Shown: one piece after another, positions 1-64,000 of the stretch | Numbering within the stretch: the stretch's first letter is position 1 | Layout of the letters: each line of letters opens with the position of its first letter | Translations under genes and position numbers: made by a program | Notes under the pieces: generated by a model | Told to the model about the DNA's origin: nothing | What the model saw: the letters and a program-made list of their open reading frames with translations, nothing else | The model's database searches: none | NCBI GenBank assembly: GCA_002269645.1 | Contig: NIVC01000282.1 | Coordinates: 124,001-188,000 of the forward strand | Source of the DNA: Macrostomum lignano | Taxonomy: Eukaryota | Length of the DNA: 64,000 nt | Direction: 5' to 3'

Positions 1-580
1 TTTGAAACTCGAGTAAAATTTGGTGTACAGGTTTGAGCACCTGTCAAATTTGAGTACAGTTTGAGCACGCGTGTTAAAATTTTGTTTTGACGAGCTCGAG
101 CAAGTGTGAGTTTAAAACAAAACCGAAATTAACTTCGTCGGTACACTGAAAACAAACCAAAAATAAAAAGAATCGTCGACGCAAAACAAACAAAAAATAA
201 CTGAAACATTTTGCCGGCACAAAAACTAAAACAAAACCGAAATTAATTGAAACTTCGTGGAGAGCAGAGTTAATTGACAAAAGAGAGAGAGTCAAAGAAG
301 AGAAGAAAGACTTTGCAAAGCAAGAAGACAAGTCCACTTCAACTTGAAGATACACTTTGCGGGACGCCTCATAAGTGCGAAATCAGCAAGCGAACAGAAC
401 AAGTTCATTTGAGGACAACCAGTGGCAGCAAGCCACACCGCATCCGAGGCCAGCGAATAACAAATCGACACCACAAGGCAATTCGTTACAGTCGAGGTTT
501 ATTCCGAGGCAAACACCACACTGGACGATCCGTTACAAATCGATCCAGATCTTGAACTACCGTTCTACCCTATCAACAAC

Positions 581-3259
581 ATGGCGCGGCGCAATCCAAC
601 GGTACACAGAGACATCAAAGAAACGGTCGGTACTTTCTCGATGGAGAAAGATTTTAACACATTTGTCGACCATTTTGACCTGGTATGTAGGGAATACAAC
701 CTACAAAATCCAGAGAAGGCACAGCTGCTGCCACCTCTTCTCCAAGGTACTGCGCGAGAAATTTACGGCAAGCTGGATGCGGCAACACAGCAAAATTATC
801 CAGCACTAATCATTCAACTGCGCGCGCATTTCAACCGTTGCGGCACAAACAGATCAGTGCTGCTGCACAAGTTGCATAACAGAAGGATGCAAGCAACAGA
901 ATCCTTCCTCGCCTTTGTGGACGATATCCGCCAGATAATTAAGGCACTGCATCAGCCACCGCTGCAAGCTGCGGACCAACCACCACTGGGAGCGGCAGAA
1001 TTGGCCGCCAGAGAAAGACAACGATTGATGGATCGTGAACAAAACCTCATCCTGCACGTAATAAACAACGCACAGCCGTCACTTCGGGATAGACTTTTGC
1101 GTGAAAATATCGAAACCGAAGAAGACCTTTTGCGTTGCGGAATGCAATGGGAAGCCAGTGCCCCATTAATGACGACAGGCAACAATGAAGTGCAGAAACT
1201 GACGCAGCAACTAAACAAGTTAATGCAGCACCAGACAGCTGCTATCGCCGAACAAAAAAGACGAAATGAACAAGCCTCAGCCAGATGTTACTACTGCGGA
1301 CAAGAAGGACATTATCAGATTAATTGTCCTCATTGGTCAACAAGATACGACAAGCCGCGACAGATATTCAACAATCAGAAGCCGCAGAAACCATGGCAGC
1401 ACTATCAAAATCGCCAACAACAAGGAATGAGACGCTTCGGAAATGATAGACGCTTCGGAAATAATGACCGCTCCGGAAATGATGGCCGCTTCGGAAACGA
1501 AGGCCGCTTCAGAAGTAATGGCTACAGGCCACGCAACGTCAGATACACACAAAGACAGCCGACGCAAGCAATGCCACGATACGCGAATGCCATCACGTAC
1601 ACACCGGAAAATGAACAGCAAGAACAGCAAGTGTTCACAATTGACGACTTGGAAATGGACTTCACAGTCCCGGAACTTGACATCAGCTTGATCGAAAAGA
1701 AGACGACGCACGAGGACAACACTGACAACACAGAAGAGACGAATGAAACCGAAATGATCAAATTAAAAGAGACCACCGGAGACAGCAGAGAAAACAGGAA
1801 GAAAGTAAATCACAAGACAAGGGAGGAGGCGGAGAGCGACATCGGCAACGAAGAAAAGATGAAAACCGGCGAAGAAAACAACTATGAATCGACAACAGTG
1901 GATGACGACAAAACGAGCATGAAAGACAAAGAAATGAAAGAAGAAGAAGAATGTAGAAGTTACGGCAACGACCACGACTGCGAGGTGCGTGATGACACGA
2001 ACGACTACCAAGCCGAAAGAGGAATGCAGGAAGAACCGAGAGCGGAGAATCTAAGTTCCGACAGCGATCAAGGCTACGAAATACAATGGAAAGATGAAGA
2101 AATGGAAAAAGAACAGGTGAAAGAAAAGCCGAGTTCCGACAGCGACGAATGCTACGAGATCCGATACAAACGAAATGGTGAAGCCTATATTCAAACGGTC
2201 GACTACAAGACAGAGAAAAGATACCAAACGCAATGGAGTGAAACAACGGAAACATCGGAAGAAGCCGCAGACGAAGATAATGAAATAACCAAAAAGCAAA
2301 GCGAATCAGAAGCCTTCCGCCTGGATCAGCCAATGGAACAACCGAAAGAATATGATGCGGACATGGAAGATAACGAATGGCGATCGCAGCCAATGCCAGC
2401 AAGGACAACGGCAAAATCCAAGAAGTGGAAAAACTGGCTATTCTGGATCATCGTGATACTACTGATAGCAGTAGTCGCCAAAGCAACGGCAACGGAAAAG
2501 CCAATGATTTGTCCAACGGATGCGCATATCCAACCGATGATCTACAAGATACCAACCGACATCAAATGCAGTTACTTCAAGACAAACCAGACAAAACCAA
2601 AGAAGATTACACTCGATCTCTACAAGGCTAACATCAAGAAGCATCGACAACACGGGATAGTATGCTTCAGAGACAAGCACCTGGTGGAAAAAGTTTGGCG
2701 CGGACAATGGAACCGGATCCGATTTAAACAACATGAGCTACATGTGTCGCACGCGGAATGCCTACAATGGAATCAAACACTATTTTCAAAGGATGGTGAA
2801 CTGGAACCAGATGAGAAGGTCGGCAACGCACAGCTGTTCAGAACAAAGAATTCAGCCAACGGTCGATATATTCACTTCTTCGGAAAATGGAAAGAATATA
2901 TGGCACGCAACAGCTACTTGATCAGAAATATTCCATTCTACTACAATCCGTACGAGAAAATGGAATCGTTACAGCTGCAACTAAGCGAATGTCGATACAG
3001 TGAAGGATGGTGTCCAACGCCGATTCTACGGAAGGAAGAACTACACAGTCTACCACTGAGTCCAACATATCATCAAGACTATCGATGGCAGATTGAGCAC
3101 AGAGCACAATCACACTATGAGGAACCGTACAAATCACGACAATACTTCTTCGCGTGGAAGTTGAGCCGGAAATTGACTGCAAGCTTCAAAAGTATCACAC
3201 AGTTGAAGGAGGACTACTGTCAAATACGTTTTTGGCAAAGTCAGGAGACTTGGCACTGA
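581..3259 (+). CDS. gag: Gag (capsid-like N-terminus, zinc knuckle) + acidic linker + internal signal peptide + N-terminal half of Env-like glycoprotein
   Basis: 892-aa ORF; CYYCGQEGHYQINC (CX2CX4HX4C) at 1286-1327; hydrophobic WLFWIIVILLIAVVA at 2435-2479 followed by an A-T-A signal-peptidase-type site; Cys-patterned ectodomain afterwards. Confidence 0.9.
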   Translation: MARRNPTVHRDIKETVGTFSMEKDFNTFVDHFDLVCREYNLQNPEKAQLLPPLLQGTAREIYGKLDAATQQNYPALIIQLRAHFNRCGTNRSVLLHKLHNRRMQATESFLAFVDDIRQIIKALHQPPLQAADQPPLGAAELAARERQRLMDREQNLILHVINNAQPSLRDRLLRENIETEEDLLRCGMQWEASAPLMTTGNNEVQKLTQQLNKLMQHQTAAIAEQKRRNEQASARCYYCGQEGHYQINCPHWSTRYDKPRQIFNNQKPQKPWQHYQNRQQQGMRRFGNDRRFGNNDRSGNDGRFGNEGRFRSNGYRPRNVRYTQRQPTQAMPRYANAITYTPENEQQEQQVFTIDDLEMDFTVPELDISLIEKKTTHEDNTDNTEETNETEMIKLKETTGDSRENRKKVNHKTREEAESDIGNEEKMKTGEENNYESTTVDDDKTSMKDKEMKEEEECRSYGNDHDCEVRDDTNDYQAERGMQEEPRAENLSSDSDQGYEIQWKDEEMEKEQVKEKPSSDSDECYEIRYKRNGEAYIQTVDYKTEKRYQTQWSETTETSEEAADEDNEITKKQSESEAFRLDQPMEQPKEYDADMEDNEWRSQPMPARTTAKSKKWKNWLFWIIVILLIAVVAKATATEKPMICPTDAHIQPMIYKIPTDIKCSYFKTNQTKPKKITLDLYKANIKKHRQHGIVCFRDKHLVEKVWRGQWNRIRFKQHELHVSHAECLQWNQTLFSKDGELEPDEKVGNAQLFRTKNSANGRYIHFFGKWKEYMARNSYLIRNIPFYYNPYEKMESLQLQLSECRYSEGWCPTPILRKEELHSLPLSPTYHQDYRWQIEHRAQSHYEEPYKSRQYFFAWKLSRKLTASFKSITQLKEDYCQIRFWQSQETWH

Positions 3260-6200
3260 CGTTTCAAAAGAAACCAGTCGAGCAAAAACTGAAATGCAAG
3301 GATACAGACAAGACACTATTCATCTCGGAACAAGAGATACCAGTCTACGTAAAGGATGAAGACAAACAAACCTTCTTGGCAATCATCAATGGAACGTATC
3401 AGCAACAAGAAAAACAGAATAGAAGACGACGTGACATCGAACGTCCCAAACTGGTGTCAAACCGGCTGTTGTCAGCAAAGATAACGGCTTTGGATCACAA
3501 TCTACACAACCAGTTAAACCACTTGCATCGAACACTGGTCCAGCTAACTTGCAAAATGCACGCAATCAACTTAAATTATGCCAGACAAAACTACTATGTC
3601 AACCCTACGATGACTTTTCGTAAAATCACCGGAATGACGAACGTTTTGGCAGTTCCAATATACGAGCATCTGTTGATATACAAGTGCACGCCGATACAGC
3701 ACTTTAACATCTTGCCGTCAAACACGTCAACAACCTGCTACGATAAGCCAAGGATTGAAGCGTTCTACGAAGGAAAACGAATTCAGGGATTCTTGGACAC
3801 GGTACACAACATCATCGTTGGCACCGCAATACCGAGACCTTGCACCACGGCAGTAAACTACTATCAACTGGACAATGCACTACACGTCATCAAAACAACT
3901 GGAACGACAGCAAACGTCACAGAACCGGAAGTAATCGTCGACGAAAACTACGACATGGAGGATTTGAAAATCCGATTCAACAGAACGAAGTATACGCCAT
4001 TCGCCGATATCCAACTTGACGAGATAACACCAGGATGGACGATCAACGACTTCTTGCAAGCGTTCATCACCCAACGCAAGATGATTCACCAGCTGTTCAC
4101 AAGAAAGGACAAAGGAACCGGGACAGGAAGATTTCCCGTCCTTGTTTCAATGGACAGCGCCATCAAATCATTTTGGACAAATAGCTTCTGGGAGCTGCTC
4201 AATGGAAGAGGCAGTCTCTATCAAGGATTCATCTTCTACGGTGCTTGCATTGTGTGGATTGTCACGGCAATCTTCATCATTTCATCGATCGTACGGTGCT
4301 TCAGTCAAACTTGTCCAAGAGCTAAGAAGACAGTGAATGCCATAATGCAAAGAACGACAACGGAAAGCGACAACAGTTTAGAACTAACAGAAACTGCACA
4401 TTGTGAGGTTCAAGGGCAACCGACACTAGCAACGCGGCTATATCCATCGATTCCGACAACACCAACGGCACCAAGGATACAACCACCCAACTATCAAGCA
4501 GAACAGCACGAGCCAAAATGGCCGGAAAACTACGTCTGTACGCTACACGCCGAGATTGGCAAAGCAATGGCTCAGGTCATTGTCAACAACTTGCCATGTC
4601 GAGCACTACTGGATTCAGGCAGCTCGATCACAGTCATCTCGCAACAATTATGCAACAAGCTACGACTCGCGGTACGACCAGCAGCAATCGCAGTTGCAGG
4701 AGCAGGAGGACATTCACTCAACATCCTAGGAAAAGCAGATATCGACTTGAAAATTGCTAATAAACAGCTGACGGTCCCGACGTACATCATCGACAGACTA
4801 CCAAACCAAGACGTCATCGTTGGAATCGACACGTTCAAGCAGCTTCAACTACCATTGACCTTCGACTTCAACAAGCAAACGTTTAGGATCGACACGGTGG
4901 AGCAACCGCTGATCAACCAGATTCGAGTACTACCGAAAGTAACTCTGCAGCAAGATGTCATTATCCAGCCTGAAAGCGCATGCTGGGTCAGAGCGAAAAC
5001 GACCAGCGCGGCAGATGAAGCAATGATATTTGATCCACACAGGAGAGTCACGGCAAAACATCAAATCATGATGCCTACGGCACTAGTGCTGGTTGCAAAG
5101 GATAAGCAACTGCCAGTACAAATCTTCAACCCGAACACAGAAACGGTTCATCTACGACAAGGAATGTGCATCGGTCATCTCAACACCCAAGCATCGGTTA
5201 TGCTGATTGAACAAGCGACTCCACGACTAACAGAGGAAGAATTTCAAAAGAAGATCAATTTGGATGACAGCCCGATTACGGAACAGCAAAAGAGGAAAGT
5301 TCGACAGCTGTTGTGGAAGTACAACGAAGCCTTCTGCCATCATGATTACGACATCGGACGAGCCAAGGACATCAAACAGGAAATCAAACTTCTGCCGCAC
5401 ACGGAACCAATTCAGTGCAAGCCGTACCCGATCGCCAAGCATCTGCAACAACACTTTGACGAAATCATCGATAAAATGCTAAAGCACGGCATCATCAGCA
5501 AAGCTATTTCGGCTTACTCCTCACCGTGCCTACTGGTACAGAAGAAGGAGACAAACGAAAGACGACTCGTATGCGACTTCAGACTGTTGAACAAGTACAT
5601 ACCGACGGATCAGCAAAGCCTACCGAAGATCTCCGAACTACTAGCAAAGCTCAACACGGCAAAATTGTTCACGGTGTTCGACCTACGTCATGGATTTTGG
5701 CAAATTGAAATCGAGAAAGAGTCACGACAGTACACGGCTTTCAAAACCTACAATGGACAAGTATACGAGTACAATCGATCGCCGATGGGACTTAGCAACA
5801 GCCCAGCAACGATGAGTCGACTAACAGCATACATGCTAGCAGGATGCACGAACCTGCTGCACTATGTCGACGACATTTTAGCCTACGGAGAGGATTTCGA
5901 GCGACTCTACGAAGCTACGGAGAAGGCCCTAGCGCTCATTCAACGCCAAGGTCTGAAGCTACAACCAACTAAATGCAAATTCTTCCGAGACAACGTGCGT
6001 TACCTGGGACATCAGGTGACAGCCAAAGGAATCTCACCGGACCCAGACAACGTGGAAAAGGTGAAGAAGTTTCCTACGCCAACCAGTATAACGAAGGTCC
6101 AATCATTCCTTGGACTTGCGCAATACTTCAGGAAGTTCTTACCTAACTTCGCAAAGACAGCAAAGCCACTGTACGACCTGCTCAAGTTCGACAAATGGAA

Positions 6201-8076
6201 GCAAGACAACTGGACACAGAGACAACAGGAAAGTTTCGACGAAATCAAACGACAGCTGACATCAGACGCACTGCTACAGCATCCGGACTTCGACAAGCCC
6301 TTCATCATCGAGACAGACGCCTCAGGAACGGGACTCGGAGCAGTCCTACTACAGGAAACCGAGGACAAGAAGGAACGACCTATTGCCTACGTCAGTCGAG
6401 CACTCAAACCAAATGAAACAAAGTGGTCAGCTACGGAACGAGAGCTACTAGGAGTCTTGTTCGCCCTGCGACAGTTTCATTACTACATCTATGGTTCTCC
6501 AATACAGACGATAGTACGCACGGATCATGCACCATTGACCTACGTCGTAACTACAAAAGGACAGACCAACAACCGACTCATCAGAATGACACTCAAGATC
6601 CAGGATTACAACTACAAACTCGTCTACAAACCAGGAATTACCAACAAAGCCGCGGACGCCCTGTCAAGAGCCTATGAAGTCAACGCCATTCATCCAATCC
6701 CTAACATCAAGGAGTTGGTGGATGAAACCGAGCGCGACAACTTCTACCAAGCGGTTAAAGACGACGACAAGAACATCAAACTCAGTCCCATGGAACGAAA
6801 ATTCCTACGCAAGCAACGACAACACCTAACAATCAATAAGTCACGGCTCTACTGGATGAGCGACAATAAACCCAAGATCTACATACCATATTCGTTTCGG
6901 CAAGCAATTCTCAACGAGCTACACGACAACCCACTCGCTGGACACCTGTCGGCAGCAAAGACCATCGCGAGAGTGGAACAATACTACTTTTGGCCAACTA
7001 TGTACGGCGACATCAAGCAGTATTGCAACAACTGCCATTCATGTGCTGCATCAAAGACAGGACGACGACAGAAACCGCAGCTACAGTCCATTCCGAAGTC
7101 GACTACAATGGACTGTCTAAGCATCGACATCACCGGACCGCTACCACCGAGCTGTCTCCAGGGCATCGCCTACACCTACATTCTAACCGCCTTGGATATC
7201 TTCTCGAAGTTTGCTATCGCCATACCGATACCGGACATCACAGCTCAGACAGTGGCAATGAGTTTCTTCAACGAAATCATTTGCAAGTACGGCACGCCGA
7301 AGAACCTCACATCGGACAACGGATCGCAGTTTACATCGCAACTGTTTCAGCAAGTCGTAAGGATTCTCAACATTACGCAGATCTACACATCGACCTACAA
7401 TCCGAAGGCAAACATGGTTGAACGGTTTCACCGCAACCTGCACGAGATGATTACACATTTCGCGCACCAACAGCCGGAAGACTGGATCATCTACCTGCAA
7501 TCTGTAACAATGGCCTACAACAGCGCTATTCATCGATCAACGGACAATACGCCATTCTTCCTAATGTTTGGACGAGACTTCCAACCGCCGAATCTGCTCG
7601 CACAGCAATTGCTACCATCGCAGTACGTGGAAGTACCGACTTCCATTCAGAAATTCGTCACGCAACTACACCTCGCATGGAAGATCGCCAAGCACAACAT
7701 TGACAACCAGGTGGCTCTGACCACCGGCAACGACGCGAGATCGACAACCCTGACGGCCGGCGACATCGTCTACCTACACTACCCGCCACAGCAGACGCAT
7801 AAACATGCACAGAAGTACAAAGGACCCTATCGAGTGGTCCAACTAACGTCACCAACAACGGCACGCCTGGCTAATGTACAAGATCCACATCAGCACCAGT
7901 TCTACGTACACATTCATCGACTAAAGAAGATCAACACTGACACAGCGACGTTTCTACCGACATTAGACAACGCTGATCGCACGCGTTCAACGAACCGCCA
8001 CATCGCGACGAAGCACGAGGAGACTCAAACGACAGATGTGAGCCAGCCACATGGCTACAACCTACGACCACGCTAG
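3154..8076 (+). CDS. pol: C-terminal half of Env-like glycoprotein (furin site, gB-like core, TM) fused in frame to Pol (PR, RT, RNase H, IN)
   Basis: 1640-aa ORF, frame open from 3121, no ATG start; RRRR at 3421-3432; TM at 4225-4293; protease Asp codon at 4612; YVDD at 5863-5874; IETDAS at ~6307; integrase H..H..CxxC, SIDITG, TSDNG, VERF; GPY motif; ends GYNLRPR. Confidence 0.93.
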   Translation: MEVEPEIDCKLQKYHTVEGGLLSNTFLAKSGDLALTFQKKPVEQKLKCKDTDKTLFISEQEIPVYVKDEDKQTFLAIINGTYQQQEKQNRRRRDIERPKLVSNRLLSAKITALDHNLHNQLNHLHRTLVQLTCKMHAINLNYARQNYYVNPTMTFRKITGMTNVLAVPIYEHLLIYKCTPIQHFNILPSNTSTTCYDKPRIEAFYEGKRIQGFLDTVHNIIVGTAIPRPCTTAVNYYQLDNALHVIKTTGTTANVTEPEVIVDENYDMEDLKIRFNRTKYTPFADIQLDEITPGWTINDFLQAFITQRKMIHQLFTRKDKGTGTGRFPVLVSMDSAIKSFWTNSFWELLNGRGSLYQGFIFYGACIVWIVTAIFIISSIVRCFSQTCPRAKKTVNAIMQRTTTESDNSLELTETAHCEVQGQPTLATRLYPSIPTTPTAPRIQPPNYQAEQHEPKWPENYVCTLHAEIGKAMAQVIVNNLPCRALLDSGSSITVISQQLCNKLRLAVRPAAIAVAGAGGHSLNILGKADIDLKIANKQLTVPTYIIDRLPNQDVIVGIDTFKQLQLPLTFDFNKQTFRIDTVEQPLINQIRVLPKVTLQQDVIIQPESACWVRAKTTSAADEAMIFDPHRRVTAKHQIMMPTALVLVAKDKQLPVQIFNPNTETVHLRQGMCIGHLNTQASVMLIEQATPRLTEEEFQKKINLDDSPITEQQKRKVRQLLWKYNEAFCHHDYDIGRAKDIKQEIKLLPHTEPIQCKPYPIAKHLQQHFDEIIDKMLKHGIISKAISAYSSPCLLVQKKETNERRLVCDFRLLNKYIPTDQQSLPKISELLAKLNTAKLFTVFDLRHGFWQIEIEKESRQYTAFKTYNGQVYEYNRSPMGLSNSPATMSRLTAYMLAGCTNLLHYVDDILAYGEDFERLYEATEKALALIQRQGLKLQPTKCKFFRDNVRYLGHQVTAKGISPDPDNVEKVKKFPTPTSITKVQSFLGLAQYFRKFLPNFAKTAKPLYDLLKFDKWKQDNWTQRQQESFDEIKRQLTSDALLQHPDFDKPFIIETDASGTGLGAVLLQETEDKKERPIAYVSRALKPNETKWSATERELLGVLFALRQFHYYIYGSPIQTIVRTDHAPLTYVVTTKGQTNNRLIRMTLKIQDYNYKLVYKPGITNKAADALSRAYEVNAIHPIPNIKELVDETERDNFYQAVKDDDKNIKLSPMERKFLRKQRQHLTINKSRLYWMSDNKPKIYIPYSFRQAILNELHDNPLAGHLSAAKTIARVEQYYFWPTMYGDIKQYCNNCHSCAASKTGRRQKPQLQSIPKSTTMDCLSIDITGPLPPSCLQGIAYTYILTALDIFSKFAIAIPIPDITAQTVAMSFFNEIICKYGTPKNLTSDNGSQFTSQLFQQVVRILNITQIYTSTYNPKANMVERFHRNLHEMITHFAHQQPEDWIIYLQSVTMAYNSAIHRSTDNTPFFLMFGRDFQPPNLLAQQLLPSQYVEVPTSIQKFVTQLHLAWKIAKHNIDNQVALTTGNDARSTTLTAGDIVYLHYPPQQTHKHAQKYKGPYRVVQLTSPTTARLANVQDPHQHQFYVHIHRLKKINTDTATFLPTLDNADRTRSTNRHIATKHEETQTTDVSQPHGYNLRPR

Positions 8077-8196
8077 AGTTTAGAGAACAACCCCGTGTAG
8101 TGACCGGGATAAAGAATAGCACTACAGCTTCGCAAGCTTGTCGTAAAAGGCGACTAATCCGAGCGACACAAAGACAGCGACAAATTGACGACAATT

Positions 8197-8865
8197 ATGG
8201 GCAACGCACTGTCAAAACAGGCGCCCCAGCCTCAGCAGCTATATGACTGCCCGATATGTTTAACTGATGACTTGGCTGTCAAGCCACCGACTATTTGCAT
8301 CAATGGACATAAAGTTTGCGGACAATGTTTAAGTGATTCACACTATATTCAGCCCTGGCAGAGTTGTCCCCTCTGTAGAGATAGTTTGCGACAATGTGCC
8401 TATTGTTATTCTTGGCGCACGTTTCAATATTGTAACCACCAACATTTTATTTGCATGCACTGTTTGAAGCAAACCGCTAGTAGGGGCATTATAGGATGCC
8501 CCTTATGTAACAGTATGCCCCGCGAAAACACTTTTAAGAAATGGTGTCGGATTATACCTGACCCAGCGCGTTGTTTATCCGTTTACACTATGCACACCTT
8601 AACCGCTATGAGTATCGAACGGCGGCTGGAGTTTTGGCCTGTACCTCGCTTCGTTCAGCGGTCGCGACGACAGCTACTATTATATGCTCATAGAAATCAA
8701 GGATTTTTGCGTCATATGTCACCCTTGGAGATTGAGCGACGGTTGCGGCAGTTTTTGCATGACCACGAATCATTTCACTGGACGCTACACGTATACTGCC
8801 ACGCGCTTAAACGATTAGTGCTCTCACGTAGCTATTTTATTTGGCTTTTTAGGTCTCACCGATAG
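8197..8865 (+). CDS. Accessory ORF3 of the retroelement: double RING-like zinc-finger protein with N-myristoylation motif
   Basis: ATG at 8197 (track starts at TTG 8185); MGNALSK; CPIC..C..GH.VC..C..CPLC then CAYC..C.H.H..C..C..CPLC; lies between the pol stop and the PPT. Confidence 0.8.
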   Translation: MGNALSKQAPQPQQLYDCPICLTDDLAVKPPTICINGHKVCGQCLSDSHYIQPWQSCPLCRDSLRQCAYCYSWRTFQYCNHQHFICMHCLKQTASRGIIGCPLCNSMPRENTFKKWCRIIPDPARCLSVYTMHTLTAMSIERRLEFWPVPRFVQRSRRQLLLYAHRNQGFLRHMSPLEIERRLRQFLHDHESFHWTLHVYCHALKRLVLSRSYFIWLFRSHR

Positions 8866-8935
8866 AACATATGCTTGTTACGTATCTTGAATAATCCTCA
8901 ATCGTTCTAACTATACCTATACCTATCGCCCACAG

Positions 8936-9568
8936 ATGACCGAGATGGATACCTGCCCCTGCTGCCTCGAGGCACGGGAGCCGATGCTCCCGACTTGTGA
9001 ATGGGGGCACCAGGTGTGCTTCCCCTGCGACGAGCGGGCGCGAGAAATTGGCGACGTGACGATCCTTACCGCCTGCCCCGTCTGTCGCAGACCGCGGGTC
9101 CAATGTGCCCTTTGCGGCGACCAGCCCAATGTACGACTCTGTTCAAATCGGCATTGGGTGTGTTTCAGCTGTCTTCAGCGGTACGGTGCACGAGACATCA
9201 TGACGTGCACCGTGTGCCTGGCTCCGCTGTCCAACACAGCATCCGTACTACTGGCACCGATGCTCGCCGTACCGGAGCTAACGCTGGCGGAGCCGGATGA
9301 GCTAACCCTGGAACAGCTGGCCGTCGCCGTACGAACGTGGCCATGGCCGCTTCAGCATCAGGCCGACTGGCGGTGGTTACTAGACATCGCCAGGACTATG
9401 GTGCGTACAGCAGAACCGCTTACGACCATAGAGGCCTATCTGCTTTTGCTGGAGCGGACCGAGGATCCGCGATTCACTAAGTTTCAGTCGCTGTACTGGG
9501 CAGTGGCATCCCTGGTGGCGCGAACCACGCATCAGGTGAGCAGCCTGCTCAGGACAAGCTTCGGCTGA
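8936..9568 (+). CDS. Accessory ORF4 of the retroelement: double RING-like zinc-finger protein, paralogous to ORF3
   Basis: 210 aa; CPCC..C..GH.VC..C..CPVC then CALC..C..RH.VC..C..CTVC; Cys/His spacing nearly identical to ORF3. Confidence 0.8.
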   Translation: MTEMDTCPCCLEAREPMLPTCEWGHQVCFPCDERAREIGDVTILTACPVCRRPRVQCALCGDQPNVRLCSNRHWVCFSCLQRYGARDIMTCTVCLAPLSNTASVLLAPMLAVPELTLAEPDELTLEQLAVAVRTWPWPLQHQADWRWLLDIARTMVRTAEPLTTIEAYLLLLERTEDPRFTKFQSLYWAVASLVARTTHQVSSLLRTSFG

Positions 9569-9795
9569 ATGCCTCGGCAGCAGCGCGAGGACAGCAGGTA
9601 TCCCCGGCAGAAGACATGATTAACTTTAACTGAGCGTGGACTCAACACCACTAACCTTTATTAACACACAATGTATATTACGTGCATATATGTTAATAAA
9701 GAGAATTATGTAACCAATTTAAAGTTAAAGTATGGAATAATTCAATTACCCAAGATTTTTATTTCATTGTTAAAACTCGGGACGAGTTTTTTCGT

Positions 9796-9807
9796 AAAAA
9801 AGGGAGA
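9796..9807 (+). other. Polypurine tract (plus-strand primer)
   Basis: AAAAAAGGGAGA ending 3 nt before the TGT start of the LTR, preceded by a CTCGGGACGAG motif often seen upstream of gypsy PPTs. Confidence 0.85.
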
Positions 9808-9810
9808 TTT

Positions 9811-10671
9811 TGTAGAGTGTTCTACCTCCCGTTAAAAAAGGAAAAAAGAAGATAATCGTATAATACTACTATAAGTAAGTAAGTACACGCATGTGCGCCT
9901 AAGCTTTGAATGAATCACGCTACCAGAAAAAGATGTTACCAGAATAATACGCCATGAGCCATTTTCCCCTTTTAGCGCAACACGTGAATTGTCATGATAC
10001 TATTTTGGATCAAAAACTTGTCTATAAATACAAGCGATCTGAAGCGGTACCGGAGCCATTCTCCCCACGGAAGAGGAGCGCTCCGAAGAGGAAGCCTTAG
10101 GAGGACTTCCTGATCTACCAAGTCAATCGAGACTCGGTCGAGTTGTTGCGGTAAGCCTTCCTTATTTGCGCCCGTTGTGTTAGAGACGTCTCGCTCAAGT
10201 CTATTGAGACTTGAGTCTAATTGAGTCTGTTGAGACTCTTGAGTCTGTTTAGACTCCATTGGTTGCAGTCTCCAGAAGGACTGCCCTTGATAGATCTTAG
10301 AGGACTATCAGTGGTTTCCGGAGCTATACCTAGAGTGCATAGAGGCACTGCTAGAAGAAGGAGGCTTAATTTAGACCGCAGTTTGGCGCAGGGTACCCAT
10401 TGTTGCTACGAGGCCTCTGATTGGTCCTGACGGAAGATACCGGCCGGAAGAACTTATCGGAAGTACAAGAGGAACCAGGACCAGAGCAACTGAAGAATCA
10501 AGGCGCCTGATCTACGAGATCTACTGACAAGTTCCTAGCGAGAACTACTCAAGAAATTCAAATCCGGATTAAAGGTAATTGAATACCTTCGTTTGACTTA
10601 CTGGGTTGCCTAGCTGTTGAGCTAGAAGTGATTGTTCCTTGATTATCGAAAGTCGGGTAATAAGGAACACA
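9811..10671 (+). repeat. 3' LTR (~861 bp)
   Basis: Starts TGTAGAG next to the PPT and ends ...GGAACACA where unrelated repeat sequence resumes; TATA at 10023; U5 hairpin at 10633-10669. The partner LTR is not in the window, so the right end is inferred. Confidence 0.75.
10023..10030 (+). promoter_or_regulatory. TATA box in LTR U3
   Basis: TATAAATA about 210 bp into the LTR. Confidence 0.6.
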
Positions 10672-10730
10672 TCAAAATGAGTGCCAGTGGCTCTAAAATG
10701 AGCGCTGACAACACCGATTCTGAAAATAAT
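10672..10730 (+). repeat. Fragment of the AAAATGAGTGCC-satellite-bearing dispersed element (target of the LTR insertion)
   Basis: AAAATGAGTGCC..AAAATGAGCGCTGACAA..GATTCTGAAAATAAT matches the array end at ~49495-49535. Confidence 0.7.
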
Positions 10731-10954
10731 GTATATATATAGGAACTTTGTCATGTACATGTACATGTAGAATTCTTGGCTTTGTCCCACCCCATCATAA
10801 AATCCATGGCTATGCATGTATACATATATTGATCTCATGCTGAAAGGCTATGAATTCCCCTTCGATCACGAGCCCATGCCGTTCGTTCGGCAGTCTACTA
10901 GCATATGGTACACGATTCTGTGATCTTGCTTCTCCGCAAAGAGGGGGGGCAAGG

Positions 10955-11100
10955 AGGGGATTGTAACCTAGTGGCTGGAGCATCTGACTCACGACTTGAA
11001 GGTCGGGGAATCGATTCCCGATCCCACTTGGAACAATTGCGGCTTTAAGCAAGACTGTTCACACAGCTGTAAAATGGGTGCCAGCATTAGCTGGGGTAAT
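10955..11100 (+). mobile_element. Degenerate tRNA-derived SINE
   Basis: A-box-like TAACCTAGTGG and B-box-like GAATCGATTCCC, followed by the SINE-core-like CAGCTGTAAAATGGGTGCCAGC. Confidence 0.5.
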
Positions 11101-11174
11101 TGAGGGTGTGTGTGGTGGCGCCCCCCCCCCCTCCTTGGACTAAACTGCCTTCAGATGCGCCGCGCAATAGCTGC

Positions 11175-12172
11175 GGCATCTGCTTCCTTATTTTGGCATC
11201 TGCTTCCTTATTTTGGCATCTGCTTCCTTATTTTGGCATCTGCTTCCTTATTTTGGCATCTGCTTCCTTACTTTGGCATCTGCTTCCTTATTTTGGCATC
11301 TGCTTCCTTACTTTGGCATCTGCTTCCTTACTTTGGCATCTGCTTCCTTATTTTGGCATCTGCTTCCTTATTTTGGCATCTGCTTCCTTATTTTGGCATC
11401 TGCTTCCTTATTTTGGCATCTGCTTCCTTATTTTGGCATCTGCTTCCTTATTTTGGCATCTGCTTCCTTATTTTGGCATCTGCTTCCTTATTTTGGCATC
11501 TGCTTCCTTATTTTGGCATCTGCTTCCTTATTTTGGCATCTGCTTCCTTATTTTGGCATCTGCTTCCTTATTTTGGCATCTGCTTCCTTATTTTGGCATC
11601 TGCTTCCTTATTTTGGCATCTGCTTCCTTATTTTGGCATCTGCTTCCTTATTTTGGCATCTGCTTCCTTATTTTGGCATCTGCTTCCTTATTTTGGCATC
11701 TGCTTCCTTATTTTGGCATCTGCTTCCTTATTTTGGCATCTGCTTCCTTATTTTGGCATCTGCTTCCTTATTTTGGCATCTGCTTCCTTATTTTGGCATC
11801 TGCTTCCTTATTTTGGCATCTGCTTCCTTATTTTGGCATCTGCTTCCTTATTTTGGCATCTGCTTCCTTATTTTGGCATCTGCTTCCTTATTTTGGCATC
11901 TGCTTCCTTATTTTGGCATCTGCTTCCTTATTTTGGCATCTGCTTCCTTATTTTGGCATCTGCTTCCTTATTTTGGCATCTGCTTCCTTATTTTGGCATC
12001 TGCTTCCTTATTTTGGCATCTGCTTCCTTATTTTGGCATCTGCTTCCTTATTTTGGCATCTGCTTCCTTATTTTGGCATCTGCTTCCTTATTTTGGCATC
12101 TGCTTCCTTATTTTGGCATCTGCTTCCTTATTTTGGCATCTGCTTCCTTATTTTGGCATTTGCTTCCTCACT
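11175..12172. repeat. Minisatellite, 20-bp unit GGCATCTGCTTCCTTATTTT, ~50 near-identical copies
   Basis: Direct reading; explains the three overlapping repetitive ORFs. Confidence 0.98.
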
Positions 12173-12774
12173 TTGACAAGATCATATATGCACAAGATGG
12201 GGCCTCTCATTAACCACTTATGTGGCCACAGAAGCCAATGTGAAAAAAAATTGCAACTCGCGACAGCGCGAAAATCAACTACTGAACTTAAACTCAATTT
12301 CGTCAGTAGTCTCTGCAGTGCATGCATCATTCTTAGTTTGCTTGAGTAGCTTTTTATCTAATTCATTTGCTTGCATGTATCACATACAAAAATTCCGTTC
12401 CACTGAGATACCTGCGAAGGCTGTCCCTAATCGGATTATTTCATATCTGACAAAACGAGCGAGGTCAAACTTTCCCTATTGACAGTATGACATTGATGCA
12501 GAATGACATTTTCATCCAGTTTCCAATTTACCGTTTTATCAGGACGCAACACTCAATACGAAGTGAGACCTATCTAGGGAATCGTAAGATCTATGGATTG
12601 AACAAAGTTCTGATCTGACTCATAGGACACTTGTCTCCCGAATACTTCCAGAGCAATTCTCTTCCTCTTCATAACAACGATAGATTTCTTGGTAAATCTT
12701 AAGCCGTTTCTTAGTAAAGAAGTCAACTTTAGTTAAATTCGAAGACAGCTTGCTGCAGACCAGCGAAAATCGAC

Positions 12775-13388
12775 ACGGGTGAGTGTGTTTGGTGGATATC
12801 CAGCACCATTGACACGGGTGAGTGTGTTTGTTGGATATCCAGCACCATTGACACGGGTGAGTGTGTTTGGTGGATATCCAGCTCCATTGACACGGGTGTG
12901 TGTTATGTTTAGTGGATATCCAGCTCCATTGACACGGGTGTGTGTTATGTTTAGTGGATATCCAGCACCATTGACACGGGTGAGTGTGTTTGGTGGATAT
13001 CCAGCTCCATTGACACGGGTAAGTGTGTTTGGTGGATATCCAGCTCCATTGACACGGGTGAGTGTGTTATGTTTAGTGGATATCCAGCTCCATTGACACG
13101 GGTGAGTGTGTTTAGTGGATAACCAGCTCCATTGACACGGGTGAGTGTGTTTGGTGGATATCCAGCTCCATTGACACGGGTGAGTGTGTTTGGTGGGTGA
13201 GTGTGTTTGGTGGATATCCAGCTCCATTGACACGGGTGAGTGTGTTTGGTGGATATCCAGCTCCATTGACACGGGTGAGTGTGTTATGTTTAGTGGATAT
13301 CCAGCTCCATTGACACGGGTGAGTGTGTTATGTTTGGTGGATATCCAGCTCCATTGACACGGGTGAGTGTGTTTAGTGGATATCCAGC
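12775..13388. repeat. Minisatellite, 39/44-bp unit GACACGGGTGAGTGTGTTTGGTGGATATCCAGCTCCATT
   Basis: Direct reading, ~14 copies. Confidence 0.95.
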
Positions 13389-15343
13389 ACGATCGACACG
13401 AATCACCTCGACCCGGGAAAAAATCAGGAAGGAACTAGTTAACTGTAAAGCTACGAAGATTAGGCGAACGAATCGATAAAACACTTGCAGTGTTTCATTT
13501 CTTCTCTCTTTTACCTCTTCTCAATAATTTTTTCTATGGTAAAACGCGGAGGCTTGGCCCCCACCATACCCACAAAATTTCTTCTATAGCTACTATTTTT
13601 TTATATTTCACATAGAAATTTCCGGGTTGTATTTTTGCTACAAGTGTACATGTAGAACTTTAAGATGGATATACATACACTCGTAGCATAGAGCTAAGGA
13701 ATCTATGAGATTCTAATGAATTCTAATTTTGTAATCAAATAATCCAAACATGTATCTTATTTACCATGCACTTGTACAGCTAAACCAGAGTCTTTCTTTG
13801 GTCTGAAACCCAACTATTTTTGGCTTGACCTCGCCGACCTAACGGTGTATCTGCGGTCTCAATGAGCACAGACGCAAAAACCACCCTTCAAGCACGGTCG
13901 ACCAGGGCGCAGTTGATACTGAGCACTGTGAACATAACTTCCGCATCCAAAGAGCGTTTGTTGTTGTTGTTTGGTGCCAGCTGGTACCAGCGCGGATCAG
14001 CCCTGAGATAGTGATGGGTCCTCCAGGAGCTTAAAGCTCGGGCCACACCTCAAAGTTGGATCCCTTTGTCGGGAATCGGGCGCTTTCAAAGGCGTCGGAA
14101 CCCTTGTGGAGTTTGGCTGTCCTAAATGCGAAGCTTAATTTTTTTCAAGGCAGGGTCGAACGTGGGCGGGCACACAGAAGCCCAGTGAGATCGATTGCTT
14201 CTGCTCCCATAAACAAGTGAGCTACCAACATCTGGAGCACAAGCCTTCCAGGTGGTCCATTTACATAAAGTTACACAAAATACCCTCCGGATCGAGTGTA
14301 CCAAATAAACTAACTAACTAAATAAGTAATACGGCGCCTCAGCCATTGAGCAGGCTCTTACGCCACTAGAGAAATATATGAGTTCCAGATAGGGAGTGTA
14401 CTTATGTGACAGCGGTTCGACGAACCAGTCAGGAGCCCGTGCCCAAAACCAGGTTAGATAGACCCTTTAGCCTATTAGGGATGGCCCGAAGGCCTAGAGC
14501 CGTGGCAACCATGCTGGGGCCGACCGCCCACCACCCCCGGGTACAAATCACAAACCTCCCCGGGGCCAGAGGGGGTTGAGTGAACCAATCAGGGGAGCCC
14601 GTGCCTTCTCCAGGGTTAGATAAGCCAAAAACCGGTCAATTGACCGCCCCCACGGCCGTGGCAACCCGAAGGAGCCTCCCCCCCCAACTAAACCCCGGGT
14701 ACTCTTGCCAGACAGTCTCTTATCTTTGAAGCGGCAGGAGGGCTATTCGCCGGGACTATTTCACCCTTTGCTTCGCCAACCCGCCATTTCTATAGTGACC
14801 GTGCCAACGGTCTCGTCCTGCTCAGACTCAGTCCTGGTTCTGGCACACTCCAGCTTTAATAGGGTCGCTGGCTGTACGCTCAGAGGGCGCCTGAGGGAGA
14901 CCGTCAGAACACCTTGGTACAGGTATAGGCCTGCCTTCCTATACAGCTACCCACAGCCCTTCCCGATCCACTATTACCCTCCAACCCAGCCTACTCACTC
15001 ATTACAAGCTTTCAGCCAGGCAGAGACAAGTTTCACAGGAGTGACTGCGGTTAGGCGTCTCTATGCGAGACAAAACCAAATAAACAATCATAAGAGACTT
15101 ATACAATCCAGTATCCAGCAAAGCGTCTAATCTAACCTACTGACAAACATTTCTCCGAGCTAAAACTACTAACAGTAGCATAAAAACAAACCGCTGATTA
15201 CAGCTTCTCACAGTGAAATAAATGAATCAAAGTAAAAAAATAATTTTTAACTGATTATGCGGCCAAATTCAGTTGATAGTGTATATTGATTTATTAGTTT
15301 CAGAGGGAATGTCACCAAACACCGAGTTAAATTTAGAGACAGT

Positions 15344-15850
15344 TCAGGCGCTTCCAGTCAAGAAGAAGGCCCGCCTGGTCACGCTGCGGTCAGTGTACAA
15401 GTAGATTGACACCTCAGAGCGGGGGGCGGTATTTAGCGTGTAACGCAGGTTGTTGCTCTGATAGCCCCTGAGCCGGTAGCCAGAGCTCCGGTAGCTAGTG
15501 CTAGTGTAGTTGATGGTGAGGTAGTCGCAGCAGCTTTCAGTCTGGAAGTTGCGCAGGTTGAGGTTCACAGAGCCGCCGCGCCTGTTCTCAGTGCTGTTCA
15601 CCAGGACGTAGCGACACCTCAGATTGTTGCTGTACTGGCCGCCGCAGACACCGTTGGAGGCGGCGTTCAGAAAGAAGCGAGTGTTGCCGTAGCTCCTCGT
15701 CTTGTAGAGGGTTGGGCAGGTGGACGCTGGAACAGTTTGGCGGGTCAACAGGGCAATTGTAGTTAAAATATCATAGGTCTACATATTGCTTAACTTACAG
15801 ACAAAAGCGGCGAAGCAAGCCAGCACCAGGACGCAGATGAACAGCTTCAT
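15344..15850 (-). CDS. Small secreted single-CUB-domain protein (exons 15850-15799 and 15726-15344)
   Basis: Signal peptide MKLFICVLVLACFAAFVS; 72-bp phase-1 GT-AG intron (15798-15727); CUB motifs YSNNLRCRY, FQTESCCDYLTI, YTDRSVTRRAF; AATAAA at 15295-15290. Confidence 0.85.
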
Positions 15851-15945
15851 CACTGCAGCGATTGAAGTCGATTTTCAGATTATTTGATAGCTTATTGTTA
15901 GTAGCTCAACTGCTGTTGCAAGATTTCCCGTGTCTTGTGGACAGG

Positions 15946-15953
15946 TATTTATA
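15946..15953 (-). promoter_or_regulatory. TATA box of the CUB gene
   Basis: TATAAATA on the minus strand ~95 bp upstream of the ATG. Confidence 0.55.
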
Positions 15954-16374
15954 AGCAATGGAGCTTCCGCTAGTGACTACGCCTAACTTTACTTAAAATT
16001 GATTCTTATTTGATCACCTGAGCACACACAGACCAATTAGTCAATTAAGAAATCGGGGCAAAAAATACCTTGTAAGGCAACAGTTAGCGACACTTGAGAA
16101 AAGTTCAAGACAATTTGCGCGGAAACCTGTTTGATCAGCTTTGCCGCAATTAGAACTGGGAACTTTCTTTGAATAATTTAGCAACTTTCTTATTTAGGAC
16201 AAAGTTTTCTAATTCTAAGTAGGCATCGAGGCACAATGCTGTAATGCGTTCGTTAACTTGCAATGTCAGTTTAGAATACTTTGTGAGATTCTCTGGAGGG
16301 AATGGAAGGGTACGATAAATCTCAAAATCCAAACCTAAGCCTTAACATCTCAGTATCCCAACCTGTACATCCTA

Positions 16375-17090
16375 TATTGACCCTTGGAAACTCAGCATCC
16401 CACATTGAGCCTTGGAAACTCAGCAACATATATTGAGCCTTGGAAACTCAGCATCCCACATTGAGCCTTGGAAACTCAGCAACATATATTGAGCCTTGGA
16501 AACTCAGCATCCCACATTGAGCCTTCGCAACTCAGCAACATATATTGAGCCTTGGCAACTCAGCATCCTATATTGAGCCTTGGAAACTCAGCAACATATA
16601 TTGAGCCTTGGAAACTCAGCAACATATATTGAGCCTTGGAAACTCAGCAACATATATTGAGCCTTGGAAACTCAGCATCCCACATTGAGCCTTGGAAACT
16701 CAGCATCCCACATTGAGCCTTCGCAACTCAGCAACATATATTGAGCCTTGGCAACTCAGCATCCCACATTGAGCCTTGGAAACTCAGCATCCTACATTGA
16801 GCCTTGGAAACTCAGCATCCCACATTGAGCCTTGGAAACTCAGCATCCTATATTGAGCCTTGGAAACTCAGCATCCTATATTGAGCCTTGGAAACTCAGC
16901 ATCCTATATTGAGTCTTGGCAACTCAGCATCCTATATTGAGCCTTGGCAACTCAGCATCCTATATTGAGCCTTGGAAACTCAGCATCCTATATTGAGTCT
17001 TGGCAACTCAGCATCCTATATTGAGCCTTGGCAACTCAGCATCCTATATTGAGTCTTGGCAACTCAGCATCCCACATTGAGACTTGGCAT
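16375..17090. repeat. Minisatellite, 28-bp unit ATTGAGCCTTGGAAACTCAGCATCCCAC
   Basis: Direct reading, ~25 copies. Confidence 0.95.
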
Positions 17091-17794
17091 CCCAAATGAC
17101 CAAAAGCAGAAGACGCCAATTCAAGCAAGTGTTTGTGGCTAGTAAAAATTCGATACAATTTTCTGGACACGCGGCTTTCATAAAGGACCCATGCTTTCAG
17201 TGATTGCTGCAGTATATATTATATGTCGATAAGAATAGGCAGATTAAATCATTTTGCACAGTTAAATTGCTGAAATTTTCAATAGTCAGTTCACAACAGC
17301 AACATGAGGGTTCAGAATCGAGCATGCGTTTAATAACTGAATTAATTTACAGAATATAAAATATGACGAAATAGAAGACAAAACTATATTTCATTTATCG
17401 TAATAAAAATTAAGGAATAATCAATCAATAATAAATATAATAATCAATAAAGATTTTTATAGAAGAGTTGGATAGAATAGGGCACTGTCTATACTACAGC
17501 AATTGAAAAAAACAGACTCAAGACACTCTTCTAGCATTCAATAATGTTCATCTGTATGTATTATGCAAGAATTTGAAAAAGAAAAAAATGGCCCAGAAAA
17601 GATTAGAGAACTTTGCAAATTACACGCCAATAGGCTGGTGTGCTGATACAAAAGAGAAACGGAAAGGATTCTAGAATAATTTCAAAATTTGGTAATATTT
17701 GGTAGTGAAATTTCCGGGCACAGTATAAAATCATAGGCGAGTAACTAAAATTGTAACTCTTATCAGACTGTAACTGTAACAGATACCTAAGGCC

Positions 17795-18275
17795 ACTTCT
17801 CACAGATATCAAGAGCCACTTCTCACAGTATCTAGGGCCCCTTCTCACAGATATCAAGGGCCTCTTCTCACATATCTAGGGCCCCTTCTCACAGATATCA
17901 AGGGCCCCTTTTTACAGATATCAAGGGCCTCTTCTCACAGATATCTAGGGCCTCTTCTCACAGATATCTAGGGCCATTTCTCACAGATATCAAGGGTCCC
18001 TTCTCACAGATATCTAGGGCCTCTTCTCACAGGTATCAAGGGCCTCTTCTCACGGATATCAATGACCTCTTCTCACGGATATCAATGGCATCTTCTCACG
18101 GATATCAATGACCTCTTCTCACGGATATCAATGACCTCTTCTCACGGATATCAATGACCTCTTCTCACGGATATCAATGACCTCTTCTTACAGGTATCAA
18201 GGGCCTCTTCTCACGGATATCAATGACCTCTTCTCACGGATATCAATGGCCTCTTCTCACGGTATCAATGGCCCC
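17795..18275. repeat. Minisatellite, 23-bp unit TTCTCACAGATATCAAGGGCCTC
   Basis: Direct reading, ~20 copies. Confidence 0.93.
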
Positions 18276-18826
18276 TTGTCAGAGACACAAGAGTTAATGT
18301 ATAGATCACCAGCATCCTGATTTTGTTTTGATACACACGAAAACAAAACAAATATTTTGCAAAGCTCTCACTTAATCTAAAGATTAGAGCTGGTCTATTA
18401 AGAAGTACAACAAACAGAGAACGTGACGTACAATGGAGCAGAAAGACAGAAGTAAAGCAAAGTTGCCATTGAGATGGGATACACGGCTTACGTTGCTCAT
18501 TGATCAAATGTTTTGCAAGCATGATAATAATATGCATGGCCAATTAATCGCTTTTGGTAGGCAGCATTGCAGCAGGTAAACTGATCAACTCAGTCATAGT
18601 AGTGCATGTAAAAAGTCTATGGGTGAGTGCACTGGAATCTGGAAATCCTCAAACACCGCAAATGTTAAGAGGAAAGTGTGTTAAATAAACAAACTGTACG
18701 TTCATTTGGGCATTAAGTACGGAGCTACTGCCGTGAGTAGGCTGTGCAGAAAACTAATTTGATCGCTTCACAAAAGTTATTCAAAAAACCAACATGGAAG
18801 GCACTGGCGTGTGCAAGTTGTAAATC

Positions 18827-21800
18827 CTAGGAGTGGACTTGCGCTGAGTCTATCAACTCTTCCTGATGAGGTTGAGCGGCAGACACATCCTGAAGAGGCT
18901 GGGCGACGGACTCATCCTGAATCTGAGCGGCAGACTCATCCTGGTGAGACTGGGCCGTCGACTCATCCTGATGAGGCTGAGCGGTAGACTCATCCTGAAG
19001 AGGCTGGGCGATAGACTCATCCTGATGAGGCTGGGCGGCGGACTCATCCTGAAGCTGAGCGGCAGACTCATCCTGGTGAGACTGGGCCGTCGACTCATCC
19101 TGATGAGGCTGGGCGGCGGACTCATCCTGAAGCTGAGCGGTAGACTCATCCTGATGAGGCTGGGCGATAGACTCATCCTGAAGCTGAGCGGTAGACTCAT
19201 CCTGATGAGGCTGGGCGATAGACTCATCCTGATGAGGCTGGGCGGTAGACTCATCCTGATGAGGCTGGGCGATAGACTCATCCTGAAGCTGAGCGGCAGA
19301 CTCATCCTGGTGAGACTGGGCGATAGACTCATCCTGATGAGGCTGGGCGATAGACTCATCCTGATGAGGCTGGGCGATAGACTCATCCTGATGAGGCTGG
19401 GCGATAGACTCATCCTGATGAGGCTGGGCGATAGACTCATCCTGATGAGGCTGGGCGATAGACTCATCCTGATGAGGCTGGGCGATAGACTCATCCTGAT
19501 GAGGCTGGGCGGCGGACTCATTCTGAAGCTGAACGGTAGACTCATCCTGATGAGGCTGGGCGATAGACTCATCCTGATGAGGCTGGGCGATAGACTCATC
19601 CTGATGAGACTGGGCGATAGACTCATCCTGAAGCTGAGCGGTAGAATCATCCTGAAGCTGAGTGGTAGACTCATTTTGATGAGGCTGGTCGGCGGACTCA
19701 TCCTGAAGCTGAGCGGTAGACTCAGGAGTATTCAAGCTGGACAGGTCAGCATCACCCACTGAGCCGATTTCGAATTGATCATTGCTAAGCGGGTGTTGCC
19801 GGGTTGCCTAAAAATAAGGTTAAATACAAAGATAGAGTCAATCAACGAGAATTTAAATTTTCAATAGCTAAAGGTTGTTTCAGAAGCATTGCTAATGTTT
19901 TTTCAGCACATAATATGAATTCGACACCCACCAACACGAATCCGACATCGTCCGACAACATGAATCCGACATCCAACACCAAGAATCCGACATCCACCAA
20001 CATGAATCCGACATCCACTAACATGAATTCGACACCCACCAACATGAATCCATCTACCAACATAAATCCGACACCCACCAACATGAATCCGACATCCACC
20101 AACATGAATCCGACATCCACCAGCATGAATCCGACATCCACCAACATGAATCCGACATCCAACACCAAGAATCCGACATCCACTAACATGAATCCGACAT
20201 CCACCAACATGAATCCGACATCCACCAACATGAATCCGACATCCACCAGCATGAATCCGACATCCACCAACATGAATCCGACATCCAACACCAAGAATCC
20301 GACATCCACCAACATGAATCCGACATCCAACACCAAGAATCCGACATCCACCAACATGAATCCGACATCCACTAACATGAACCCGACATCCACCAACATG
20401 AACCCGACATCCACCAACATGAATCCGACATCCACCAACATGAATCCGACATCCACCAACATGTATCGGGCTTTCAAATAGAAAATGAGACATCCTCCGT
20501 CAAGAATCCGAGACTCCAAATACAGGATACTCACCAATGCAGAGGCACCGGCATCTCCGTCGGAATTGGCGGCTGCCGCAGGCGCCACCAGCAGCAGTGA
20601 CGCGTTGGCGCCGGCGGCAGCGTTAAATCCAACAACGATATCCTCAACGCCCAGAACTCGATCTGTTGGCGACGTGACGCAAGCAAACGGAGCCGAAACC
20701 TCGGCGGTGGACACCGACAGGTCCGCCGGTCGAGACGGCGCCCCGTCGTCGTTTGAAGCGTCGCCATCATCAGTTGCTATGGGCGAAGGCTGCGGCGGCA
20801 CGAAGCGGGGCCGGTGCAGCGAGTCTTGGCTGGAGGTCTCCTCTTCGCGCTCCATCAGGCGCTGCTGCTCGTCCAGCTGGCGCAGCTCTTTGTCGCGAGC
20901 CTGAGCTCGATTCCGCTGGAGCAGGGCGCCGATCGCTTCTAATAGGGCGCCTTGCTGCTCGGCGTAGTCCTTCATGCTCTGCGTTGAATTCGCGTTATGG
21001 TATTAGGGTTTAAGTGAGGTCAACTAGGCTTAAGGTAAAAAAGCACTCATTTTAGCGCCGCAGGCACTCATTTTAGCGCCGCAGACACTCATTTTAGCGC
21101 CGCAGGCACTCATTTTAGCGCCGCAGGCACTCATTTTAGCGCCGCAGGCACTTCTTTTAGCGCCGCAGGCACTCATTTTAGCACCACAGGCACTCATTTT
21201 AGCGCCGTAGGCACTCATTTTAGCGCCGCAGGCACTCATTTTAGCGCCGCAGGCACTTCTTTTAGCGCCGCAGGCACTCATTTTAGCACCACAGGCACTC
21301 ATTTTAGCGCCGCAGACACTCATTTTAGCGCCGCAGGCACTCATTTTAGCGCCGCAGGCACTTCTTTTAGCGCCGCAGGCACTCATTTTAGCACCACAGG
21401 CACTCATTTTAGCGCCGTAGGCACTCATTTTAGCGCCGCAGGCACTCATTTTAGCGCCGCAGGCACTTCTTTTAGCACCACAGGCACTCATTTTAGCGCC
21501 GTAGGCATTCATTTTAGCGCCGCAGACACTCATTTTAGCGCCACTGGAACTCATTTTAGCGTCACAGGCACTCATTTTGGCGCCGCAGGCACTCATTTAA
21601 GCGCCGCAGGCACTCATTTTAGCGCCGCAGGCACTCATTTTGGCGCCGCAGGCACTCATTTAAGCGCCGCAGGCACTCATTTTAGCGCCGCAGGCACTCA
21701 TTTTGGCGCCGCAGGCACTCATTTTAGCGCCGCAGGCATTCATTTTAGCGCCGCAGACACTCACTTTAGTGCCGCAGGCGCTATATTTTGCTGCCCTGAA

Positions 21801-24800
21801 GCAACATTATTGATTTCCATAACAGGTCACAAAAGGGGCAAAGCATTGGCATGTCCACCCATATTACTGGGGGGAGGACACGTCCCCCCCCCTCGATGGC
21901 GACGCCCCTGGTGTGTATGAGTGCGTGCTGTGAACAGTAATGGGGCGCTTGTGTGTACTGTGCCAGGGTACCTGGAATATAATTTTATTAATATAGCTCC
22001 TAGACTTTTCTTTTAGCATCGAGGTCTATTTTAATAGACCTCGATGTGCTATTCTGATGGGACAAAAAGGGCCAAATAAGGTTTAAAAAGCTCTATTGAG
22101 GTTATATGAGGTCAGCTGAAATCTACTACCAAAATTTAGCAACTCTTTAGGGTAGCGCAATAGACTCACGGGTTCCTTCTTGATGTCTTTGTCCAGGTCG
22201 AGCCTGGTCAGACTCTTATTAACGCTAAGCGCCAATTTAAGCGCCATGAGACCGGCAGTTCGAATCTGATTGTCGCGCAGGTCCAGCCTGAGCAGCTGGG
22301 GACTCTCGGCCAGGCATTCGGCCAAGGCTACAGCGCCTTCGCAAGCGATTCGGCACCATTGGAGGCCGAGTCTAAGCAGAGTTCGATTACGTAATAGGCC
22401 TTCGCGCAGCAGGTGGACGCCCTCGCTGCCAATCAGATTGTGCCCGAGGTTCAACGTTTGCAGATGCCGATTGACGGCTAGGGCGGCGGACACCGCCGGC
22501 ATGGCCTCGTGGCTGATCTGGTTGTGCCACAGCACCAGCGCGGCCAGGCCGCACTCGCCGCCCTGCTGTTCGTACAGGCCCTCGCAGATGTACGCGCAGC
22601 CAGTGTCCTGCCCGAGGGGGTTAAATGAAGGTCAAATAAAACGCCCAAATGAAGGTCAAATAAATGTCAGATAGAATCTATAAGGGTCGCTATGACAACA
22701 CGAGTATAGAATAGCGATGCAAGTTAAGCAAAGTTGGCTGCGGTTAGTACTTAGTACAAAGCTGAATGGGGCAGCTCAAATCAAAACTCGGGCTTGAACA
22801 CAGATACTAGAATATAACTAGATGGGCCACGCAGCAAATTTATACGCGCAAGCTACTTTCAGATCAGTAGTAAGTTAAACTGAAGCATTTTAATGTATTT
22901 TTAAAGACAGAGGCGTATTTATTGGCTTTTAACCCCCCCCCCCTGCCCCGCCACCCAATGTTTATTGCCTTCCCGGTTTTTTCCAGCCATGTACATTTCA
23001 GTGGACTGGCCAATGTACATCATGACTGAACCAATTAGCAAGCTGTTTACGCCTGTAAGCTTGGCCTCTAAACTTATCAAAGTCATTCAAGCGCACCTGC
23101 AGAGCATTGTTCCGCACGTCCAGCATCTGCAGAGTTGGCGTGTTTCTCAACAAGCTGGCCAGGTGCTGGCCATCGCTGCTGGTCATCTTGTTGTCGGCCA
23201 ACAGCAGCTCGCGAAGGCTCTCGTTGATGCGTAGGGCCGTTACTGAGGAGGATAGGTTGGCATAGATATTTATTAATATATTCAGAGGTCAACTCAGTAC
23301 ACAAACTTAAGAAAATCTAGGGATCATATAAGGATCATAACGATTAACGAAGGACGATATAAATATAGAAGGCCGAGAAACGTTTGTTTGGTAGAAAACA
23401 TTTGAAGGCTGGTTCTATGCTAAAAATAAACTATTGATTAAAATAAAAAATATTTTCATCGGGGGGCCGTTGTCCAGTGGTCTGGGGCAACGCTCAGATA
23501 TGCCAGCGGCCCAGGCCCGATTCCCAGAGCAGTCACATTAATTTGAGGCTAAATTGGAATCTCGACTTGGCTCTGCTCGTGCAATTAACGACCTTGAAAG
23601 CCAACCCCCAAGGCACAGTGAAGTGTACATGCCTAACGATAAATAAAGTTAGGGCCGCTGTACACTCCTGTGTGGGTCGCCATCATAAACCCGAAATATC
23701 ACAAACCCGAAATATCACAAACCCGAAATACCATAACTTCGAAAACCAAAATAGTGTTTGACATTGCTAGAACTTTCGGAGTTATGATATTTCGGGTTTG
23801 TGATGGAAAGCGCTTTTCAGAGTTGTGATTTTTCGGTTTTGTGATGCCCCCCTCCTGTGTGAGTGTGTGCCTGTGCGAATGACTGCGTACGTATCCGCGC
23901 GCTTGTGTGCCTGCTCAGGGGAGTCGGCGGAATGGGCAGCAATGCCTCTCGCCGGTTGTGTGACAATGTCGCCTGAAGTGCGCTCTAGCCGAACTTCGAA
24001 TCTCTCATTTGGACACACCTGTAGAATGCGATACCATAAAACAAATAAAATAAATGACCCAGCAACCAACCGAGTATGAGTAGATTCCGGCCAGTAATAT
24101 TCGAATGCTCCAAATGCAGCGTAACCAAAGTGGAGCCAATCCGAAGCGACCGAACCAGGGCCGGGATGCTCTGCTCGGACAGCGGGATGCCGTGCAAATC
24201 AATGGTCTGCAGGCACGGAGTTTTCTTCAACATTCTCGAGCACATCTGCCAGCCGCGCAGTCCGATTCTAGTGTTGTGCGCGATGTTGAGCTTGCAGCAG
24301 GACTCGTAGTACTCGATCATGTCGAACAGGGCGATGGCGCTGTCTTCGTCGAGGCCGCTGCTTTCAAAGTCCAGCGTTTTAAACTGAACCCGTTTAAAAA
24401 TCTCTTCCAGGGCTTCGACCTGCCGGCTGTCTAGCCGGAGATTGCGACAGCTCAGCATCTCGTAGCGATCGTTGCAGACGCTCAGGTCGATGCCCTGCAG
24501 CTGCTCAAGCAGGTGCCGGTGCGGCTGAACTCCGTTGGCGTCGCAGGCAGCCTTGTAGGCGCACACCAGCTCCTCCGTAGTGCAATTGTAGCCTGCAATG
24601 CCCAGCATGCTTATATTATGAATAATCAATATTTAGCTGGTGTCTTCATTTACCTGTCCTTCTTAACCCGTGTCTCACTTCCTCTACCCTTCTCAACCAG
24701 TGTCTCACTTCCTCTACCCTTCTCAACGGGTGTTTCACTTCTTTTACCCTTCTCAACCGGTGTCTCACTTCCTCTACCCTTCTCAACCAGTGTCTCACTT

Positions 24801-25568
24801 CCTCTACCCTTCTCAACCAGTGTCTCACTTCCTCTACCCTTCTCAACCGGTGTCTCACTTCCTCTACCCTTCTCAACCGGTGTCTCACTTCCTCTACCCT
24901 TCTCAACGGTGTTTCACTTCTTTTACCCTTCTCAACCGGTGTCTCACTTCCTCTACCCTTCTCAAACGGTGTTTCACTTCTTTTACCCTTCTCAACCGGG
25001 TCTCACTTCCTCTACCCTTCTCAACCGGTGTCTCACTACCTCTACCCTTCTCAACCGGTGTCTCACTTCCTCTACCCTTCTCAACCGGTGTCTCACTTCC
25101 TCTACCCTTCTCAACCGGTGTCTCACTTCCTCTACCCTTCTCAACCGGTGTCTCACTTCCTCTACCCTTCTCAACTCCATCAGTCAACATATTATTCTCG
25201 GCTTGTCTCATTTCACCTGCTTTCTCAATCAGTGCCGCACTTCATCTGATATTCTTAACAGGTGTTGCACTTTACTAAACATTCCAAACAAGTGTCCCAC
25301 TTTACCTGCCCTTTTAAGGTTCTCCAACGAAACTTTTAAACACGTAATTTTTTATTTAACAGTTTTAATAACGACTAATCCTTAAGAACCCTAACTCTCT
25401 TTCATACACCAATTTGTACTTACCCTTTCCCCAAGGATCTGGTGGGTCCATGTAGCCAGACACAATACTTTCGTCAGTAGGAAAGGTCACCTTTCTAGAT
25501 GATGAACGAGTGACATTGCCGTCATTGTTCAATAGGTCATCAGCCATCACTTCTATGGTTTCAGTCAT
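18827..25568 (-). CDS. PPP1R37: Protein phosphatase 1 regulatory subunit 37-like LRR protein; coding exons 25568-25424, 24592-24071, 23242-23097, 22607-22170, 20978-20535, 19807-18827
   Basis: RKVTF PP1-docking motif followed by P.DE.IVSGY.DP.DPW; RNI-like LRRs (LRELLLADNKM, LQMLDVRNN, LQTLNLGHN, LDLRDNQI); GT-AG sites with consistent phases (1,1,0,0,0). The last exon is less certain. Confidence 0.88.
18880..19725 (-). repeat. 27/24-bp tandem repeat encoding (QDESIAQPH)n in the putative last PPP1R37 exon
   Basis: About 30 units, in frame with the acceptor at 19808. Confidence 0.85.
19915..20463. repeat. Intronic minisatellite, 21-bp unit AACATGAATCCGACATCCACC
   Basis: Lies between the donor at 20534 and the acceptor at 19808. 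Confidence 0.95.
21043..21780. repeat. Intronic array, 21-bp unit GCAGGCACTCATTTTAGCGCC (reverse complement of the 48800-49510 array)
   Basis: Direct reading; the flank GCAGGCGCTAT.TTTTG..CCCTG.AGCAA is shared in inverted orientation with 48775-48805. Confidence 0.95.
23461..23990 (+). mobile_element. tRNA-derived SINE copy interrupted by a MITE
   Basis: Homologous to 26068-26430 and 48160-48400; head GGGGGCCGTTGTCCAGTGG...CCCGATTCCC. Confidence 0.75.
23674..23851. mobile_element. 178-bp MITE, imperfect TIRs, 9-bp TSD CTCCTGTGT (Mutator-like)
   Basis: TSD at 23665-23673 and 23852-23860; the other two SINE copies show the empty site. Confidence 0.85.
24655..25175. repeat. Intronic minisatellite, 30-bp unit TCTCAACCGGTGTCTCACTTCCTCTACCCT
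   Basis: Direct reading, ~17 copies. Confidence 0.95.
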
Positions 25569-26067
25569 TTAAACTGCTTAGAAAATTTTAAAACGAATCT
25601 ATAGAATACAGCAAAATATTTTTTAGATGATTTATTAGTCTCAGTTTGGAATGCACAAAGACAAGCAATGATTGGCTCAACCTAGAATGAGGGCCAATTT
25701 TACATATCCAATGGTGATTCAAGTAGGCTGAAAAGCAAAAGGAAATAAAAAATAAATGCTCAAAGTATGTACATTTACTTTTCAACAACCATAAAAATTG
25801 CTCCAAATTAAATGAAGATTCTAAAAAGCTTATTGCTTGTGATAATTTTTTGTGGTGTGGTTCATATTATCTCTATATTAAACAATAGATTGATATATAA
25901 CATCTGTGAATAGCTTTGATCTATATTACATTAAGTTAGCACTAGGGCTAACCAGGCTTCCATTTTTTGTTCTCTCTGTGTTGATACAAATAAAGACTAC
26001 CTAAATAACTTAATGTGACATGAGATTATAAAAAATGAAATAATAATAACTATTATATTATTATTAA

Positions 26068-26430
26068 GGGGGCTGTAGCCCAGTGGTCTAGTGCAGGCTC
26101 TGATGTGCCAGCAACCCAGCAACCTAGGCTTGATTCCAAGTGCAGCCACATTAATTTGGGGCTGAATTGGAACTTGGCTTGGCTCTGCTTGCGCAATTAA
26201 CAGCCTTGAAAGCCAACCCCCCCAAGGTGCAGTGAAGTGTACATGCCAAACGATAAAATAAAGTTAGGGCAGCTGTATACTCCTGTGTATGTGCCTGCGT
26301 ATGTATCTGCACGCTTGTATGCTTGCTCAGGGGAGTCGGCGGAATGGGCAGTAATGCCTCTTGCCAGTTGTGTGCCTATGTTGCTTAAAGTGCACCAGGG
26401 TGCATACAACCCCTGCTTCTAATAAAAAAC
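26068..26430 (+). mobile_element. tRNA-derived SINE, apparently full length
   Basis: GGGGGCTGTAGCCCAGTGG (A box), GGCTTGATTCC (B-box-like), A-rich tail; two further copies in the window. Confidence 0.75.
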
Positions 26431-29339
26431 TATTGTATTAGGTTTGATAAAGGACCTGTCAACTTAAGCTCATAAAGTAGAGTCTGAGTAACCTATGTAC
26501 ATAAATGATACTTTATTCTACTTACAGAGACACCAAGAAGCTGGATTTGACAGAAAATAATAAAAAATTGCACTTGAGATAAGAGAGAACAAGCAAAAGA
26601 TAATTGGGGACTTCAACCTGGCATCCTAGGCTTAATTTTAAGACCAAATTGATTTTTGCATAGGAAATGATATATAGCAAAAAATTAGCATTAGCAATAG
26701 GGCCTAAACAATAACAGATTATACTTGCTCTAATGGACAGATATGCACTATGTATCTAAAGCCTACATATGGCTATTTAATCTTAGGACTAAACTAATAT
26801 TGCTATACATACCTTCAATTATCCTAACTAATGGTAGTGCTCAGTTTATAGCTAAGTAAACTGAAGCAACATACAGTTTAATGTCTTTTTCAAAGATATA
26901 AATTGTTCTAATAGAATAAGGATTAAGGAATCAAACCTTCTAACTTTCAAGTTGTGAGTCTAATGCTTTAACCATTAGGCCACAAGCCTTTTAACATATC
27001 CTAAATGTACAAAAAGCCTAGTGGCAATGATAGGGTTTATACATGCACAATTGCAAGCCAACCTGGCTGATCTAGCCACTATAAATTGCGATAGACCAAG
27101 GTCAAGGAGAAGTCATAAAAATGCCCACTTAAAAATATACATGTAGTATTAATAAGATACCAAGACATTTTGGCTTAATAAAATAGTTAGTTACTCTTGC
27201 TATTCATCTAAAATTGTATTCATTTCTGCTTTAAGGTTTATTTCATAGGCAAATCATATTTTTGGTCAAAAAGTAAGTTGCATGGCTAATGTAAATTAGG
27301 GAGATTATATATATATGACATGACAGGGTTGCTAATATTAGTTAGCAATCCTGTTGCCTCTTGCTAATTAATTTATCAACCAAGTATAAAAAATATTTAA
27401 GGCCAGAGGGGGTATATATTATCATATTTTATATATAATAGAATATAGGGCCTAATTTATTATATAATTAATATGCATTTTCCAAATAAAAAATCAAACT
27501 TGATAGGAAACATATGCCTTTTCTCCTTAAATCTACCATTAAAAATAATTGTTTATAATTATACCTATACTTGCTTTAATAAAAAGATATACAACCAATA
27601 GTTTATGCTTTGCCTTAGCCTTAGTTGTAGGTTGTAGCTATTGCTAAGTTTATTTTTTGTGCAATTAAACCATTTAAGGATACTAGGCCTATGTTATTTA
27701 ATTCGCCATGACTAGGGACACGGTGGTCGTGCCTCTGCTTCTAACTCTATGTCTAAGGACATAGATTTTAAGGTAATTAATTATATCTTCAAATTAGACC
27801 TTGAATATAGATTATAGTTTTGCATCTTAGTAGACCTATTAAGCTAATAAAAAACCCTAGGGCTAGGCTATATACTATACTAGGGATATAATATATTTAT
27901 AATATCCTGACTTTCTAAATTGCATTAGGCCTAGGCCCTATAAAATTAGACCTTGGATGTAATTTTGCATCTTAGTGCTAGGCCCCCTAGCAAAAACTCT
28001 AGAACTATTGCATTGCACTATATAGTTTTGAAGGTTATAAATAGGCCTATATGGCAATAGCCTAGGGGATATTCATATAATTTTTATTAGTCTTAGGCCT
28101 AGGCCTATCCTATCAATCTATGACCTATGACTATGACCTAAGCCGAAAAATATGTCTATAATTCTGCTAGGCTGATTCTACAGTTAGGTTTGCGTTTGCG
28201 CAAAAAGTGAGCTAAAATAGGCCTAGTAGGCCTAATAAAATAGTAAAACTAAAGGGTTCAAGGTAGGCTTAGCTGTAGCCTGAAGCCCTATGATTATGAA
28301 TTACCATAGGCCTATGCAATGCCAATTGATAAAGGTTTTATATAGGCCTACAAGAATAAATTGCCATGCTATGAACAGTACAAATGTAGGCCAGCAGGCC
28401 AATAGGCCTAGCCTAGGTACTATTAGCCAGTAGGCGGTAGGCGTAGCCAGGCCTATGGCGAATCGGCGATGCTATGCTATGCAGAGCAGACACCCCACTT
28501 CCTATGGCACCTAGACGGTCAGAACTAGGGGCCTAGCTACTTAATTTAGTTTGGTTTAAAATCAAAATCAGGTCTATTTTATATTAGATATAAGGGCCTA
28601 AGTAAGTAACTAGCTAGCATACTTAATTACGACCCAGTGCAGTGAAACCGATGCTGACAAGTGATAAGTGTTCAAGTGTCTGGAGTTACAGGCCGTCAAA
28701 TCTTATATTAAGAAACGATAAAGCCCTAAATTTTAACAGCAAGTACACAATAAAAATCTAAAATTTCGAAAAACAGAGTTTTTACTGATTTTTAAACGTT
28801 GTGCTACCGAATAGTTCAATTTTTATAAACATAATTGTTTTTTACAGCTGCTCCTATTTTCAAAAATTTAATTCAATTTTCCGTATCGCGCAGCACAGCT
28901 CAGATGATGACTCTACTACGCAGAAATCTTGAAACTCGTTGAAAGGAACTTACTTAAACCTTGGCGTGGCCGTGGCGCAGGCAGTTGGGAGGCCTGAGGG
29001 GGGCCAGCTCCTCGTCGAAATTATACCGCAAGTTTTTGGGGAAATGTTTTTTATCTTCACACAGTTATTCAACAGTTAGGAGTATTTGGCCTTTTATATG
29101 ATTCATATCCAGTATATTATCATCCAGGATATCCCTGCCTGCCGCTCCCATCCCTGCCTCCCGCTCCCACGAAAATAAATCCTGGCTGCCCATGTGGGCG
29201 CTTGTCTATTCTAAATTTTAGACCTACTTGATGAGGGCTTACTTACTGTAGTATATAAAAATAAGTGTTAATGGTAATGAATAGATAAAATGATGAAATG
29301 AAAAGGCCATCTTTTTATAGAGTCAGAGTCAGAGACTAT

Positions 29340-29606
29340 GGGCCTTTTCATATTGCTTGCTCTGGTTCCAGAACCAGAACCAATTTGTGAAGTATAACTT
29401 TTTGGTTTTTGTCTCCATAACTAGAGGGAGATACGTGCTATAAAGTTTTTATTATTGAATGACAATTGCCAAGAAGAAAGTGAAAAATCGTGCAAAGTGA
29501 GGCTGTTAAGGCATTCAAATATTAACAGAGTTTAATAGTTATACTGCTGTTTTTCTTGGAATTCCGAACCGATTCTGGTTCTGGAATTGGTAATATGAAA
29601 AGGCCC
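29340..29606. mobile_element. 267-bp MITE, 15-bp perfect TIR GGGCCTTTTCATATT, 3-bp TSD TAT (PIF/Harbinger-like)
   Basis: TIRs at 29340-29354 and 29592-29606; TAT on both flanks. Confidence 0.75.
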
Positions 29607-29912
29607 TATTTGATTACCCTAGTTCTTAGAAAACAAAAAATGGTGAGCTATTTACTAAACTTGAAGCACCAGCAGTTGCAGTGCACTAGGCCTATGCCTA
29701 GGCCTATATTATGGATTTTTTCACTTTAAAATATTTTGAATTGGCATATAATCTCCTTGCTTGGTGCTATTAGAATTAATTAGACCTAATATATTTTAAA
29801 AACTTTTGTCTTTTACATTTTGTTTTTTTATCTAAAGTTTTTTTCTTGAATCTTAAAAAATAGATTCTTATGTTTTGGTTAGGTTCTTTGGCTATAAGGC
29901 CTATATTTTTAC

Positions 29913-30742
29913 GGCATTCCTTTGGTTTACGATCATTTTTCCACCCATATTTCGGTTCACAATCCCCATGTAATTTTTCATATAAATGATCATAGCTTGC
30001 TTGAAATAAACAAAAATTGTTAAACTGAGCTTATTCGTTACATTAAAAAAATGAAAGGAATAGCCAACAAATGGTTTCTTTCATGGCATGGCGATGATGA
30101 GGATCCTATATATCCACTTCGGTTTACGATCATTTAAACGGAAGCAATACATGTAAATGATCGTGAACCGAAGCTGAGGGGGGTGTCGAAGACATGTAAT
30201 CATATATTTATTTGGTGGCTTGTTGGCGATTGAAATGTCATCTTGAGTTAACGTGCGCTCCCAAGTAACTTGATGCTTTATTATTCTCTGCACGCTGCCA
30301 TCCCCCCTCAGCTTCGGTTTATGATCATTTAGATGTAAACAATACATGTCAATGATCGTGAACCAAAGCTAGCCATGTATTGAGATAGTGATCAATTTCA
30401 GATAGAGCTTGTAAAATACCAAAACCCCCTTACACACATACGCTAGCTTTGGTTCACAATCATTTACATGTATCTCTTCCATTTAAATGATTGTAAACCG
30501 AAGTGGATATATAGGATCATCTTTGGATTCTTGGAACTGTGAAATGGATCACTACAACCCCTTTACCTTCTTTTTTCATTTGAACATGCAGCTAATGTTA
30601 TGATGGATAAATAAAAAGGATTGGAGTGCTTGTCTACACTGTTTTTTTGCATTTTGATGAAATAAACAACAATTTTGTATCTTCCCTATCTCTCCAATGG
30701 GGATCGTCACTAATTTCAATGATTGTAAACCAAAGGAATGCC
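29913..30742. mobile_element. 830-bp foldback-like non-autonomous DNA transposon, TIR GGCATTCCTTTGGTTTAC, 8-bp TSD ATTTTTAC
   Basis: TSD at 29905-29912 and 30743-30750; nested internal inverted repeats. Confidence 0.85.
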
Positions 30743-30868
30743 ATTTTTACTTTATTTATTTATTGACAATTTGTTTAAAACCAAACAAAGCAATAGATTA
30801 AGGCAATTATTATTTTTTTAGTAACTAGGCCTAGTAAACAAATATATGTCACTGAGAGTTAAAACATA

Positions 30869-31158
30869 GGCAATGGCTAGAGTTCCGGCACCTGAACCCG
30901 TTTTCTAATAGCTAGGGATCCGGCAGTGCCGTATAGAAGCATATAAAGACTGCTAAGAACATATCTTAAAAAGTCTGAATATTAGAAGCATCTTGTCCCG
31001 AATCTTATCATATTGTCTTAAATTTTAATCTAGAACAAAATCTCAATATCAGCTACCTGTAGAAAGAAAAATATAATGTTCCATCCATATTATAATGGCA
31101 TTGCCAGATCCGTAGCTGTTAGAAAATGGGTTCCGGTGTCAGAACTCTAGCCATTGCC
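30869..31158. mobile_element. 290-bp MITE, ~65-bp TIRs starting GGCAATGGCTAGAGTTC, 9-bp TSD TAAAACATA (Mutator-like)
   Basis: TSD at 30860-30868 and 31159-31167. Confidence 0.85.
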
Positions 31159-33047
31159 TAAAACATATTTGTTAGGTCATTAGACAAATAACAATTACCT
31201 TAGATTAAAGCTTAATAAAGCCTAAATGCCAAATCTTATAATTATCCCTATTAAAAAAAGTTGTTAAATAGTAGATAGCTAGACTATCTGGTGCATTTTC
31301 AAAATGACCTTGCAATATAGCACAAGCACATTTTCAGTGAGATAAGGGGCCTAGCATTTGGTGCAGCACACTCATACATGCGCAACCTCCAAAATTTGGT
31401 CAGCCATGCAACTTAGTTTTAACAAAAATGTGACATAGTTTTTGGCCATAAATGCCACTTACATGAAAAAAGACCCTAATGCAAAATTAACGCAACTTTG
31501 GGTAAATGGCAGGAGTAACTATGATTGTCTTATTAAGTCAAAATGCCTCATCAGCTACTTAGTACTACTACTTTAGTTTTTTGGGTGGGAATTTTTGCGA
31601 CTTCCTTGGTTGGCCACCAAATCGGTCAGCAGGATCGGCCGACTCAGCCAACTGTTGTATATGTATGAGCACACTGCAATATAACATTTGGTATAGTGCT
31701 TGGAATCCATGTCAAAATGAGCATGTTGTTATTTTTATTCATCTATTTCATAAAATAGATGAAATATCAAAAGTTGAGAAAGTTATTAAGCATGTTTTGC
31801 ATAACACTATAACAATATTGTTTTGTTAGCAATGTCAGAGCAATGTAGAGTGCTAAAAAGGTCTTTTATTATTTTAATTGCAGGAAGGTCCTTTATTGTT
31901 ACAATGTCACAAGTCATAGGCCTAGTGCACTCTTTGTGACCCCTTGATATGGCCTATGTACCTTGGAGAGTAACCCCTTAGCTTGTTTTTATTTTTTACT
32001 AGACTTTTGATGTGTTTACAAATTTTCTAAATTTATTCCAATAGAGATGGTTATTAAATAAAGCTAGGAAAGTAGACAATAATTAACCATAGGCCCCTAT
32101 TATATTTAATTGCTATTATCATAGATAGCATCTGGCATAGATTGGCCTCTGGTAATGCAAGAACAATTTAGTAAGACATTTGATGCAGTTATTATTAAAT
32201 AACTATATAAAGACAACAAAACATTTTTTAAAAAACTTGCAGTATGATTTTGCTAAGGAGCTAGCCCTTTTAGGCCTCCCAACTGGCTGGGCCACGCCAA
32301 GGTTTAAGTTCCTTGATTTCTGCATCATCTGCCCCATTGGCTATAATTAAGATAGTTAGGCCTCATATTTATAGCTAGGTTTATTTATTTTTAGCCATAA
32401 AAGGCTTAGATAGGCCTAGACTATCTTGGAGTTGTGACAGGCCATAGTTTTAAATATATGAAGTCTAATAAGTCTATATTGGAATAAAAAGTGGCTTTGA
32501 AAAATTTATATTAGTATTAAATAATATAATAGTATGCTAATTTTTATTTTATTTTATTTTATTGACATATATGCTATGTCAAGCAATTGCTAAAGTCAAG
32601 ATCAAAATAATAAATAAATAAAATTAAATAATTTCCTATTAAAATTGCTACTTTTTATATAATAAGGTATAAAAGTTTTTTATATTAAGAAAGGTTTAAA
32701 AAATTATAAACCATTTTTAACAAACAAAAATAGAGATAATTAGGGACTTAACCTAAGTTTTTTGCCAAATCTAGCTTCCTGGTGTCACTGTCAGCAGAAT
32801 GACATTATTTGTGTACATAGGTTACTAGGGGGGCTCCACTTTATGAGCTTATGCTGACTGGCCCTTTCATGCTGACTTTACTAGAACTTTTATGGCTAAT
32901 TCTATATAGCTAAATCAGTGCTTAATTGTAAATCTCATGCATTCTCATGCTAGGCAGTGTTCTCAGCTGCACTGGTGACGACTCAAATAACCTCAAGGCT
33001 GCTTGGCACAATACACTAATAATAAGTGTCACTTATCCTATTGAGGC

Positions 33048-33803
33048 ATGACCACTCGCATAGCAGCTGTTGCCAATGCTGCCTATCAATTATTTTCGTC
33101 CGTCACTGAGCAGGGCGCGTCAAGCGTCAGCAAGGACGGCCTCGCCCGCCTGCTGCAGCTGCTGTCGAATGTCGGCACCAAGGATGTGGACTTTGACACC
33201 CGCCTCGTCACGGACGCCAGTGGCACTCACTCGCCGCCTGTGCTCTATCTGCACATAGTTGAGAATGCCGCACTGTCTATGGGCATATTTGTTCTGCGCC
33301 CCGGCGCCCGGATCCCGCTGCACGATCATCCGGACATGTTCGGCCTGTGCCGCCTCATCCACGGCAGTCTGCGCTGTCGCGCCTATTCGCCAGCCTCCGC
33401 CTCGGCCGCCGCAGCCGCCAAAGCCGCTCTGGCCGCTCGTCTGTTGCCTCGATGGCAGCTGCCCGAGCTGACTGCCGTCACCCTGTCTACTGACGGCGTG
33501 TTCACCTCTGCCTCACAGCCGCTCCTGCTGACCCCGTCTGAGGGCGGCTATCACGAGCTGCAGGCACTGGGCGACGGAGCGGCTTTTATTGACATCCTGG
33601 CGCCGCCGTACGATCACGACTTGGGCCAGCGGGTCTGCCGCTACTACCGGGAAGTGGCCCTGCCTAACAGCGAGGAACAGAATCGGCAGCATCTGTCAGC
33701 TGATGACGAGCAACAGTCTAAGCACGTCTACCTGCTAGAAATTCCCCAACCCAGGGACTTCGTCTGTGGCACCGTTGACTATACGGGTCCTAAAGTCACC
33801 TGA
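33048..33803 (+). CDS. ADO: 2-aminoethanethiol (cysteamine) dioxygenase, PCO/ADO family, single coding exon
   Basis: 251 aa; cupin motif IPLHDHPDMFGLCRLIHG and AAFIDILAPPYD. Confidence 0.9.
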   Translation: MTTRIAAVANAAYQLFSSVTEQGASSVSKDGLARLLQLLSNVGTKDVDFDTRLVTDASGTHSPPVLYLHIVENAALSMGIFVLRPGARIPLHDHPDMFGLCRLIHGSLRCRAYSPASASAAAAAKAALAARLLPRWQLPELTAVTLSTDGVFTSASQPLLLTPSEGGYHELQALGDGAAFIDILAPPYDHDLGQRVCRYYREVALPNSEEQNRQHLSADDEQQSKHVYLLEIPQPRDFVCGTVDYTGPKVT

Positions 33804-33944
33804 TTTTGTCTTCTGTAACATTTGGTTTTTTATTGTCATGATTGTTTTTCCCCGTACTTCCTTTTAATGTGTTTTTGTGCGTTCGTTTGTTGGCTTGAAA
33901 TATCCTCTGAGGGTAGTATTTGATGCTTAATACTGTTTAGTTAC

Positions 33945-34098
33945 TCAGTTTTGGCGCCATCAGTAACATCAGTTTTGGCGCCATCAGTAACATCAGTTTT
34001 GGCGCCATCAGTAACATCAGTTTTGGCGCCATCAGTAACATCAGTTTTGGCGCCATCAGTATCATCAGTTTTGGCGCCATCAGTATCATCAGTTTTGT
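33945..34098. repeat. 24-bp tandem repeat ATCAGTAACATCAGTTTTGGCGCC, ~6 copies
   Basis: Direct reading. Confidence 0.9.
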
Positions 34099-34834
34099 CG
34101 CCAATCAAACGCACTATGTGAATACCAAAATTATGCAAGTCAAAGCATCCGCAAAGGATTTGTGATGTTTGCGTCAAACGTTAATGCTACTGTAAATTGT
34201 AAAATAGTTCGGAAAATCATGATCCGTCATTGTAAAAGATCAATCTAACGATGTCTTCTGTCCATCCTAAAATTCGGATTTTGCACATCGCGTTCACCTA
34301 GTATTCTATCTGCAAAGATTTACAACTTTTACTAATATTTTCCCTGTTTCATTTGTTACGAGCTAAATATAAATAAATATATTCAGTTCTAAGTCAGTGT
34401 ATTTAGAATGTTTGTATTCATTACAGTCGCTAATCGCTTATAATAATAAATGTCTGTATATAAATCATTGCTTATTAGATTTTCAAAGATTTTTTAACTG
34501 AGTCGCTCTTCTGCAAAAACTGCCATCATTAATAAGTATACTCGTGCTCTGCGAATCCGTTGTTTTCATTTAATTCAATTCCGTTGTTTTTGTGTTGAAA
34601 TTTTCATTTCATATTTAATTATGTTTATCTTTTATCCCAGATACTGGAATATCAGAAAACTAGCTGTCACTTGCAATTGAAGTTGTGAAAAAGCAGAGCG
34701 TCTACTCATTTTTTCAGTAGTTGTCTGCGCAGTATCACTTAGATTTAATTGTTGCAGCTAAAATTGCCATTCCTTTCTCTTACCTTAGGAGCATCTGGTG
34801 TTAAAAACGAACAAATATTTAACTCGATTAGACA

Positions 34835-35075
34835 GACGAAGTCAGGCGGACGAAACTCAGTCTAGGGCAGGCCCAATCAAGCTCAGCCAATGAGAGAGCA
34901 GTAAAGAGAGGGCGAAGTCAGACGGACGAAACTCAGCCCTCAGCCTAGGGGTGCAGGCCCAATCTAGCTCAGCCAATAAGAGAGCAGTAAGGAGAGAAGT
35001 CAAAGTCAGACGGACGAAACTCAAAGTCAGACGCTAGATTAGGGCAGGCCCAATCTAGCTCAGCCAATGAGAGAG
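34835..35075. repeat. Triplicated ~80-bp unit, each with two CCAAT boxes
   Basis: GACGAAACTCA...GCAGGCCCAATCTAGCTCAGCCAATGAGAGAGCAG x3. Confidence 0.8.
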
Positions 35076-35749
35076 CAGAAAAACAGAGGTTAAATGTCAA
35101 GCGGGCAAGAGGAAATCCCAACTGTTTTATCTGTCCGCTAGAGCGCCACCCCTTTCTCTCTTTGTCGCTATGCCCACGCACTGGATTTGGGGTTTACAAG
35201 TTTTCCTGCAATCTTCGGTCTTAATTTTTTTTCTTTTTAAGTAACTTCGAGTTGGAGACCGTCTGAGGCGGAGGCATTCAATGGGGTTTGCTTGTAAAAA
35301 GCCAGAGTCGATTGTTGCAGTTTCAAAATTTTTATAGATTTTAAATTTGACTATTGCTAAGGCTAAAACGCTAATTTTACTACTGACAAAGAAGTAGATA
35401 AGCGAATTTTTGCGAGTGACATCTAGTTTATTCTACAGTATACTAGTATCTGTGTTCTTAAACACTAATTTGGTTTCGTGGCTGCCTCGAGTGACAAGTT
35501 ATAATTGTTAGTTTATAATGCTTGTTTGGCTTAGTATTGCATAAGGGCTGGCCATCCTTTGCCAAATAATAATTACCCTGGTGCGGACTGTCCGACTGGC
35601 TGATCCATTCGCTGTGCAGGATTTGGAATAATTTATTTATTTGTCTTGAGCTTAACTCTCTGTGCTTGTGGCTTACATTGAGAATTGCTTATATTAGTTT
35701 CCAAGTATCTATCTATCGGGAATCGGTTATGGGAATCGCCATTCATCAA

Positions 35750-36800
35750 AAGGAATCCCCATTCTACTGTAAGGGATTCGCCATTCTACCTGTAAGGGAA
35801 TCCCTATTCTACCTGTAAGGGAATCCCCATTCTACCTGTAAGGGAATCCCCATTCTACCTGTAGGGGAATCCCCATTCTACCCTGTAAGGGATTCGCCAT
35901 TCTACCTGTAAGGGAATCCCCATTCTACCTGTAAGGGAATCCCTATTCTACCTGTAAGGGAATCCCCATTCTACCTGTAAGGGAATCCCCATTCTACCTG
36001 TAGGGATTCGCCATTCTACCCTGTAAGGGAATCCCCATTCTACCTGTAAGGGAATCCCCATTCTACCTGTAAGGGAATCCCCATTCTACCTGTAAGGGAA
36101 TCCCTATTCTACCTGTAAGGGAATCCCCATTCTACCTGTAAGGGAATCCCCATTCTACCTGTAGGGATTCGCCATTCTACCCTGTAAGGGAATCCCCATT
36201 CTACCTGTAAGGGAATCCCCATTCTACCTGTAATGGAATCCCCATTCTACCTGTAAGGGAATCCCTATTCTACCTGTAAGGGAATCCCCATTCTACCTGT
36301 AAGGGAATCCCCATTCTACCTGTAGGGATTCGCCATTCTACCCTGTAAGGGAATCCCCATTCTACCTGTAAGGGAATCCCCATTCTACCTGTAAGGGAAT
36401 CCCCATTCTACCTGTAAGGGAATCCCCATTCTACCCTGTAAGGGAATCCCCATTCTACCTGTAAGGGAATCCCCATTCTACCTGTAAGGGAATCCCCATT
36501 CTACCTGTAAGGGAATCCCCATTCTACCCTGTAAGGGATTCGCCATTCTACCTGTAAGGGAATCCTCATTCTACCTGTAAGGGAATCCCTATTCTACCTG
36601 TAAGGGATTCGCCATTCTACCTGTGAGGGAATCCCCATTCTAATTGTAAGGGAATCCTTATTCTACCTGTAAGGGAATCCCCATTCTACCTGTAAGGGAA
36701 TCCCCATTCTATCTATAAAGTGATCGCCATTCTACCTGTAAGGGAATCCCCATTCTACCTGTAAGGGAATCCCCATTTTACCTATAAGGGAATCTCAATT
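35750..36800. repeat. Minisatellite, 23/24-bp unit GGGAATCCCCATTCTACCTGTAA
   Basis: Direct reading, ~45 copies. Confidence 0.96.
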
Positions 36801-37499
36801 CTACCTATAGTGAAAAATCGCATGTACAAAAACGAATAACATCTATCTACGAGTAATTAGTAGTTAGCCACTGTATGGTTGATACAATTTAATATCTCTA
36901 TGTTTTGCTCCCTGTTAGTGTCGCTGTTAGTATTGCTAAAGTTTTGCAGATAATATGGACTTTGAAATGTGAGGAACATGAGGAAAAACGCAAGCAGATG
37001 CCTCGCTAATTATCATCATCGCTCTGAGAGCGTATAGCGTTTCTTGTTTTTTCATCCATAATGCATTCATTTTGACGTTTCAGTTTCGCATTGCTGCCCG
37101 AAAAGCAAGCGGTTGCTAATTATATGCTGATTAAATTGACCGTGCAAGGCCGATCAATAGCCAGCACTAAGCATTGGCGCTGTGAACTTCGAAAAAAATA
37201 TACATATACAAGCTGTTGAAACCCGCGGATTTTGAACCCGGGGAATTCCAATCCCCAGAACTACTTTTGCATGTATTCTGAAATCTAAGACCATACACAA
37301 ACAAATTAATGTTAGTAGGATAGAGGTAGACATAAAATTAAGCACATTCGTGTAAAATTAGAGTTTGAGGCAAACGTTGATATTGTTTGCTGGGGTACTC
37401 CACAGAATGCCAGGCAATATCTGTCTGACTCTAAAACATGTATTGGCAAACTCTGGCCTCTCCCTGACTCTCCTATGTCCCTTGGATCCTTTAAAATTT

Positions 37500-38095
37500 C
37501 TATCGTCTCTCTGTTTCCTTTCTTCTCTCTCGTCCCTCGTCTCTCGTCTCTCTTCTCTCCTCTCTTCTCTCGTATCTTCCCTCATCACTCCTCTCTTTCA
37601 TCTCTCTTATCTCATCTCTTCCCTATTCTTTTCTCTCTCCTCTCCTCTCTCCTTTCTACTTTTCGTTTTCTCTCTGCTCTCCTCTCTCCTCTCTACTCTT
37701 TCGTTTTCTCTCTCCTCTCCTCTCTCCTCTCTCCCATCTTCTTTCGTATATTACCTCATCTTTCTTCTCTTTCATATCTCTTATCTCATCTCTTCCCTCT
37801 TCTTTTCTCTCTCCTCTTCTCACTCCTCTATCCCCCTCTTATCTCCTCTCTTCTCTATCCTTTCTACTCTCTCCTCTCTAATCTCTCCACTCCTCTTGAC
37901 CCTCTGTCATCTTCTTTCTGCTTTCTCATCTCTACTCTCTTCTCAATCTTCTCTACTCTCCTCTCTCATCGATCCTCTGTCTCATCTCTCGCCTCTTCTC
38001 ACCTTTACTCTTTCCTCTCCTTCCTTTCTCCCCTCCTCTCGCTTCTTCCTCCCTTCTTCTCTGCTCTCTCCTCACCACTTTTCCTTTTCACTTTC
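37500..38095. repeat. CT-rich low-complexity tract
   Basis: Polypyrimidine (CT/CTCCT)n; the ORFs over it are artefacts. Confidence 0.9.
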
Positions 38096-38739
38096 ATCTG
38101 GCCCGCAGCCATGAGCTGGATTCTTTATCTGGCCTTTGAGATAAAAATCTGCCAATCCCTGCTTCGAAAGTACTATCATGGTTGTTATCATTTCTCATGC
38201 TTTGATCACGTCATCTTTCTGGCCAATTAGCAGCCCTGAGAGGAATTTGTGTATCTCCATTCTCCAGCTCCACCACCAGTCTGCAGCAGTCTAACAACCA
38301 AGGAAATACGCATTTCTTAGGAGGCCATTTAAATTTTAAAGTTACCTTATGCGAACCTTAATGTTAAAATTTTCATGGTGTAACTAATTTAGTAGGATTG
38401 CATTGTAATCAGTTATTCATTAATTTTTCGCTATTTTTATAAACCATCCCATATCGCCTTGATTTGCCATCCCTGTTTAACTGCTGCGACTTGTCTATAC
38501 AGAGGACAGTAGTTTGAATCTCTCGCTAAACTCTCTCCTCTCTACGCCTCTCCACTCGCGGGGGTACAGAGAAAGCTATTAAAAAGTTATTCCAAAACAC
38601 TGTACATTCGCTATGTACATTGAGCCCTATCGCCTGATCCTTCGTCTGGGGGAATGAGTTGGATGAGCGGCAAACAACAGAAAAAGCAGACAAACTTCAC
38701 ATGCTTACAGTTTCTTTTTCGGTTGAGTTACAGAGTTGA

Positions 38740-39283
38740 AACTTTACATTTAGACAGAGAATGGGTCAATGAAGAATTGTGTCAAGTTTGAAGTCAATCG
38801 CTTTACGTGGAGCAAACTTATGGCGGCTGAAAGTTATTCAATTTTGAAACCCTTTTACACATCTGGGCCCAGATCGGGAAAGAGAGGCAGGCGGGCGGAG
38901 GTTGGGGTGGTTGCTACGCTAAAAAAACAGCCTAACTTTAAAAGTGCACAGCGCCGTTCAGGATTAACTTTGAGACTCGAAATTTTACACGATTGTGCCA
39001 AAATAGTTAAAGATTATCTGTGTCAAATTTGAAGAGAATCGGTAGAAGTGGAGCGGCGCTATGGAGGATTAAGTGAAAAAATCGCGCATTTTGAGCAGTT
39101 TTTTGTACTTTTAGGTAGGAAGATTTGAGTCTAGGAAATTTAAAGGTAGCCTAAGACATTCTCCGTAGTAAGTTTAGGGTGGGTGTAAAGTTTGGTGTCA
39201 TTTGGTTGAGCGGTTTGGGAGTCCATAGCGAAGTAATTTGTCAACAGACAGACAGACAGAGTTTTGGTTTTTATAGGTAGAGA
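38740..39283 (-). mobile_element. Possible non-autonomous Helitron/Helentron-like element
   Basis: Minus-strand start A|TCTCTACC followed by a (CTGT)n microsatellite; repeated TGTCAA(A/G)TTTGAAG..AATCG motifs; the other end was not defined. Confidence 0.4.
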
Positions 39284-39624
39284 TTGAATTTGAACGAAAA
39301 GACAAAAAACTTGACCTTTGCTTTTATTTCCTTTAACTTTTGTCTTTACTTAATAAATTGTGTTTACCTAGTTAATTACTAATTAATTATAGACGGCTTA
39401 AGAAGGACGGGAGGCTTCGTTTCTAAGAAAATCTTTAACGAAAGGCCGGCTTTACGCAAAATTACACCGCAGAGATAGAAATTTATCCTTTTTAGGACAA
39501 AATTAGCGTCAAAAATGACTAGATAAAATGACTATAATTTTATGGCGTTCCATTGTAAATATAAAAATGTATAGTATATGTATATTACGAGCCCGATATT
39601 TGACGGCATAATATTTAGGTTTCT

Positions 39625-39815
39625 GTTTTGCTAGGTTTTTGGTTTGGCTTGGGTTGGATTTGGCTTGGGTTGGATTTGGCTTGGGTTTGGCTTGGCTTGG
39701 GTTCGGCTTGGATTTGGCTTGGGTTGGATTTGGGCTTGGCTTGGATTTGGCTTGGGTTTGGCTTGGTTTGGGTTTGGCTTGGCTTGGGTTTGGATTTGGT
39801 TTGGGCTTGGGTTTG
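39625..39815. repeat. Pentamer-type microsatellite (TTGGC/TTGGG/TTGGA)n
   Basis: Direct reading. Confidence 0.9.
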
Positions 39816-39998
39816 GCGATCTCTAAGTTTTCTAAGAAACGGCGTTTCCTGCCCACTTAAGTCGTCCTTGTAGAAATCATTTAAATAGCGCTGCTAATGA
39901 TTTTAATAGTATTTTGTTTATATAAATATGGCCAATATATAACGGCAGCCCGCTACAAACTAGAAAATTTCAGATCTTATTCAACTATTTTTAAGGCA

Positions 39999-42900
39999 AT
40001 GAACGACTCTAAGGTTCAGGTAGGCATTAAGAAGGTGCCGTTGCACCTGCAGTCCGCACAGAATCGATTGCTAATCAAAGGAGGCCGAATCGTCAACGAC
40101 GACGGCGTACTCGATGCCGATGTGTACATTGAGGATGGCCTCATCAAGCAGGTCGGCTGCGGCCTCATGACACCTGGCGGCGTGCGGGTCATCGACGCTG
40201 CTGGCATGCTGGTGATGCCAGGCAAGTTCGGCTTGGCCTCATCACTTATGGCATGTCTGACCCACTCTGCCAATCTGACTCAATTCTCCTTCTAGACTAT
40301 CCTGACCAATCTCACGCTACCCTGACCCATCTCGGGCTATCCTGACCCATCTCGGACTGTCCTGACCCACCCATCGCAGGCTATCCTGACCCATCTCGGG
40401 CTATCCTGACCCATCTCGGACTGTCCTGACCCACCCATCGCAGGCTACCCTGACCCATCTCGGGCTATCCTGACCCATCTCGGACTGTCCTGACACACCC
40501 ATCGCAGGCTATCCTGACCCATCTCGGACTGTCCTGACCCACCCATCGCAGGCTATCCTGACCCATCTTGGACTGTCCTGACCCACCCATCGCAGGCTAT
40601 CCTGACCCATCTCAGGCTATCCTGACCCATCTTAGACTACTCTGACCTATCTCAGGCTATCCTGACCCATCCTAGGCTACCCTGACCCATCTCCGGCTAC
40701 CCTGACCCATCTCGGGCTATCCTGACCCATCTCGGACTGTCCTGACCAACCCATCGCAGGCTATCTTGACCCATCTCGGACTGTCCTGACCAACCCATCG
40801 CAGGCTATCCTGACCCATCTCACGCTATCCTGACCCATATCAGGCTATCCTGACCCATCGCAGGCTATCCTGACCCATATCAGGGTACCCTGAACCATCT
40901 CAGGCTACCCTGACCCATCTCAGGCTATCCTGACCCATCTCAGGCTCTCGGGCTATCCTGACCCATCTCAGGCTCTCGGGCTATCCTGACCCATCTCGGG
41001 CTCTCGGGCTATCCTGGCCTATCTTAACTATCCTTACCTACTCGCTGCAGGCGGCATAGACGCGCACACCCGCTTTCAAATGCCGTTTATGGACATCCAA
41101 TCGGCCGATGATTTCTACACCGGAACCCGAGCCGCTCTGGCCGGCGGCACAACCACCGTGATCGACACCGTAGCCTGCGAGCGCGACGCCTCCATGGTGG
41201 ACTGGTTCAATCGCTACCGGGCCTGGGCTGACGAAAAGGCCTGCTGCGACTACGGCCTGCGCGTGGTTGTGCCGCAGTGGTCCGGCCAGAAGACCGCCGA
41301 CGAGATGGCCGCCCTGGTGAAAGAGCACGGCATCAATGCTTTCCACTGCCACATGTCGTATCCGGGCGTCTGGCTGCTAGAAGACGACGAATTGTTGAGC
41401 GTCTTCCAGACCTGCCGCAGGCTGGGCGCTCTTGCCCAGGTGCACGCCGAGAATGGCAAGGTGAGGGAGATTATAAGCGATAGACATGTGTAAATAATTA
41501 ATGGACAGGTGTACATAAGCGATAGACATGTGTAAATAATTGATGGACAGGTGTACATAAGCGATAGACATGTGTAAATAATTGATGGACAGGTGTACAT
41601 AAGCGACAGACAGGTGTAAATAATTGATGGACAGGTGTACATAAGCGATAGACATGTGTAAATAATTGATGGACAGGTGTACATAAGCGACAGACAGGTG
41701 TAAATAATTGATGGACAGGTGTACATAAGCGATAGACTGGCGTACATAATTAGTCAACGGACAAGGGTAGACCGGGGTATTAAGGGTCGAGATTATGACA
41801 GGTGCAGGCCGCTGTCAGGTGCAGGCATCTGTATGCATCAGACAGGTGCAGGCATACAAATCAGACAGGTGCAGGCATACAGATCAGACAGGTGCAGGCA
41901 TACAGATCAGACAGGTGCAGGCATACAGATCAGACAGGTGCAGGCATACAGATCAGACAGGTGCAGGCATACAGATCAGACAGGTGCAGGCATACAGATC
42001 AGGCAGGTGCAGGCATGCAGATCAGGCAGGTGCAGGCATACAGATCAGACAGGTGCAGGCATACAGATCAGACAGGTGCAGGCATACAGATCAGACAGGT
42101 GCAGGCATACAGATCAGACAGGTGCAGGCATACAAATCAGACAGGTGCAGGCATACAGATCAGACCAGTTAACACAACACTGCACGCAGGTAATCGAGCG
42201 CAAAGCTGACCAGCTGATGTCGCAGGGCATCTACGGTCCTGAGGGCCATGCCTATTCCCGGCCGGAGCGAATGGAAGTTGAAGCCACTGTACGCGCCCTG
42301 TGCATAGCCGATGCAGCTAATTGTCCGCTCTACGTGCTGCCCGTGACCAGCCCTGAAGCTGCCGACGCCATCGCTTGCGCTAGGCGAACCACCGGGCAGG
42401 CCTGCTTCGGCGAGGTCAGCCCGGCCGCTCTGGCCTGCGACGATTCCGTCTATCAGGTAAGATTGAGCCAATGCGCCCGGCCAAAACCCGTTGAAAGCGT
42501 TACCGTGACAAGAATCGCTAAAAATTCATTGCAAACAACTCATTACCGACTCTTGTGACTCTTTAACGACTCAGACGCGCGACAGAGAGGCGACTGGTGC
42601 GTTGTAGAATCGTAAAAAGAGTCGCGAAAAAGTGTCGTTGTATTGTTGGCGCCTAACTTTGGCTAGAGATGTGACTCTAATTCATCAAGCAACGTAGATG
42701 CGCTTCACACACAACTAAAGTGATTCTGCAGCGAATCTAGACCGTCTCAAACACGACTCTAAGGCCTCAGAGCGAGTCTAAGTCTTGACTCTTAGGCGAC
42801 TCTTTGACGACTTTTTGGAGACTTGTTTTCATCAAGAAAGACCCAGCACGCAGTCTCGTGTTAGATGTGTTCTCAGTCTGTCAGGAATTCATGCTGCTGA

Positions 42901-45900
42901 CAATTAAAGGCACACTTTCGATGTGAGGGGATCAGTTAGCCCTCGGCTATATCGTCCCATCCCATACCCTGTCCCAGGGTGTACAGCGGCACTGACTTTC
43001 TAATCGTCAGGCATGTACAGTCTGCGATTTGGATCTGCATCCCATGTACAGTCGCTTCTCTACCCTAACCCACGCCGCAGCACCCCTCTTGGCGCTTCGC
43101 CGCCGGTCACGTGACCAACCCCCCGCTGCGCGACGCGTCGGCCAAAGCCGCTTTAGCCGCCCGGCTAGGCGGCCTGAACTGCGGCCAGCCTTTGGCCGTG
43201 TGCGCCAGCGGTCACTGCGCCTACAAATCCGAGCAGCGAGCGCTCGGCCGCGACGATTTCCGCAAAATCCCGCCCGGCATCAACGGCGTGGAGGACCGGC
43301 TGAGTGTCGTCTGGGAGACCTGCGTCGAAACTGGCGCCATCGATCCCTGCCAGTTCGTGGCCGTGACCTCCGCCAACGCCGCCAAGCTGTTCAACATCTA
43401 CCCGCAGAAGGGCCGCATCGCCGTTGGCAGCGATGCTGACGTCATTGTGTGGAATCCCGCCATCTCCCGGTGAGTGCTGCCTGTTGCTGTTCATCTCCCG
43501 TAAGCTTCTTTTCATTTTGTGCAGTTGTCCGCTCTGAGTCTGAACAAACTATCTACCATGCGTCTATCTGTACCCTGCATTTATCTGTACCATGGCTCCA
43601 TCTGTACCCTGCATCCTTCTGTACCCTGCATCCATCTGTACCCTGCATCCATCTGTACCCTGCATTTATCTGTACCAGCTGCATCCATCTGTACCCTGCA
43701 TCCATCTGTACCCTGCATTTATCTGTATTATGGCTACATCTGTACCCTGCATCTATCTGTACCCTGCATCCATCTGTACCCTGCATCCATCTGTACCCTG
43801 CATTTATCTGTACCAGCTGCATCCATCTGTACCCTGCATCCATCTGTACCCTGCATTTATCTGTATTATGGCTACATCTGTACCCTGCATCTATCTGTAC
43901 CCTGCATCCATCTGTACCCTGCATCCATCTGTACCCTGCATTTATCTGTACCAGCTGCATCCATCTGTACCCTGCATCCATCTGTACCCTGCATTTATCT
44001 GTACCCTGCATTTATCTGTACCAGCTGCATCCATCTGTACCCTGCATCCATCTGTACCCTGCATCCATCTGTACCCTGCATCCATCTGTACCCTGCATCT
44101 ATCTGTACCCTGCATCCATCTGTACCCTGCATCCATCTGTACCCTGCATCCATCTGTACCCTGCATCTATCTGTACCCTGCATCTATCTACCCTGCATCT
44201 ATCTGTACCCCTCATCTATCCACTCAAAACACAATTCGTACATTGCATATATATTTGCTTACTATAAAAAATCCAGAGCATGATATGGCATTAAGGGTAA
44301 GTGTTTGCCAATATTTTCTGTCTAATTAATTTCTATAGCGCATTTATACTATCATAATATTAGACTAGCTAAATTAATAGACACAAGATTAGCACTTTTC
44401 AATGCAGGATGAGTGTTGCTGTTGACGTGTGGCTCTACTGCTGAAAAAGCATTCGATCTTTTTATATTTGGTGCAGGTGTCGTCACTCTTGGTGAAGCAG
44501 CTTTTCAAATTCATTTTCTCAATCATATTTTCATTCTTGTTGCTCCTTTTTTGGAACTGCTTTAAAATCAAACTTTAAAGTCATGCTGATACTGATAGCA
44601 AATAGTGAAAAAGCTGGTTTTCAAAAACCGTAAATTACTGTAGAAATTGGAAGTCACCTAAAATTATGAAAGTAATGTTAGAACTTAGATTTTACATAAT
44701 ATTTTAATAATTATATTAACTATTAACTATATAACTTAATTTTTTATAATTAGCCATATAAACTTACTTTGTTATACGAGCGTAATTTGCCATATAAACA
44801 ACTCAAGTTTGCTGTAATTGGTCATATAAGCAACAACACAGTTTGTTATAACTGGCCATATAAATAACTCAGTTTGTTATCATTGGCCATATAAATAACT
44901 CAGTTTGTTATAATTGGCCATATAAATAACTCAGTTTGTTATAATTGGTCGTCATATAAACAACTCAGTTTGTTATAATTGGTCATACAAACAACTCAGT
45001 TTGTTATAATTGGTCATATAAACAACTCAGTTTGTTATAATTGGTCATATAAACACTCAGTTTGTTATAATTGGTCGTCATATAAACAGCTCAGTTTGTT
45101 ATAATTGGTCATATGAACAACTCAGTTTGTTATAATTGGTCATATAAACACTCAGTTTGTTATAATTGGTCATATGGATAACTAAATTTCAAAATTAACA
45201 ATCCGGAAATTACGAGACTGGCGTTATAACAAAGTAATTTATTTATTTAACAAAATATGTACCTCCTTTACCCCAAGGACCATCTCGGCCAAGGCGCACC
45301 ACGAGACCAGCGATTTCAGCGTATTCGACGGTTTCGCCTGCCACGGCGTCCCCGAGTTTGTCATCAGCGGCGGCCGTCTGGCCGTTGACGAGCGGCAGCT
45401 GCGCGTCACCCAGGGCGTCGGCCGTTTCGTCTCGATGCCGCCGTTTGGCATGCACGCCTACGGCCGGGTGGATCGGCGGGAGCGGGCCAAGGCCGCCAGC
45501 CAGCTGCCCGTGACCAGGGCTGCCTATGATGGGCCGGTGGTTGAGCTCAAGTCCGACCAGGTGAGACTGCTGCCAGGGATTGGCTCTGTGTAACACCAGG
45601 GATTGGCTCTGTGTAACACCAGGAATTGGCTGCGTAACACCAGGGATTGGCTCTGTGTAACACCAGGGATTGGCTCTGTGTAACACCAGGAATTGGCTGC
45701 GTAACACCAGGGATTGGCTCTGTGTAACACCAGGGATTGGCTCTGTGTAACACCAGGAATTGGCTGCGTAACACCAGGGATTGGCTCTGTGTAACACCAG
45801 GGATTGGCTCTGTGTAACACCAGGGATTGGCTCTGTGTAACACCAGGGATTGGCTCTGTGTAACACCAGGGATTGGCTCTGTGTAACACCAGGGATTGGC

Positions 45901-47109
45901 TCTGTGTAACACCAGGGATTGGCTCTGTGTAACACCAGGGATTGGCTCTGTGTAACACCAGGGATTGGCTCTGTGTAACACCAGGGATTGGCTCTGTGTA
46001 ACACCAGGGATTGACTGTGTGTAACACCAGGGATTGGCTCTGTGTAACACCAGGGATTGGCTCTGTGTAACACCAGGGATTGGCTCTGTGTAACACCAGG
46101 GATTGGCTCTGTGTAACACCAGGGATTGGCTCTGTGTAACACCAGGGATTGGCTCTGTGTAACACCAGGGATTGGCTCTGTGTAACACCAGGGATTGGCT
46201 CTGTGTAACACCAGGGATTGGCTCTGTGTAACACCAGGGATTGGCTCTGTGTAACACCAGGGATTGGCTCTGTGTAACACCAGGGATTGGCTCTGTGTAA
46301 CAGCAGGAATTGGCTGCGTAACACCAGGGATTGGCTCTGTGTAACACCAGGGATTGGCTGTGTAACACCAGGGATTGGCTCTGTGTAACACCAGGGATTG
46401 GCTCTGTGTAACACCAGGGATTGGCTCTGTGTAACAGCAGGAATTGGCTGCGTAACAGCAGGGATTGGCTCTGTGTAACACCAGGGATTTGCTCTGTGTA
46501 ACACCACGAATTGGCTGCGTAACAGCAGGGATTGGCTCTGTGTAACACCACGAATTGGCTGCGTAACACCAGGGATTGGCTCTGTAACACTTGGGATTGA
46601 CTCTGTAACACCAAGAATTGACTGTGTGTGACACCAGGGATTGACTCTCTATAACACCAGAGATTGACTGTGTGTAGCACCAGGGATTGGCTCTGTGTAA
46701 CACCAGGGATTGACTCTGTGACACGAGGGATTGGCTCTGTGACTCTGAAATGTCTTAATTGATTCTATAGATTTAATCTGTAATAGCTTGACTGGTTCTG
46801 TAGTGTCTAAATTGAATGTCGGGCTGCATTTCAGATCTGTTTATTACAAGCCTGAATTCACCTAGCCAGGTTCAATAACCCACCACCCAACCCCCTCTCG
46901 CCCCGCAGGCCTCCGCCCCAACGCGGCCATCGAACCCCATCGCGCATGACGACTTCCGTCAGCGCCCGCCAACCCGCGGCGGCGGCCGGGACATGCAGGA
47001 GAGCTCCTTCAGCCTGTCCGGCGCTCAATTCGACGATAAGCGACCGTCCAAGTCGGGCATTCGCACCAACCAGCCGCCAGGCGGGGCCAGCTCTGGTAGT
47101 CTCTGGTAG
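39999..47109 (+). CDS. CRMP: Dihydropyrimidinase-related (CRMP/UNC-33-type) protein; exons 39999-40221, 41051-41460, 42190-42456, 43081-43469, 45278-45560, 46909-47109
   Basis: KKVPLHLQSAQNRLLIKGG, GGIDAHTRFQMPF, ALAGGTT, VHAENG, PPGINGVEDR, KGRIAVGSDAD, C-tail SFSLSGAQFDD..PPGG; splice phases consistent (1,0,0,2,0). Confidence 0.92.
40295..41025. repeat. Intron-1 minisatellite, 20/24-bp units based on CTATCCTGACCCATCTCGGG
   Basis: Direct reading. Confidence 0.93.
41473..41735. repeat. Intron-2 minisatellite, 42-bp unit ATAAGCGATAGACATGTGTAAATAATTGATGGACAGGTGTAC
   Basis: About 6 copies starting 12 nt after the donor. Confidence 0.93.
41795..42165. repeat. Intron-2 minisatellite, 23-bp unit CAGACAGGTGCAGGCATACAGAT
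   Basis: Direct reading. Confidence 0.93.
43560..44220. repeat. Intron-4 minisatellite, ~17-bp unit ATCTGTACCCTGCATCC
   Basis: Direct reading. Confidence 0.93.
44830..45180. repeat. Intron-4 minisatellite, ~31-bp unit AAACAACTCAGTTTGTTATAATTGGTCATAT
   Basis: Direct reading, ~11 copies. Confidence 0.9.
45570..46745. repeat. Intron-5 minisatellite, 23-bp unit CCAGGGATTGGCTCTGTGTAACA
   Basis: About 50 copies starting ~10 nt after the donor. Confidence 0.96.
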
Positions 47110-48159
47110 CCTGCCGGGCCATGGACTGCTAGTTAGTTAAATGACACCTGGATTGGTGACAGCTTTTTCTCATAATTTGTGTTTTTAACGCGCATGTCGC
47201 TTGATTGCCGTGTTTTTCTTGCGTTTTCTGTGTTTTTTATCAAGGACAAAGCCTTGTTTCTAAGAAAGTTTTAAAGGCTAGAATCAATGTGTCACGTTTA
47301 CTAATACCTTTAATTTTATTTATTTGATTTCTATTTACATTTGCAATCTCTGCAATACATTTATGATTGATATTATTAGGATGAGTAATAAAAGCTCGCA
47401 AGGATACTCGGAAAAAACTAGTTGAAGTTTTTTATACTATTATGATTTTTTATGATCGGTTTTAAGTCATAAATACATATTTTAGTGGTATTCAAGCGCC
47501 TATTGCGGAACTTTTTGTTTTTTTAGTTTATTTAAAATTATAACTGTTATACTCGCTCATTAGCTACTGTTGTAGTAGTGTTTTATGGTCATCTATATGC
47601 ATATTTACATTTGCTATTTATTTAGTTATTTGCTAGTTTTGGCTTGTCCATGACAGGCTGATTAAATGTCATTTATAATTTATTGCTGTTATTTTAGCCG
47701 GTTAGCGTTAATTATGGCTTGCTACCTGCCCTGGTACGAGTAATTCTTCTTTGCAATAGCAATCGCGTGAAGGTCGACACTGTGTATTTGCCCGCTATAG
47801 TCTTCTTGGTTTAGTCCTCTTTTTTATTTCACTTTTTATTGCTTTTTTATTTGAGAATCTCAATCAAGCTGAATATTGATACGGTACTATATGTGTCTGT
47901 CTTGAGCGCATGTGAAGATAGACAAAGGTTTTCCTTCCATTTATTGCTAGTAATTAATATAAACATACATATATATATAATTGCGGTTACGATTGTGCTG
48001 CATTGTTACCCTTGCAATCCTTTTTTATTTGGCTTTTAAGCGCACATTACAGCTTGAAATGGATATTCCAGATCTGTGTTCAATTTTTTTAATTCAAATA
48101 TCTGTAGCTGTTCAAGTCCTGACTGTAGGAATGATTTTTTTATTAGAGGCTGGATGGCT

Positions 48160-48400
48160 CGTGCGCCCAAGCGCACTTTAAGCGACATTGTCACACAACC
48201 GGCGAGAGGCATTGCTGCCGGCCATTCCGCCGACTCCCCTGAGCAGGCACGCAAGCGCGCGGATACGTGTGCAGTCATACGCACAGGCACACACTCACAC
48301 AGGAGTGTACAGCGGCCCTAACTTTGTTTATCGTTAGGCATGTACACTTCACTGTGCCTTCGAGCCTAGGCTGCTGGCACATCATTAGGACCACTAGAGC
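48160..48400 (-). mobile_element. SINE copy (same family as 26068), internally deleted, reverse orientation
   Basis: Reverse complement matches ..GGCACAGTGAAGTGTACATGCCTAACGATAAA..GGGGAGTCGGCGGAATGG.. Confidence 0.8.
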
Positions 48401-48632
48401 AAATCTGAATAAATGATTCCAGGTGAAGTTCACGACGCGCTTCGCACTCTTAGGTGCAGCGTTAGGTTGAAGCGAAAAAGTAAACAAAAACAACAAATAC
48501 ATATTTAGAATTTTGGATGTGACTAAGAGAGATTGTGAGTAAATATTTTGTATTCACAGTCAGATTTGGCTGCTGATAGGATCCATATCCACACAATTGC
48601 CAGCTCTGGATGAGCGGAAGACTACAACAGAT

Positions 48633-49655
48633 CATAGGCGTAGAAATGAGGGGGGCCAGTGAGGCCTTTTTAAAATGGGGGGGGCAGTAATGGTATCTTG
48701 GCGCCTCCACATTTTAAATGTAAAATGTAGATTTCTTGCTTATTTTTGGTTTTTGCTGCTTTGCATGAATGCATTTTGCTGCAGGGTGACAAAACATAGC
48801 GCCTGCAGCTCCAAAATGAGTGCCTGCGGCGCTAAAATGAGTGCCTGCAGCTCCAAAATGAGTGCCTGCGGCGCTAAAATGAGTGCCTGCGGCGCTTTAT
48901 AAAATGAGTGCCTGCGGCGCTTTATAAAATGAGGGCCTGCGGTGCTAAAATGAGTGCCTGCGGTGCTAAAATGAGTGCCTGCGGCGCTAAAATGAGTGCC
49001 TGCGGTGCTAAAATGAGTGCCTGCGGTGCTAAAATGAGTGCCTGCGGCGCTAAAATGAGTGCCTGCGGTGCTAAAATGAGTGCCTGCGGTGCTAAAATGA
49101 GTGCCTGTGGCGCTAAAATGAGTGCCTGTGGCGCTAAAATGAGTGCCTGTGGTGCTAAAATGAGTGCCTGCGGCGCTAAAATGAGTGCCTGCGGCGCTAA
49201 AATGAGTGCCTGCGGCGCTAAAATGAGTGCCTGCGGCGCTTTATAAAATGAGGGCCTGCGGTGCTAAAATGAGTGCCTGCGGCGCTTTATAAAATGAGGG
49301 CCTGCGGTGCTAAAATGAGTGCCTGCGGCGCTTTATAAAATGAGGGCCTGCGGTGCTAAAATGAGTGCCTGCGGCGCTAAAATGAGTGCCTTCGGCGCTT
49401 TATAAAATGAGGGCCTGCGGTGCTAAAATGAGTGCCTGCGGCGCTTTATAAAATGAGTGCCTGCGGTGCTAAAATGAGTGCCTGCGGCGCTTTATAAAAT
49501 GAGTGCTGACAAGATGGATTCTGAAAATAATCGGTACATGATAATGTGCATTTTCCAAATCTAACTCGACGGGGGCGTGCCCCCTGTGCGCCCCCCCCCC
49601 AAATCCGTCACTGAACCTGCCCCCCCCCCACTTTTTGAAGCGTTCCTACGCCTTA
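48633..49655. mobile_element. Non-autonomous TIR element (CATAGGCGTAG...CCTACGCCTTA) carrying an internal 21-bp satellite array; flanked by the direct repeat TACAACAGAT
   Basis: Direct repeat at 48623-48632 and 49656-49665 (TSD 8-10 bp depending on the TIR end); G-run/C-run subterminal arms. Confidence 0.8.
48800..49510. repeat. Array, 21-bp unit GGCGCTAAAATGAGTGCCTGC
   Basis: Direct reading. Confidence 0.95.
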
Positions 49656-50837
49656 TACAACAGATGTTGCTATAGTTGTCAAGCAATCTTGTCACTAGCT
49701 TACATGTACATGTAAACTAGCTTAAAAATATTCTTGAGGCAACATAGTGGCACAGGTAGTGTTCTCAGTGTTATCTGAGAATGAGCAATAGTGAGCACTG
49801 ACGGGTTTCTGTGCACACTTTTAAAGTAAAAAATCGACCCTAATTGAACATTGCCCACTGGCTATGGACTCGAGTGCATATGCCAAATCTTATTGTACAT
49901 ACGATACGAATTATGACTGCTCACTTTCTTCGTCTCATCAGAAATGTTATATATTACCTCGTATATTCGTTGTCATTGTTTAATTTGACGGCTCGACTCA
50001 CTGATTTTATGAATCTATTTTATCATTGTGACACCTTTCAGTTGCACAGTAATAAGCTAAGAATGATAAAATACTGATAGATTAATGAAACCAATGAGTC
50101 GACCTGTGTTAATTTTATGATTTATGATTATTATAGATATTATTATTATAGATATTATTATAGATATTATTATAGATAGATTAATATATAATCCTACTTT
50201 TCCAAACGAAAAGCTCTATGAACATCAATAGAACTATAAGAAATGCAAAAATGATCAAAAGATGAACAATGAAAAGACAAATTTGAATGCAAGAGTAGGT
50301 TATCATGCCACGGATTGTGCTTCTTGAAGGGCGAGTGCTCCCTTTTTCTTTTTCCTCTCTTTGACAACACCTCTGTCTCAAGCATCCGAGTAAAGAAATT
50401 CAACTCTGTAGCTACTCAGAAATTCAATGTAAATTTTTGTTGCTTCTGTAGCATAAAAGAACGAAACTGTTGTAGTATTGTACATGTATTTTATTGTATG
50501 GTTGTTGGATCCAGTATAAGAATAATAACAGTTTTAAAATTACCAACGTTTTTTACCCGTGACATTTCACTTTTATTTTCCAGCTGACAAAATTTTGGAA
50601 TTTTTTGCTTAAAATTTTTTATGTCGGATTTTTATTAATCCTAAACGCAGTTTATTACAGAAAGCACACTGCACGCGGAAATCAAATTTCTGGCAAAAGA
50701 TATAACTAGAGAGTAATGTATTGGAATAGACGGTTGGACACATTTAAACAAAATAATTGTTTGCTGCCAGCTATGTTTTCTGCGTCTCTCTTTTAATATG
50801 TTCTTTATGTTTGGTCACATGATAATGGGCCAGACGC

Positions 50838-52924
50838 ATGAAGCACTCGGAAGTGGAGGCCTTCATCAGGTCCAGGTAAGCTCAGTCTGTATTAGCTCTG
50901 CGTTTGATTTAAAAATGGGAGTCGCTCGTTACCGCAGTAAAATGTTAACTGCATCATTTCTTTCGCTTCACAGAATCAAGGAGCTATGCTCTGGCAGTCG
51001 AGAGTGTTCTCAAAGTCGTATCGGTCAATCAATAAAAGTTGATCAGCTTGGCGACACTGACAACCAGGTTGGGATCGCGCCACTTGAAGAGAGCGAAATG
51101 TGCGCGACAGAGCAACGCAAAGGCAACGCCGATCAAAATATTGATAAAATCGTTCGCGAAAGAGTTTTCAAGTCAACTAAAAAAGAGGTCAAATACTCTT
51201 CGATGCATGATAAATTCACTCGACTAATCACTCAACTCGTCAAGGAGCTCGCTACGCTGATAAAGAAAATGTTGAAAATAACAATTATTGACATTGGAAC
51301 TGGCGGCTCTAAGGACAGCAGAAACAATCAGCTGAACGAAGGCCACAAGATGTCCTCACTCGTGCTAATGGAGACTCGTAGCAGTGGTCAAAGCGGCAGC
51401 ACTGCAAGCAATGTCGAGCAGCTTTATTCGGAAACGGACCAACTTTTTGAACACATCGGAACAGCGTTCGGTGACGGAGAGGTAGTTTCTGATCGGAAAA
51501 TAGAAGACGGTAAAGAGCACAGGCATGGAAAAGGCAATGATGGCGGTCTAAATAGCATTGAGCACAGCGTTACTGGGAAGTCAATTTTATCCCTGCTTTT
51601 TGCCTACACATTAAGCGGAATTCAACTTAAGCACAGTACAAGCCCTGCGAAACGATTTCTACTCATGCTTTTAGCTGAAGTAAACAAAGTCAACTGCGGC
51701 AGTTCATTAAAGAAGAGCATGCTTAGCGGCGCCTCTGATAAGCAGGGTGGAACACATGGCGATAAGGATGACGGAATCGATGAAGGAGATGGCGAAGGAT
51801 TCAGTGGTGGAGGTGGCGGTGCAGGAGGCGGTGTAGGAGACGGTGGAGGCGGTGGAGGAGGCGGTGGAGGAGACGGTGGAGGAGACGGTGGAGGCGGTGG
51901 AGGAGGCGGTGGAGGAGACGGTGGAGGAGACGGTGGAGGAGACGGTGGAGGCGGTGGAGCAGACGGTGGAGGCGGTGGAGGAGGCGGTGGAGGCGATGGA
52001 GGAGACGGTGGAGGAGGCGGTGGAGGCGGTGGAGGAGGCGGTGGAGGAGACGGTGGAGACGGTGGAGGAGGCGGTGGAGGCGGTGGAGGAGGCGGTGGAG
52101 GAGGCGGTGGAGGAGGCGGTGGAGACGGTGGAGAAGGCGGTGGAGGAGGCGGTGGAGGAGACGGTGGAGGAGACGGTGGAGGAGACGGTGGAGGAGGCGG
52201 TGGAGGAGGCGGTGGAGGAGGCGGTGGCGGTGGAGGAGGGGGTGGAGGAGGTCAAATAATTGCTGGTGGGTGCCGCAATCGGCAGACGGACTTAAAAACA
52301 GTCTTAGAAAGCTACGGATTTCAAACTAAAGCGGCATATATCATTTCCGTTAGTTCTCTAGTGGATTCGACAGGGCAAATATACAGGATGCAGGCCACTG
52401 ATGAAATTACGGCATCAATCGGAAAAATTATCCGAAGGCTACGCCTTGACTTGAAGGATCATCTCAAGCCGAGCACTGCTGCAGATCTGGACCAACCCTC
52501 CTTAGCACGATTTATGAGCCCACAGTCTGGCCTTGTTGCTCAGTTTCTTGTGGACTTTTGCTCAATTAGGGTTGACTACATGATGGCTCTCCTTCATCCC
52601 AGGGCAGATGTAAATCTATTCATAGTGCAGGGCAGCCTTGACCACAGAGACGCGAATGGCCGAGTGTTTAGTTTACCAGAACGAATTCACAACAGTCACG
52701 AGAATTGCCTGTACATCTGCAGCCACTCGGTCACCGAGGACATGCAGGGCAGCGACTTTTTCAGCTGTTTTAGCGAGCATGTAGAGAAGAATTCGTGGAA
52801 TCAGGTGAGCGAGGAGTTTACGCTCACAATGGCGCACGTGCGTGGCATAACGCAGCTTCAAACAAACAGAATTCGAAATCCGTTCTTTGACAATTACCTT
52901 TGCAAGCAGTTGTACCTGCAATGA
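50838..52924 (+). CDS. Paralogue A: ankyrin-less Gly-linker + degenerate caspase-like protein (exons 50838-50875, 50974-52924); may be a truncated duplicate or pseudogene
   Basis: 50826-50890 is nearly identical to 55515-55580, including the GTAAG donor; phase-2 intron 50876-50973; the C-terminal ~200 aa align with paralogue B. The ATG at 50838 is inferred. Confidence 0.6.
51800..52255 (+). repeat. Coding poly-Gly/Asp repeat (GGA/GGC/GGT/GAC codons)
   Basis: About 150 codons, in frame within paralogue A. Confidence 0.9.
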
Positions 52925-53044
52925 CAGAGAGTTGAAGATTTCTTACATTTTTTACATGCAAAATTAAAGTTGAGATTGTCTTTAGTTGCTGATAACTTTG
53001 ACACTTTATCTGCAATCCATTATACTAAAAATCAAAACTATGTA

Positions 53045-53053
53045 CCTACCTAC

Positions 53054-53089
<36 letters not shown>

Positions 53090-53090
53090 A
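53045..53090. repeat. (CTAT)n microsatellite
   Basis: Direct reading. Confidence 0.9.
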
Positions 53091-54961
53091 GGAACCTTCG
53101 TTTAACTTGACTGCTACTTCTACTAAAGTATAACCCTAGGGTTCAGAATGTGAAGACCGTACCGTCCTCTGTCGTTACTTCTTTGTTACTTTCATTATGC
53201 TAAACTTTGCGATGGACTCGGAGCTTGTGTTTGTACTTTGATGTACTTTTAGATCTGTTTTAATCTTCTAGATATTTGAGGACTGTCCTGTCATCCGCTG
53301 CAGAGATGATCCAATTCTATCGTGTTTCCCCGATCCTCTTGCTTTGTGACCTGCGGATTGCTGCCTTGGCGACAGTTTTTGCAACCTGCGATGGGCATCA
53401 TCTGTAGATAAACATCTTTAACTTGCATAGCTGGCCTTTGTTCTGCCTTTAGCATATTTTTTCAGATGTATTTATTCACCGTACTGGGTCGCTGTATCTT
53501 TGAACTATCAAGAATCGTATACGTTTGAAGTTCATATTGCATACTTTATTGGGGCACAGCTTAAGGCTGAGCTTATGGCCTGTCCTTGCTTCAGAAACAT
53601 TACGATGTGTATTTCCTGCGTCAGATTTTTGAGGCAAAAGTTTTCTAAAAGTAAATGTTCACTTTTCAGTTTCGAAATCATAACAATTCCAGATCAGAAT
53701 TTCACGATGATATTTACTTGGGCATATGATTGTAAGCAAAACACCGGAAACTCAAGTTTCATAACTTTTAGCCAGCATATTTTATGACTGAATTTTTGTC
53801 GTTTTAAACGCAAGAAGTAGCTACATGTAGCTTGTTGGAATTTCTATAAACGTGCTATCATAATCTTCTGTTCGACTTCAGCAACGATTTGGAACTATTG
53901 AGGTCAACGTAATACGTCCCATACATATTTACATGTAACAAAAGTCTTGCTCGTAAGTTATTGCCACGTTTAGCCTAGCTTTTTTGCTCGAATTTTGGTT
54001 GCTTTAGCATTAACTGACTGAGTTTGACAGTTTCACTTCTGCTATGCAGGCACAAAGGTCAGCGATCTGAGTGTGTTAACGAAGCGTCGAAATTCGAAAG
54101 ACTGAAATTCTTTAAGTGCGAGCTAGCATCCCAGAGTTTAAAGTTTTAGCGCTTTTTACTACCGACAACCATTTTTAGTACATGGGCATCATTTACTATT
54201 TTAACCCCACTCGTACACAATAAGCAAGCTGCAAAGCAAGTACACAATAAAACATCATCAGAGAGTTTTCATAAAGAGATGCTTTAGGCTGAACTAGTAA
54301 TATACATAAAGTATTCTTATATAGAAGACTCATTTTGAGAGCACTGCACCGAACCTTGTTGAGTAGAAATGACGCGATATGTATAGAATCGCTGCATAAT
54401 AGACGAAAGAGCGTTGTTGTCTGTCATAACAAGAAACGACTGCACAGAAAAACACTTTTTGCTCTGCGAAGTTATAAACGTATTTAACCAATCTCTAACA
54501 ATACAGCACACAACTATTAGAAGAAAGACAGTCCAACAGTTCAAGTGTTCTACGGTAAACATATGTAAGTTTTTCCCCACGAAAATATTTGAACATTATT
54601 CTAGAAGCGAGTACTTACCTCTGGAAGTATCCCCCTAGACGCATGAAGTAATCCCTAGCGCTGAATGGGGATTTGTTATAGACGAATTCGGTCGGGAAAT
54701 ACCCGATCTCGAGGACATACTAAATGCTCCAACGATGCAAAAATATACCTTCCTTATAGGTCTTAATCTCATTTCCCAGAAAATCGTGGTAGCGTCGTCA
54801 CTCTACTTGAGCTGTCCATGCATATCTGCTTAAAAGTCGACGAGAGCGTTTGTCTATGGTCGAAACGAATTTAAAATATAAGCTAGAAATTTGATTATTG
54901 AAGCGTGCAAGCAATATTAAATGATTATAGCATTGTTGATTGGCAGGCAGAACAGGCAGAA

Positions 54962-57796
54962 ATGACGCGCGACATCAGCGGCAAGACCCCCTTCCTGGTG
55001 AAAGTTAAGGAAAAGGATCTCACAGCGGTGGAGCAGTACCTGAGGAATCGGCCTGAGAATTGTGCATCTCTGAAAGACAAGGACTACTGCAGAAGGAACG
55101 CGCTGATCCTTGCTGCAATAAACAAAGATGTCAAAATGATAAAGCTGCTGCTCCAGCACAGGCAGCAGGGTCTGGATGTCGACTGTCAGGTTAGAGTCTT
55201 TAAAATATCTTGGCAGACCAGGTGTTGCTCTAAATTGACTCCCAATTAGCCATAGTTTTTCCTAACCGGCTCCCTTCCAGGACATTCAGGGCCTCACCGC
55301 CCTCGCGCACGCAGCGGAGAGGAACGCTGCTGACGTGGTCAGCGCCCTCCTGGATGCTAGAGCCGACCACCAACTGGCGGACTGCTGCGACAACACGCCG
55401 ATCATTTTGTGTGCCAAGGAGGGCCACCTCGATTCCATCAGAGCGCTGGCTCCGTTTGTTAAGGATGCCGAAGACTGGCAGGTGAAAGGCGATTTCGGTC
55501 TGACAGCCGAGGAGTGGGCCAGACGCATGAAGCACTCGGAAGTGGAGGCCTTCATCAGGGCTAGGTAAGCTCAGTCTGTTTTAGGCTGATAAAGTAAAAA
55601 CTGCAGCATCTTTATTTTTTATTGCTTTGCAGAATTGATGTGATGAGTAGCTCTCGAATTTCTATGGACGAATCGGAAGCAGATGGCAATGGTGACACTA
55701 CTGATCCGACTCAGCCTGAGTCTGTATGTACTTTAAAGAGCGATGGAGATACACGTGCATCAAAAAATGCTGACGATCCACGCAAGGGTGACGCTAAGAC
55801 GGAAAAGTACTACAGTGACGGTGACGGTAAAGAATTTAATAAAAATAGCTCAGAGTTCGGTTCTCCGGTTGGAGTTGGCAACGATAAAAATCTGAGCGCA
55901 GTTGAGCAGTTTCTGCGACTCGGTGGTAAACTAAATGAAATTGCTGAAATCATTACGTTGAACCGGCCTGCTGTACATCAAGAAAACATTTTTAATGACA
56001 ACGTTTTTGATCTTGTGATAGCATTTGTTTTCAAAAAGTTTTTACTGTGCAGAAAATCGTTAGACAGGGACGTCGAACCTACTTGCTTACAAAATAAAAA
56101 AAGTTGCACTAAGAAAATCAGTGCAGATGAAAGAGGAGACGAAAAAGACAGTGACGGCAACGGGGGCGGAAGCGGGGGCGGAAGCGGTGGCGGAAATGGT
56201 GGCGGAAATGGTGGCGGAAATGGTGGCGGAAATGGTGGCGGAAATGGTGGCGGAAATGGTGGCGGAAATGGTGGCGGAAATGGTGGCGGAAATGGTGGCG
56301 GAAATGGTGGCGGAAATGGTGGCGGAAATGGTGGCGGAAATGGTGGCGGAAATGGTGGCGGAAATGGTGGCGGAAATGGTGGCGGAAATGGTGGCGGAAA
56401 TGGTGGCGGAAATGGTGGCGGAAATGGTGGCGGAAATGGTGGCGGAAATGGTGGCGGAAATGGTGGCGGAAACAGTGGCGGAAATGGTGGCGGAAGCGGT
56501 GGCGGAAACAGTGGCGGAAATGGTGGCGGAAATAGTGCCGGAAATGGTGGCGGAAACAGTGGCGGAAATGGTGGCGGAAACAGTGGCGGAAATGGTGGCG
56601 GAAACAGTGGCGGAAATGGTGGCGGAAATGGTGCCGGAAATGGTGCCGGAAACAGTGGCGGAAATGGTGGCGGAAATGGTGGCGGAAATGGTAGCGGAAA
56701 TGGTGGCGGAAACAGTGGCGGAAACAGTGGCGGAAACAGTGGCGGAAACAGTGGCGGAAACAGTGGCGGAAATGGTGGCGGAAACAGTGGCGGAAATGGT
56801 GGCGGAAATAGTGGCGGAAATGGTGGCGGAAATGGTGGCGGAAATGGTGGCGGAAACAGTGGCGGAAATGGTGGCGGAAACAGTGGCGGAAGCGGTGGGG
56901 GAAATGGTGGGGGAAACAGTGGCGGAAATGGTGGCGGAAATGGTGGCGAAAACAGTGGCGGAAATGGTGGCGGAAGCGGTGGCGGAAATGGTGGCGTAAA
57001 TGGTGGCGGAAATAGTGGCGAAAACAGTGGCGGAAATGGTGGCGGAAATGGTGGAGGAAGCGGTGACGGAAACGGTGGCGAAAACAGTGGCGGAAGCAGA
57101 GCAGAAAGAAGTACAAGAAGTCATGATGCTGCAGAACCTGGCAACCAAGCAGATGATATGAGTACATTTATGTTGGAAGAGAACTATGATATCGAAAACA
57201 AAGCTGCTTACATCATAATGTGCAGCCACATAAAAGAGCCCTCTGGAATAAACGTTTCGATTCAGGCGGTGGAACAAATCGTTGGGAATGAAATTCCCAT
57301 TATTATTCGGAGGCTCGGCCTAGCTCTAGCTGACTTCCTTCAACTCAGAGTTGCCGCCGACCTCACGGAGAACCACATTGATCGATTTGTTGGCTTGCAG
57401 GAGGGCCTGGTTGCACAATTCCTGGTGGATTTTTGCTCCATAGGCTCTGAGAAAAGAGACATCCTGCTCCGTCCCAGGGCAGACGTGAACCTTTTCATTG
57501 TTCAAGGCTATGCAGAGGTTGTAGACGGTGCCATTGTCACTTCCTGGCCAGTACGGACATCCGACAGTCACCCGAACAGCCTGTACGCGTGGAGTCACTC
57601 CGCTGGCGAGGACTTGCACTGCAGCCAATTCTTCGACTGCTTCAAAGAGCGCGTGCAGCAGAACGGATTGCTGCAGCGTCACGAAGAGTTCAGGCTTACA
57701 ATGAGGCACGTTTGCCATGAAACACAGCGTCAGACAAGTAACAAGCAAAATCCGCGCGTGAATATGTATCTACAGAAAAATTTGTACTTGCAGTGA
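54962..57796 (+). CDS. Paralogue B: ankyrin repeats + (GGGN)n linker + degenerate caspase-like domain (exons 54962-55189, 55281-55564, 55633-57796)
   Basis: Ankyrin motifs [57 protein letters not shown]; GT-AG introns in phases 0 and 2; the start codon is tentative. Confidence 0.8.
56155..57100 (+). repeat. Coding 12-bp repeat GGTGGCGGAAAT = (GGGN)n
   Basis: About 75 units in frame within paralogue B. Confidence 0.95.
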
Positions 57797-58914
57797 GTGC
57801 ACTTCGGTAATTTTATAATGTTTCTAAATTTTCTATTGCACTAAGATATTTTGCACGATATTTTGCTTAAACATGGATGCTCTACGAACATTTTATTCAA
57901 AGTTTTTTACGGTAAGCCTCGTAAAGTCTCGTGTATGCGATTTCTTAAAAGTATTATTCAATTTCTCCAATGGTTTCAGCATACAGAAAAATTAACTACA
58001 GGGCAACGAGACACGCTTCCTCAGACATTCAGATTGATATTCCACCAACTTATCAGCAGCGGTCATAAGATACACCCATCATTGACCATATACATACATA
58101 TTAAAGCCCCGCTTAAATCATTAGTGAAAAGCAACAACTCTGCCAATTACCATAGACAACCGGTAGAAATCTATTCCCGAGCACTTGGTTTAGTTTCATT
58201 CATTAAAATAGTCTATGGTCGTACTCGTATAGGACGGGCTTTGCCCACCCACAAACCTCACACTGAATGTCGCAGTGGAACAGGTAGTGTGATTGGCACA
58301 TAAATAGTACAGCGTCAATAAACTGACGTCGGTAGGTCCTGATTTATCTCAATCTGTGCGTTTTCGTTCAGTTCAAAACGACGTTGTCATTCTTAATCTA
58401 ACCATGTTTATTTATTTTGCTACACACTGCGATATTTATGACGTCAGTCAGTTGGTTTATGGCTATTATTTATTCTTTAAAGATGCCACTTATGAGCGAA
58501 AAAGACTCAAGTAATACTGAAATAAATGAAGTGTTCTGTTCATTTTTTTCTGGTTCAGATTGATTGTTTAAATTTAAAATTGTAGTTATTGATTTTATTA
58601 AGTAATTGATGCGATAAGGAGACACTACTAAACGGAAAAGTATGTCCTTAGTAATGTTACAGTTTAAATAGCAAACCAAGATCACGTAAGAGGACAGGAC
58701 CTGCCCCAAGTCCCCATGTGAGGGTGGAGAGTGAAGTGAAGTTTAAGTTTAGTTTAAGCCTAAGGATAAAGTAATTTACCTAAGGACTTAAGAAGATATA
58801 GAGGCGTAATTTAAATTCTAACAAAATACATCAAAGACATGACTGACCCTCGATGTGTGCATAAAGATATAAAGGTATAATTTTAATATTATTATGCCTC
58901 CAGGAAAAAAATGC

Positions 58915-59110
58915 GCAGCGAGGAATGAATGCCCTTTCTGCCTCTCCTGTGTCGAGAATGCGGAGCACTTCATCTGTGAATGCCCCGCCTTTACTCAGGA
59001 CAGGCTCACCTACCTCGGCCCAAACCCGGACCCCTCCGACGTTTTCAAGCCCGAGAATCTCTGCCAGCTCGTCCGCTACCTAAGGGCTACCGGGCGAGCG
59101 ACCATCCACC
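58915..59110 (+). mobile_element. 3' fragment of a non-LTR retrotransposon ORF2 (C-terminal CCHC zinc knuckle)
   Basis: [33 protein letters not shown] matches the CxxC..ExxxHxxxxC C-terminal motif of I/R1/Jockey-group LINEs. Confidence 0.65.
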
Positions 59111-59726
59111 TCCTGGACTCTCCGGAGGGGGACCGCGCTGCGGACACCGGCACCACCGGATCTCTCTGCGCGACACCACAGCACCAGCTGCCCGTGGTCG
59201 CCAGGGGCTGGCGGAATGGGCGGCACCGCCTCCTCGCTGCATCCGGATGCCCGGAGCCCCCTGCAGCTGAGTCAAGTAAGTCTCGCTTGTCGCCGATGTC
59301 TCCAGGTCTCGAAGGCATCGTGCATGTACTGCAGGGTGAACTCCGATCATTGCCGAGATTCAGGTAGGCAACTGTCTCCTGTCCTATCTTTGCTACTGGC
59401 ATGAGTAGGTGCTAAGGGATATTTTTTGTTTTAAAAAACTTCACTGCACATCAAACAACGCAGGATGGATGCTTCGTGCTGTGCCTTCATAAAACATGCA
59501 GTAAATATTGGGACAAGGGACTCATTGGGTAGGCGGGACCACAAAGATGACAGATTGCTGGTGATGTCAAATTGGGCCGCTTCATTCAGGTCAGGTCCGT
59601 TTGATGAGCAAATCTTGCCGAAATTTGAACTGGAAGGCTTTGGAATCCATAAAGCAGACTAAAGGTGAGTCAGGAGCTGAAAGATAAAATCAGTAGCCGA
59701 TGGCACAGTATATTCTGTGAGCCAAT

Positions 59727-59826
59727 GGAGAAGAGAGGCAGATTCTCAAGCACTGATGGAGAGCGGAGAGGCAGATTCTCAAGCACTGAGGGGGAGCGGA
59801 GAGGCAGATTCTCAAGCACTGATGGG
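59727..59826. repeat. 33-bp tandem repeat x3 (GAGAGGCAGATTCTCAAGCACTGA..)
   Basis: Direct reading. Confidence 0.85.
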
Positions 59827-60699
59827 GCGCAGTGTGAGAAGCAGGAACGAGCCATCAAAGAGACGTAGATTAACCGAGGTGCAGCATAGAGCTCATTAAA
59901 AATGAGCAAAAATCCAGTAAGCCTATTGAAGCGTCAAGCTCATCTGCATGTACAAGCAGGCATCTGCATGCTCCATACTGCAGCTGCAGACGGACCTAAG
60001 TTAGAAAAGCAAAGCCAATTACATGCTTAGATCGTTGTATCGGGGTCGGAGAGGGGGCGAGGAGGTTCGTGCGCCTCAAAGGACCCGCGAATCAAAGGAT
60101 AGAAAAGTTGTCACGGCACCGGGGCACCATGCGTGCTGCAGGCAGCCACCGGGATTGAGTTGCCTCGTCTAGCGAAGCTCTGGAGCCGGAGCTGCACTGA
60201 ATGACGGCTTGATTAGAAATGCGTTCGGCCACGCAGGACAGCAAGCCGAGGAGACAGAGATGGAGCTGGATAAGGGAAGGCTATGAAGGAGATAGAGTAA
60301 GGGATAGAAGGCGCCCGAAACAGGAAATGAGGAAGCTGTGCGGTCAGAGGGGTTAATGATGTCGGCATGGCTAAGGCAGAGGATTTAGTTTTGCCTCTGT
60401 CCGGGACATGGAATAGAGACACTTATCTTCACTATGAAGATGACGCTCTGGCGCTGGGATGGGATTTTGAGGATGGGCTGGGCCTCCCATGGGGATTTGA
60501 GCACCTCTTGAACTACTCATTCGCTTTGAGCTGATGGAGTAACGACTGGCTACTCGATTCGACTCGAAGATTCCTTAGACGAATAATCTCCAAGTGGGAT
60601 TTTCTACTGTGGAGAAGTTGAAAGATTGCCTAATTTGGTTCCGGTGCTGCGATTTAGCGAAGCATCGATGCTACTTTTCGATTTAATATATTCTTTTCT

Positions 60700-61300
60700 A
60701 ATCTGATCCAATCTAATCTAATCTAATCTAATCTAGTTTAATTTAAACTAATCTAATCTCATCTAATCTAATCTAATCTAATCTCATCTAATCTAATCTC
60801 ATCTAATCTAATCTAATCTCATCTAATCTAATCTAATCTAAACTAAACTAATCTAATCTTTTCTAATCTAATCAAGTCTAATCTAATCTAATCTAATCGA
60901 GTCTAATCTAATCTAATCTATTCTAATCTAATTTAAAGTGATCTAATCTCATCTAATCTAATCTAAACTAATCTAATCTAATCTAACCTAATCTAATCTA
61001 ATCAAGTCTAATCTAATCTAATCAAGTTTAATCTAATTAAGTCTAATCTAATCTAATCTAATCTAATCTAATTTAATTTAATCTAGTCGAATCTAATTTA
61101 ATCTAATCTAATCTAATCTAATCTAATCTAATCTAATCTAATCTAATCTAATAAAGTCTAATCTAATCTAATCAAGTCTAATCTAATCTAATTTAATCTA
61201 ATCTAATCTAGTCTCATCTAATCAAGTCTAATATAATCTAATTTAATTTAATCTAATCTAATCTAATCTAATCTAATCTAATATATTCTATTCTATTCTA
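60700..61300. repeat. (TCTAA)n pentamer microsatellite
   Basis: Direct reading. Confidence 0.95.
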
Positions 61301-61852
61301 TTCTTATCTGATCTATTCTTTTCTATTCGGATTAGATCTAATCTGAACTAATCTAATCGAATGATGATAAGAAAACTGTCTATTTAGTAGCACAGTTCTA
61401 AGTATAAAATGAAGGATGGAAGACCGCAGTCTCAAAAAGCACAGTGCCAATAGAAATCCATCCATTCTTCACCGGCCCATTCTGCACTTCTTCGGCGCAG
61501 GAAATGATTAACGACTTTAGATTGGCTCGCTACTGCACTGTTGCACCGGTCACACTATGGATGCGGTAGGCTGGCCTCCACACCGCTCTTGTGAAAACAG
61601 CAGCAGAGAAAGAGCTCCAAGCGGTCTCAGAGACCCTTCTGTTTGCAGGTCTGGGGTTGGGAAAACTGATTAAAATTCATTGATCCATCTGGCCCCTCCT
61701 CCCTCTCCATCTCTTTCTCTCTCTTCTCTCCATCTTTCAATTACTCTCAGTGTTTTTATCCTGTCACACTTTTTGTCTGTTGGTTTCTTCCTTGGCTCTC
61801 GAATCGGATTCTTGGCGAAGAAAACTTTCACTACATATCGGCGAGAATGGCT

Positions 61853-62390
61853 ATAGCTTCTGCAAGAGGTACCATAGCTTCTGCAAGAGGTACCATAGCT
61901 TCTGCAATGGGTACCATAGCTTCTGCAAGAGGTACCATAGCTTCTGCAAGAGGTACCATAGCTTCTGCAAGAGGTACCATAGCTTCTGCAAGAGGTACCA
62001 TAGCTTCTGCAAGAGGTACCATAGCTTCTGCAATGGGTACCATAGCTTCTGCAATGGGTACCATAGCTTCTGCAATGGGTACCATAGCTTCTGCAATGGG
62101 TACCATAGCTTCTGCAAGAGGTACCATAGCTTCTGCAATGGGTACCATAGCTTCTGCAAGAGGTACCATAGCTTCTGCAAGAGGTACCATAGCTTCTGCA
62201 AGAGGTAACATAGCTTCTGCAAGAGGTACCATAGCTTCTGCAATAGGTATCATAGCTTCTGCAAGAGGTACCGTAGCTTCTGCAAGAGGTACCGTAGCTT
62301 CTGCAAGAGGTACCATAGCTTCTGCAAGAGGTACCATAGCTTCTGCAAGAGGTACCATAGCTTCTGCAAGGGGCGCCAGAGCTTCTGCAA
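61853..62390. repeat. Minisatellite, 21-bp unit AGCTTCTGCAAGAGGTACCAT
   Basis: Direct reading, ~25 copies. Confidence 0.95.
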
Positions 62391-63469
62391 CTCGCAGACA
62401 CCTGATACGTACAAGCCAGCCTGGCAATGTACACACACCCTGTACCAAAAGAGGCTGGCCCCTCCTGAGTTAAGGTGACCGCGCCACCGAATCGAACCCA
62501 GAAGCAACAGTCGGACTCGAGGCGGCATCCTCTGTCAAATTTGTCGATAAGTGGACATTGAACCTGGACATTTCTTATCAGGAAAATTCTGCTTCAGCAT
62601 TGCATGGCTTACAGATGTCCTGAGGGCCTTCATTGATCGGCTGACTACTCTGTTCTGTTTCGAATTTCTGTCAGCGTTTCTCATCGCCTCCCGAAGGCCT
62701 ACTTTTCGATGTCAATTTTGTCACAGGCGGTCAATCAGAAATATGGCTTGAGTTGTAATCCCCCTCCTAGTCTCATGTAATCCCCTTGAAGCAGTGAGGC
62801 GTTCCAGTGCTCTAGGCTGAGTCCGATCTTAAGTTGCTTTTCTCAATGATACCACTGGATTTGCTGCGAATAGCGTGGGTGAAGGAACAGACGGTTGACA
62901 ATGAGGGGAGCGGTTGATGCCACATAAGTCGGAATTGGAGCCACTGAAGCAACTTGTGGGGCTAAACAACCGAGTTGTGGCGCTAAAGAAGATGTTAAGC
63001 TGTACTTGTGACCCAGAATTTCTTGGTAAGGCATACATGTAAGTACGACCGTTCGAGTATTTCTTTTATTACAACACTTTAGTGCAATCAAGGCAGCTGC
63101 GTCATACTCATAAATAATGCATAGATTTCTAAATCTGTGCTCACCAAGACTTTCGGGGAACTCTGTTGCAATCCATCGGACACATAAATGAGAAATGCTA
63201 GACCGAAGCTAGTGACCTGCACTTTGCATTCGCTTCGTAGCTGTAACCCAGTCTGTGCTGCCCAGGCAATTTTACTGAAACAAATTGATTGGCCGACTTA
63301 TCGAGTGCGACACAAGTGAGGGAAGTTTGGCTAGCAGAAGGTAGAAAGCACAATTGATTTTTAAAGTCGCATCGAAGATTCCACTTCGATCTTCCGTGTT
63401 TTTTTAGAACGAAGTGATAAGAAGGGAACTGTGGGAAGGATGCTTCAATTCAGGTTGACGCTGGCGCCT

Positions 63470-64000
63470 CACGTCAACGAGACTCTAGAACCTCACGTCG
63501 AGGAGACTGACTGTGGAACCTCACGTCAAGGGGACTCTAGAACCTCACGTCAAGGGGACTCTAGAACCTCACGTCAAGGGGACTCTAGAACCTCACGTCA
63601 AGGGGACTCTAGAACCTCACGTCAAGGGGACTCTAGAACCTCACGTCGAGGAGACTGTGGAACCTCACTTCAAGGAGACTTTGGAACCTCACGTCGAGGA
63701 GACTGTGGAACCTCACTTCAAGGAGACTTTGGAACCTCACGTCGAGGAGACTGTGGAACCTGACGTCAAAGGGACTCTAGAACCTCACGTCAAAGGGACT
63801 CTAGAACCTCACGACAAGGAGACTCTAGAACCTCACGTCAAAGGGACTCTAGAACTTCACGACAAGGAGACTCTAGAACCTCACGTCAAAGGGACTCTAG
63901 AACCTCACGTCAAAGGGACTCTAGAACCTCACGTCAAAGGGACTCTAGAACCTCACGTCAAAGGGACTCTAGAACCTCACGTCAAAGGGACTCTAGAACC
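63470..64000. repeat. Minisatellite, 24-bp unit CTAGAACCTCACGTCAA(A/G)GGGACT, runs off the window end
   Basis: Direct reading. Confidence 0.95.

Follow-up and report, generated by a model that had tools for sequence, protein, structure and literature searches.

A gB-type class III envelope protein within the gag-env-pol polyprotein of a young Ty3/gypsy element of Macrostomum lignano

The closest described systems are the Ty3/gypsy elements with an envelope protein (env) of the herpesvirus gB type, which are presented in the main text of Chary & Hayashi (eLife 2026; PMC13524379) as ancient and widespread across animals. These elements have a GAG-ENV-POL order in nematodes, bryozoans and flatworms with the ectodomain between two membrane spans, and their entry mechanism was called unknown by the authors. 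The same paper cites Sacco et al. 2022 on nematodes in which the env-pol order is flipped, and Dezordi et al. 2020 on Bel/Pao elements that carry a chuvirus-like glycoprotein. A gB-like fusogen in a Gypsy element is already published there. The paper leaves open by what route elements of this class bud, and how they get into cells when the herpes partner proteins are missing. A good place to ask is a young family in which the LTRs are identical, many copies are unbroken and env is under selection.

The window analysed here was a stretch of 64,000 nucleotides of M. lignano contig NIVC01000282.1. The element at its beginning showed the following features.

581 to 1327, + strand: gag, start of the polyprotein, with the capsid region and one CCHC knuckle at 1286-1327 (zf-CCHC, E 4e-4)
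1616 to 2420, + strand: acidic linker from gag to env, 31% D+E, poorly conserved (28-31% identity to family 2)
2423 to 2490, + strand: first hydrophobic span before the ectodomain, a putative internal signal or signal-anchor (hydropathy peak 2.4)
2492 to 4227, + strand: ectodomain of the gB-type class III env; unbroken siblings have 575 aa here, and the window copy shifts frame within 3121-3259
2690 to 2710, + strand: putative fusion loop 1, KVWRGQW, placed by the model where a long beta hairpin turns (strands 55-70 and 73-83)
2873 to 2890, + strand: putative fusion loop 2, HFFGKW (model and alignment)
3421 to 3432, + strand: furin-type site RRRR
3460 to 3600, + strand: long central helix, the equivalent of gB domain III, with NPT next to it (model helix 324-370; aligned to the EBV gB helix and NPT)
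4228 to 4293, + strand: second hydrophobic span, the env membrane anchor (hydropathy)
4294 to 4566, + strand: cytosolic spacer from the env anchor to the protease with the putative late-domain-like motifs LYP (4438), PTAP (4462-4473) and PPNY (4483-4494)
4567 to 8076, + strand: pol in the frame of the env C-half, with protease 4567-4857, RT 5539-6018, RNase H 6211-6609 and integrase from 6883 (Pfam)
8197 to 8865, + strand: accessory ORF 1 of 222 aa with two RING-like clusters of cysteines (zf-RING_2 at E 1.7e-4, short of the cut-off)
8936 to 9568, + strand: accessory ORF 2, 210 aa, a paralogue of ORF 1 (30% identical)
9811 to 10674, + strand: 3' LTR, 864 nt, TG...CA, with a purine tract before the LTR

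The 5' LTR was located directly upstream of the window (L021:4001-4864) and was followed by the primer site TGGTGATCTCGC. The 5' and 3' LTRs were identical at 864 of 864 bases and the insertion is therefore very young. The window copy had a 4-bp target duplication, and duplications were found in all five copies examined (4 bp in four, 5 bp in one). The order of the pol domains (PR-RT-RNase H-IN by Pfam) together with the TG...CA LTRs, primer site, purine tract and short target duplication placed the element in Ty3/gypsy, in agreement with the original prediction. Pfam profiles for the Bel/Pao marks, Pao peptidase A17 and DUF5641, had no match in the pol of the window element. The only contrary sign was a weak match of gag to DUF1759 (E 0.0016) which was under the cut-off. 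The genes were arranged as gag-env-pol, in a single reading frame in unbroken siblings, and one sibling copy had an ORF of 2,498 codons that starts at the gag ATG and ends with integrase. No tRNA gene was found within the 64-kb window. In the host genome, all 40 scored DNA matches (93 candidates) were 92-100% identical, while a protein search listed 80 matches with 12 identical across all 575 ectodomain residues, and also showed a second family (family 2) at 62-64% identity. Overall, the element is a young, multicopy Ty3/gypsy LTR retrotransposon.

A counterpart from the same species was present in Supplementary file 1 of PMC13524379. Row 1445, Platyhelminthes_Rhabditophora_Mlig_errantivirus_2, is entered there as ENV_HSV with 16 copies, an LTR at 0-863 and the second LTR at 9,727. 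The reverse complement of its primer site is the primer-site 12-mer of the window family, and its LTR of about 864 nt and its spacing agree with the short-variant copies found here (spacing 9,727-9,759). The shared primer site, LTR length and spacing make it very probable that the window family is the row 1445 family and is thus listed in that paper. Compared with row 1445, the window copy is a long variant with two RING ORFs and an LTR spacing of 10,810, and is frameshifted. The likeness to the HSV/gB-type errantiviruses of the same supplement and text included a gB-type env between gag and pol, two hydrophobic spans, multiple copies and flanking LTRs. Uninterrupted ORFs and several near-identical copies, the criteria for an errantivirus, were found in the family and not in the frameshifted window copy. 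Motif searches in the supplements of PMC13524379 gave no matches, and the row 1445 env was not among the flatworm sequences listed at places 1-30 of 58 in the supplement.

The env stretch 2435-4293 extends from one hydrophobic span to another, and the motifs named in the original prediction were all found in it at the positions given there: GIVC (2654-2665), KVWRGQW (2690-2710), VSHAEC (2744-2761), HFFGKW (2873-2890), CRYSEGWC (2990-3013), RRRR (3421-3432), NPT (3601), LLIYKC (3670-3687), CYDKP (3736-3750), GFLD (3787) and PRPC (3832-3843), with hydrophobic spans that bound env starting near 2423 and 4228. With the window sequence alone, the env C-half matched Pfam Monjiviricetes_fusion below threshold (E 4.5e-6; 25.4 bits, with the cut-off at 27) and the N-half had no Pfam match. 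A PDB search with a single env sequence returned no matches and a word-indexed protein search with the whole env returned one. When 1.84 billion representatives were searched with the natural unbroken copy L004, 58 relatives were found at E 0.001. Alignment A1 (48 rows) consisted of 45 of these relatives and three genomic copies; a short fragment and 12 further entries, either long polyproteins or duplicates, were left out. The 48-row profile against PDB showed herpes gB in 50 of 50 rows with a best E of 1.1e-16, and the helix-NPT, crown cysteines and GxLD were in register with gB, which confirmed the proposed parallels to the gB core. Per-row Pfam on A1 identified PF24664 in 24 and Glycoprotein_B in 3 of the 48 rows. 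All 12 ectodomain cysteines were kept in nearly every covering row, and the furin site began with R in 31 of 39 rows and ended with R in 35 of 40. Aromatic residues were common at the position of fusion loop 1 in the homologues, while most of them had CC.W at the position of loop 2, where the two cysteines are absent in the family of the window. In addition, the bryozoan envs given in PMC13524379 showed, by eye, the same motif run as A1.

In the AlphaFold2 model of the ectodomain (pLDDT 81.5, pTM 0.61), KVWRGQW was placed where a long hairpin turns; the model also had a second aromatic loop and, at 324-370, a helix of 47 residues (pLDDT 78-96). Both aromatic motifs were in loops of the fusion domain, in the whole model as well as in that of the N-half. 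All PDB rows listed by Foldseek were gB (best E 3.6e-20), but whole-chain TM-scores were 0.24-0.37 with an rmsd of 32-50 A; these low scores may be due to the hinge position in the monomer model. A second aligner matched gB domain IV with Z 11.5 and an rmsd of 3.8 A over 166 aligned residues, and the rmsd it gave was smaller for prefusion gB (10-15 A) than for the postfusion form (about 32 A). The N-half folded alone had a pLDDT of 89, and against 48,161 chains gB occupied ranks 1-5 (best Z 10.2, rmsd 8.2, 216 aligned), followed by Chandipura G (Z 6.9), Bourbon Gp (6.2), Thogoto Gp (5.8), and rabies G and gp64 (5.0). PH domains were also returned after gB and the other class III members. A three-copy complex prediction of residues 320-540, with the alignment not used, had a score of 0.15 and a mark of 0.32. 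In the structure comparisons, the ectodomain showed the elongated fusion domain, PH-like domain and beta-rich crown of class III fusogens. The long central helix of the model, the conserved cysteine set of the alignment and the C-terminal membrane anchor are further features of this class.

The call of a class III fusion protein was to be given up if profiles and structures yielded no significant match; significant matches were obtained with both, and gB was nearest among solved structures. The rhabdovirus G pattern that had been proposed for the N-half stood as a general class III likeness and not as a specific one, with gB ranking above Chandipura G among solved structures. The protein is almost certainly a class III env of the gB type that belongs to a Gypsy element. 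Compared with gB of EBV (3fvc), KSHV (9cu4), HSV-1 (2gum) and HCMV (5cxf), the env shares the domain order, central helix-NPT, domain IV strands and cysteines, two-loop fusion domain, furin site and C-terminal anchor. It differs in an identity of 10-16%, shorter length, location within a retroelement polyprotein and lack of gH/gL partner genes. Herpes gB requires partner glycoproteins. In a library of predicted viral structures, Beihai rhabdo-like virus 3 (E 6e-25), Midway nyavirus (E 2.7e-24) and entomopoxvirus proteins ranked above gB, and chu-related rows appeared only from rank 17, all rows being at 9-15% identity. Mononegaviral and chuviral glycoproteins (PF24664; nyamivirus, chuvirus, rhabdovirus G) resemble the env in their class III fold and supply the top rows of that library, whereas solved rhabdovirus G falls below gB. 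The class III fold is settled; as the closest match, solved structures favour gB and predicted viral structures favour nyamivirus-like G.

The dN/dS of env was 0.12 in the comparison with a 94% subfamily copy and 0.09 in that with family 2, where dS was near saturation. For gag, dN/dS was 0.017 against the 94% subfamily copy, and RT had values of 0.02-0.06. Among 30 copies, pN was below pS in nearly all env bins that differed. Along the env of these copies, stretches in which pS was near 0.5 were mixed with others in which it was near 0.05, and pN was far lower: sub-lineages recombine, and env is conserved over its whole length. Env is under purifying selection (dN/dS about 0.1), which shows that it is used and does not tell for what job.

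The unbroken polyprotein had exactly two hydrophobic peaks. With known membrane topology, these would leave Gag and, behind the second span, the spacer and Pol on the cytosolic side, and the ectodomain on the lumenal side. The best explanation, which we consider likely, is that the env belongs to a Ty3/gypsy element which transposed recently and is one of the published GAG-ENV-POL, HSV/gB-type elements, operating as follows. A single polyprotein would span the membrane twice with Gag remaining cytosolic. The first span would thread the ectodomain into the ER lumen and signal peptidase would cut behind it; furin would then cleave at RRRR and the second span would anchor env, with the spacer and protease-RT-integrase hanging on the cytosolic side of the anchor. 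Gag, Env and Pol, made as a single polyprotein, would be produced at 1:1:1 and meet on one membrane. The PTAP and PPxY motifs of the spacer would recruit ESCRT for budding, the element protease would release the capsid and enzymes, and trimeric env would fuse the particle with a neighbouring cell, most likely in a transfer from soma to germ line. Env probably works as a fusogen on enveloped particles. The potential infectivity put forward in the original prediction is plausible as a predicted property of the family; the window copy itself is frameshifted.

The env of the window copy was split over two ORFs in different frames, 461-3259 and 3121-8076, and their overlap of 139 nt resembles gag/pol overlaps, as would be expected if env were read through a programmed ribosomal frameshift or were truly laid out as two genes. 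Three of 20 loci were likewise broken between the env halves. However, both halves shared one frame in the other 17, other copies were broken at different places, and the break in the window was inside a folded domain of the model. The stretch from the first loop to the protease was in one frame in 13 of the 20 loci. A programmed frameshift was rejected on the unbroken siblings, which largely refute this reading and leave it with hardly any probability. Because most siblings are unbroken, the frameshift is attributed to a defect of the window copy or of its assembly, and as the sequence stands this copy is unable to make the whole polyprotein. Contigs of four runs, which were only guessed to be RNA, covered all 30 bins, no GT-AG joint being among the listed ones, and have no bearing on expression or splicing. 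Env could also be kept for another job, either as a membrane tether of Gag/Pol for intracellular assembly or for cell-cell fusion without free particles. Its position inside the polyprotein means that the two spans shape assembly whatever the ectodomain does, and Gag has no MG start; yet both loops, the 12 cysteines and the furin site were kept across families of 62-64% identity and in distant homologues, and a mere tether needs none of these. Such a job is held to be unlikely next to that of a particle-borne fusogen.

The origin of env was the point on which the original prediction was not supported. An independent capture by a Gypsy lineage had been proposed, but the nearest env relatives were other gag-env-pol elements, env and RT trees agreed in a small sample, and the class has been published (PMC13524379). 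Scanning 37 of the 58 relatives showed retroelement domains in 17, RT behind env in seven and Bel/Pao identity in only one; the relatives with names were one flatworm polyprotein and one nematode polyprotein. The trees covered env-bearing relatives only and were midpoint rooted, with long-branch warnings on the env tree, and the 36-row env tree came from a quick, unfinished search. The same starred groups were present in the env and RT trees for the 11 rows with both domains, and the small tree pointed to nesting among element-borne envs, which argues for old co-descent rather than a fresh capture. A recent capture of a viral glycoprotein would agree with the long branch of the family env, with the negative-strand RNA virus glycoproteins and entomopoxvirus proteins above gB in the predicted-virus library, and with the GAG-ENV-POL elements not being monophyletic according to the main text of PMC13524379. 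The identity to viral proteins, however, was only 9-15% against 22-35% to element-borne relatives, and an IMG/VR scan with a single protein, a search for close relatives only, gave seven pattern matches of which none was confirmed and no close relative in the contigs. We therefore regard a recent independent capture as very improbable. The Bel/Pao relative, P0050 (E 2.6e-4), had both Pao peptidase A17 and DUF5641. Bel/Pao elements with a chuvirus-like glycoprotein resemble the window element in having this fusogen class on an LTR element, and differ from it in their superfamily and, in P0050, in an env that stands behind pol instead of inside the gag-pol frame.

Returning to the membrane-spanning polyprotein, the 93-residue spacer behind the anchor in the unbroken copy contained LYP, PTAP and PPNY. 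Motifs of the PTAP/PPxY type recruit ESCRT in retroviruses. The spacer analysis took in 60 proteins, with eight dropped at the start (duplicates, near-duplicates or a chimera); 52 had an env core and 34 a usable spacer, the limits of which were set by a rough hydropathy rule. P[TS]AP was present in nine of the 34 homologous spacers, compared with 0.33 expected from shuffles, and absent from 25. YPxL-type motifs were also found in nine (2.8 expected) and PPxY in three (0.85 expected). In the anagram control, 10 of 11 other anagrams occurred in none of the 34 spacers, and [TS]APP occurred in six, largely overlapping. Elsewhere in the same proteins P[TS]AP was found five times in 39,968 residues versus nine spacers in 3,441 residues, and six of 31 spacers retained it after the host clade was collapsed. 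Among genomic copies the spacer motif was kept in 29 of 30. By analogy, the spacer motifs might be working late domains, for which we put the chances at slightly under even. The stretch resembles HIV-1 p6-type late-domain peptides in having PTAP, PPxY and YPxL-type motifs in a short Pro-rich segment just upstream of the protease. It differs in lying after the env anchor and not after the nucleocapsid, and would thus act as an env tail. The main text of PMC13524379 has nothing on late domain, ESCRT, PTAP, budding or polyprotein, which its figures and deposited sequences may cover, and literature searches found no report of late-domain motifs in such elements. The enriched PTAP/PSAP behind the env anchor provides a concrete and cheap hypothesis for budding.

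RING-related ORFs, two to three in tandem, were found after the integrase in family 2 copies as well, and the RING ORF dN/dS was 0.11-0.35. A search of 93 candidates of comparable length at E 0.01 revealed no homologue of RING ORF 1 outside the host genome. Its top Atlas match (0.91) was to viral C3HC4 proteins with low recognition and serves as a lead only. A myristoylated, arenavirus-Z-like role was dropped as a general feature, with the MG start present in family 1 (MGNALS, MGNAQS) and not in family 2. That these ORFs act as accessory E3 ligases is a guess based on the class of fold; if proven, the E3 ligase set would make the RING cassette a new kind of LTR-element accessory gene. In the consulted sources, the account of Cer1 CERV in PMC10309623 is not that of a RING protein, and the description of the rotifer extra ORFs in PMC5408684 mentions no RING. 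The main text of PMC13524379 has nothing on RING genes, which its supplement figures and deposited sequences may cover, and no report of such a cassette was found in literature searches. A more tentative picture, possible and rather less probable than the late-domain reading, is that of enveloped viruses arising from a double-spanning Gag-Env-Pol, with budding signals moved from Gag to the env tail, env towing Pol, and the two to three RING proteins acting as accessory ubiquitin ligases in budding or anti-silencing. Finally, many copies were of the shorter variant that had lost the second RING ORF.

Among env copies L030-L059 of the element, most amino-acid change was located around the second loop region, at residues 100-150, and pS along these copies flipped sharply between about 0.5 and about 0.05. 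The copies themselves are mosaics, combining stretches of two sub-lineages. A stretch of approximately 44 residues in the fusion-domain half of env (window about 3020-3150) was absent from most homologues, with an occupancy of 11-18 of the 48 rows in the env family alignment. In the relatives of env recovered by protein search, P0003, a related flatworm gag-env-pol polyprotein, carried an insert of approximately 220 residues upstream of the furin site. P0005 had an N-terminal NADAR domain (E 8.5e-16).

The spacer, the cytosolic stretch between the env anchor and the protease, contained three short motifs.

These are LYP, PTAP and PPNY, all within window 4438-4494.

Homologous spacers were enriched for P[TS]AP, which was present in 9 of 34 compared to 0.33 expected.

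RING-like accessory ORFs were identified at window 8197-8865 and 8936-9568, and also at loci L061, L063, L066, L068 and L073. At L074-L078 (contigs C273 and C1391), RING ORFs were found, but the 14-24 kb retrieved there gave no match to gag, env or pol; these may represent either internally deleted elements or captured copies. On single contigs of genome G000 (C2121, C1130, C87, C272 and C4009), several copies of the element's clade were close neighbours; such groups could represent silencing loci or clusters of nested insertions.

In the remainder of the window, minisatellite arrays were dense from 11175-12200 onward (33 families with 10-30-bp units), and one 21-bp family occurred twice in opposite orientation, at about 21,050 and about 48,900. 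Judged by eye, an ORF piece at window 15344-15778 (- strand) resembles a host-gene exon encoding a CUB domain.

Follow-up and report, generated by a model that had tools for sequence, protein, structure and literature searches.

The Env cytoplasmic tail of a Macrostomum lignano retroelement carries a block of late-domain motifs that, judged from sequence comparison, is a real and selected feature. This holds strongly for two of the motifs, P[TS]AP and [LIM]YPx[LI], and for the third, PPxY, in the family of this element only. The tail probably serves as a membrane-tethered late domain, bounded by probable protease sites, that would recruit ESCRT for particle release.

Structure and identity of the element

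The element was found in a window of 64,000 nucleotides (the whole stretch of DNA analysed here), and all features described below lie on the + strand. It is an LTR retroelement of the Ty3/gypsy type with the gene order GAG-ENV-POL. The 3' LTR (9811..10674, TG...CA) and the 5' LTR, situated outside the window on its upstream side (L061 from 3001), form an identical pair of 864 bp; a primer-binding site is present and the target duplication measures 4 bp. Pfam matches followed one another along the element in the order zinc knuckle, weak viral fusion glycoprotein (PF24664), protease, reverse transcriptase, RNase H and integrase. Gag (581..1600) comprises a capsid-like region and one CCHC zinc knuckle at about 1286-1333 (PF00098). 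Its N-terminus reads MARR, with no N-terminal glycine, and the Gag linkers held no late motif, the sole match (YPAL) being inside the capsid-like region. A very long acidic linker of about 260 residues (1620-2400) runs from the nucleocapsid to the first hydrophobic segment (2438..2494, hydropathy 2.41), an internal signal/anchor that starts Env within the Gag frame. The Env ectodomain (2495..4224) is of the gB type (class III) and has a furin-like RRRR at 3421-3432. It matched PF24664 with an E value of 4.8e-6, which is under the curated cut-off, and the 36 Foldseek matches listed for a low-confidence model of the post-furin part (pLDDT 53) were all herpesvirus gB, with a best E value of 7.7e-7. 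The transmembrane helix (4225..4281, Kyte-Doolittle 2.43) precedes the tail, and the protease, reverse transcriptase, RNase H and integrase (4516..8076) are in frame with that tail. The protease probably starts at VCTL (4534) and has the motif LLDSG at 4606-4620, and the reverse transcriptase shows YVDD at 5863.

In the window copy itself, a frame break interrupts the N-terminal half of env, where the frames overlap at 3121-3259. Since 11 of the 81 matches listed lay in open frames of at least 2,450 codons, the native product appears to be a single Gag-Env-Pol polyprotein with two hydrophobic segments. The identical LTRs, together with 14 of the 40 listed DNA matches at 100% identity, indicate that the family is recent. 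Host single-copy genes were found three times in the genome assembly, so element copy counts are inflated. The nearest database protein, 99% identical, was named Macrostomum lignano, and when the Env-protease region and the ectodomain alignment were each used in word-index searches for homologues, only the element's own record came back. The supplement of PMC13524379 lists 16 copies of Mlig_errantivirus_2, a matching element of the same species, gene order, Env type (ENV_HSV), LTR length (864) and primer-binding 12-mer; by that listing, the element itself is already known. Contigs from four public sequencing runs showed no joint within gag-env-pol, and those of three runs bridged the membrane segment, tail and protease. 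Rare forms are lost from contigs, and whether the runs are RNA was a guess, so these data are uninformative on splicing or expression.

The motif block in the window copy

The frame 3121-8076 reads LYPSIPTTPTAPRIQPPNY at 4438-4494, and translation thus confirmed the three motifs exactly where the original prediction had located them. LYPSI (4438..4452) is an ALIX-type YPxL/I motif, PTAP (4462..4473) is an exact consensus TSG101-type motif, and PPNY (4483..4494) is an exact consensus PPxY (WW-domain) motif that, at this place, is specific to the window element's family. The block spans 19 codons, in frame with the upstream hydrophobic segment (4225-4281) and the downstream LLDSG. Both frame and hydropathy agree with its predicted location between the Env membrane anchor and the protease. 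Two hydrophobic segments precede the block, which shares the frame of the protease and, on hydropathy, would be cytosolic. LYPSI departs from the YPxnL consensus in having I for the last L. YPSI, about 53 residues past the membrane segment, also meets the Y-x-x-hydrophobic pattern of a YxxPhi signal.

When the 96-residue tail was shuffled 20,000 times, the three motif types never occurred jointly; in 200,000 shuffles restricted to the proline-rich stretch of 40 residues that contains the block, they did so at a rate of 5e-5. The single-motif shuffle rates were 0.016 for P[TS]AP, 0.031 for YPx[LI] and 0.028 for PPxY. Throughout the six frames of the window, P[TS]AP fell within 40 residues of YPx[LI] only at this block. 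These shuffle figures are post hoc, so we tested conservation, with retention in independent families as the real test.

Conservation within the family

The within-family count covered 69 loci, representing 43 haplotypes. [LM]YPxI was present in all 69. P[TS]AP was present in 67, the exceptions being one PPAP and one aligner gap whose translation still reads PTAP. PPxY was found in 66, the other three loci being gaps, and was hence kept in every readable copy. The replacements shared within the block were L to M before YP, I to M between the motifs, and N, T or G at the free position of PPxY. Among the family copies, the motif block had 12 synonymous and 4 replacement changes, versus 14 and 21 in the upstream linker (Fisher p 0.034). 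The residues between the motifs were also conserved, and within-family conservation alone therefore fails to single out the motifs. One database protein of the family (P0003) lacks the motif block. Six loci (L082-L087) share a frame break in the tail directly before the motifs, a pattern suggestive of a defective sub-lineage multiplied through copying or duplication.

Comparison of Env tails among host families

Env-bearing families of the host were sought with the Env-protease query, the Pfam fusion model and the ectodomain alone. Ten families had a readable tail, seven of which were found with the ectodomain alone, that is, without tail sequence in the query. Three loci with internal deletions and no tail-protease junction (L193, L195 and L197, of which L195 also lacks PSAP) were left out of the family table, as was L196, which belongs to the window element's family. 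The ten families form four lineages with ectodomain identities of 21-33% between them. The tail linkers are about 19-39% alike between lineages, and the flanks are not alignable while the motifs persist.

The window element's family has LYPSI, PTAP and PPNY in its tail. Families B and B2 have PTAP then IYPKI, family C PSAP then IYPTI, family D PPAP then LYPKI, family J PSAP then LYPTI, and family F PSAP then LYPTL; families G and H have PSAP, and family E has no motif. Compared with composition-keeping shuffles, P[TS]AP was found in 8 of the 10 tails where 0.26 were expected, and [LIM]YPx[LI] in 7 of 10 where 0.06 were expected. Each of these two was present in three of the four deep lineages. 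PPxY, found in one tail with 0.50 expected, showed no enrichment. A prior-free search over all patterns of three to four residues in the host tails ranked P.AP (9 of 10 tails), PSAP, PS.P and YP.I at the top. The motif order in the window element's family is the reverse of that in the others, and the gap between P[TS]AP and YPx[LI] varies from 4 to 21 residues. Such changed order and variable spacing are expected of position-independent L domains, as these are described in the available text of PMC7995964. Within family B, one of six copies reads PNAP, and the lineage L100/L101 has no motif in either tail or Gag.

The proposal that three motif types would hardly coincide by chance stands for P[TS]AP and YPx[LI], which are far beyond chance across families, and is weaker for PPxY, which between host families is at chance level. 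Likewise, when conservation was set against the flanking linker, P[TS]AP and [LIM]YPx[LI] persisted across lineages and PPxY (1 of 10) did not exceed chance. As a family-wide claim, the conservation of three motif types in the tail was rejected, as only two are conserved. LYPSI had been described as only a YPxL-like variant. It does have I for the last L, yet the ALIX-type motif ends in isoleucine (YPxI) in six of the seven host tails that have it, so that the isoleucine form is the family norm and better supported than that description implied.

All ten host tails contain a YxxPhi pattern, with 4.3 expected. PPxY was also seen outside the tail: the Gag-side linker before the signal anchor holds it in families B (three copies) and B2 (two copies), a finding that is only suggestive, the chance of a Gag-side PPxY in family B being 0.12. 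The form is PPPY or PPAY in the Gag-side linker of sister families whose tails lack PPxY (L127, L212 and L215, at codon 590 of the long frame; L211 and L213). A WP dipeptide directly before the protease (window 4516-4524) was seen in nine of the ten host Env families and in many other tails.

Wider tails and env-less controls

A search of 1.84 billion representatives gave 335 hits, and the best 150 of these supplied a wider set of 47 further membrane-to-protease tails. Twelve protein ids were left out of this census (nine from the host, one duplicate, one mis-placed tail and one empty), and six of the 47 tails were defined by the membrane segment alone. The Env profile was iterated on the same proteins that it classified, which inflates its E-values; with the tail masked in the query, all 47 proteins still passed. 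A motif was present in 16 of the 47 tails versus 2.6 expected, with P[TS]AP in 5 (0.34 expected), PPxY in 8 (0.89) and YPx[LI] in 6 (1.46). The tails had 19 matches in 4,680 residues, compared with 21 in 59,150 for the remainder of the same proteins. Named examples include PPAY in Caenorhabditis tropicalis and PSAP in Ostertagia ostertagi. Most of the wider tails lack a named source, making their independence from M. lignano uncertain. The 31 motif-free tails, like the motif-free L100/L101 lineage, show that the motifs are not universal.

The env-less control in the host comprised 30 of 50 protease loci, in 11 families; of the 20 loci left out, 3 had no frame resembling an element upstream and 17 nearly duplicated families already in the set. 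Across the 30 loci, read in three frames over 450 nt, none of the 11 families had a motif ahead of the protease, and the same was true of 16 env-less database proteins. Widening the span to 1,500 nt gave a single scattered match in each of 8 of the 30 loci. Of the env-less families, the two closest in reverse transcriptase had neither P[TS]AP nor YPx[LI] before the protease. One of them has PPPY about 60 residues before the end of Gag, in low-complexity sequence, which shows that the motifs are not exclusive to Env carriers. This family consists of six loci (L199, L200 and L204-L207) and has a non-standard zinc knuckle.

Candidate host partners

The M. lignano genome encodes a TSG101 UEV domain and an ALIX with both Bro1 and V domains. 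Aligned to the human structure, the host TSG101 keeps T58, Y68, N69, M95, P139 and V141 and has a histidine at human Y63, and the host ALIX keeps F676; we take these residues to belong to the binding pockets. HECT ligases, counted as a class, are numerous in the host.

Putative protease sites around the tail

Words of the form [VIA]N[AT][IVL] occur three times in the two frames, at 1583, 4333 and 6679, the last at the RNase H/integrase junction. Words of this type are presumably Ty3/gypsy polyprotein protease sites. ANAI (1583..1594), after the nucleocapsid region, and VNAI (4333..4344), 17 codons past the membrane segment, are both probable sites for the element's protease, and VNAI recurs at 6679. 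Two VNAI in the long frame had a shuffle rate of 1e-4, a post hoc figure. Among the family copies the VNAI of the tail showed synonymous changes with unchanged residues, and a similar hydrophobic-x-x-hydrophobic word lies at its place in other families. If the VNAI words are protease sites, the element protease could release the motifs on a piece of about 67 residues.

Proposed mechanism and alternative explanations

We propose that particle release runs through the Env tail. Two membrane segments in one polyprotein would leave Gag, before the first, and the tail and Pol, after the second, on the cytosolic side, with the gB ectodomain luminal. Gag, which has neither a matrix-type N-terminus nor a late motif of its own, would depend on the Env signal anchor for its attachment to the membrane, and Pol would be packaged through the Env tail. 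P[TS]AP would then bind the UEV domain of TSG101 and [LIM]YPx[IL] the V domain of ALIX, while PPxY, in the window element's family, would bind a Nedd4-type ligase. Together the motifs would recruit ESCRT-III/VPS4, which would sever the neck of the particle as it buds. After release, cuts at VNAI and at the protease start might free the motif piece of about 67 residues and leave a short Env tail, a step that we put forward tentatively. The tail piece would accordingly be p6-like while tethered and R-peptide-like when removed, and its removal by the protease may also arm the fusogen.

The same interactions could serve another end, with the motifs binding TSG101 and ALIX but sorting the Env-anchored polyprotein into multivesicular bodies instead of cutting a neck at the plasma membrane. 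Such sorting could provide an assembly site, release of the exosome type or the turnover of excess Env. The motif conservation data fit this too, and parallels appear in the available text of three sources: a YPX3L in the membrane protein PAR1 is bound by ALIX for endosomal sorting (PMC3558412), the HSV gB tail directs traffic through multivesicular bodies (PMC7995964), and ZAM particles use an endosome/exosome route (PMC3383448). Nevertheless, two to three motif types clustered directly before a protease is the layout of a retroviral L domain. Moreover, with capsid and enzymes on the same chain, sorting into intraluminal vesicles would itself be ESCRT budding. We regard such sorting as an unlikely account of the block. 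YPSI, YPKI and YPTI might instead be YxxPhi signals for Env endocytosis or trans-Golgi sorting, P[TS]AP serving some other proline-binding partner. YxxPhi signals are common in viral glycoprotein tails, according to the available part of PMC5217368, and every host tail has one. A YxxPhi signal needs neither a proline after the tyrosine nor a preceding L, I or M, and both were kept in all seven tails and all 69 loci. It also leaves P[TS]AP in 8 of the 10 tails unexplained. The YxxPhi and ALIX-type roles of the tyrosine motif can overlap, and we consider the former, as the whole explanation, quite improbable.

Two further explanations dispense with a function for Env. The block could be what remains of the original spacer between Gag and protease, a p6-like relic dating from the entry of env between gag and pol and kept for polyprotein processing or by descent. 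Its location directly before the protease and between probable cleavage sites is what such a relic would show, and some sister families have motifs in the Gag-side linker, with PPPY there in one env-less family. In contrast, neither P[TS]AP nor YPx[LI] precedes the protease in any of the 11 env-less host families or in the 2 nearest by reverse transcriptase, and in Env carriers the motifs persist and swap order where flanking residues cannot be aligned. This makes the relic very improbable. Chance matches in a proline-rich, disordered linker would be easier to credit for short motifs, since the tails are proline-rich, and PPxY alone is indeed at chance level. The 8 and 7 tails observed against 0.26 and 0.06 expected, and the recurrence of enrichment in the 47 further tails, already contradict chance for two of the three motifs, and we give it hardly any credence for the block as a whole.

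Relation to known systems

If the tail is a late domain that recruits ESCRT, it would have several counterparts. In the available text of PMC7995964 and PMC3558412, PT/SAP binds TSG101, YPXnL binds ALIX and PPxY binds Nedd4-like ligases, and L domains act independently of position. HIV-1 p6, with PTAP and YPXnL, and Ebola virus, with PTAPPEY, carry the same motif types in clustered, order-independent form, and in retroviral p6 the late motifs lie directly before the protease (same sources, as far as available). The LYPSI and PPNY of the element resemble the LYPSL and PPxY of RSV Gag, where LYPSL is known from the title of a reference. Unlike those of retroviral Gag, the element's motifs are on the Env tail/Pol leader and tied to a membrane anchor, and isoleucine is the usual last residue of their ALIX-type motif. 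Bluetongue virus NS3 is also a membrane glycoprotein, with cytosolic PSAP and PPRY, that drives egress (PMC7409164, in its available text). NS3, however, is non-structural, belongs to a non-enveloped virus, is not the fusogen and has no capsid or enzymes joined to it. Drosophila gypsy and ZAM are Env-bearing Ty3/gypsy elements with non-myristoylated Gag, as here, but have the order gag-pol-env and an F-type Env. In 2012, PMC3383448 (available text) mentioned an EIAV-like sorting motif in the Gag of gypsy and called ESCRT use unknown.

Chary and Hayashi (PMC13524379, available text) recorded the GAG-ENV-POL order with an HSV/gB-type Env in flatworms, bryozoans and nematodes, and their Discussion calls the transmission route of these elements elusive. 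None of the terms late domain, ESCRT, PTAP, budding and cytoplasmic appears in the main text of that source, as available. The late motifs of the tail are thus the addition made here to an already catalogued element. Our literature search found no report of Env-tail late motifs in env-bearing Ty3/gypsy elements, subscription journals being mostly outside it, and no paper on an isoleucine variant of YPxL. Nematode GAG-ENV-POL elements are reportedly the subject of Sacco et al. 2022, which may bear on novelty.

Particle exit by env-bearing Ty3/gypsy elements outside Drosophila is an open question, going by the available text of PMC13524379 and PMC3383448. Conservation of Env bears only on entry, whereas late motifs under selection give sequence-level evidence of exit and identify the host factors. 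The young, multi-copy family in M. lignano, a laboratory flatworm, makes the exit question directly testable. If our reading is correct, the element would add a case of a late domain on a fusion protein tail instead of Gag or matrix. It is possible, though we hold it with some reserve, that late motifs were gained, swapped and reordered repeatedly, with the tail of a twice-anchored polyprotein with a gB fusogen replacing matrix and p6. With similar reserve, we suggest that flatworm and nematode GAG-ENV-POL elements may share an assembly plan, not described for retroelements, in which capsid and enzymes are at the two ends of a gB fusogen. On that view the elements would be infectious, ESCRT-budding particles whose budding is driven by Env.

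Other features of the window

Two accessory ORFs follow pol. The first (8197..8865) has RING-like cysteine clusters (PF13639, E 2e-4, under the cut-off), and its start, MGNALSK, resembles what we take to be a myristoylation start. The second RING-like ORF (8936..9568) is missing from some copies. Both have counterparts in family B, where the start of the first lacks this resemblance. As putative element-encoded ubiquitin ligases, they could bear on ESCRT recruitment or host defence. In a variant seen in the public-run contigs, 8519-9761, including the second RING ORF, is swapped for about 180 other bases. The insertion site of the element lies on the border of a 20-bp satellite array (L061 2610-3000; window 10675-10710). 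Further downstream, two tandem-repeat arrays (11100-13434) give long spurious open frames, and an ORF at 33045-33803 matches PCO_ADO (PF07847, cysteine/cysteamine dioxygenase family) with an E value of 1.9e-45.

Follow-up and report, generated by a model that had tools for sequence, protein, structure and literature searches.

Two double-RING genes downstream of integrase in an env-bearing errantivirus of the flatworm Macrostomum lignano

What are the two genes that fill the space separating pol from the 3' LTR of a Macrostomum lignano retroelement, the slot in which retroviral env usually lies, and what would the element gain from them? The window analysed here is a stretch of 64,000 nucleotides (contig NIVC01000282.1, positions 124,001 to 188,000); positions given below are those of the window, and all features of the element lie on its forward (+) strand. 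The original prediction for this locus, made from the letters of the DNA, had described two paralogous double-RING genes in the position of env and had proposed that they act as anti-silencing or anti-restriction factors or as ubiquitin helpers of budding.

The element and its two double-RING genes

The element has paired TG...CA LTRs, a PBS, a polypurine tract (PPT; 9796-9807) and a 4-bp target duplication (10675-10678), as expected of a Ty3/gypsy element (Metaviridae), and its full length is 11,674 nt. The 864-bp 3' LTR (9811-10674), with a TATA box at 10023 and a splice donor GGTAAGC cut after its first G (between 10150 and 10151), shows 100% identity with the 5' LTR immediately upstream of the window (L021:4001-4864). 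The gag frame (581-3259) contains a CCHC knuckle (Pfam zf-CCHC at residues 236-251), an acidic spacer, the first hydrophobic helix and the N-terminal part of an env-like glycoprotein, while pol (4561-8076, stop at 8076) encodes protease, RT, RNase H and integrase in the Ty3/gypsy order (PR-RT-RH-IN). The spacer (1600-2400), which separates the CCHC knuckle from the first hydrophobic env helix, is long, acidic and of low complexity.

The glycoprotein (about 2420-4300) is encoded after gag and before protease, in frame with both, and has a signal or transmembrane segment (hydrophobic helix at 2438), a furin-like site (RRRR at 3421) and a C-terminal transmembrane helix (4225). In the window copy the gag-env frame is interrupted by a frameshift near 3150-3170 that is private to this copy. 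A programmed frameshift was rejected because the break is not common to related copies, and single frames of 2,461-2,538 codons were found at 11 of the 150 listed RT matches (all at least 81% identical). The glycoprotein would be of the gB (class III) type by the published typing of this family, whose env is given as ENV_HSV (HSV/gB type) in the available text of PMC13524379, with Pfam support below the cut-off (Monjiviricetes_fusion in two related copies, E 5.9e-5 and 1.1e-5). No match to the env-like region was found among PDB sequences. By its sequence organisation and identical LTRs, the element is a young Ty3/gypsy errantivirus that carries an env-like gene.

Much of the remaining window (11035-64000) is taken up by dense minisatellite arrays with units of ~10-30 nt. 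Three sets of host exons, which by eye we take to encode a leucine-rich-repeat protein (22086-24632, - strand), a cysteamine dioxygenase (33045-33800, +) and a dihydropyrimidinase (40990-41490, +), are not RING-related, and no perfect heat-shock element pattern was found anywhere in the window.

Two ATG-started ORFs were confirmed between the pol stop and the PPT and 3' LTR, namely ORF A (8197-8865, 222 aa) and ORF B (8936-9568, 210 aa). Each contains the two back-to-back RING-like modules that had been predicted, in the form of a C3HC4 pair joined by a 5-residue linker (A: RING1 8248-8379, RING2 8395-8508; B: RING1 8954-9088, RING2 9104-9217), followed by a helical domain with a conserved WP. 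All eight C3HC4 zinc ligands are present at RING spacing in each module. The first loop of RING2, at 8-9 residues, is at or slightly below the usual RING minimum of 9. Two ORFs of at least 200 aa occurred in 0 of 500 shuffles of 8077-9810, and residue shuffling produced a single RING pattern once in 20,000 trials for A and in 0 of 20,000 for B. Pfam matches were below the curated cut-offs for both A (zf-RING_2, E 1.7e-4; Sina_RING, 1.8e-3) and B (Sina_RING, E 2.5e-4); the Sina_RING scores of 18.8 and 21.6 bits do not reach the SINA/SIAH threshold (29.3), and Sina_RING was matched at E<=0.01 in 18 of 22 family members. No Pfam match to the SIAH zinc fingers or the TRAF-like substrate-binding domain was found in the A/B family.

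A retrieves B at E 1.4e-9, with 30% identity across residues 9-165, and the C-terminal profiles of the A-type and non-A-type proteins align by HHalign with a probability of 94% (E 8.9e-8). Since A finds B and the C-terminal halves are homologous independently, the two are true paralogues, and the predicted paralogy was found to hold outside the RINGs too. The RING1 and RING2 profiles also match each other (95.5%).

The claim that these genes occupy the position of env stood in part: they do lie in the usual env slot, but an env-like gene is already present upstream in the element. Neither A nor B has a signal peptide, a TM anchor or a glycoprotein ectodomain; no TM peak (hydropathy maxima 0.74 and 1.58) and no late motif were found in either. 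Replacement of env by the RING genes was rejected, because a glycoprotein is encoded between gag and protease, and the RING genes are therefore extra rather than env stand-ins. The A protein of the window begins with a myristoylation-like MGxxxS, which is confined to the window lineage. As this start occurs in only 3 of 7 aligned A-type genome ORFs, and in no non-A ORF, myristoylation was rejected as a family-wide trait.

Both AlphaFold models are confident (pLDDT 92.9 for B and 89.9 for A) and helical beyond residue ~100, in agreement with the predicted helical C-terminal region. A RING fold is present in the model of B, where residues 1-66 align to the TRIM69, TRAF and RNF146 RINGs (Z 5.1-5.3, rmsd 2.6-3.0) and residues 52-105 to Lassa Z and to the RING of RNF213 (Z 4.8); for RING2 against Lassa Z, the values of 4.7-4.8 are no higher than background. 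A profile search of PDB sequences was topped by RING E3s (RING1B-BMI1 chimera, TRIM21, TRIM5, SIAH1). The best Foldseek match was the RING1B-BMI1 fusion, whose overall geometry is unlike (TM 0.25), and nothing was found at E<=0.001 in PDB and BFVD; matches in BFVD were to single RINGs (best E 0.011), none of them full-length. Candidate folds of the helical domain, which reached Z 5.8 at best for B and 6.4 for A (the latter being the ATP synthase delta/OSCP N-terminal domain), lay within the helical-bundle background and were not accepted. As modelled, this domain has no convincing known fold and may represent a new substrate-recognition fold.

Beyond the genome, the protein search matched 8 of 1.84 billion representatives: a Macrostomum lignano gene model (UniRef A0A1I8G201) that is nearly identical to B, four Logan proteins (29-39% identity, all with both RINGs and three of them with the WP helical domain as well) and three RING proteins of generic type. 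A word-index protein search gave no match with A or with the family alignment at near length, and only the M. lignano gene model at longer length. In the ESM Atlas, B matched just generic viral RING clusters, under 0.9, and its C-terminal part matched nothing.

Distribution, selection and loss of the cassette

With 150 candidates scored, a genome search gave at least 151 matches for A and at least 151 for B, both lower bounds. The cassette was found after integrase in every examined sub-lineage with an RT protein 80-100% identical, with two to three tandem paralogues per element (mostly A and one B-type; three genes in one sub-lineage). The five paralogue types share 20-37% identity, and in the tree the A-types stand apart from four non-A types, although several deep forks are weak and long branches were flagged. 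Presence in related families, a check put forward with the original prediction, thus extends to all sub-lineages with RT of at least 80% identity but not to the six loci examined from more distant families (RT 35-42%; two env-bearing), at each of which no RING match was found within 10 kb. A distant env-bearing family has another post-integrase ORF, of 164 aa and non-RING (L064:5041-5535).

No RING gene of the host was found nearby. Among seven loci without nearby pol or with doubtful context, six keep a PPT and LTR and one is a frameshifted fragment, and three outside homologues used as queries led back to the same element loci (150 candidates scored each). The outcome that would have spoken against the original prediction, a neighbouring host gene captured only once, was not observed; the context is that of the element in all sub-lineages examined.

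Same-strand nests with many family copies and fragments (L042-L048, G000:C2121:1-70000) are rich in full and in diverged cassettes, and similar nests were observed on C87, C1130, C272, C4009 and C1405; they may reflect either an insertion preference or a piRNA-cluster-like trap. A multi-copy derivative without PR, RT and most of IN has both RING ORFs open (L026 and L027, with similar matches on C1192, C2828, C2869 and C352). It is the mirror image of the cassette-less copies described below and might serve as a source of product in trans.

Codon models fitted to full-length, non-identical representatives gave an omega of 0.149 for nine A-type ORFs and 0.150 for 12 non-A ORFs, and omega=1 was rejected for both (2dlnL 365 and 540, respectively). 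Pairwise NG86 values were 0.12-0.28 in 11 of 15 pairs, the other four being saturated, and were alike in the RINGs and the helical domain; the other genes gave lower values (RT and IN 0.007-0.036, gag 0.045, env 0.08-0.09). The A/B cassette is under purifying selection, with none of the drift towards a dN/dS of 1 that decay would bring, and its faster evolution relative to pol and env fits a host-facing protein. Together with the element context, the omega of 0.15 supports the predicted accessory-gene role.

Two truncated classes were found among the matches listed: 26 matches have A cut after ~113-144 codons and no B (class 1), and 22 have A stopped after ~70 codons and no B (class 2). The class 1 copies compared have gag-pol DNA 100% identical to the window, the class 2 copies compared have an RT 93.5% identical to it, and the A remnants of the two classes differ. 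This divergence and the unlike remnants indicate at least two independent losses of the cassette. LTR pairs are 99.2-100% identical in full and truncated classes alike (17 elements), and env is open in several truncated copies.

Outside three nested contigs, full cassettes number four of the window type and four of a second type; two of the four window-type cassettes have flanks in common and probably represent a single insertion. The 13 loci that hold both genes have A at full length in 10 cases and B at full length from the ATG in five, and some of the breaks in A/B copies may be assembly errors. The redundant M. lignano assembly inflates copy counts, as described in the available text of PMC12801592. 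Young cassette-less copies outnumber full ones among the matches listed, and most dispersed young copies are without B and with a truncated A, a point beyond the original prediction. Since the truncated copies are equally young and more numerous, the cassette is not needed in cis for transposition. A cassette that is selected over the long term yet dispensable in cis fits a trans-acting product, or one needed only at times, for example when a new host lineage is invaded.

Expression signals and ligase potential

Of 34 distinct LTRs, 27 carry the donor GGTAAGC at 108-127 nt past the TATA box, and a putative splice acceptor precedes each of the two ORFs. Ahead of A-type ORFs there is a conserved non-coding block (8092-8157; acceptor AG at 8126-8127) with an invariant YACAG in 8 of 8, and its 65 nt show 94-96% identity between lineages with 72-73% identity in RT DNA. 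Three hairpins are predicted in the block, with 12 pairs kept in 8 of 8 and no covariation, and Rfam gave no matches across 8050-10700; the block may act as a signal for splicing, packaging or translation. A branch-point-like CTAAC followed by CAG (8907-8935) immediately precedes the ATG of B. Of 20 distinct non-A starts, 12 have a CAG that abuts the ATG, and an AG occurs two bases earlier in further types.

In the UniRef gene model A0A1I8G201, itself a prediction, an LTR exon runs directly into B-type ATGs. In a single contig of run X5, taken as RNA by guess, 10150 is joined to a downstream LTR segment, which has an AG before it in 37 of 37 LTR matches, and from this joint the LTR donor appears to be used. 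An apparent GT-AG intron within the LTR (10151-10436) agrees with the joint in this contig. No junction from the LTR donor to A or B was found in the reads and contigs listed, where A and B are covered by X1, X5 and X7 contigs. The conserved splice signals point to subgenomic mRNAs for A and B.

All 16 zinc ligands are invariant among 22 sequences at identities down to 20%, and the WP of the helical domain is nearly so. In RING1, the linchpin Arg and the Pro after Cys7 were found in all 22 sequences, I/V before Cys2 in 18 (Cys in the other four) and L after Cys2 in 18. RING2 has a linchpin R in none and a K in one of the 22, and L after Cys2 in none. The linchpin positions donor ubiquitin in RING E3s, and RINGs without it can be pseudoligases that are paired with active RINGs, as set out in the available texts of PMC12326332 and PMC11992055, respectively. 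The retained E2-face residues and linchpin support RING1 as a putative active E3 module, while RING2 looks non-catalytic from its missing linchpin and E2-face residues. The E3 ligase claim of the original prediction is thus favoured by RING1 but not by RING2. For a complex between A (residues 12-112) and a UBE2D-like E2 of the host, structure prediction gave a score of 0.03, which speaks neither for nor against binding.

A proposed trans-acting accessory ligase and its alternatives

The reading that we favour, with a probability of roughly 0.55, is that A and B are trans-acting accessory E3 ligases of an env-bearing errantivirus, aimed at a host factor and exploited by truncated copies as free-riders. 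One ancestral double-RING gene gave rise to A and B by tandem duplication, an origin shown by their homology and by the two to three paralogues per element. Subgenomic mRNAs would be formed by splicing of the LTR donor to the acceptor ahead of each ORF. RING1 would then recruit host E2~ubiquitin, RING2 as a non-catalytic partner would select the substrate together with the novel helical domain, and each paralogue would mark a separate host protein. By analogy, the targets would most likely be restriction, silencing or stress/apoptosis factors, a guess drawn from the faster evolution, the duplication, the dispensability in cis and the likeness to viral RING ligases. As the copy classes suggest, the product would work in trans, so that cassette-less copies transpose as free-riders while selection maintains the cassette over the long term.

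A bolder form of this proposal is one that we hold only tentatively. Here an enveloped element would encode its own single-chain ligases, each with an active RING, a silent RING and a new substrate-binding domain, expressed like the accessory genes of complex retroviruses. At least five paralogue types would degrade different host defence proteins (e.g., piRNA-pathway or stem-cell apoptosis factors), and the product would be a public good for cheater copies of at least two independent origins.

A and B might instead bind zinc without being catalytic and regulate the element's own cycle (export of genomic RNA, or control of RT or assembly), in the manner of Cer1 CERV or arenavirus Z, a reading that we consider unlikely. 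CERV has the same genomic slot and spliced expression (available text of PMC10309623), and Cer1 is reported as sister to a flatworm gB-type errantivirus (available text of PMC13524379). The MGxxxS start in the window lineage recalls the myristoylated RING protein Z, to which RING2 aligns at the background level given above; however, this start is limited to a few A-type ORFs, the linchpin Arg and E2-face residues of RING1 are kept throughout, and five paralogue types at such low identity are hardly expected of a core-cycle factor.

It is doubtful, and somewhat more so, that the genes are ubiquitin helpers of ESCRT budding, by which Gag or the env tail would be ubiquitinated at the membrane. 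ESCRT use is plausible for an env-bearing element with P[TS]AP past the env transmembrane helix, and possible myristoylation of A would place it at the membrane. PTAP and PPxY late-domain-like motifs lie between the env transmembrane helix and protease (4462-4494); 10 of 11 elements have P[TS]AP past the helix, among them two cassette-less ones from distant families, and the four window-clade copies have PPxY. This placement suggests that ESCRT is recruited by the env tail and not by Gag. A budding role for A/B is less needed because P[TS]AP lies in the predicted cytosolic env tail. The element's own motifs include PPxY, which would recruit host Nedd4-type ligases; the two distant env-bearing families keep PSAP with no RING match in 10 kb, env is still open in several truncated-class copies, and A and B have neither a late motif nor a TM helix. 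This part of the original prediction is weakened, with P[TS]AP in the polyprotein and none in A or B.

Comparably doubtful is a role as ligases against retroelement proteins, in which turnover of Gag or Env would serve self-limitation or the exclusion of competitors. That cassette-less copies outnumber full ones would be expected if carriers were restrained, and full cassettes do accumulate in same-strand nests. On the other hand, restraint in trans would strike the truncated copies as well, and long maintenance in mobile lineages requires a benefit to the element. Finally, an ancient host origin is likely because RING1 resembles the SINA/SIAH RINGs, and many copies have decayed, but a captured host gene that hitch-hikes without function, or a domesticated one, is very improbable and largely refuted by the omega of 0.15, the intronless ORFs, the PPT and LTR at six of the seven pol-less loci checked and the return of the outside homologues to element loci.

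If the accessory-ligase reading is true, the substrates of element-encoded E3s would reveal the hosts' retrotransposon restrictors in flatworm stem cells. Active counter-defence genes are familiar in viruses and have rarely been shown for animal LTR elements, and the natural full and truncated classes offer a ready test of public-good dynamics between transposon copies. RNAi is usable in the M. lignano stem-cell model. Transgenesis of this flatworm is also in use (available text of PMC12801592).

Compared with known systems, the element family is known and the RING accessory gene family is apparently undescribed. Flatworm GAG-ENV-POL elements with an HSV/gB-type env have been reported, as far as the available text and supplement 1 of PMC13524379 describe them. 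Among them is Mlig_errantivirus_2 (Platyhelminthes_Rhabditophora), from the same species, which has an 864-nt LTR and a 12-nt PBS in common with the window element; the published copy is 10,591 nt long against 11,674 nt here, a size that matches the truncated class. RING, ubiquitin, zinc and accessory have no mention in the available main text of that paper, and neither RING nor ubiquitin in that of PMC12801592, the expression table of which holds 150 RING annotations. In the planarian giant gypsy Burro/GYPSM1, likewise a flatworm gypsy with an in-frame env between gag and pol, the available text of PMC6431247 describes ubiquitin- or apoptosis-linked domains (MATH, BIR, SUMO-like, BCL2-like). 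These lie mostly within a ~5,000-aa polyprotein, however, and no post-integrase tandem C3HC4 RING ORFs are described there.

Cer1 CERV, according to the available text of PMC10309623, is like A/B a non-env, cysteine-containing product encoded after pol and before the 3' LTR, from a spliced mRNA, but it is the product of a single gene, has a four-cysteine loop, is non-RING and is required for RNA export. The non-env ORF3s of bdelloid LTR elements, also in the env slot, are accessory ORFs acquired by capture that have come and gone from family to family; they differ in encoding GDSL esterases, DEDDy exonucleases, and TM or coiled-coil proteins, and the available text of PMC5408684 has no mention of RING or ubiquitin. 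The available part of PMC6338049 adds no precedent. Virus-encoded RINGs are found in herpesvirus ICP0, the RING E3s of large DNA viruses and arenavirus Z, to which the structural matches are of single RINGs only. Retroviral accessory proteins hijack host ligases and, to our knowledge, do not encode a RING. In the literature covered (open journals, outside Repbase and an earlier classification of M. lignano LTR elements to which PMC12801592 refers), no RING ORFs were found described in any LTR element. The closest likenesses are to cellular ligases: RING1 shares its spacing and E2-face residues with SINA/SIAH and other C3HC4 RING E3s, and RING1B-BMI1 has the active-plus-silent RING pairing proposed for A and B. 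Unlike in these systems, the two RINGs of A and B stand 5 residues apart in one chain and are followed by a helical domain.

What the first reader, a model, noticed from the sequence alone, without database searches (positions are those of the whole stretch)
54962..57796. Ankyrin - glycine linker - catalytically dead caspase-like protein
Seen: the last ~205 aa of both paralogues follow caspase motifs in order: A.II (first beta strand), [12 protein letters not shown] (vs FVCVLLSHG), LFIVQGY/QGS (vs KPKLFIIQAC), LYAWSHSAG (vs FLYAYSTAPG), SQFF (vs GSWFI) and KQNP..LQKNLYL (vs KQIP..LTKELYF). The catalytic His is Ile (57440; 52565) and the Cys is Tyr/Ser (57509; 52634), and the His-Cys spacer is shortened. 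Established: dead caspase folds such as c-FLIP act as regulators, normally with death-fold prodomains. Inference: an ankyrin-sensor pseudocaspase, an architecture I do not recognise, possibly an innate-immune or cell-death decoy.
Basis: partly seen in the sequence, partly recalled or inferred. Interest (0 to 1): 0.7.

Follow-up and report, generated by a model that had tools for sequence, protein, structure and literature searches.

The report
Flatworm ankyrin protein, possible dead caspase
A gene of the flatworm Macrostomum lignano joins ankyrin repeats, through a very long glycine-rich tether, to a conserved 205-residue tail that may be a burnt-out caspase; the caspase link is only weakly supported, and ankyrin-caspases are already known in flatworms, including an intact one in this species.

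Summary
The window is Macrostomum lignano contig NIVC01000282.1. The three-exon gene at 54962-57796 is real. Its splice junctions match UniProt fragment A0A1I8GBE0. It encodes about four ankyrin repeats (Pfam E 4.5e-16), a 177-aa acidic segment, a 310-aa (GGGN)n tether made by a 12-bp minisatellite, and a ~205-aa C-terminal domain. A 5'-truncated paralogue without ankyrin exons lies at 50826-52924. The two C-terminal domains are 48% identical, with saturated synonymous sites (codon-position identity 65/65/36%), so the domain is under purifying selection. It has no homologue in two billion-scale protein searches, no Pfam or PDB hit, and an unusable AlphaFold model (pLDDT 30). Directed tests give only a weak caspase signal. 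A 14-sequence caspase HMM scores copy B 10.3 bits over the p10-like end (0 of 20,000 shuffles), and hhalign gives P 0.009 and probability 5%. Copy A shows nothing, and library-wide this is chance level. Ankyrin-prodomain caspases are already described in flatworms, and M. lignano PAA88208 is an intact one. Verdict: real orphan-domain gene; a pseudocaspase is plausible (~0.45) but unproven.

The parts
54962..55189 (+). Gene B exon 1: start codon and ankyrin repeats 1-2 (to ...DVDCQ)
   Evidence: This is the first ATG of the ORF after an in-frame stop. A GT donor follows at 55190. Pfam Ank/Ank_2 hits. The junction is identical in P0121.
55281..55564 (+). Gene B exon 2: ankyrin repeats 3-4 and a capping helix (DIQGLTAL...EAFIRA)
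   Evidence: The AG acceptor ends at 55280 and a GTAAGC donor starts at 55565, with a phase-2 split of an Arg codon. Pfam Ank_5/Ank_4 hits. Junction confirmed by P0121.
55633..56164 (+). Gene B exon 3, first part: 177-aa acidic, low-complexity middle region
   Evidence: Translation. No Pfam hit. Not alignable with the middle region of copy A apart from a weak GxGND..L..E patch.
56165..57095 (+). Coding 12-bp minisatellite (GGCGGAAATGGT x 77.6), giving a (GGGN)n tether of about 310 aa
   Evidence: TRF: 90% matches, 0% indels. The flanking coding parts are in the same frame.
57143..57796 (+). Gene B C-terminal conserved domain (about 205-217 aa) plus the stop codon; the proposed dead caspase-like domain
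   Evidence: 48% identical to copy A. Codon-position identity is 65/65/36%; pN is 0.34 and pS is 0.81. Residues 142-216 match caspase HMMs at 9.2-10.3 bits.
50826..50875 (+). Copy A: remnant of the last 17 codons of ankyrin exon 2, with an intact GT donor at 50876
   Evidence: 95.7% nucleotide identity to 55515-55584 over 70 bp. tblastn: 94% over 17 aa.
50974..51805 (+). Copy A exon 3, first part: diverged middle region. The acceptor AG ends at 50973, in the same phase as in B.
   Evidence: Sequence read-out.
51806..52252 (+). Copy A glycine/aspartate-rich minisatellite (GGTGGAGGAGGC x 37)
   Evidence: TRF.
52277..52924 (+). Copy A C-terminal conserved domain plus the stop codon
   Evidence: Alignment A1; dN/dS.

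Best explanation
Shown: gene B is a real, selected, apparently Macrostomum-restricted gene. Its 891-aa product has three parts. The first is an N-terminal module of about four ankyrin repeats, a protein-binding domain. The second is a long, probably disordered spacer of about 490 aa: an acidic segment followed by a (GGGN)n tether that grows and shrinks by minisatellite slippage. The third is a C-terminal globular domain of about 205 aa kept by purifying selection. Copy A is a partial duplicate that kept the tether and the domain but lost the ankyrin exons. Inferred: the C-terminal domain is most likely a strongly degenerated caspase (p20/p10) domain. It would descend from the ankyrin-prodomain caspases of flatworms and would have lost the catalytic Cys (Tyr or Ser in 'QG[Y/S]'), the His-Gly and the P1-binding arginines. 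On this reading the protein cannot cleave. It would act like other pseudocaspases: the dead domain pairs with or caps an active caspase or its platform, and the ankyrin module, held on a long leash, binds the partner that recruits it. It would therefore tune caspase activation rather than execute it.
For: Gene reality and selection. The splice junctions equal those of UniProt A0A1I8GBE0. Ank_2 scores E 4.5e-16. The C-terminal domains are 48% identical, with third codon positions at 36% identity against 65% at positions 1 and 2, and pS 0.81 against pN 0.34. Both copies keep a glycine repeat at the same place and in frame. Caspase reading. A 5-sequence caspase HMM scores B at 9.2 bits over HMM positions 170-239, which align to B residues 142-216 and end together at the C-terminus. 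Four of 20,000 shuffles reach that score, the best of 111 window ORF decoys scores 1.9 bits, and the result is stable to leave-one-out. A 14-sequence HMM that includes M. lignano and Echinococcus caspases scores 10.3 bits, with 0 of 20,000 shuffles reaching it and decoys at 4.5 bits or less. hhalign of the A+B profile against the same alignment scores 24.2, against 14.3+-2.6 for shuffles (1 of 150 reach it), P 0.0087. The excess similarity sits at positions conserved between A and B (3 of 500 shuffles). The order of strands and helices in the low-confidence model mostly fits a caspase. Precedent: ANK caspases form a flatworm clade (PMC11463336). M. lignano PAA88208 has Ank, a low-complexity linker and Peptidase_C14, the same three-part layout.
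Against: No open search supports a caspase. Pfam is silent, whole or in fragments. PDB sequence searches are silent. hhalign and hmmsearch against a caspase-3-only profile score the same as shuffles. The HH-suite probability is only 5-7%. Copy A gives no local signal in any test. Residues that differ between A and B show no consistent fit to caspase columns. A flatworm-only caspase HMM scores lower (5.1 bits) than the one built mostly from human caspases, which is not expected for a recent derivative. B's ankyrin region is no closer to PAA88208 (27% identity, E 0.002 pairwise) than to generic ankyrin proteins. The nominal P of about 2e-5 becomes E of about 0.5 across 24,736 Pfam families, and an unrelated family (Spectrin_SYNE1) scores 15 bits on the same fragment. 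In the global-alignment test, the unrelated ADO protein reaches z 3.1-4.2. The p20 half aligns unstably, and the His-to-Cys segment would be about 19 residues short, which would remove helix alpha-3. The AlphaFold model is unusable (pLDDT 30). No expression or interaction data were available.
Confidence: 0.45

Rival explanations
1. The C-terminal domain is a lineage-specific orphan domain with no caspase ancestry, and the motif resemblance is chance. The protein would still be an ankyrin adaptor that holds an unknown effector or oligomerisation domain on a long flexible glycine tether.
For: There is no homologue among 5.8 billion clustered proteins or 1.84 billion representatives, and none in metagenome contigs. 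Pfam and PDB are silent. The HH-suite probability is 5-7%. Copy A shows no caspase signal. Unrelated families and decoys reach comparable scores.
Against: Copy B's p10-like match was reached by 0 of 20,000 shuffles and was about 6 bits above all window decoys. It is co-terminal and collinear with the caspase domain. The one family it resembles is the one known to sit behind ankyrin repeats in flatworms, and in this species.
Confidence: 0.4
2. The locus is not one functional protein. The glycine minisatellite would be intronic or a recent expansion that has disabled the gene, so the ankyrin exons and the C-terminal domain are not expressed together. Copy A would be a pseudogene.
For: The only database model (P0121) stops exactly where the repeat begins. 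No annotated protein in the assembly contains the C-terminal domain. The window carries about 20 minisatellites, and a period-12 array stays open in every frame. Copy A has lost its ankyrin exons.
Against: Both copies keep about 650-bp ORFs despite saturated synonymous divergence, with a clear codon-position pattern. Both keep a glycine-coding repeat at the same position and in frame with both flanks. Copy A keeps an intact donor, acceptor and phase. P0121 probably ends at a contig break in the older assembly.
Confidence: 0.1
3. The domain is an active hydrolase of another kind that uses residues conserved in both copies (Cys in FLVDFCSI, His in SHS), not a dead enzyme.
For: Cys98 and His152 (numbering of alignment A1) are invariant between the two copies.
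Against: With only two sequences at 48% identity, half of all residues are invariant, so this carries no weight. There is no similarity to any hydrolase family.
Confidence: 0.03

Closest known systems
Macrostomum lignano PAA88208 (ankyrin-prodomain caspase; sequence in the supplement of bioRxiv 10.1101/2023.12.11.571055)
   Same: Same species and the same three-part layout: N-terminal ankyrin repeats, a long low-complexity linker, and a C-terminal domain of about 210-250 aa that ends the protein.
   Different: PAA88208 has a clear Peptidase_C14 domain (E 9e-55) with SHG and QACRG, and its linker is Q-rich. Gene B has no detectable Peptidase_C14, lacks the dyad, and its linker is a glycine minisatellite. 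The ankyrin parts are only 27% identical and the C-terminal parts are not alignable pairwise.
ANK caspases of parasitic flatworms (Schistosoma, Echinococcus, Taenia; Lee et al. 2014; Krasovec et al. 2024, PMC11463336)
   Same: An ankyrin prodomain in front of a caspase-type C-terminal domain, in Platyhelminthes.
   Different: Those are recognisable, presumably active caspases and are reported as parasite-specific. This gene comes from a free-living macrostomid, is catalytically dead if it is a caspase at all, and clade membership could not be tested.
c-FLIP (CFLAR) long form, a vertebrate pseudocaspase (my own knowledge; its complex with caspase-8 is PDB 3H11, whose caspase-8 chain appears)
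   Same: A caspase-like domain with the catalytic Cys replaced (by Tyr in c-FLIP, Tyr in copy B) and the His lost, placed behind a protein-interaction prodomain. It regulates by heterodimerising.
   Different: c-FLIP is easily recognised as Peptidase_C14, has tandem DED prodomains, and has no repeat tether. No interaction data exist here.
C. elegans CSP-2/CSP-3 caspase-like inhibitors (my own knowledge)
   Same: Non-catalytic caspase relatives that restrain an active caspase by binding it. Here too, the best-supported similarity is limited to the small-subunit (p10) part.
   Different: They are short proteins with no ankyrin domain and no linker, and their homology to caspases is clear.

Membership tests
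Caspases (Peptidase_C14, clan CD) | Significant profile similarity to the family model | tested here: not met
   There is no PF00656 hit at E<=10 for the whole domains or for fragments. hhalign probability is 0.2-7%. The directed HMM gives 9.2-10.3 bits for copy B only, which is about E 0.5 library-wide.
Caspases (Peptidase_C14, clan CD) | Catalytic His (SHG) and Cys (QACxG) dyad | tested here: not met
   The Cys position is Tyr in B and Ser in A in every alignment. There is no His-Gly dipeptide anywhere in either domain. Only the Gln of QAC is kept.
Caspases (Peptidase_C14, clan CD) | P1-aspartate pocket (Arg after beta-1, Arg of SWR) | tested here: not met
   The aligned positions are Pro/Ser-Thr and are absent from the shortened loop. 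The alignment of this part is uncertain.
Caspases (Peptidase_C14, clan CD) | Caspase-hemoglobinase alpha/beta fold | tested here: inconclusive
   AlphaFold2 on the two-sequence alignment gives pLDDT 30.3 and pTM 0.19. Foldseek against PDB gives no match with E<=0.001. The secondary-structure order is broadly compatible but of low confidence.
Flatworm ANK caspases | N-terminal ankyrin-repeat prodomain | tested here: met
   Ank_2 E 4.5e-16; Ank, Ank_4 and Ank_5 E about 1e-9, for copy B only.
Flatworm ANK caspases | Recognisable caspase domain at the C-terminus and placement inside the ANK-caspase clade | tested here: not met
   A flatworm caspase HMM that includes PAA88208 and E. granulosus CDS23854 scores B at 5.1 bits (4 of 1000 shuffles reach it) and A at -0.1. 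Pairwise BLASTP finds nothing. No phylogeny is possible at this similarity.
Pseudocaspases (c-FLIP-like regulators) | Binds and modulates an active caspase | not testable with these tools
   This needs co-immunoprecipitation or pull-down with M. lignano caspases.
Ankyrin-repeat proteins | Tandem 33-residue ankyrin repeats above the Pfam gathering score | tested here: met
   Ank_2 scores 59.6 bits against a cut-off of 27.3. Five ankyrin models pass their cut-offs.

The most novel reading that the evidence does not exclude
A catalytically dead descendant of the flatworm ankyrin-caspases survives under selection in a free-living, early-branching flatworm. It would work as a c-FLIP-like brake or platform for caspase activation in a phylum that lost FADD. 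The reach of its ankyrin 'hook' would be set by a coding minisatellite whose length can change quickly, giving a rapidly tunable tether in a cell-death regulator.
Probability: 0.3. Interest if true: 0.6.

Novelty: new variant of a known kind. Interest (0 to 1): 0.4.

Why it matters
If the tail is a dead caspase, flatworm ANK caspases would not be an innovation of parasites, and an invertebrate pseudocaspase regulator would have arisen independently of c-FLIP. That would be testable in M. lignano, which is amenable to RNAi and transgenesis. That qualifies the published statement that free-living flatworms lack them. If the tail is not a caspase, the finding is a fast-evolving orphan domain on an ankyrin adaptor. 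That would be of local interest only, and a warning that collinear motif matching by eye can reach a nominal P of about 1e-5 without homology.

Tried and rejected
- **Homologue searches.** The word-indexed search of 5.8 billion proteins with the B domain found nothing. The exhaustive HMMER search of 1.84 billion representatives with the A+B profile found nothing. A metagenome contig scan found nothing.
- **Structure.** AlphaFold2 on the two-sequence alignment gave pLDDT 30, and Foldseek on that model gave only noise. I did not run AlphaFold on an alignment padded with caspases.
- **Homeologous copies.** Fetching the copies on NIVC01003016.1 and NIVC01000356.1 failed. No annotated protein lies within 10 kb of the locus.
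- **Caspase-3-only profile.** hhalign and hmmsearch against it scored the same as shuffles.
- **End-to-end global profile alignment.** It gave z 3.7-5.7 against shuffles. I reject it as evidence because the unrelated ADO protein reaches z 3.1-4.2 in the same test.
- **Transfer test.** Do copy A's differing residues fit caspase columns when copy B drives the alignment? The results were mixed, P 0.01-0.5.
- **Free-end-gap alignment at standard penalties.** It collapses to trivial overlaps.
- **Bacterial or viral origin, or a transposon protein.** Rejected: there are no hits anywhere, and the genes lie in host context between ADO/DPYS-like genes and repeats.
Full report
**Origin of the window.** The intronless ORF at 33048-33803 (PCO_ADO) is found exactly on three contigs of assembly GCA_002269645.1. 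One of them, NIVC01000282.1, is 100% identical to the window over 20.7 kb, so window base 1 is contig base 124001. The other two contigs are 88-98% identical homeologous copies. The only database protein matching the gene under study is named by UniRef as Macrostomum lignano. This is therefore an animal (flatworm) genome. The window also carries about 20 minisatellite arrays, a Ty3-like retroelement, and ordinary host genes.

**Gene model.** The finding spans three reading-frame segments. Reading the DNA gives exon 1 at 54962-55189, a 91-bp GT..AG intron, exon 2 at 55281-55564, a 68-bp GTAAGC..CAG intron that splits an Arg codon, and exon 3 at 55633-57796. The spliced CDS is 2676 nt, encoding 891 aa. 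Both junctions (..DVDCQ|DIQGL.. and ..FIRA-R-IDVMSS..) are identical in UniRef100_A0A1I8GBE0 (P0121). That is a 288-aa partial model which stops exactly where the glycine repeat begins. Residues 1-170 hit five Pfam ankyrin models above their cut-offs (Ank_2 E 4.5e-16). Residues 171-347 are acidic and of low complexity, with no family hit.

**The glycine tether.** Residues of about 348-657 are (GGGN)n, encoded by a 12-bp minisatellite (GGCGGAAATGGT x 77.6, 90% matches, no indels). Because the period is a multiple of three, the array is open in all frames, so its openness is not evidence of coding. However, the coding parts on both sides are in the same frame. The paralogue also has a glycine-coding array, with a different unit (GGTGGAGGAGGC x 37), at the same position and also in frame. 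This argues that a glycine tether is an old, translated feature.

**The paralogue.** Copy A (50826-52924) shares with B only two things. One is the last 17 codons of ankyrin exon 2 plus the start of the intron: 70 bp at 95.7% identity, oddly higher than anything else between the two copies. The other is the C-terminal domain. Homology begins abruptly at 50826. Donor, acceptor (AG ending at 50973) and phase are intact. No ankyrin-like reading frame exists in the 4 kb upstream, and the middle regions are not alignable. 'Ankyrin - linker - domain' therefore holds for B only.

**The C-terminal domain is real.** The last 217 and 214 residues are 48% identical. Identity by codon position is 65%, 65% and 36%. 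pN is 0.34, and pS is 0.81, which is saturated. Two ORFs of about 650 bp that stay open and keep their protein sequence after synonymous saturation are under purifying selection.

**Open searches for relatives all failed.** No Pfam family hits either domain at E<=10, whole or as fragments. The fragment scan returned only chance hits: Spectrin_SYNE1 at 15 bits, NCBP3, IcmF_helical. No PDB chain scores better than E 0.3. No protein was found in the 5.8-billion word-indexed collection or the 1.84-billion exhaustive HMMER search with the A+B profile. No metagenome contig was found. The collection does contain eukaryotic proteomes, including M. lignano entries. The domain is therefore an unannotated, lineage-restricted orphan at the sequence level. 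AlphaFold2 with the two-sequence alignment gave pLDDT 30.3, and Foldseek on that model gave noise.

**Directed tests of the caspase claim.**
- Against a profile of 14 vertebrate caspase-3 sequences, hhalign aligned only the last 17 residues (E 0.39). Its score (14.0) equals that of column shuffles (14.6+-2.8). hmmsearch with filters off put both copies within the top 10-12% of shuffles.
- I then built broader profiles. With this 5-sequence HMM, copy B scores 9.2 bits over HMM 170-239, aligned to B 142-216 (the p10-like part), ending together with the model. Four of 20,000 shuffles reach that score, the best of 111 window ORF decoys scores 1.9 bits, and leave-one-out gives 6.9-9.6 bits.
- The second profile added nine flatworm caspases taken from the supplement of bioRxiv 10.1101/2023.12.11.571055. 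With this 14-sequence HMM, B scores 10.3 bits (HMMER P 1.9e-5). No shuffle of 20,000 reaches it, and decoys score 4.5 bits or less.
- hhalign of the A+B profile against the same alignment scores 24.2 (P 0.0087, probability 4.6%; shuffles 14.3+-2.6, 1 of 150 reach it). B alone gives probability 7%.
They disagree on the p20 half, including the proposed His position.
- The excess similarity is concentrated at residues conserved between A and B.

**What counts against the caspase claim.**
- Copy A alone is null in every local test.
- A flatworm-only HMM scores lower than the one built mostly from human caspases (5.1 bits).
- A's differing residues do not consistently fit caspase columns.
- The global-alignment z-scores (up to 5.7) are not specific, because the unrelated ADO protein reaches 4.2.
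- A P of about 2e-5 for one family becomes E of about 0.5 over 24,736 families, and an unrelated family did score higher on the same fragment.

Sequence statistics alone therefore do not establish homology.

**Independent context.** Krasovec et al. (PMC11463336) describe 'ANK caspases', which have an ankyrin prodomain plus a caspase. They form a monophyletic clade of parasitic flatworms, first noted in Schistosoma (Lee et al. 2014), and are said to be absent from free-living triclads. Their Table S1 lists none for M. lignano. Yet their own sequence file contains M. lignano PAA88208. By Pfam this protein has Ank (50-163), a Q-rich linker and Peptidase_C14 (352-597, E 9e-55), with SHG and QACRG intact. 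So the layout of ankyrin, low-complexity linker and C-terminal domain exists in this species with a working caspase. It means the one family the orphan domain faintly resembles is the family expected behind ankyrin repeats in a flatworm. However, B's ankyrin region is only 27% identical to PAA88208's (E 0.002 pairwise), and the C-terminal parts do not align pairwise. Any common origin would therefore be old.

**Synthesis.** Shown: a real, spliced, selected gene with ankyrin repeats, a disordered acidic segment, a minisatellite-encoded glycine tether and a conserved orphan C-terminal domain, plus a truncated paralogue. Inferred, at about 0.45: the domain is a degenerate, non-catalytic caspase domain. 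All automatic alignments place Tyr/Ser at the Cys position. No His-Gly exists in either copy, and the P1 arginines are gone. Such a protein would act by binding, as c-FLIP or CSP-3 do (my own knowledge), with the ankyrin module as the recruiting end. About equally likely, at 0.4, the resemblance is chance and the domain is a new Macrostomum-specific fold. A smaller possibility, at 0.1, is that the parts are not expressed as one protein. An immune or decoy function is speculation in every case.

**Novelty and interest.** The architecture is not new, because ANK caspases are published and an intact one is present in this species. A dead version with an expanded tether in a free-living flatworm would be a new variant of that kind. 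Interest is moderate. The finding becomes testable with Macrostomum transcriptomes, a confident structure prediction, cDNA and RNAi. As it stands, the central claim is unproven.

Noticed in passing
not in the window: M. lignano protein PAA88208 (supplement of bioRxiv 10.1101/2023.12.11.571055): PAA88208 has Ank (50-163) plus Peptidase_C14 (352-597, E 9e-55) with SHG and QACRG. It is an intact ankyrin-prodomain caspase in a free-living flatworm, although the paper's Table S1 lists ANK-caspase as absent from M. lignano and the text calls the clade parasite-specific.
   Followed up: partly
window 50826-50895 and 55515-55584: A 70-bp patch, covering the end of ankyrin exon 2 and the first 20 bases of the intron, is 95.7% identical between the two copies. 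The selected C-terminal domains are only about 68-73% identical at the DNA level. This could be gene conversion or a constrained splicing element; it is unexplained.
   Followed up: partly
window 375-8076: A Ty3/gypsy-type retroelement. One ORF carries a zinc knuckle. A 1640-aa ORF carries protease, RT, RNase H and integrase, and its first 260 residues weakly resemble a viral fusion glycoprotein (PF24664, E 2.9e-5, below the cut-off).
   Followed up: no
window 8185-9568: Two adjacent Cys-rich ORFs (226 and 210 aa) have sub-threshold RING-finger hits (zf-RING_2, Sina_RING). They lie directly downstream of the retroelement.
   Followed up: no
whole window, e.g. 11175-12168, 21043-21779, 35752-36806, 45573-46741, 48801-49491, 61853-62390: There are about 20 minisatellite arrays with periods of 12-138 bp, plus a (TCTAA)133 array at 60697-61362. 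The 21-bp unit at 21043-21779 recurs in reverse orientation at 48801-49491. Several arrays lie inside introns of the amidohydrolase gene.
   Followed up: no
window 33048-33803, 39897 to about 47000, and 22083-24629 (minus strand): Neighbouring host genes: an intronless cysteamine-dioxygenase-like gene (PCO_ADO), a multi-exon amidohydrolase/dihydropyrimidinase-like gene, and a leucine-rich-repeat gene. The ADO region is present on three contigs at 88-98% identity, consistent with homeologous copies in this assembly.
   Followed up: partly
window 55990-56120 and 51480-51700 (middle regions of B and A): The only similarity between the otherwise unalignable middle regions is a weak patch: GxGND..L..hE followed by hydrophobic helix-like segments (BLASTP E 0.1-0.7). 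It may be a small conserved helical element in front of the glycine tether.
   Followed up: no
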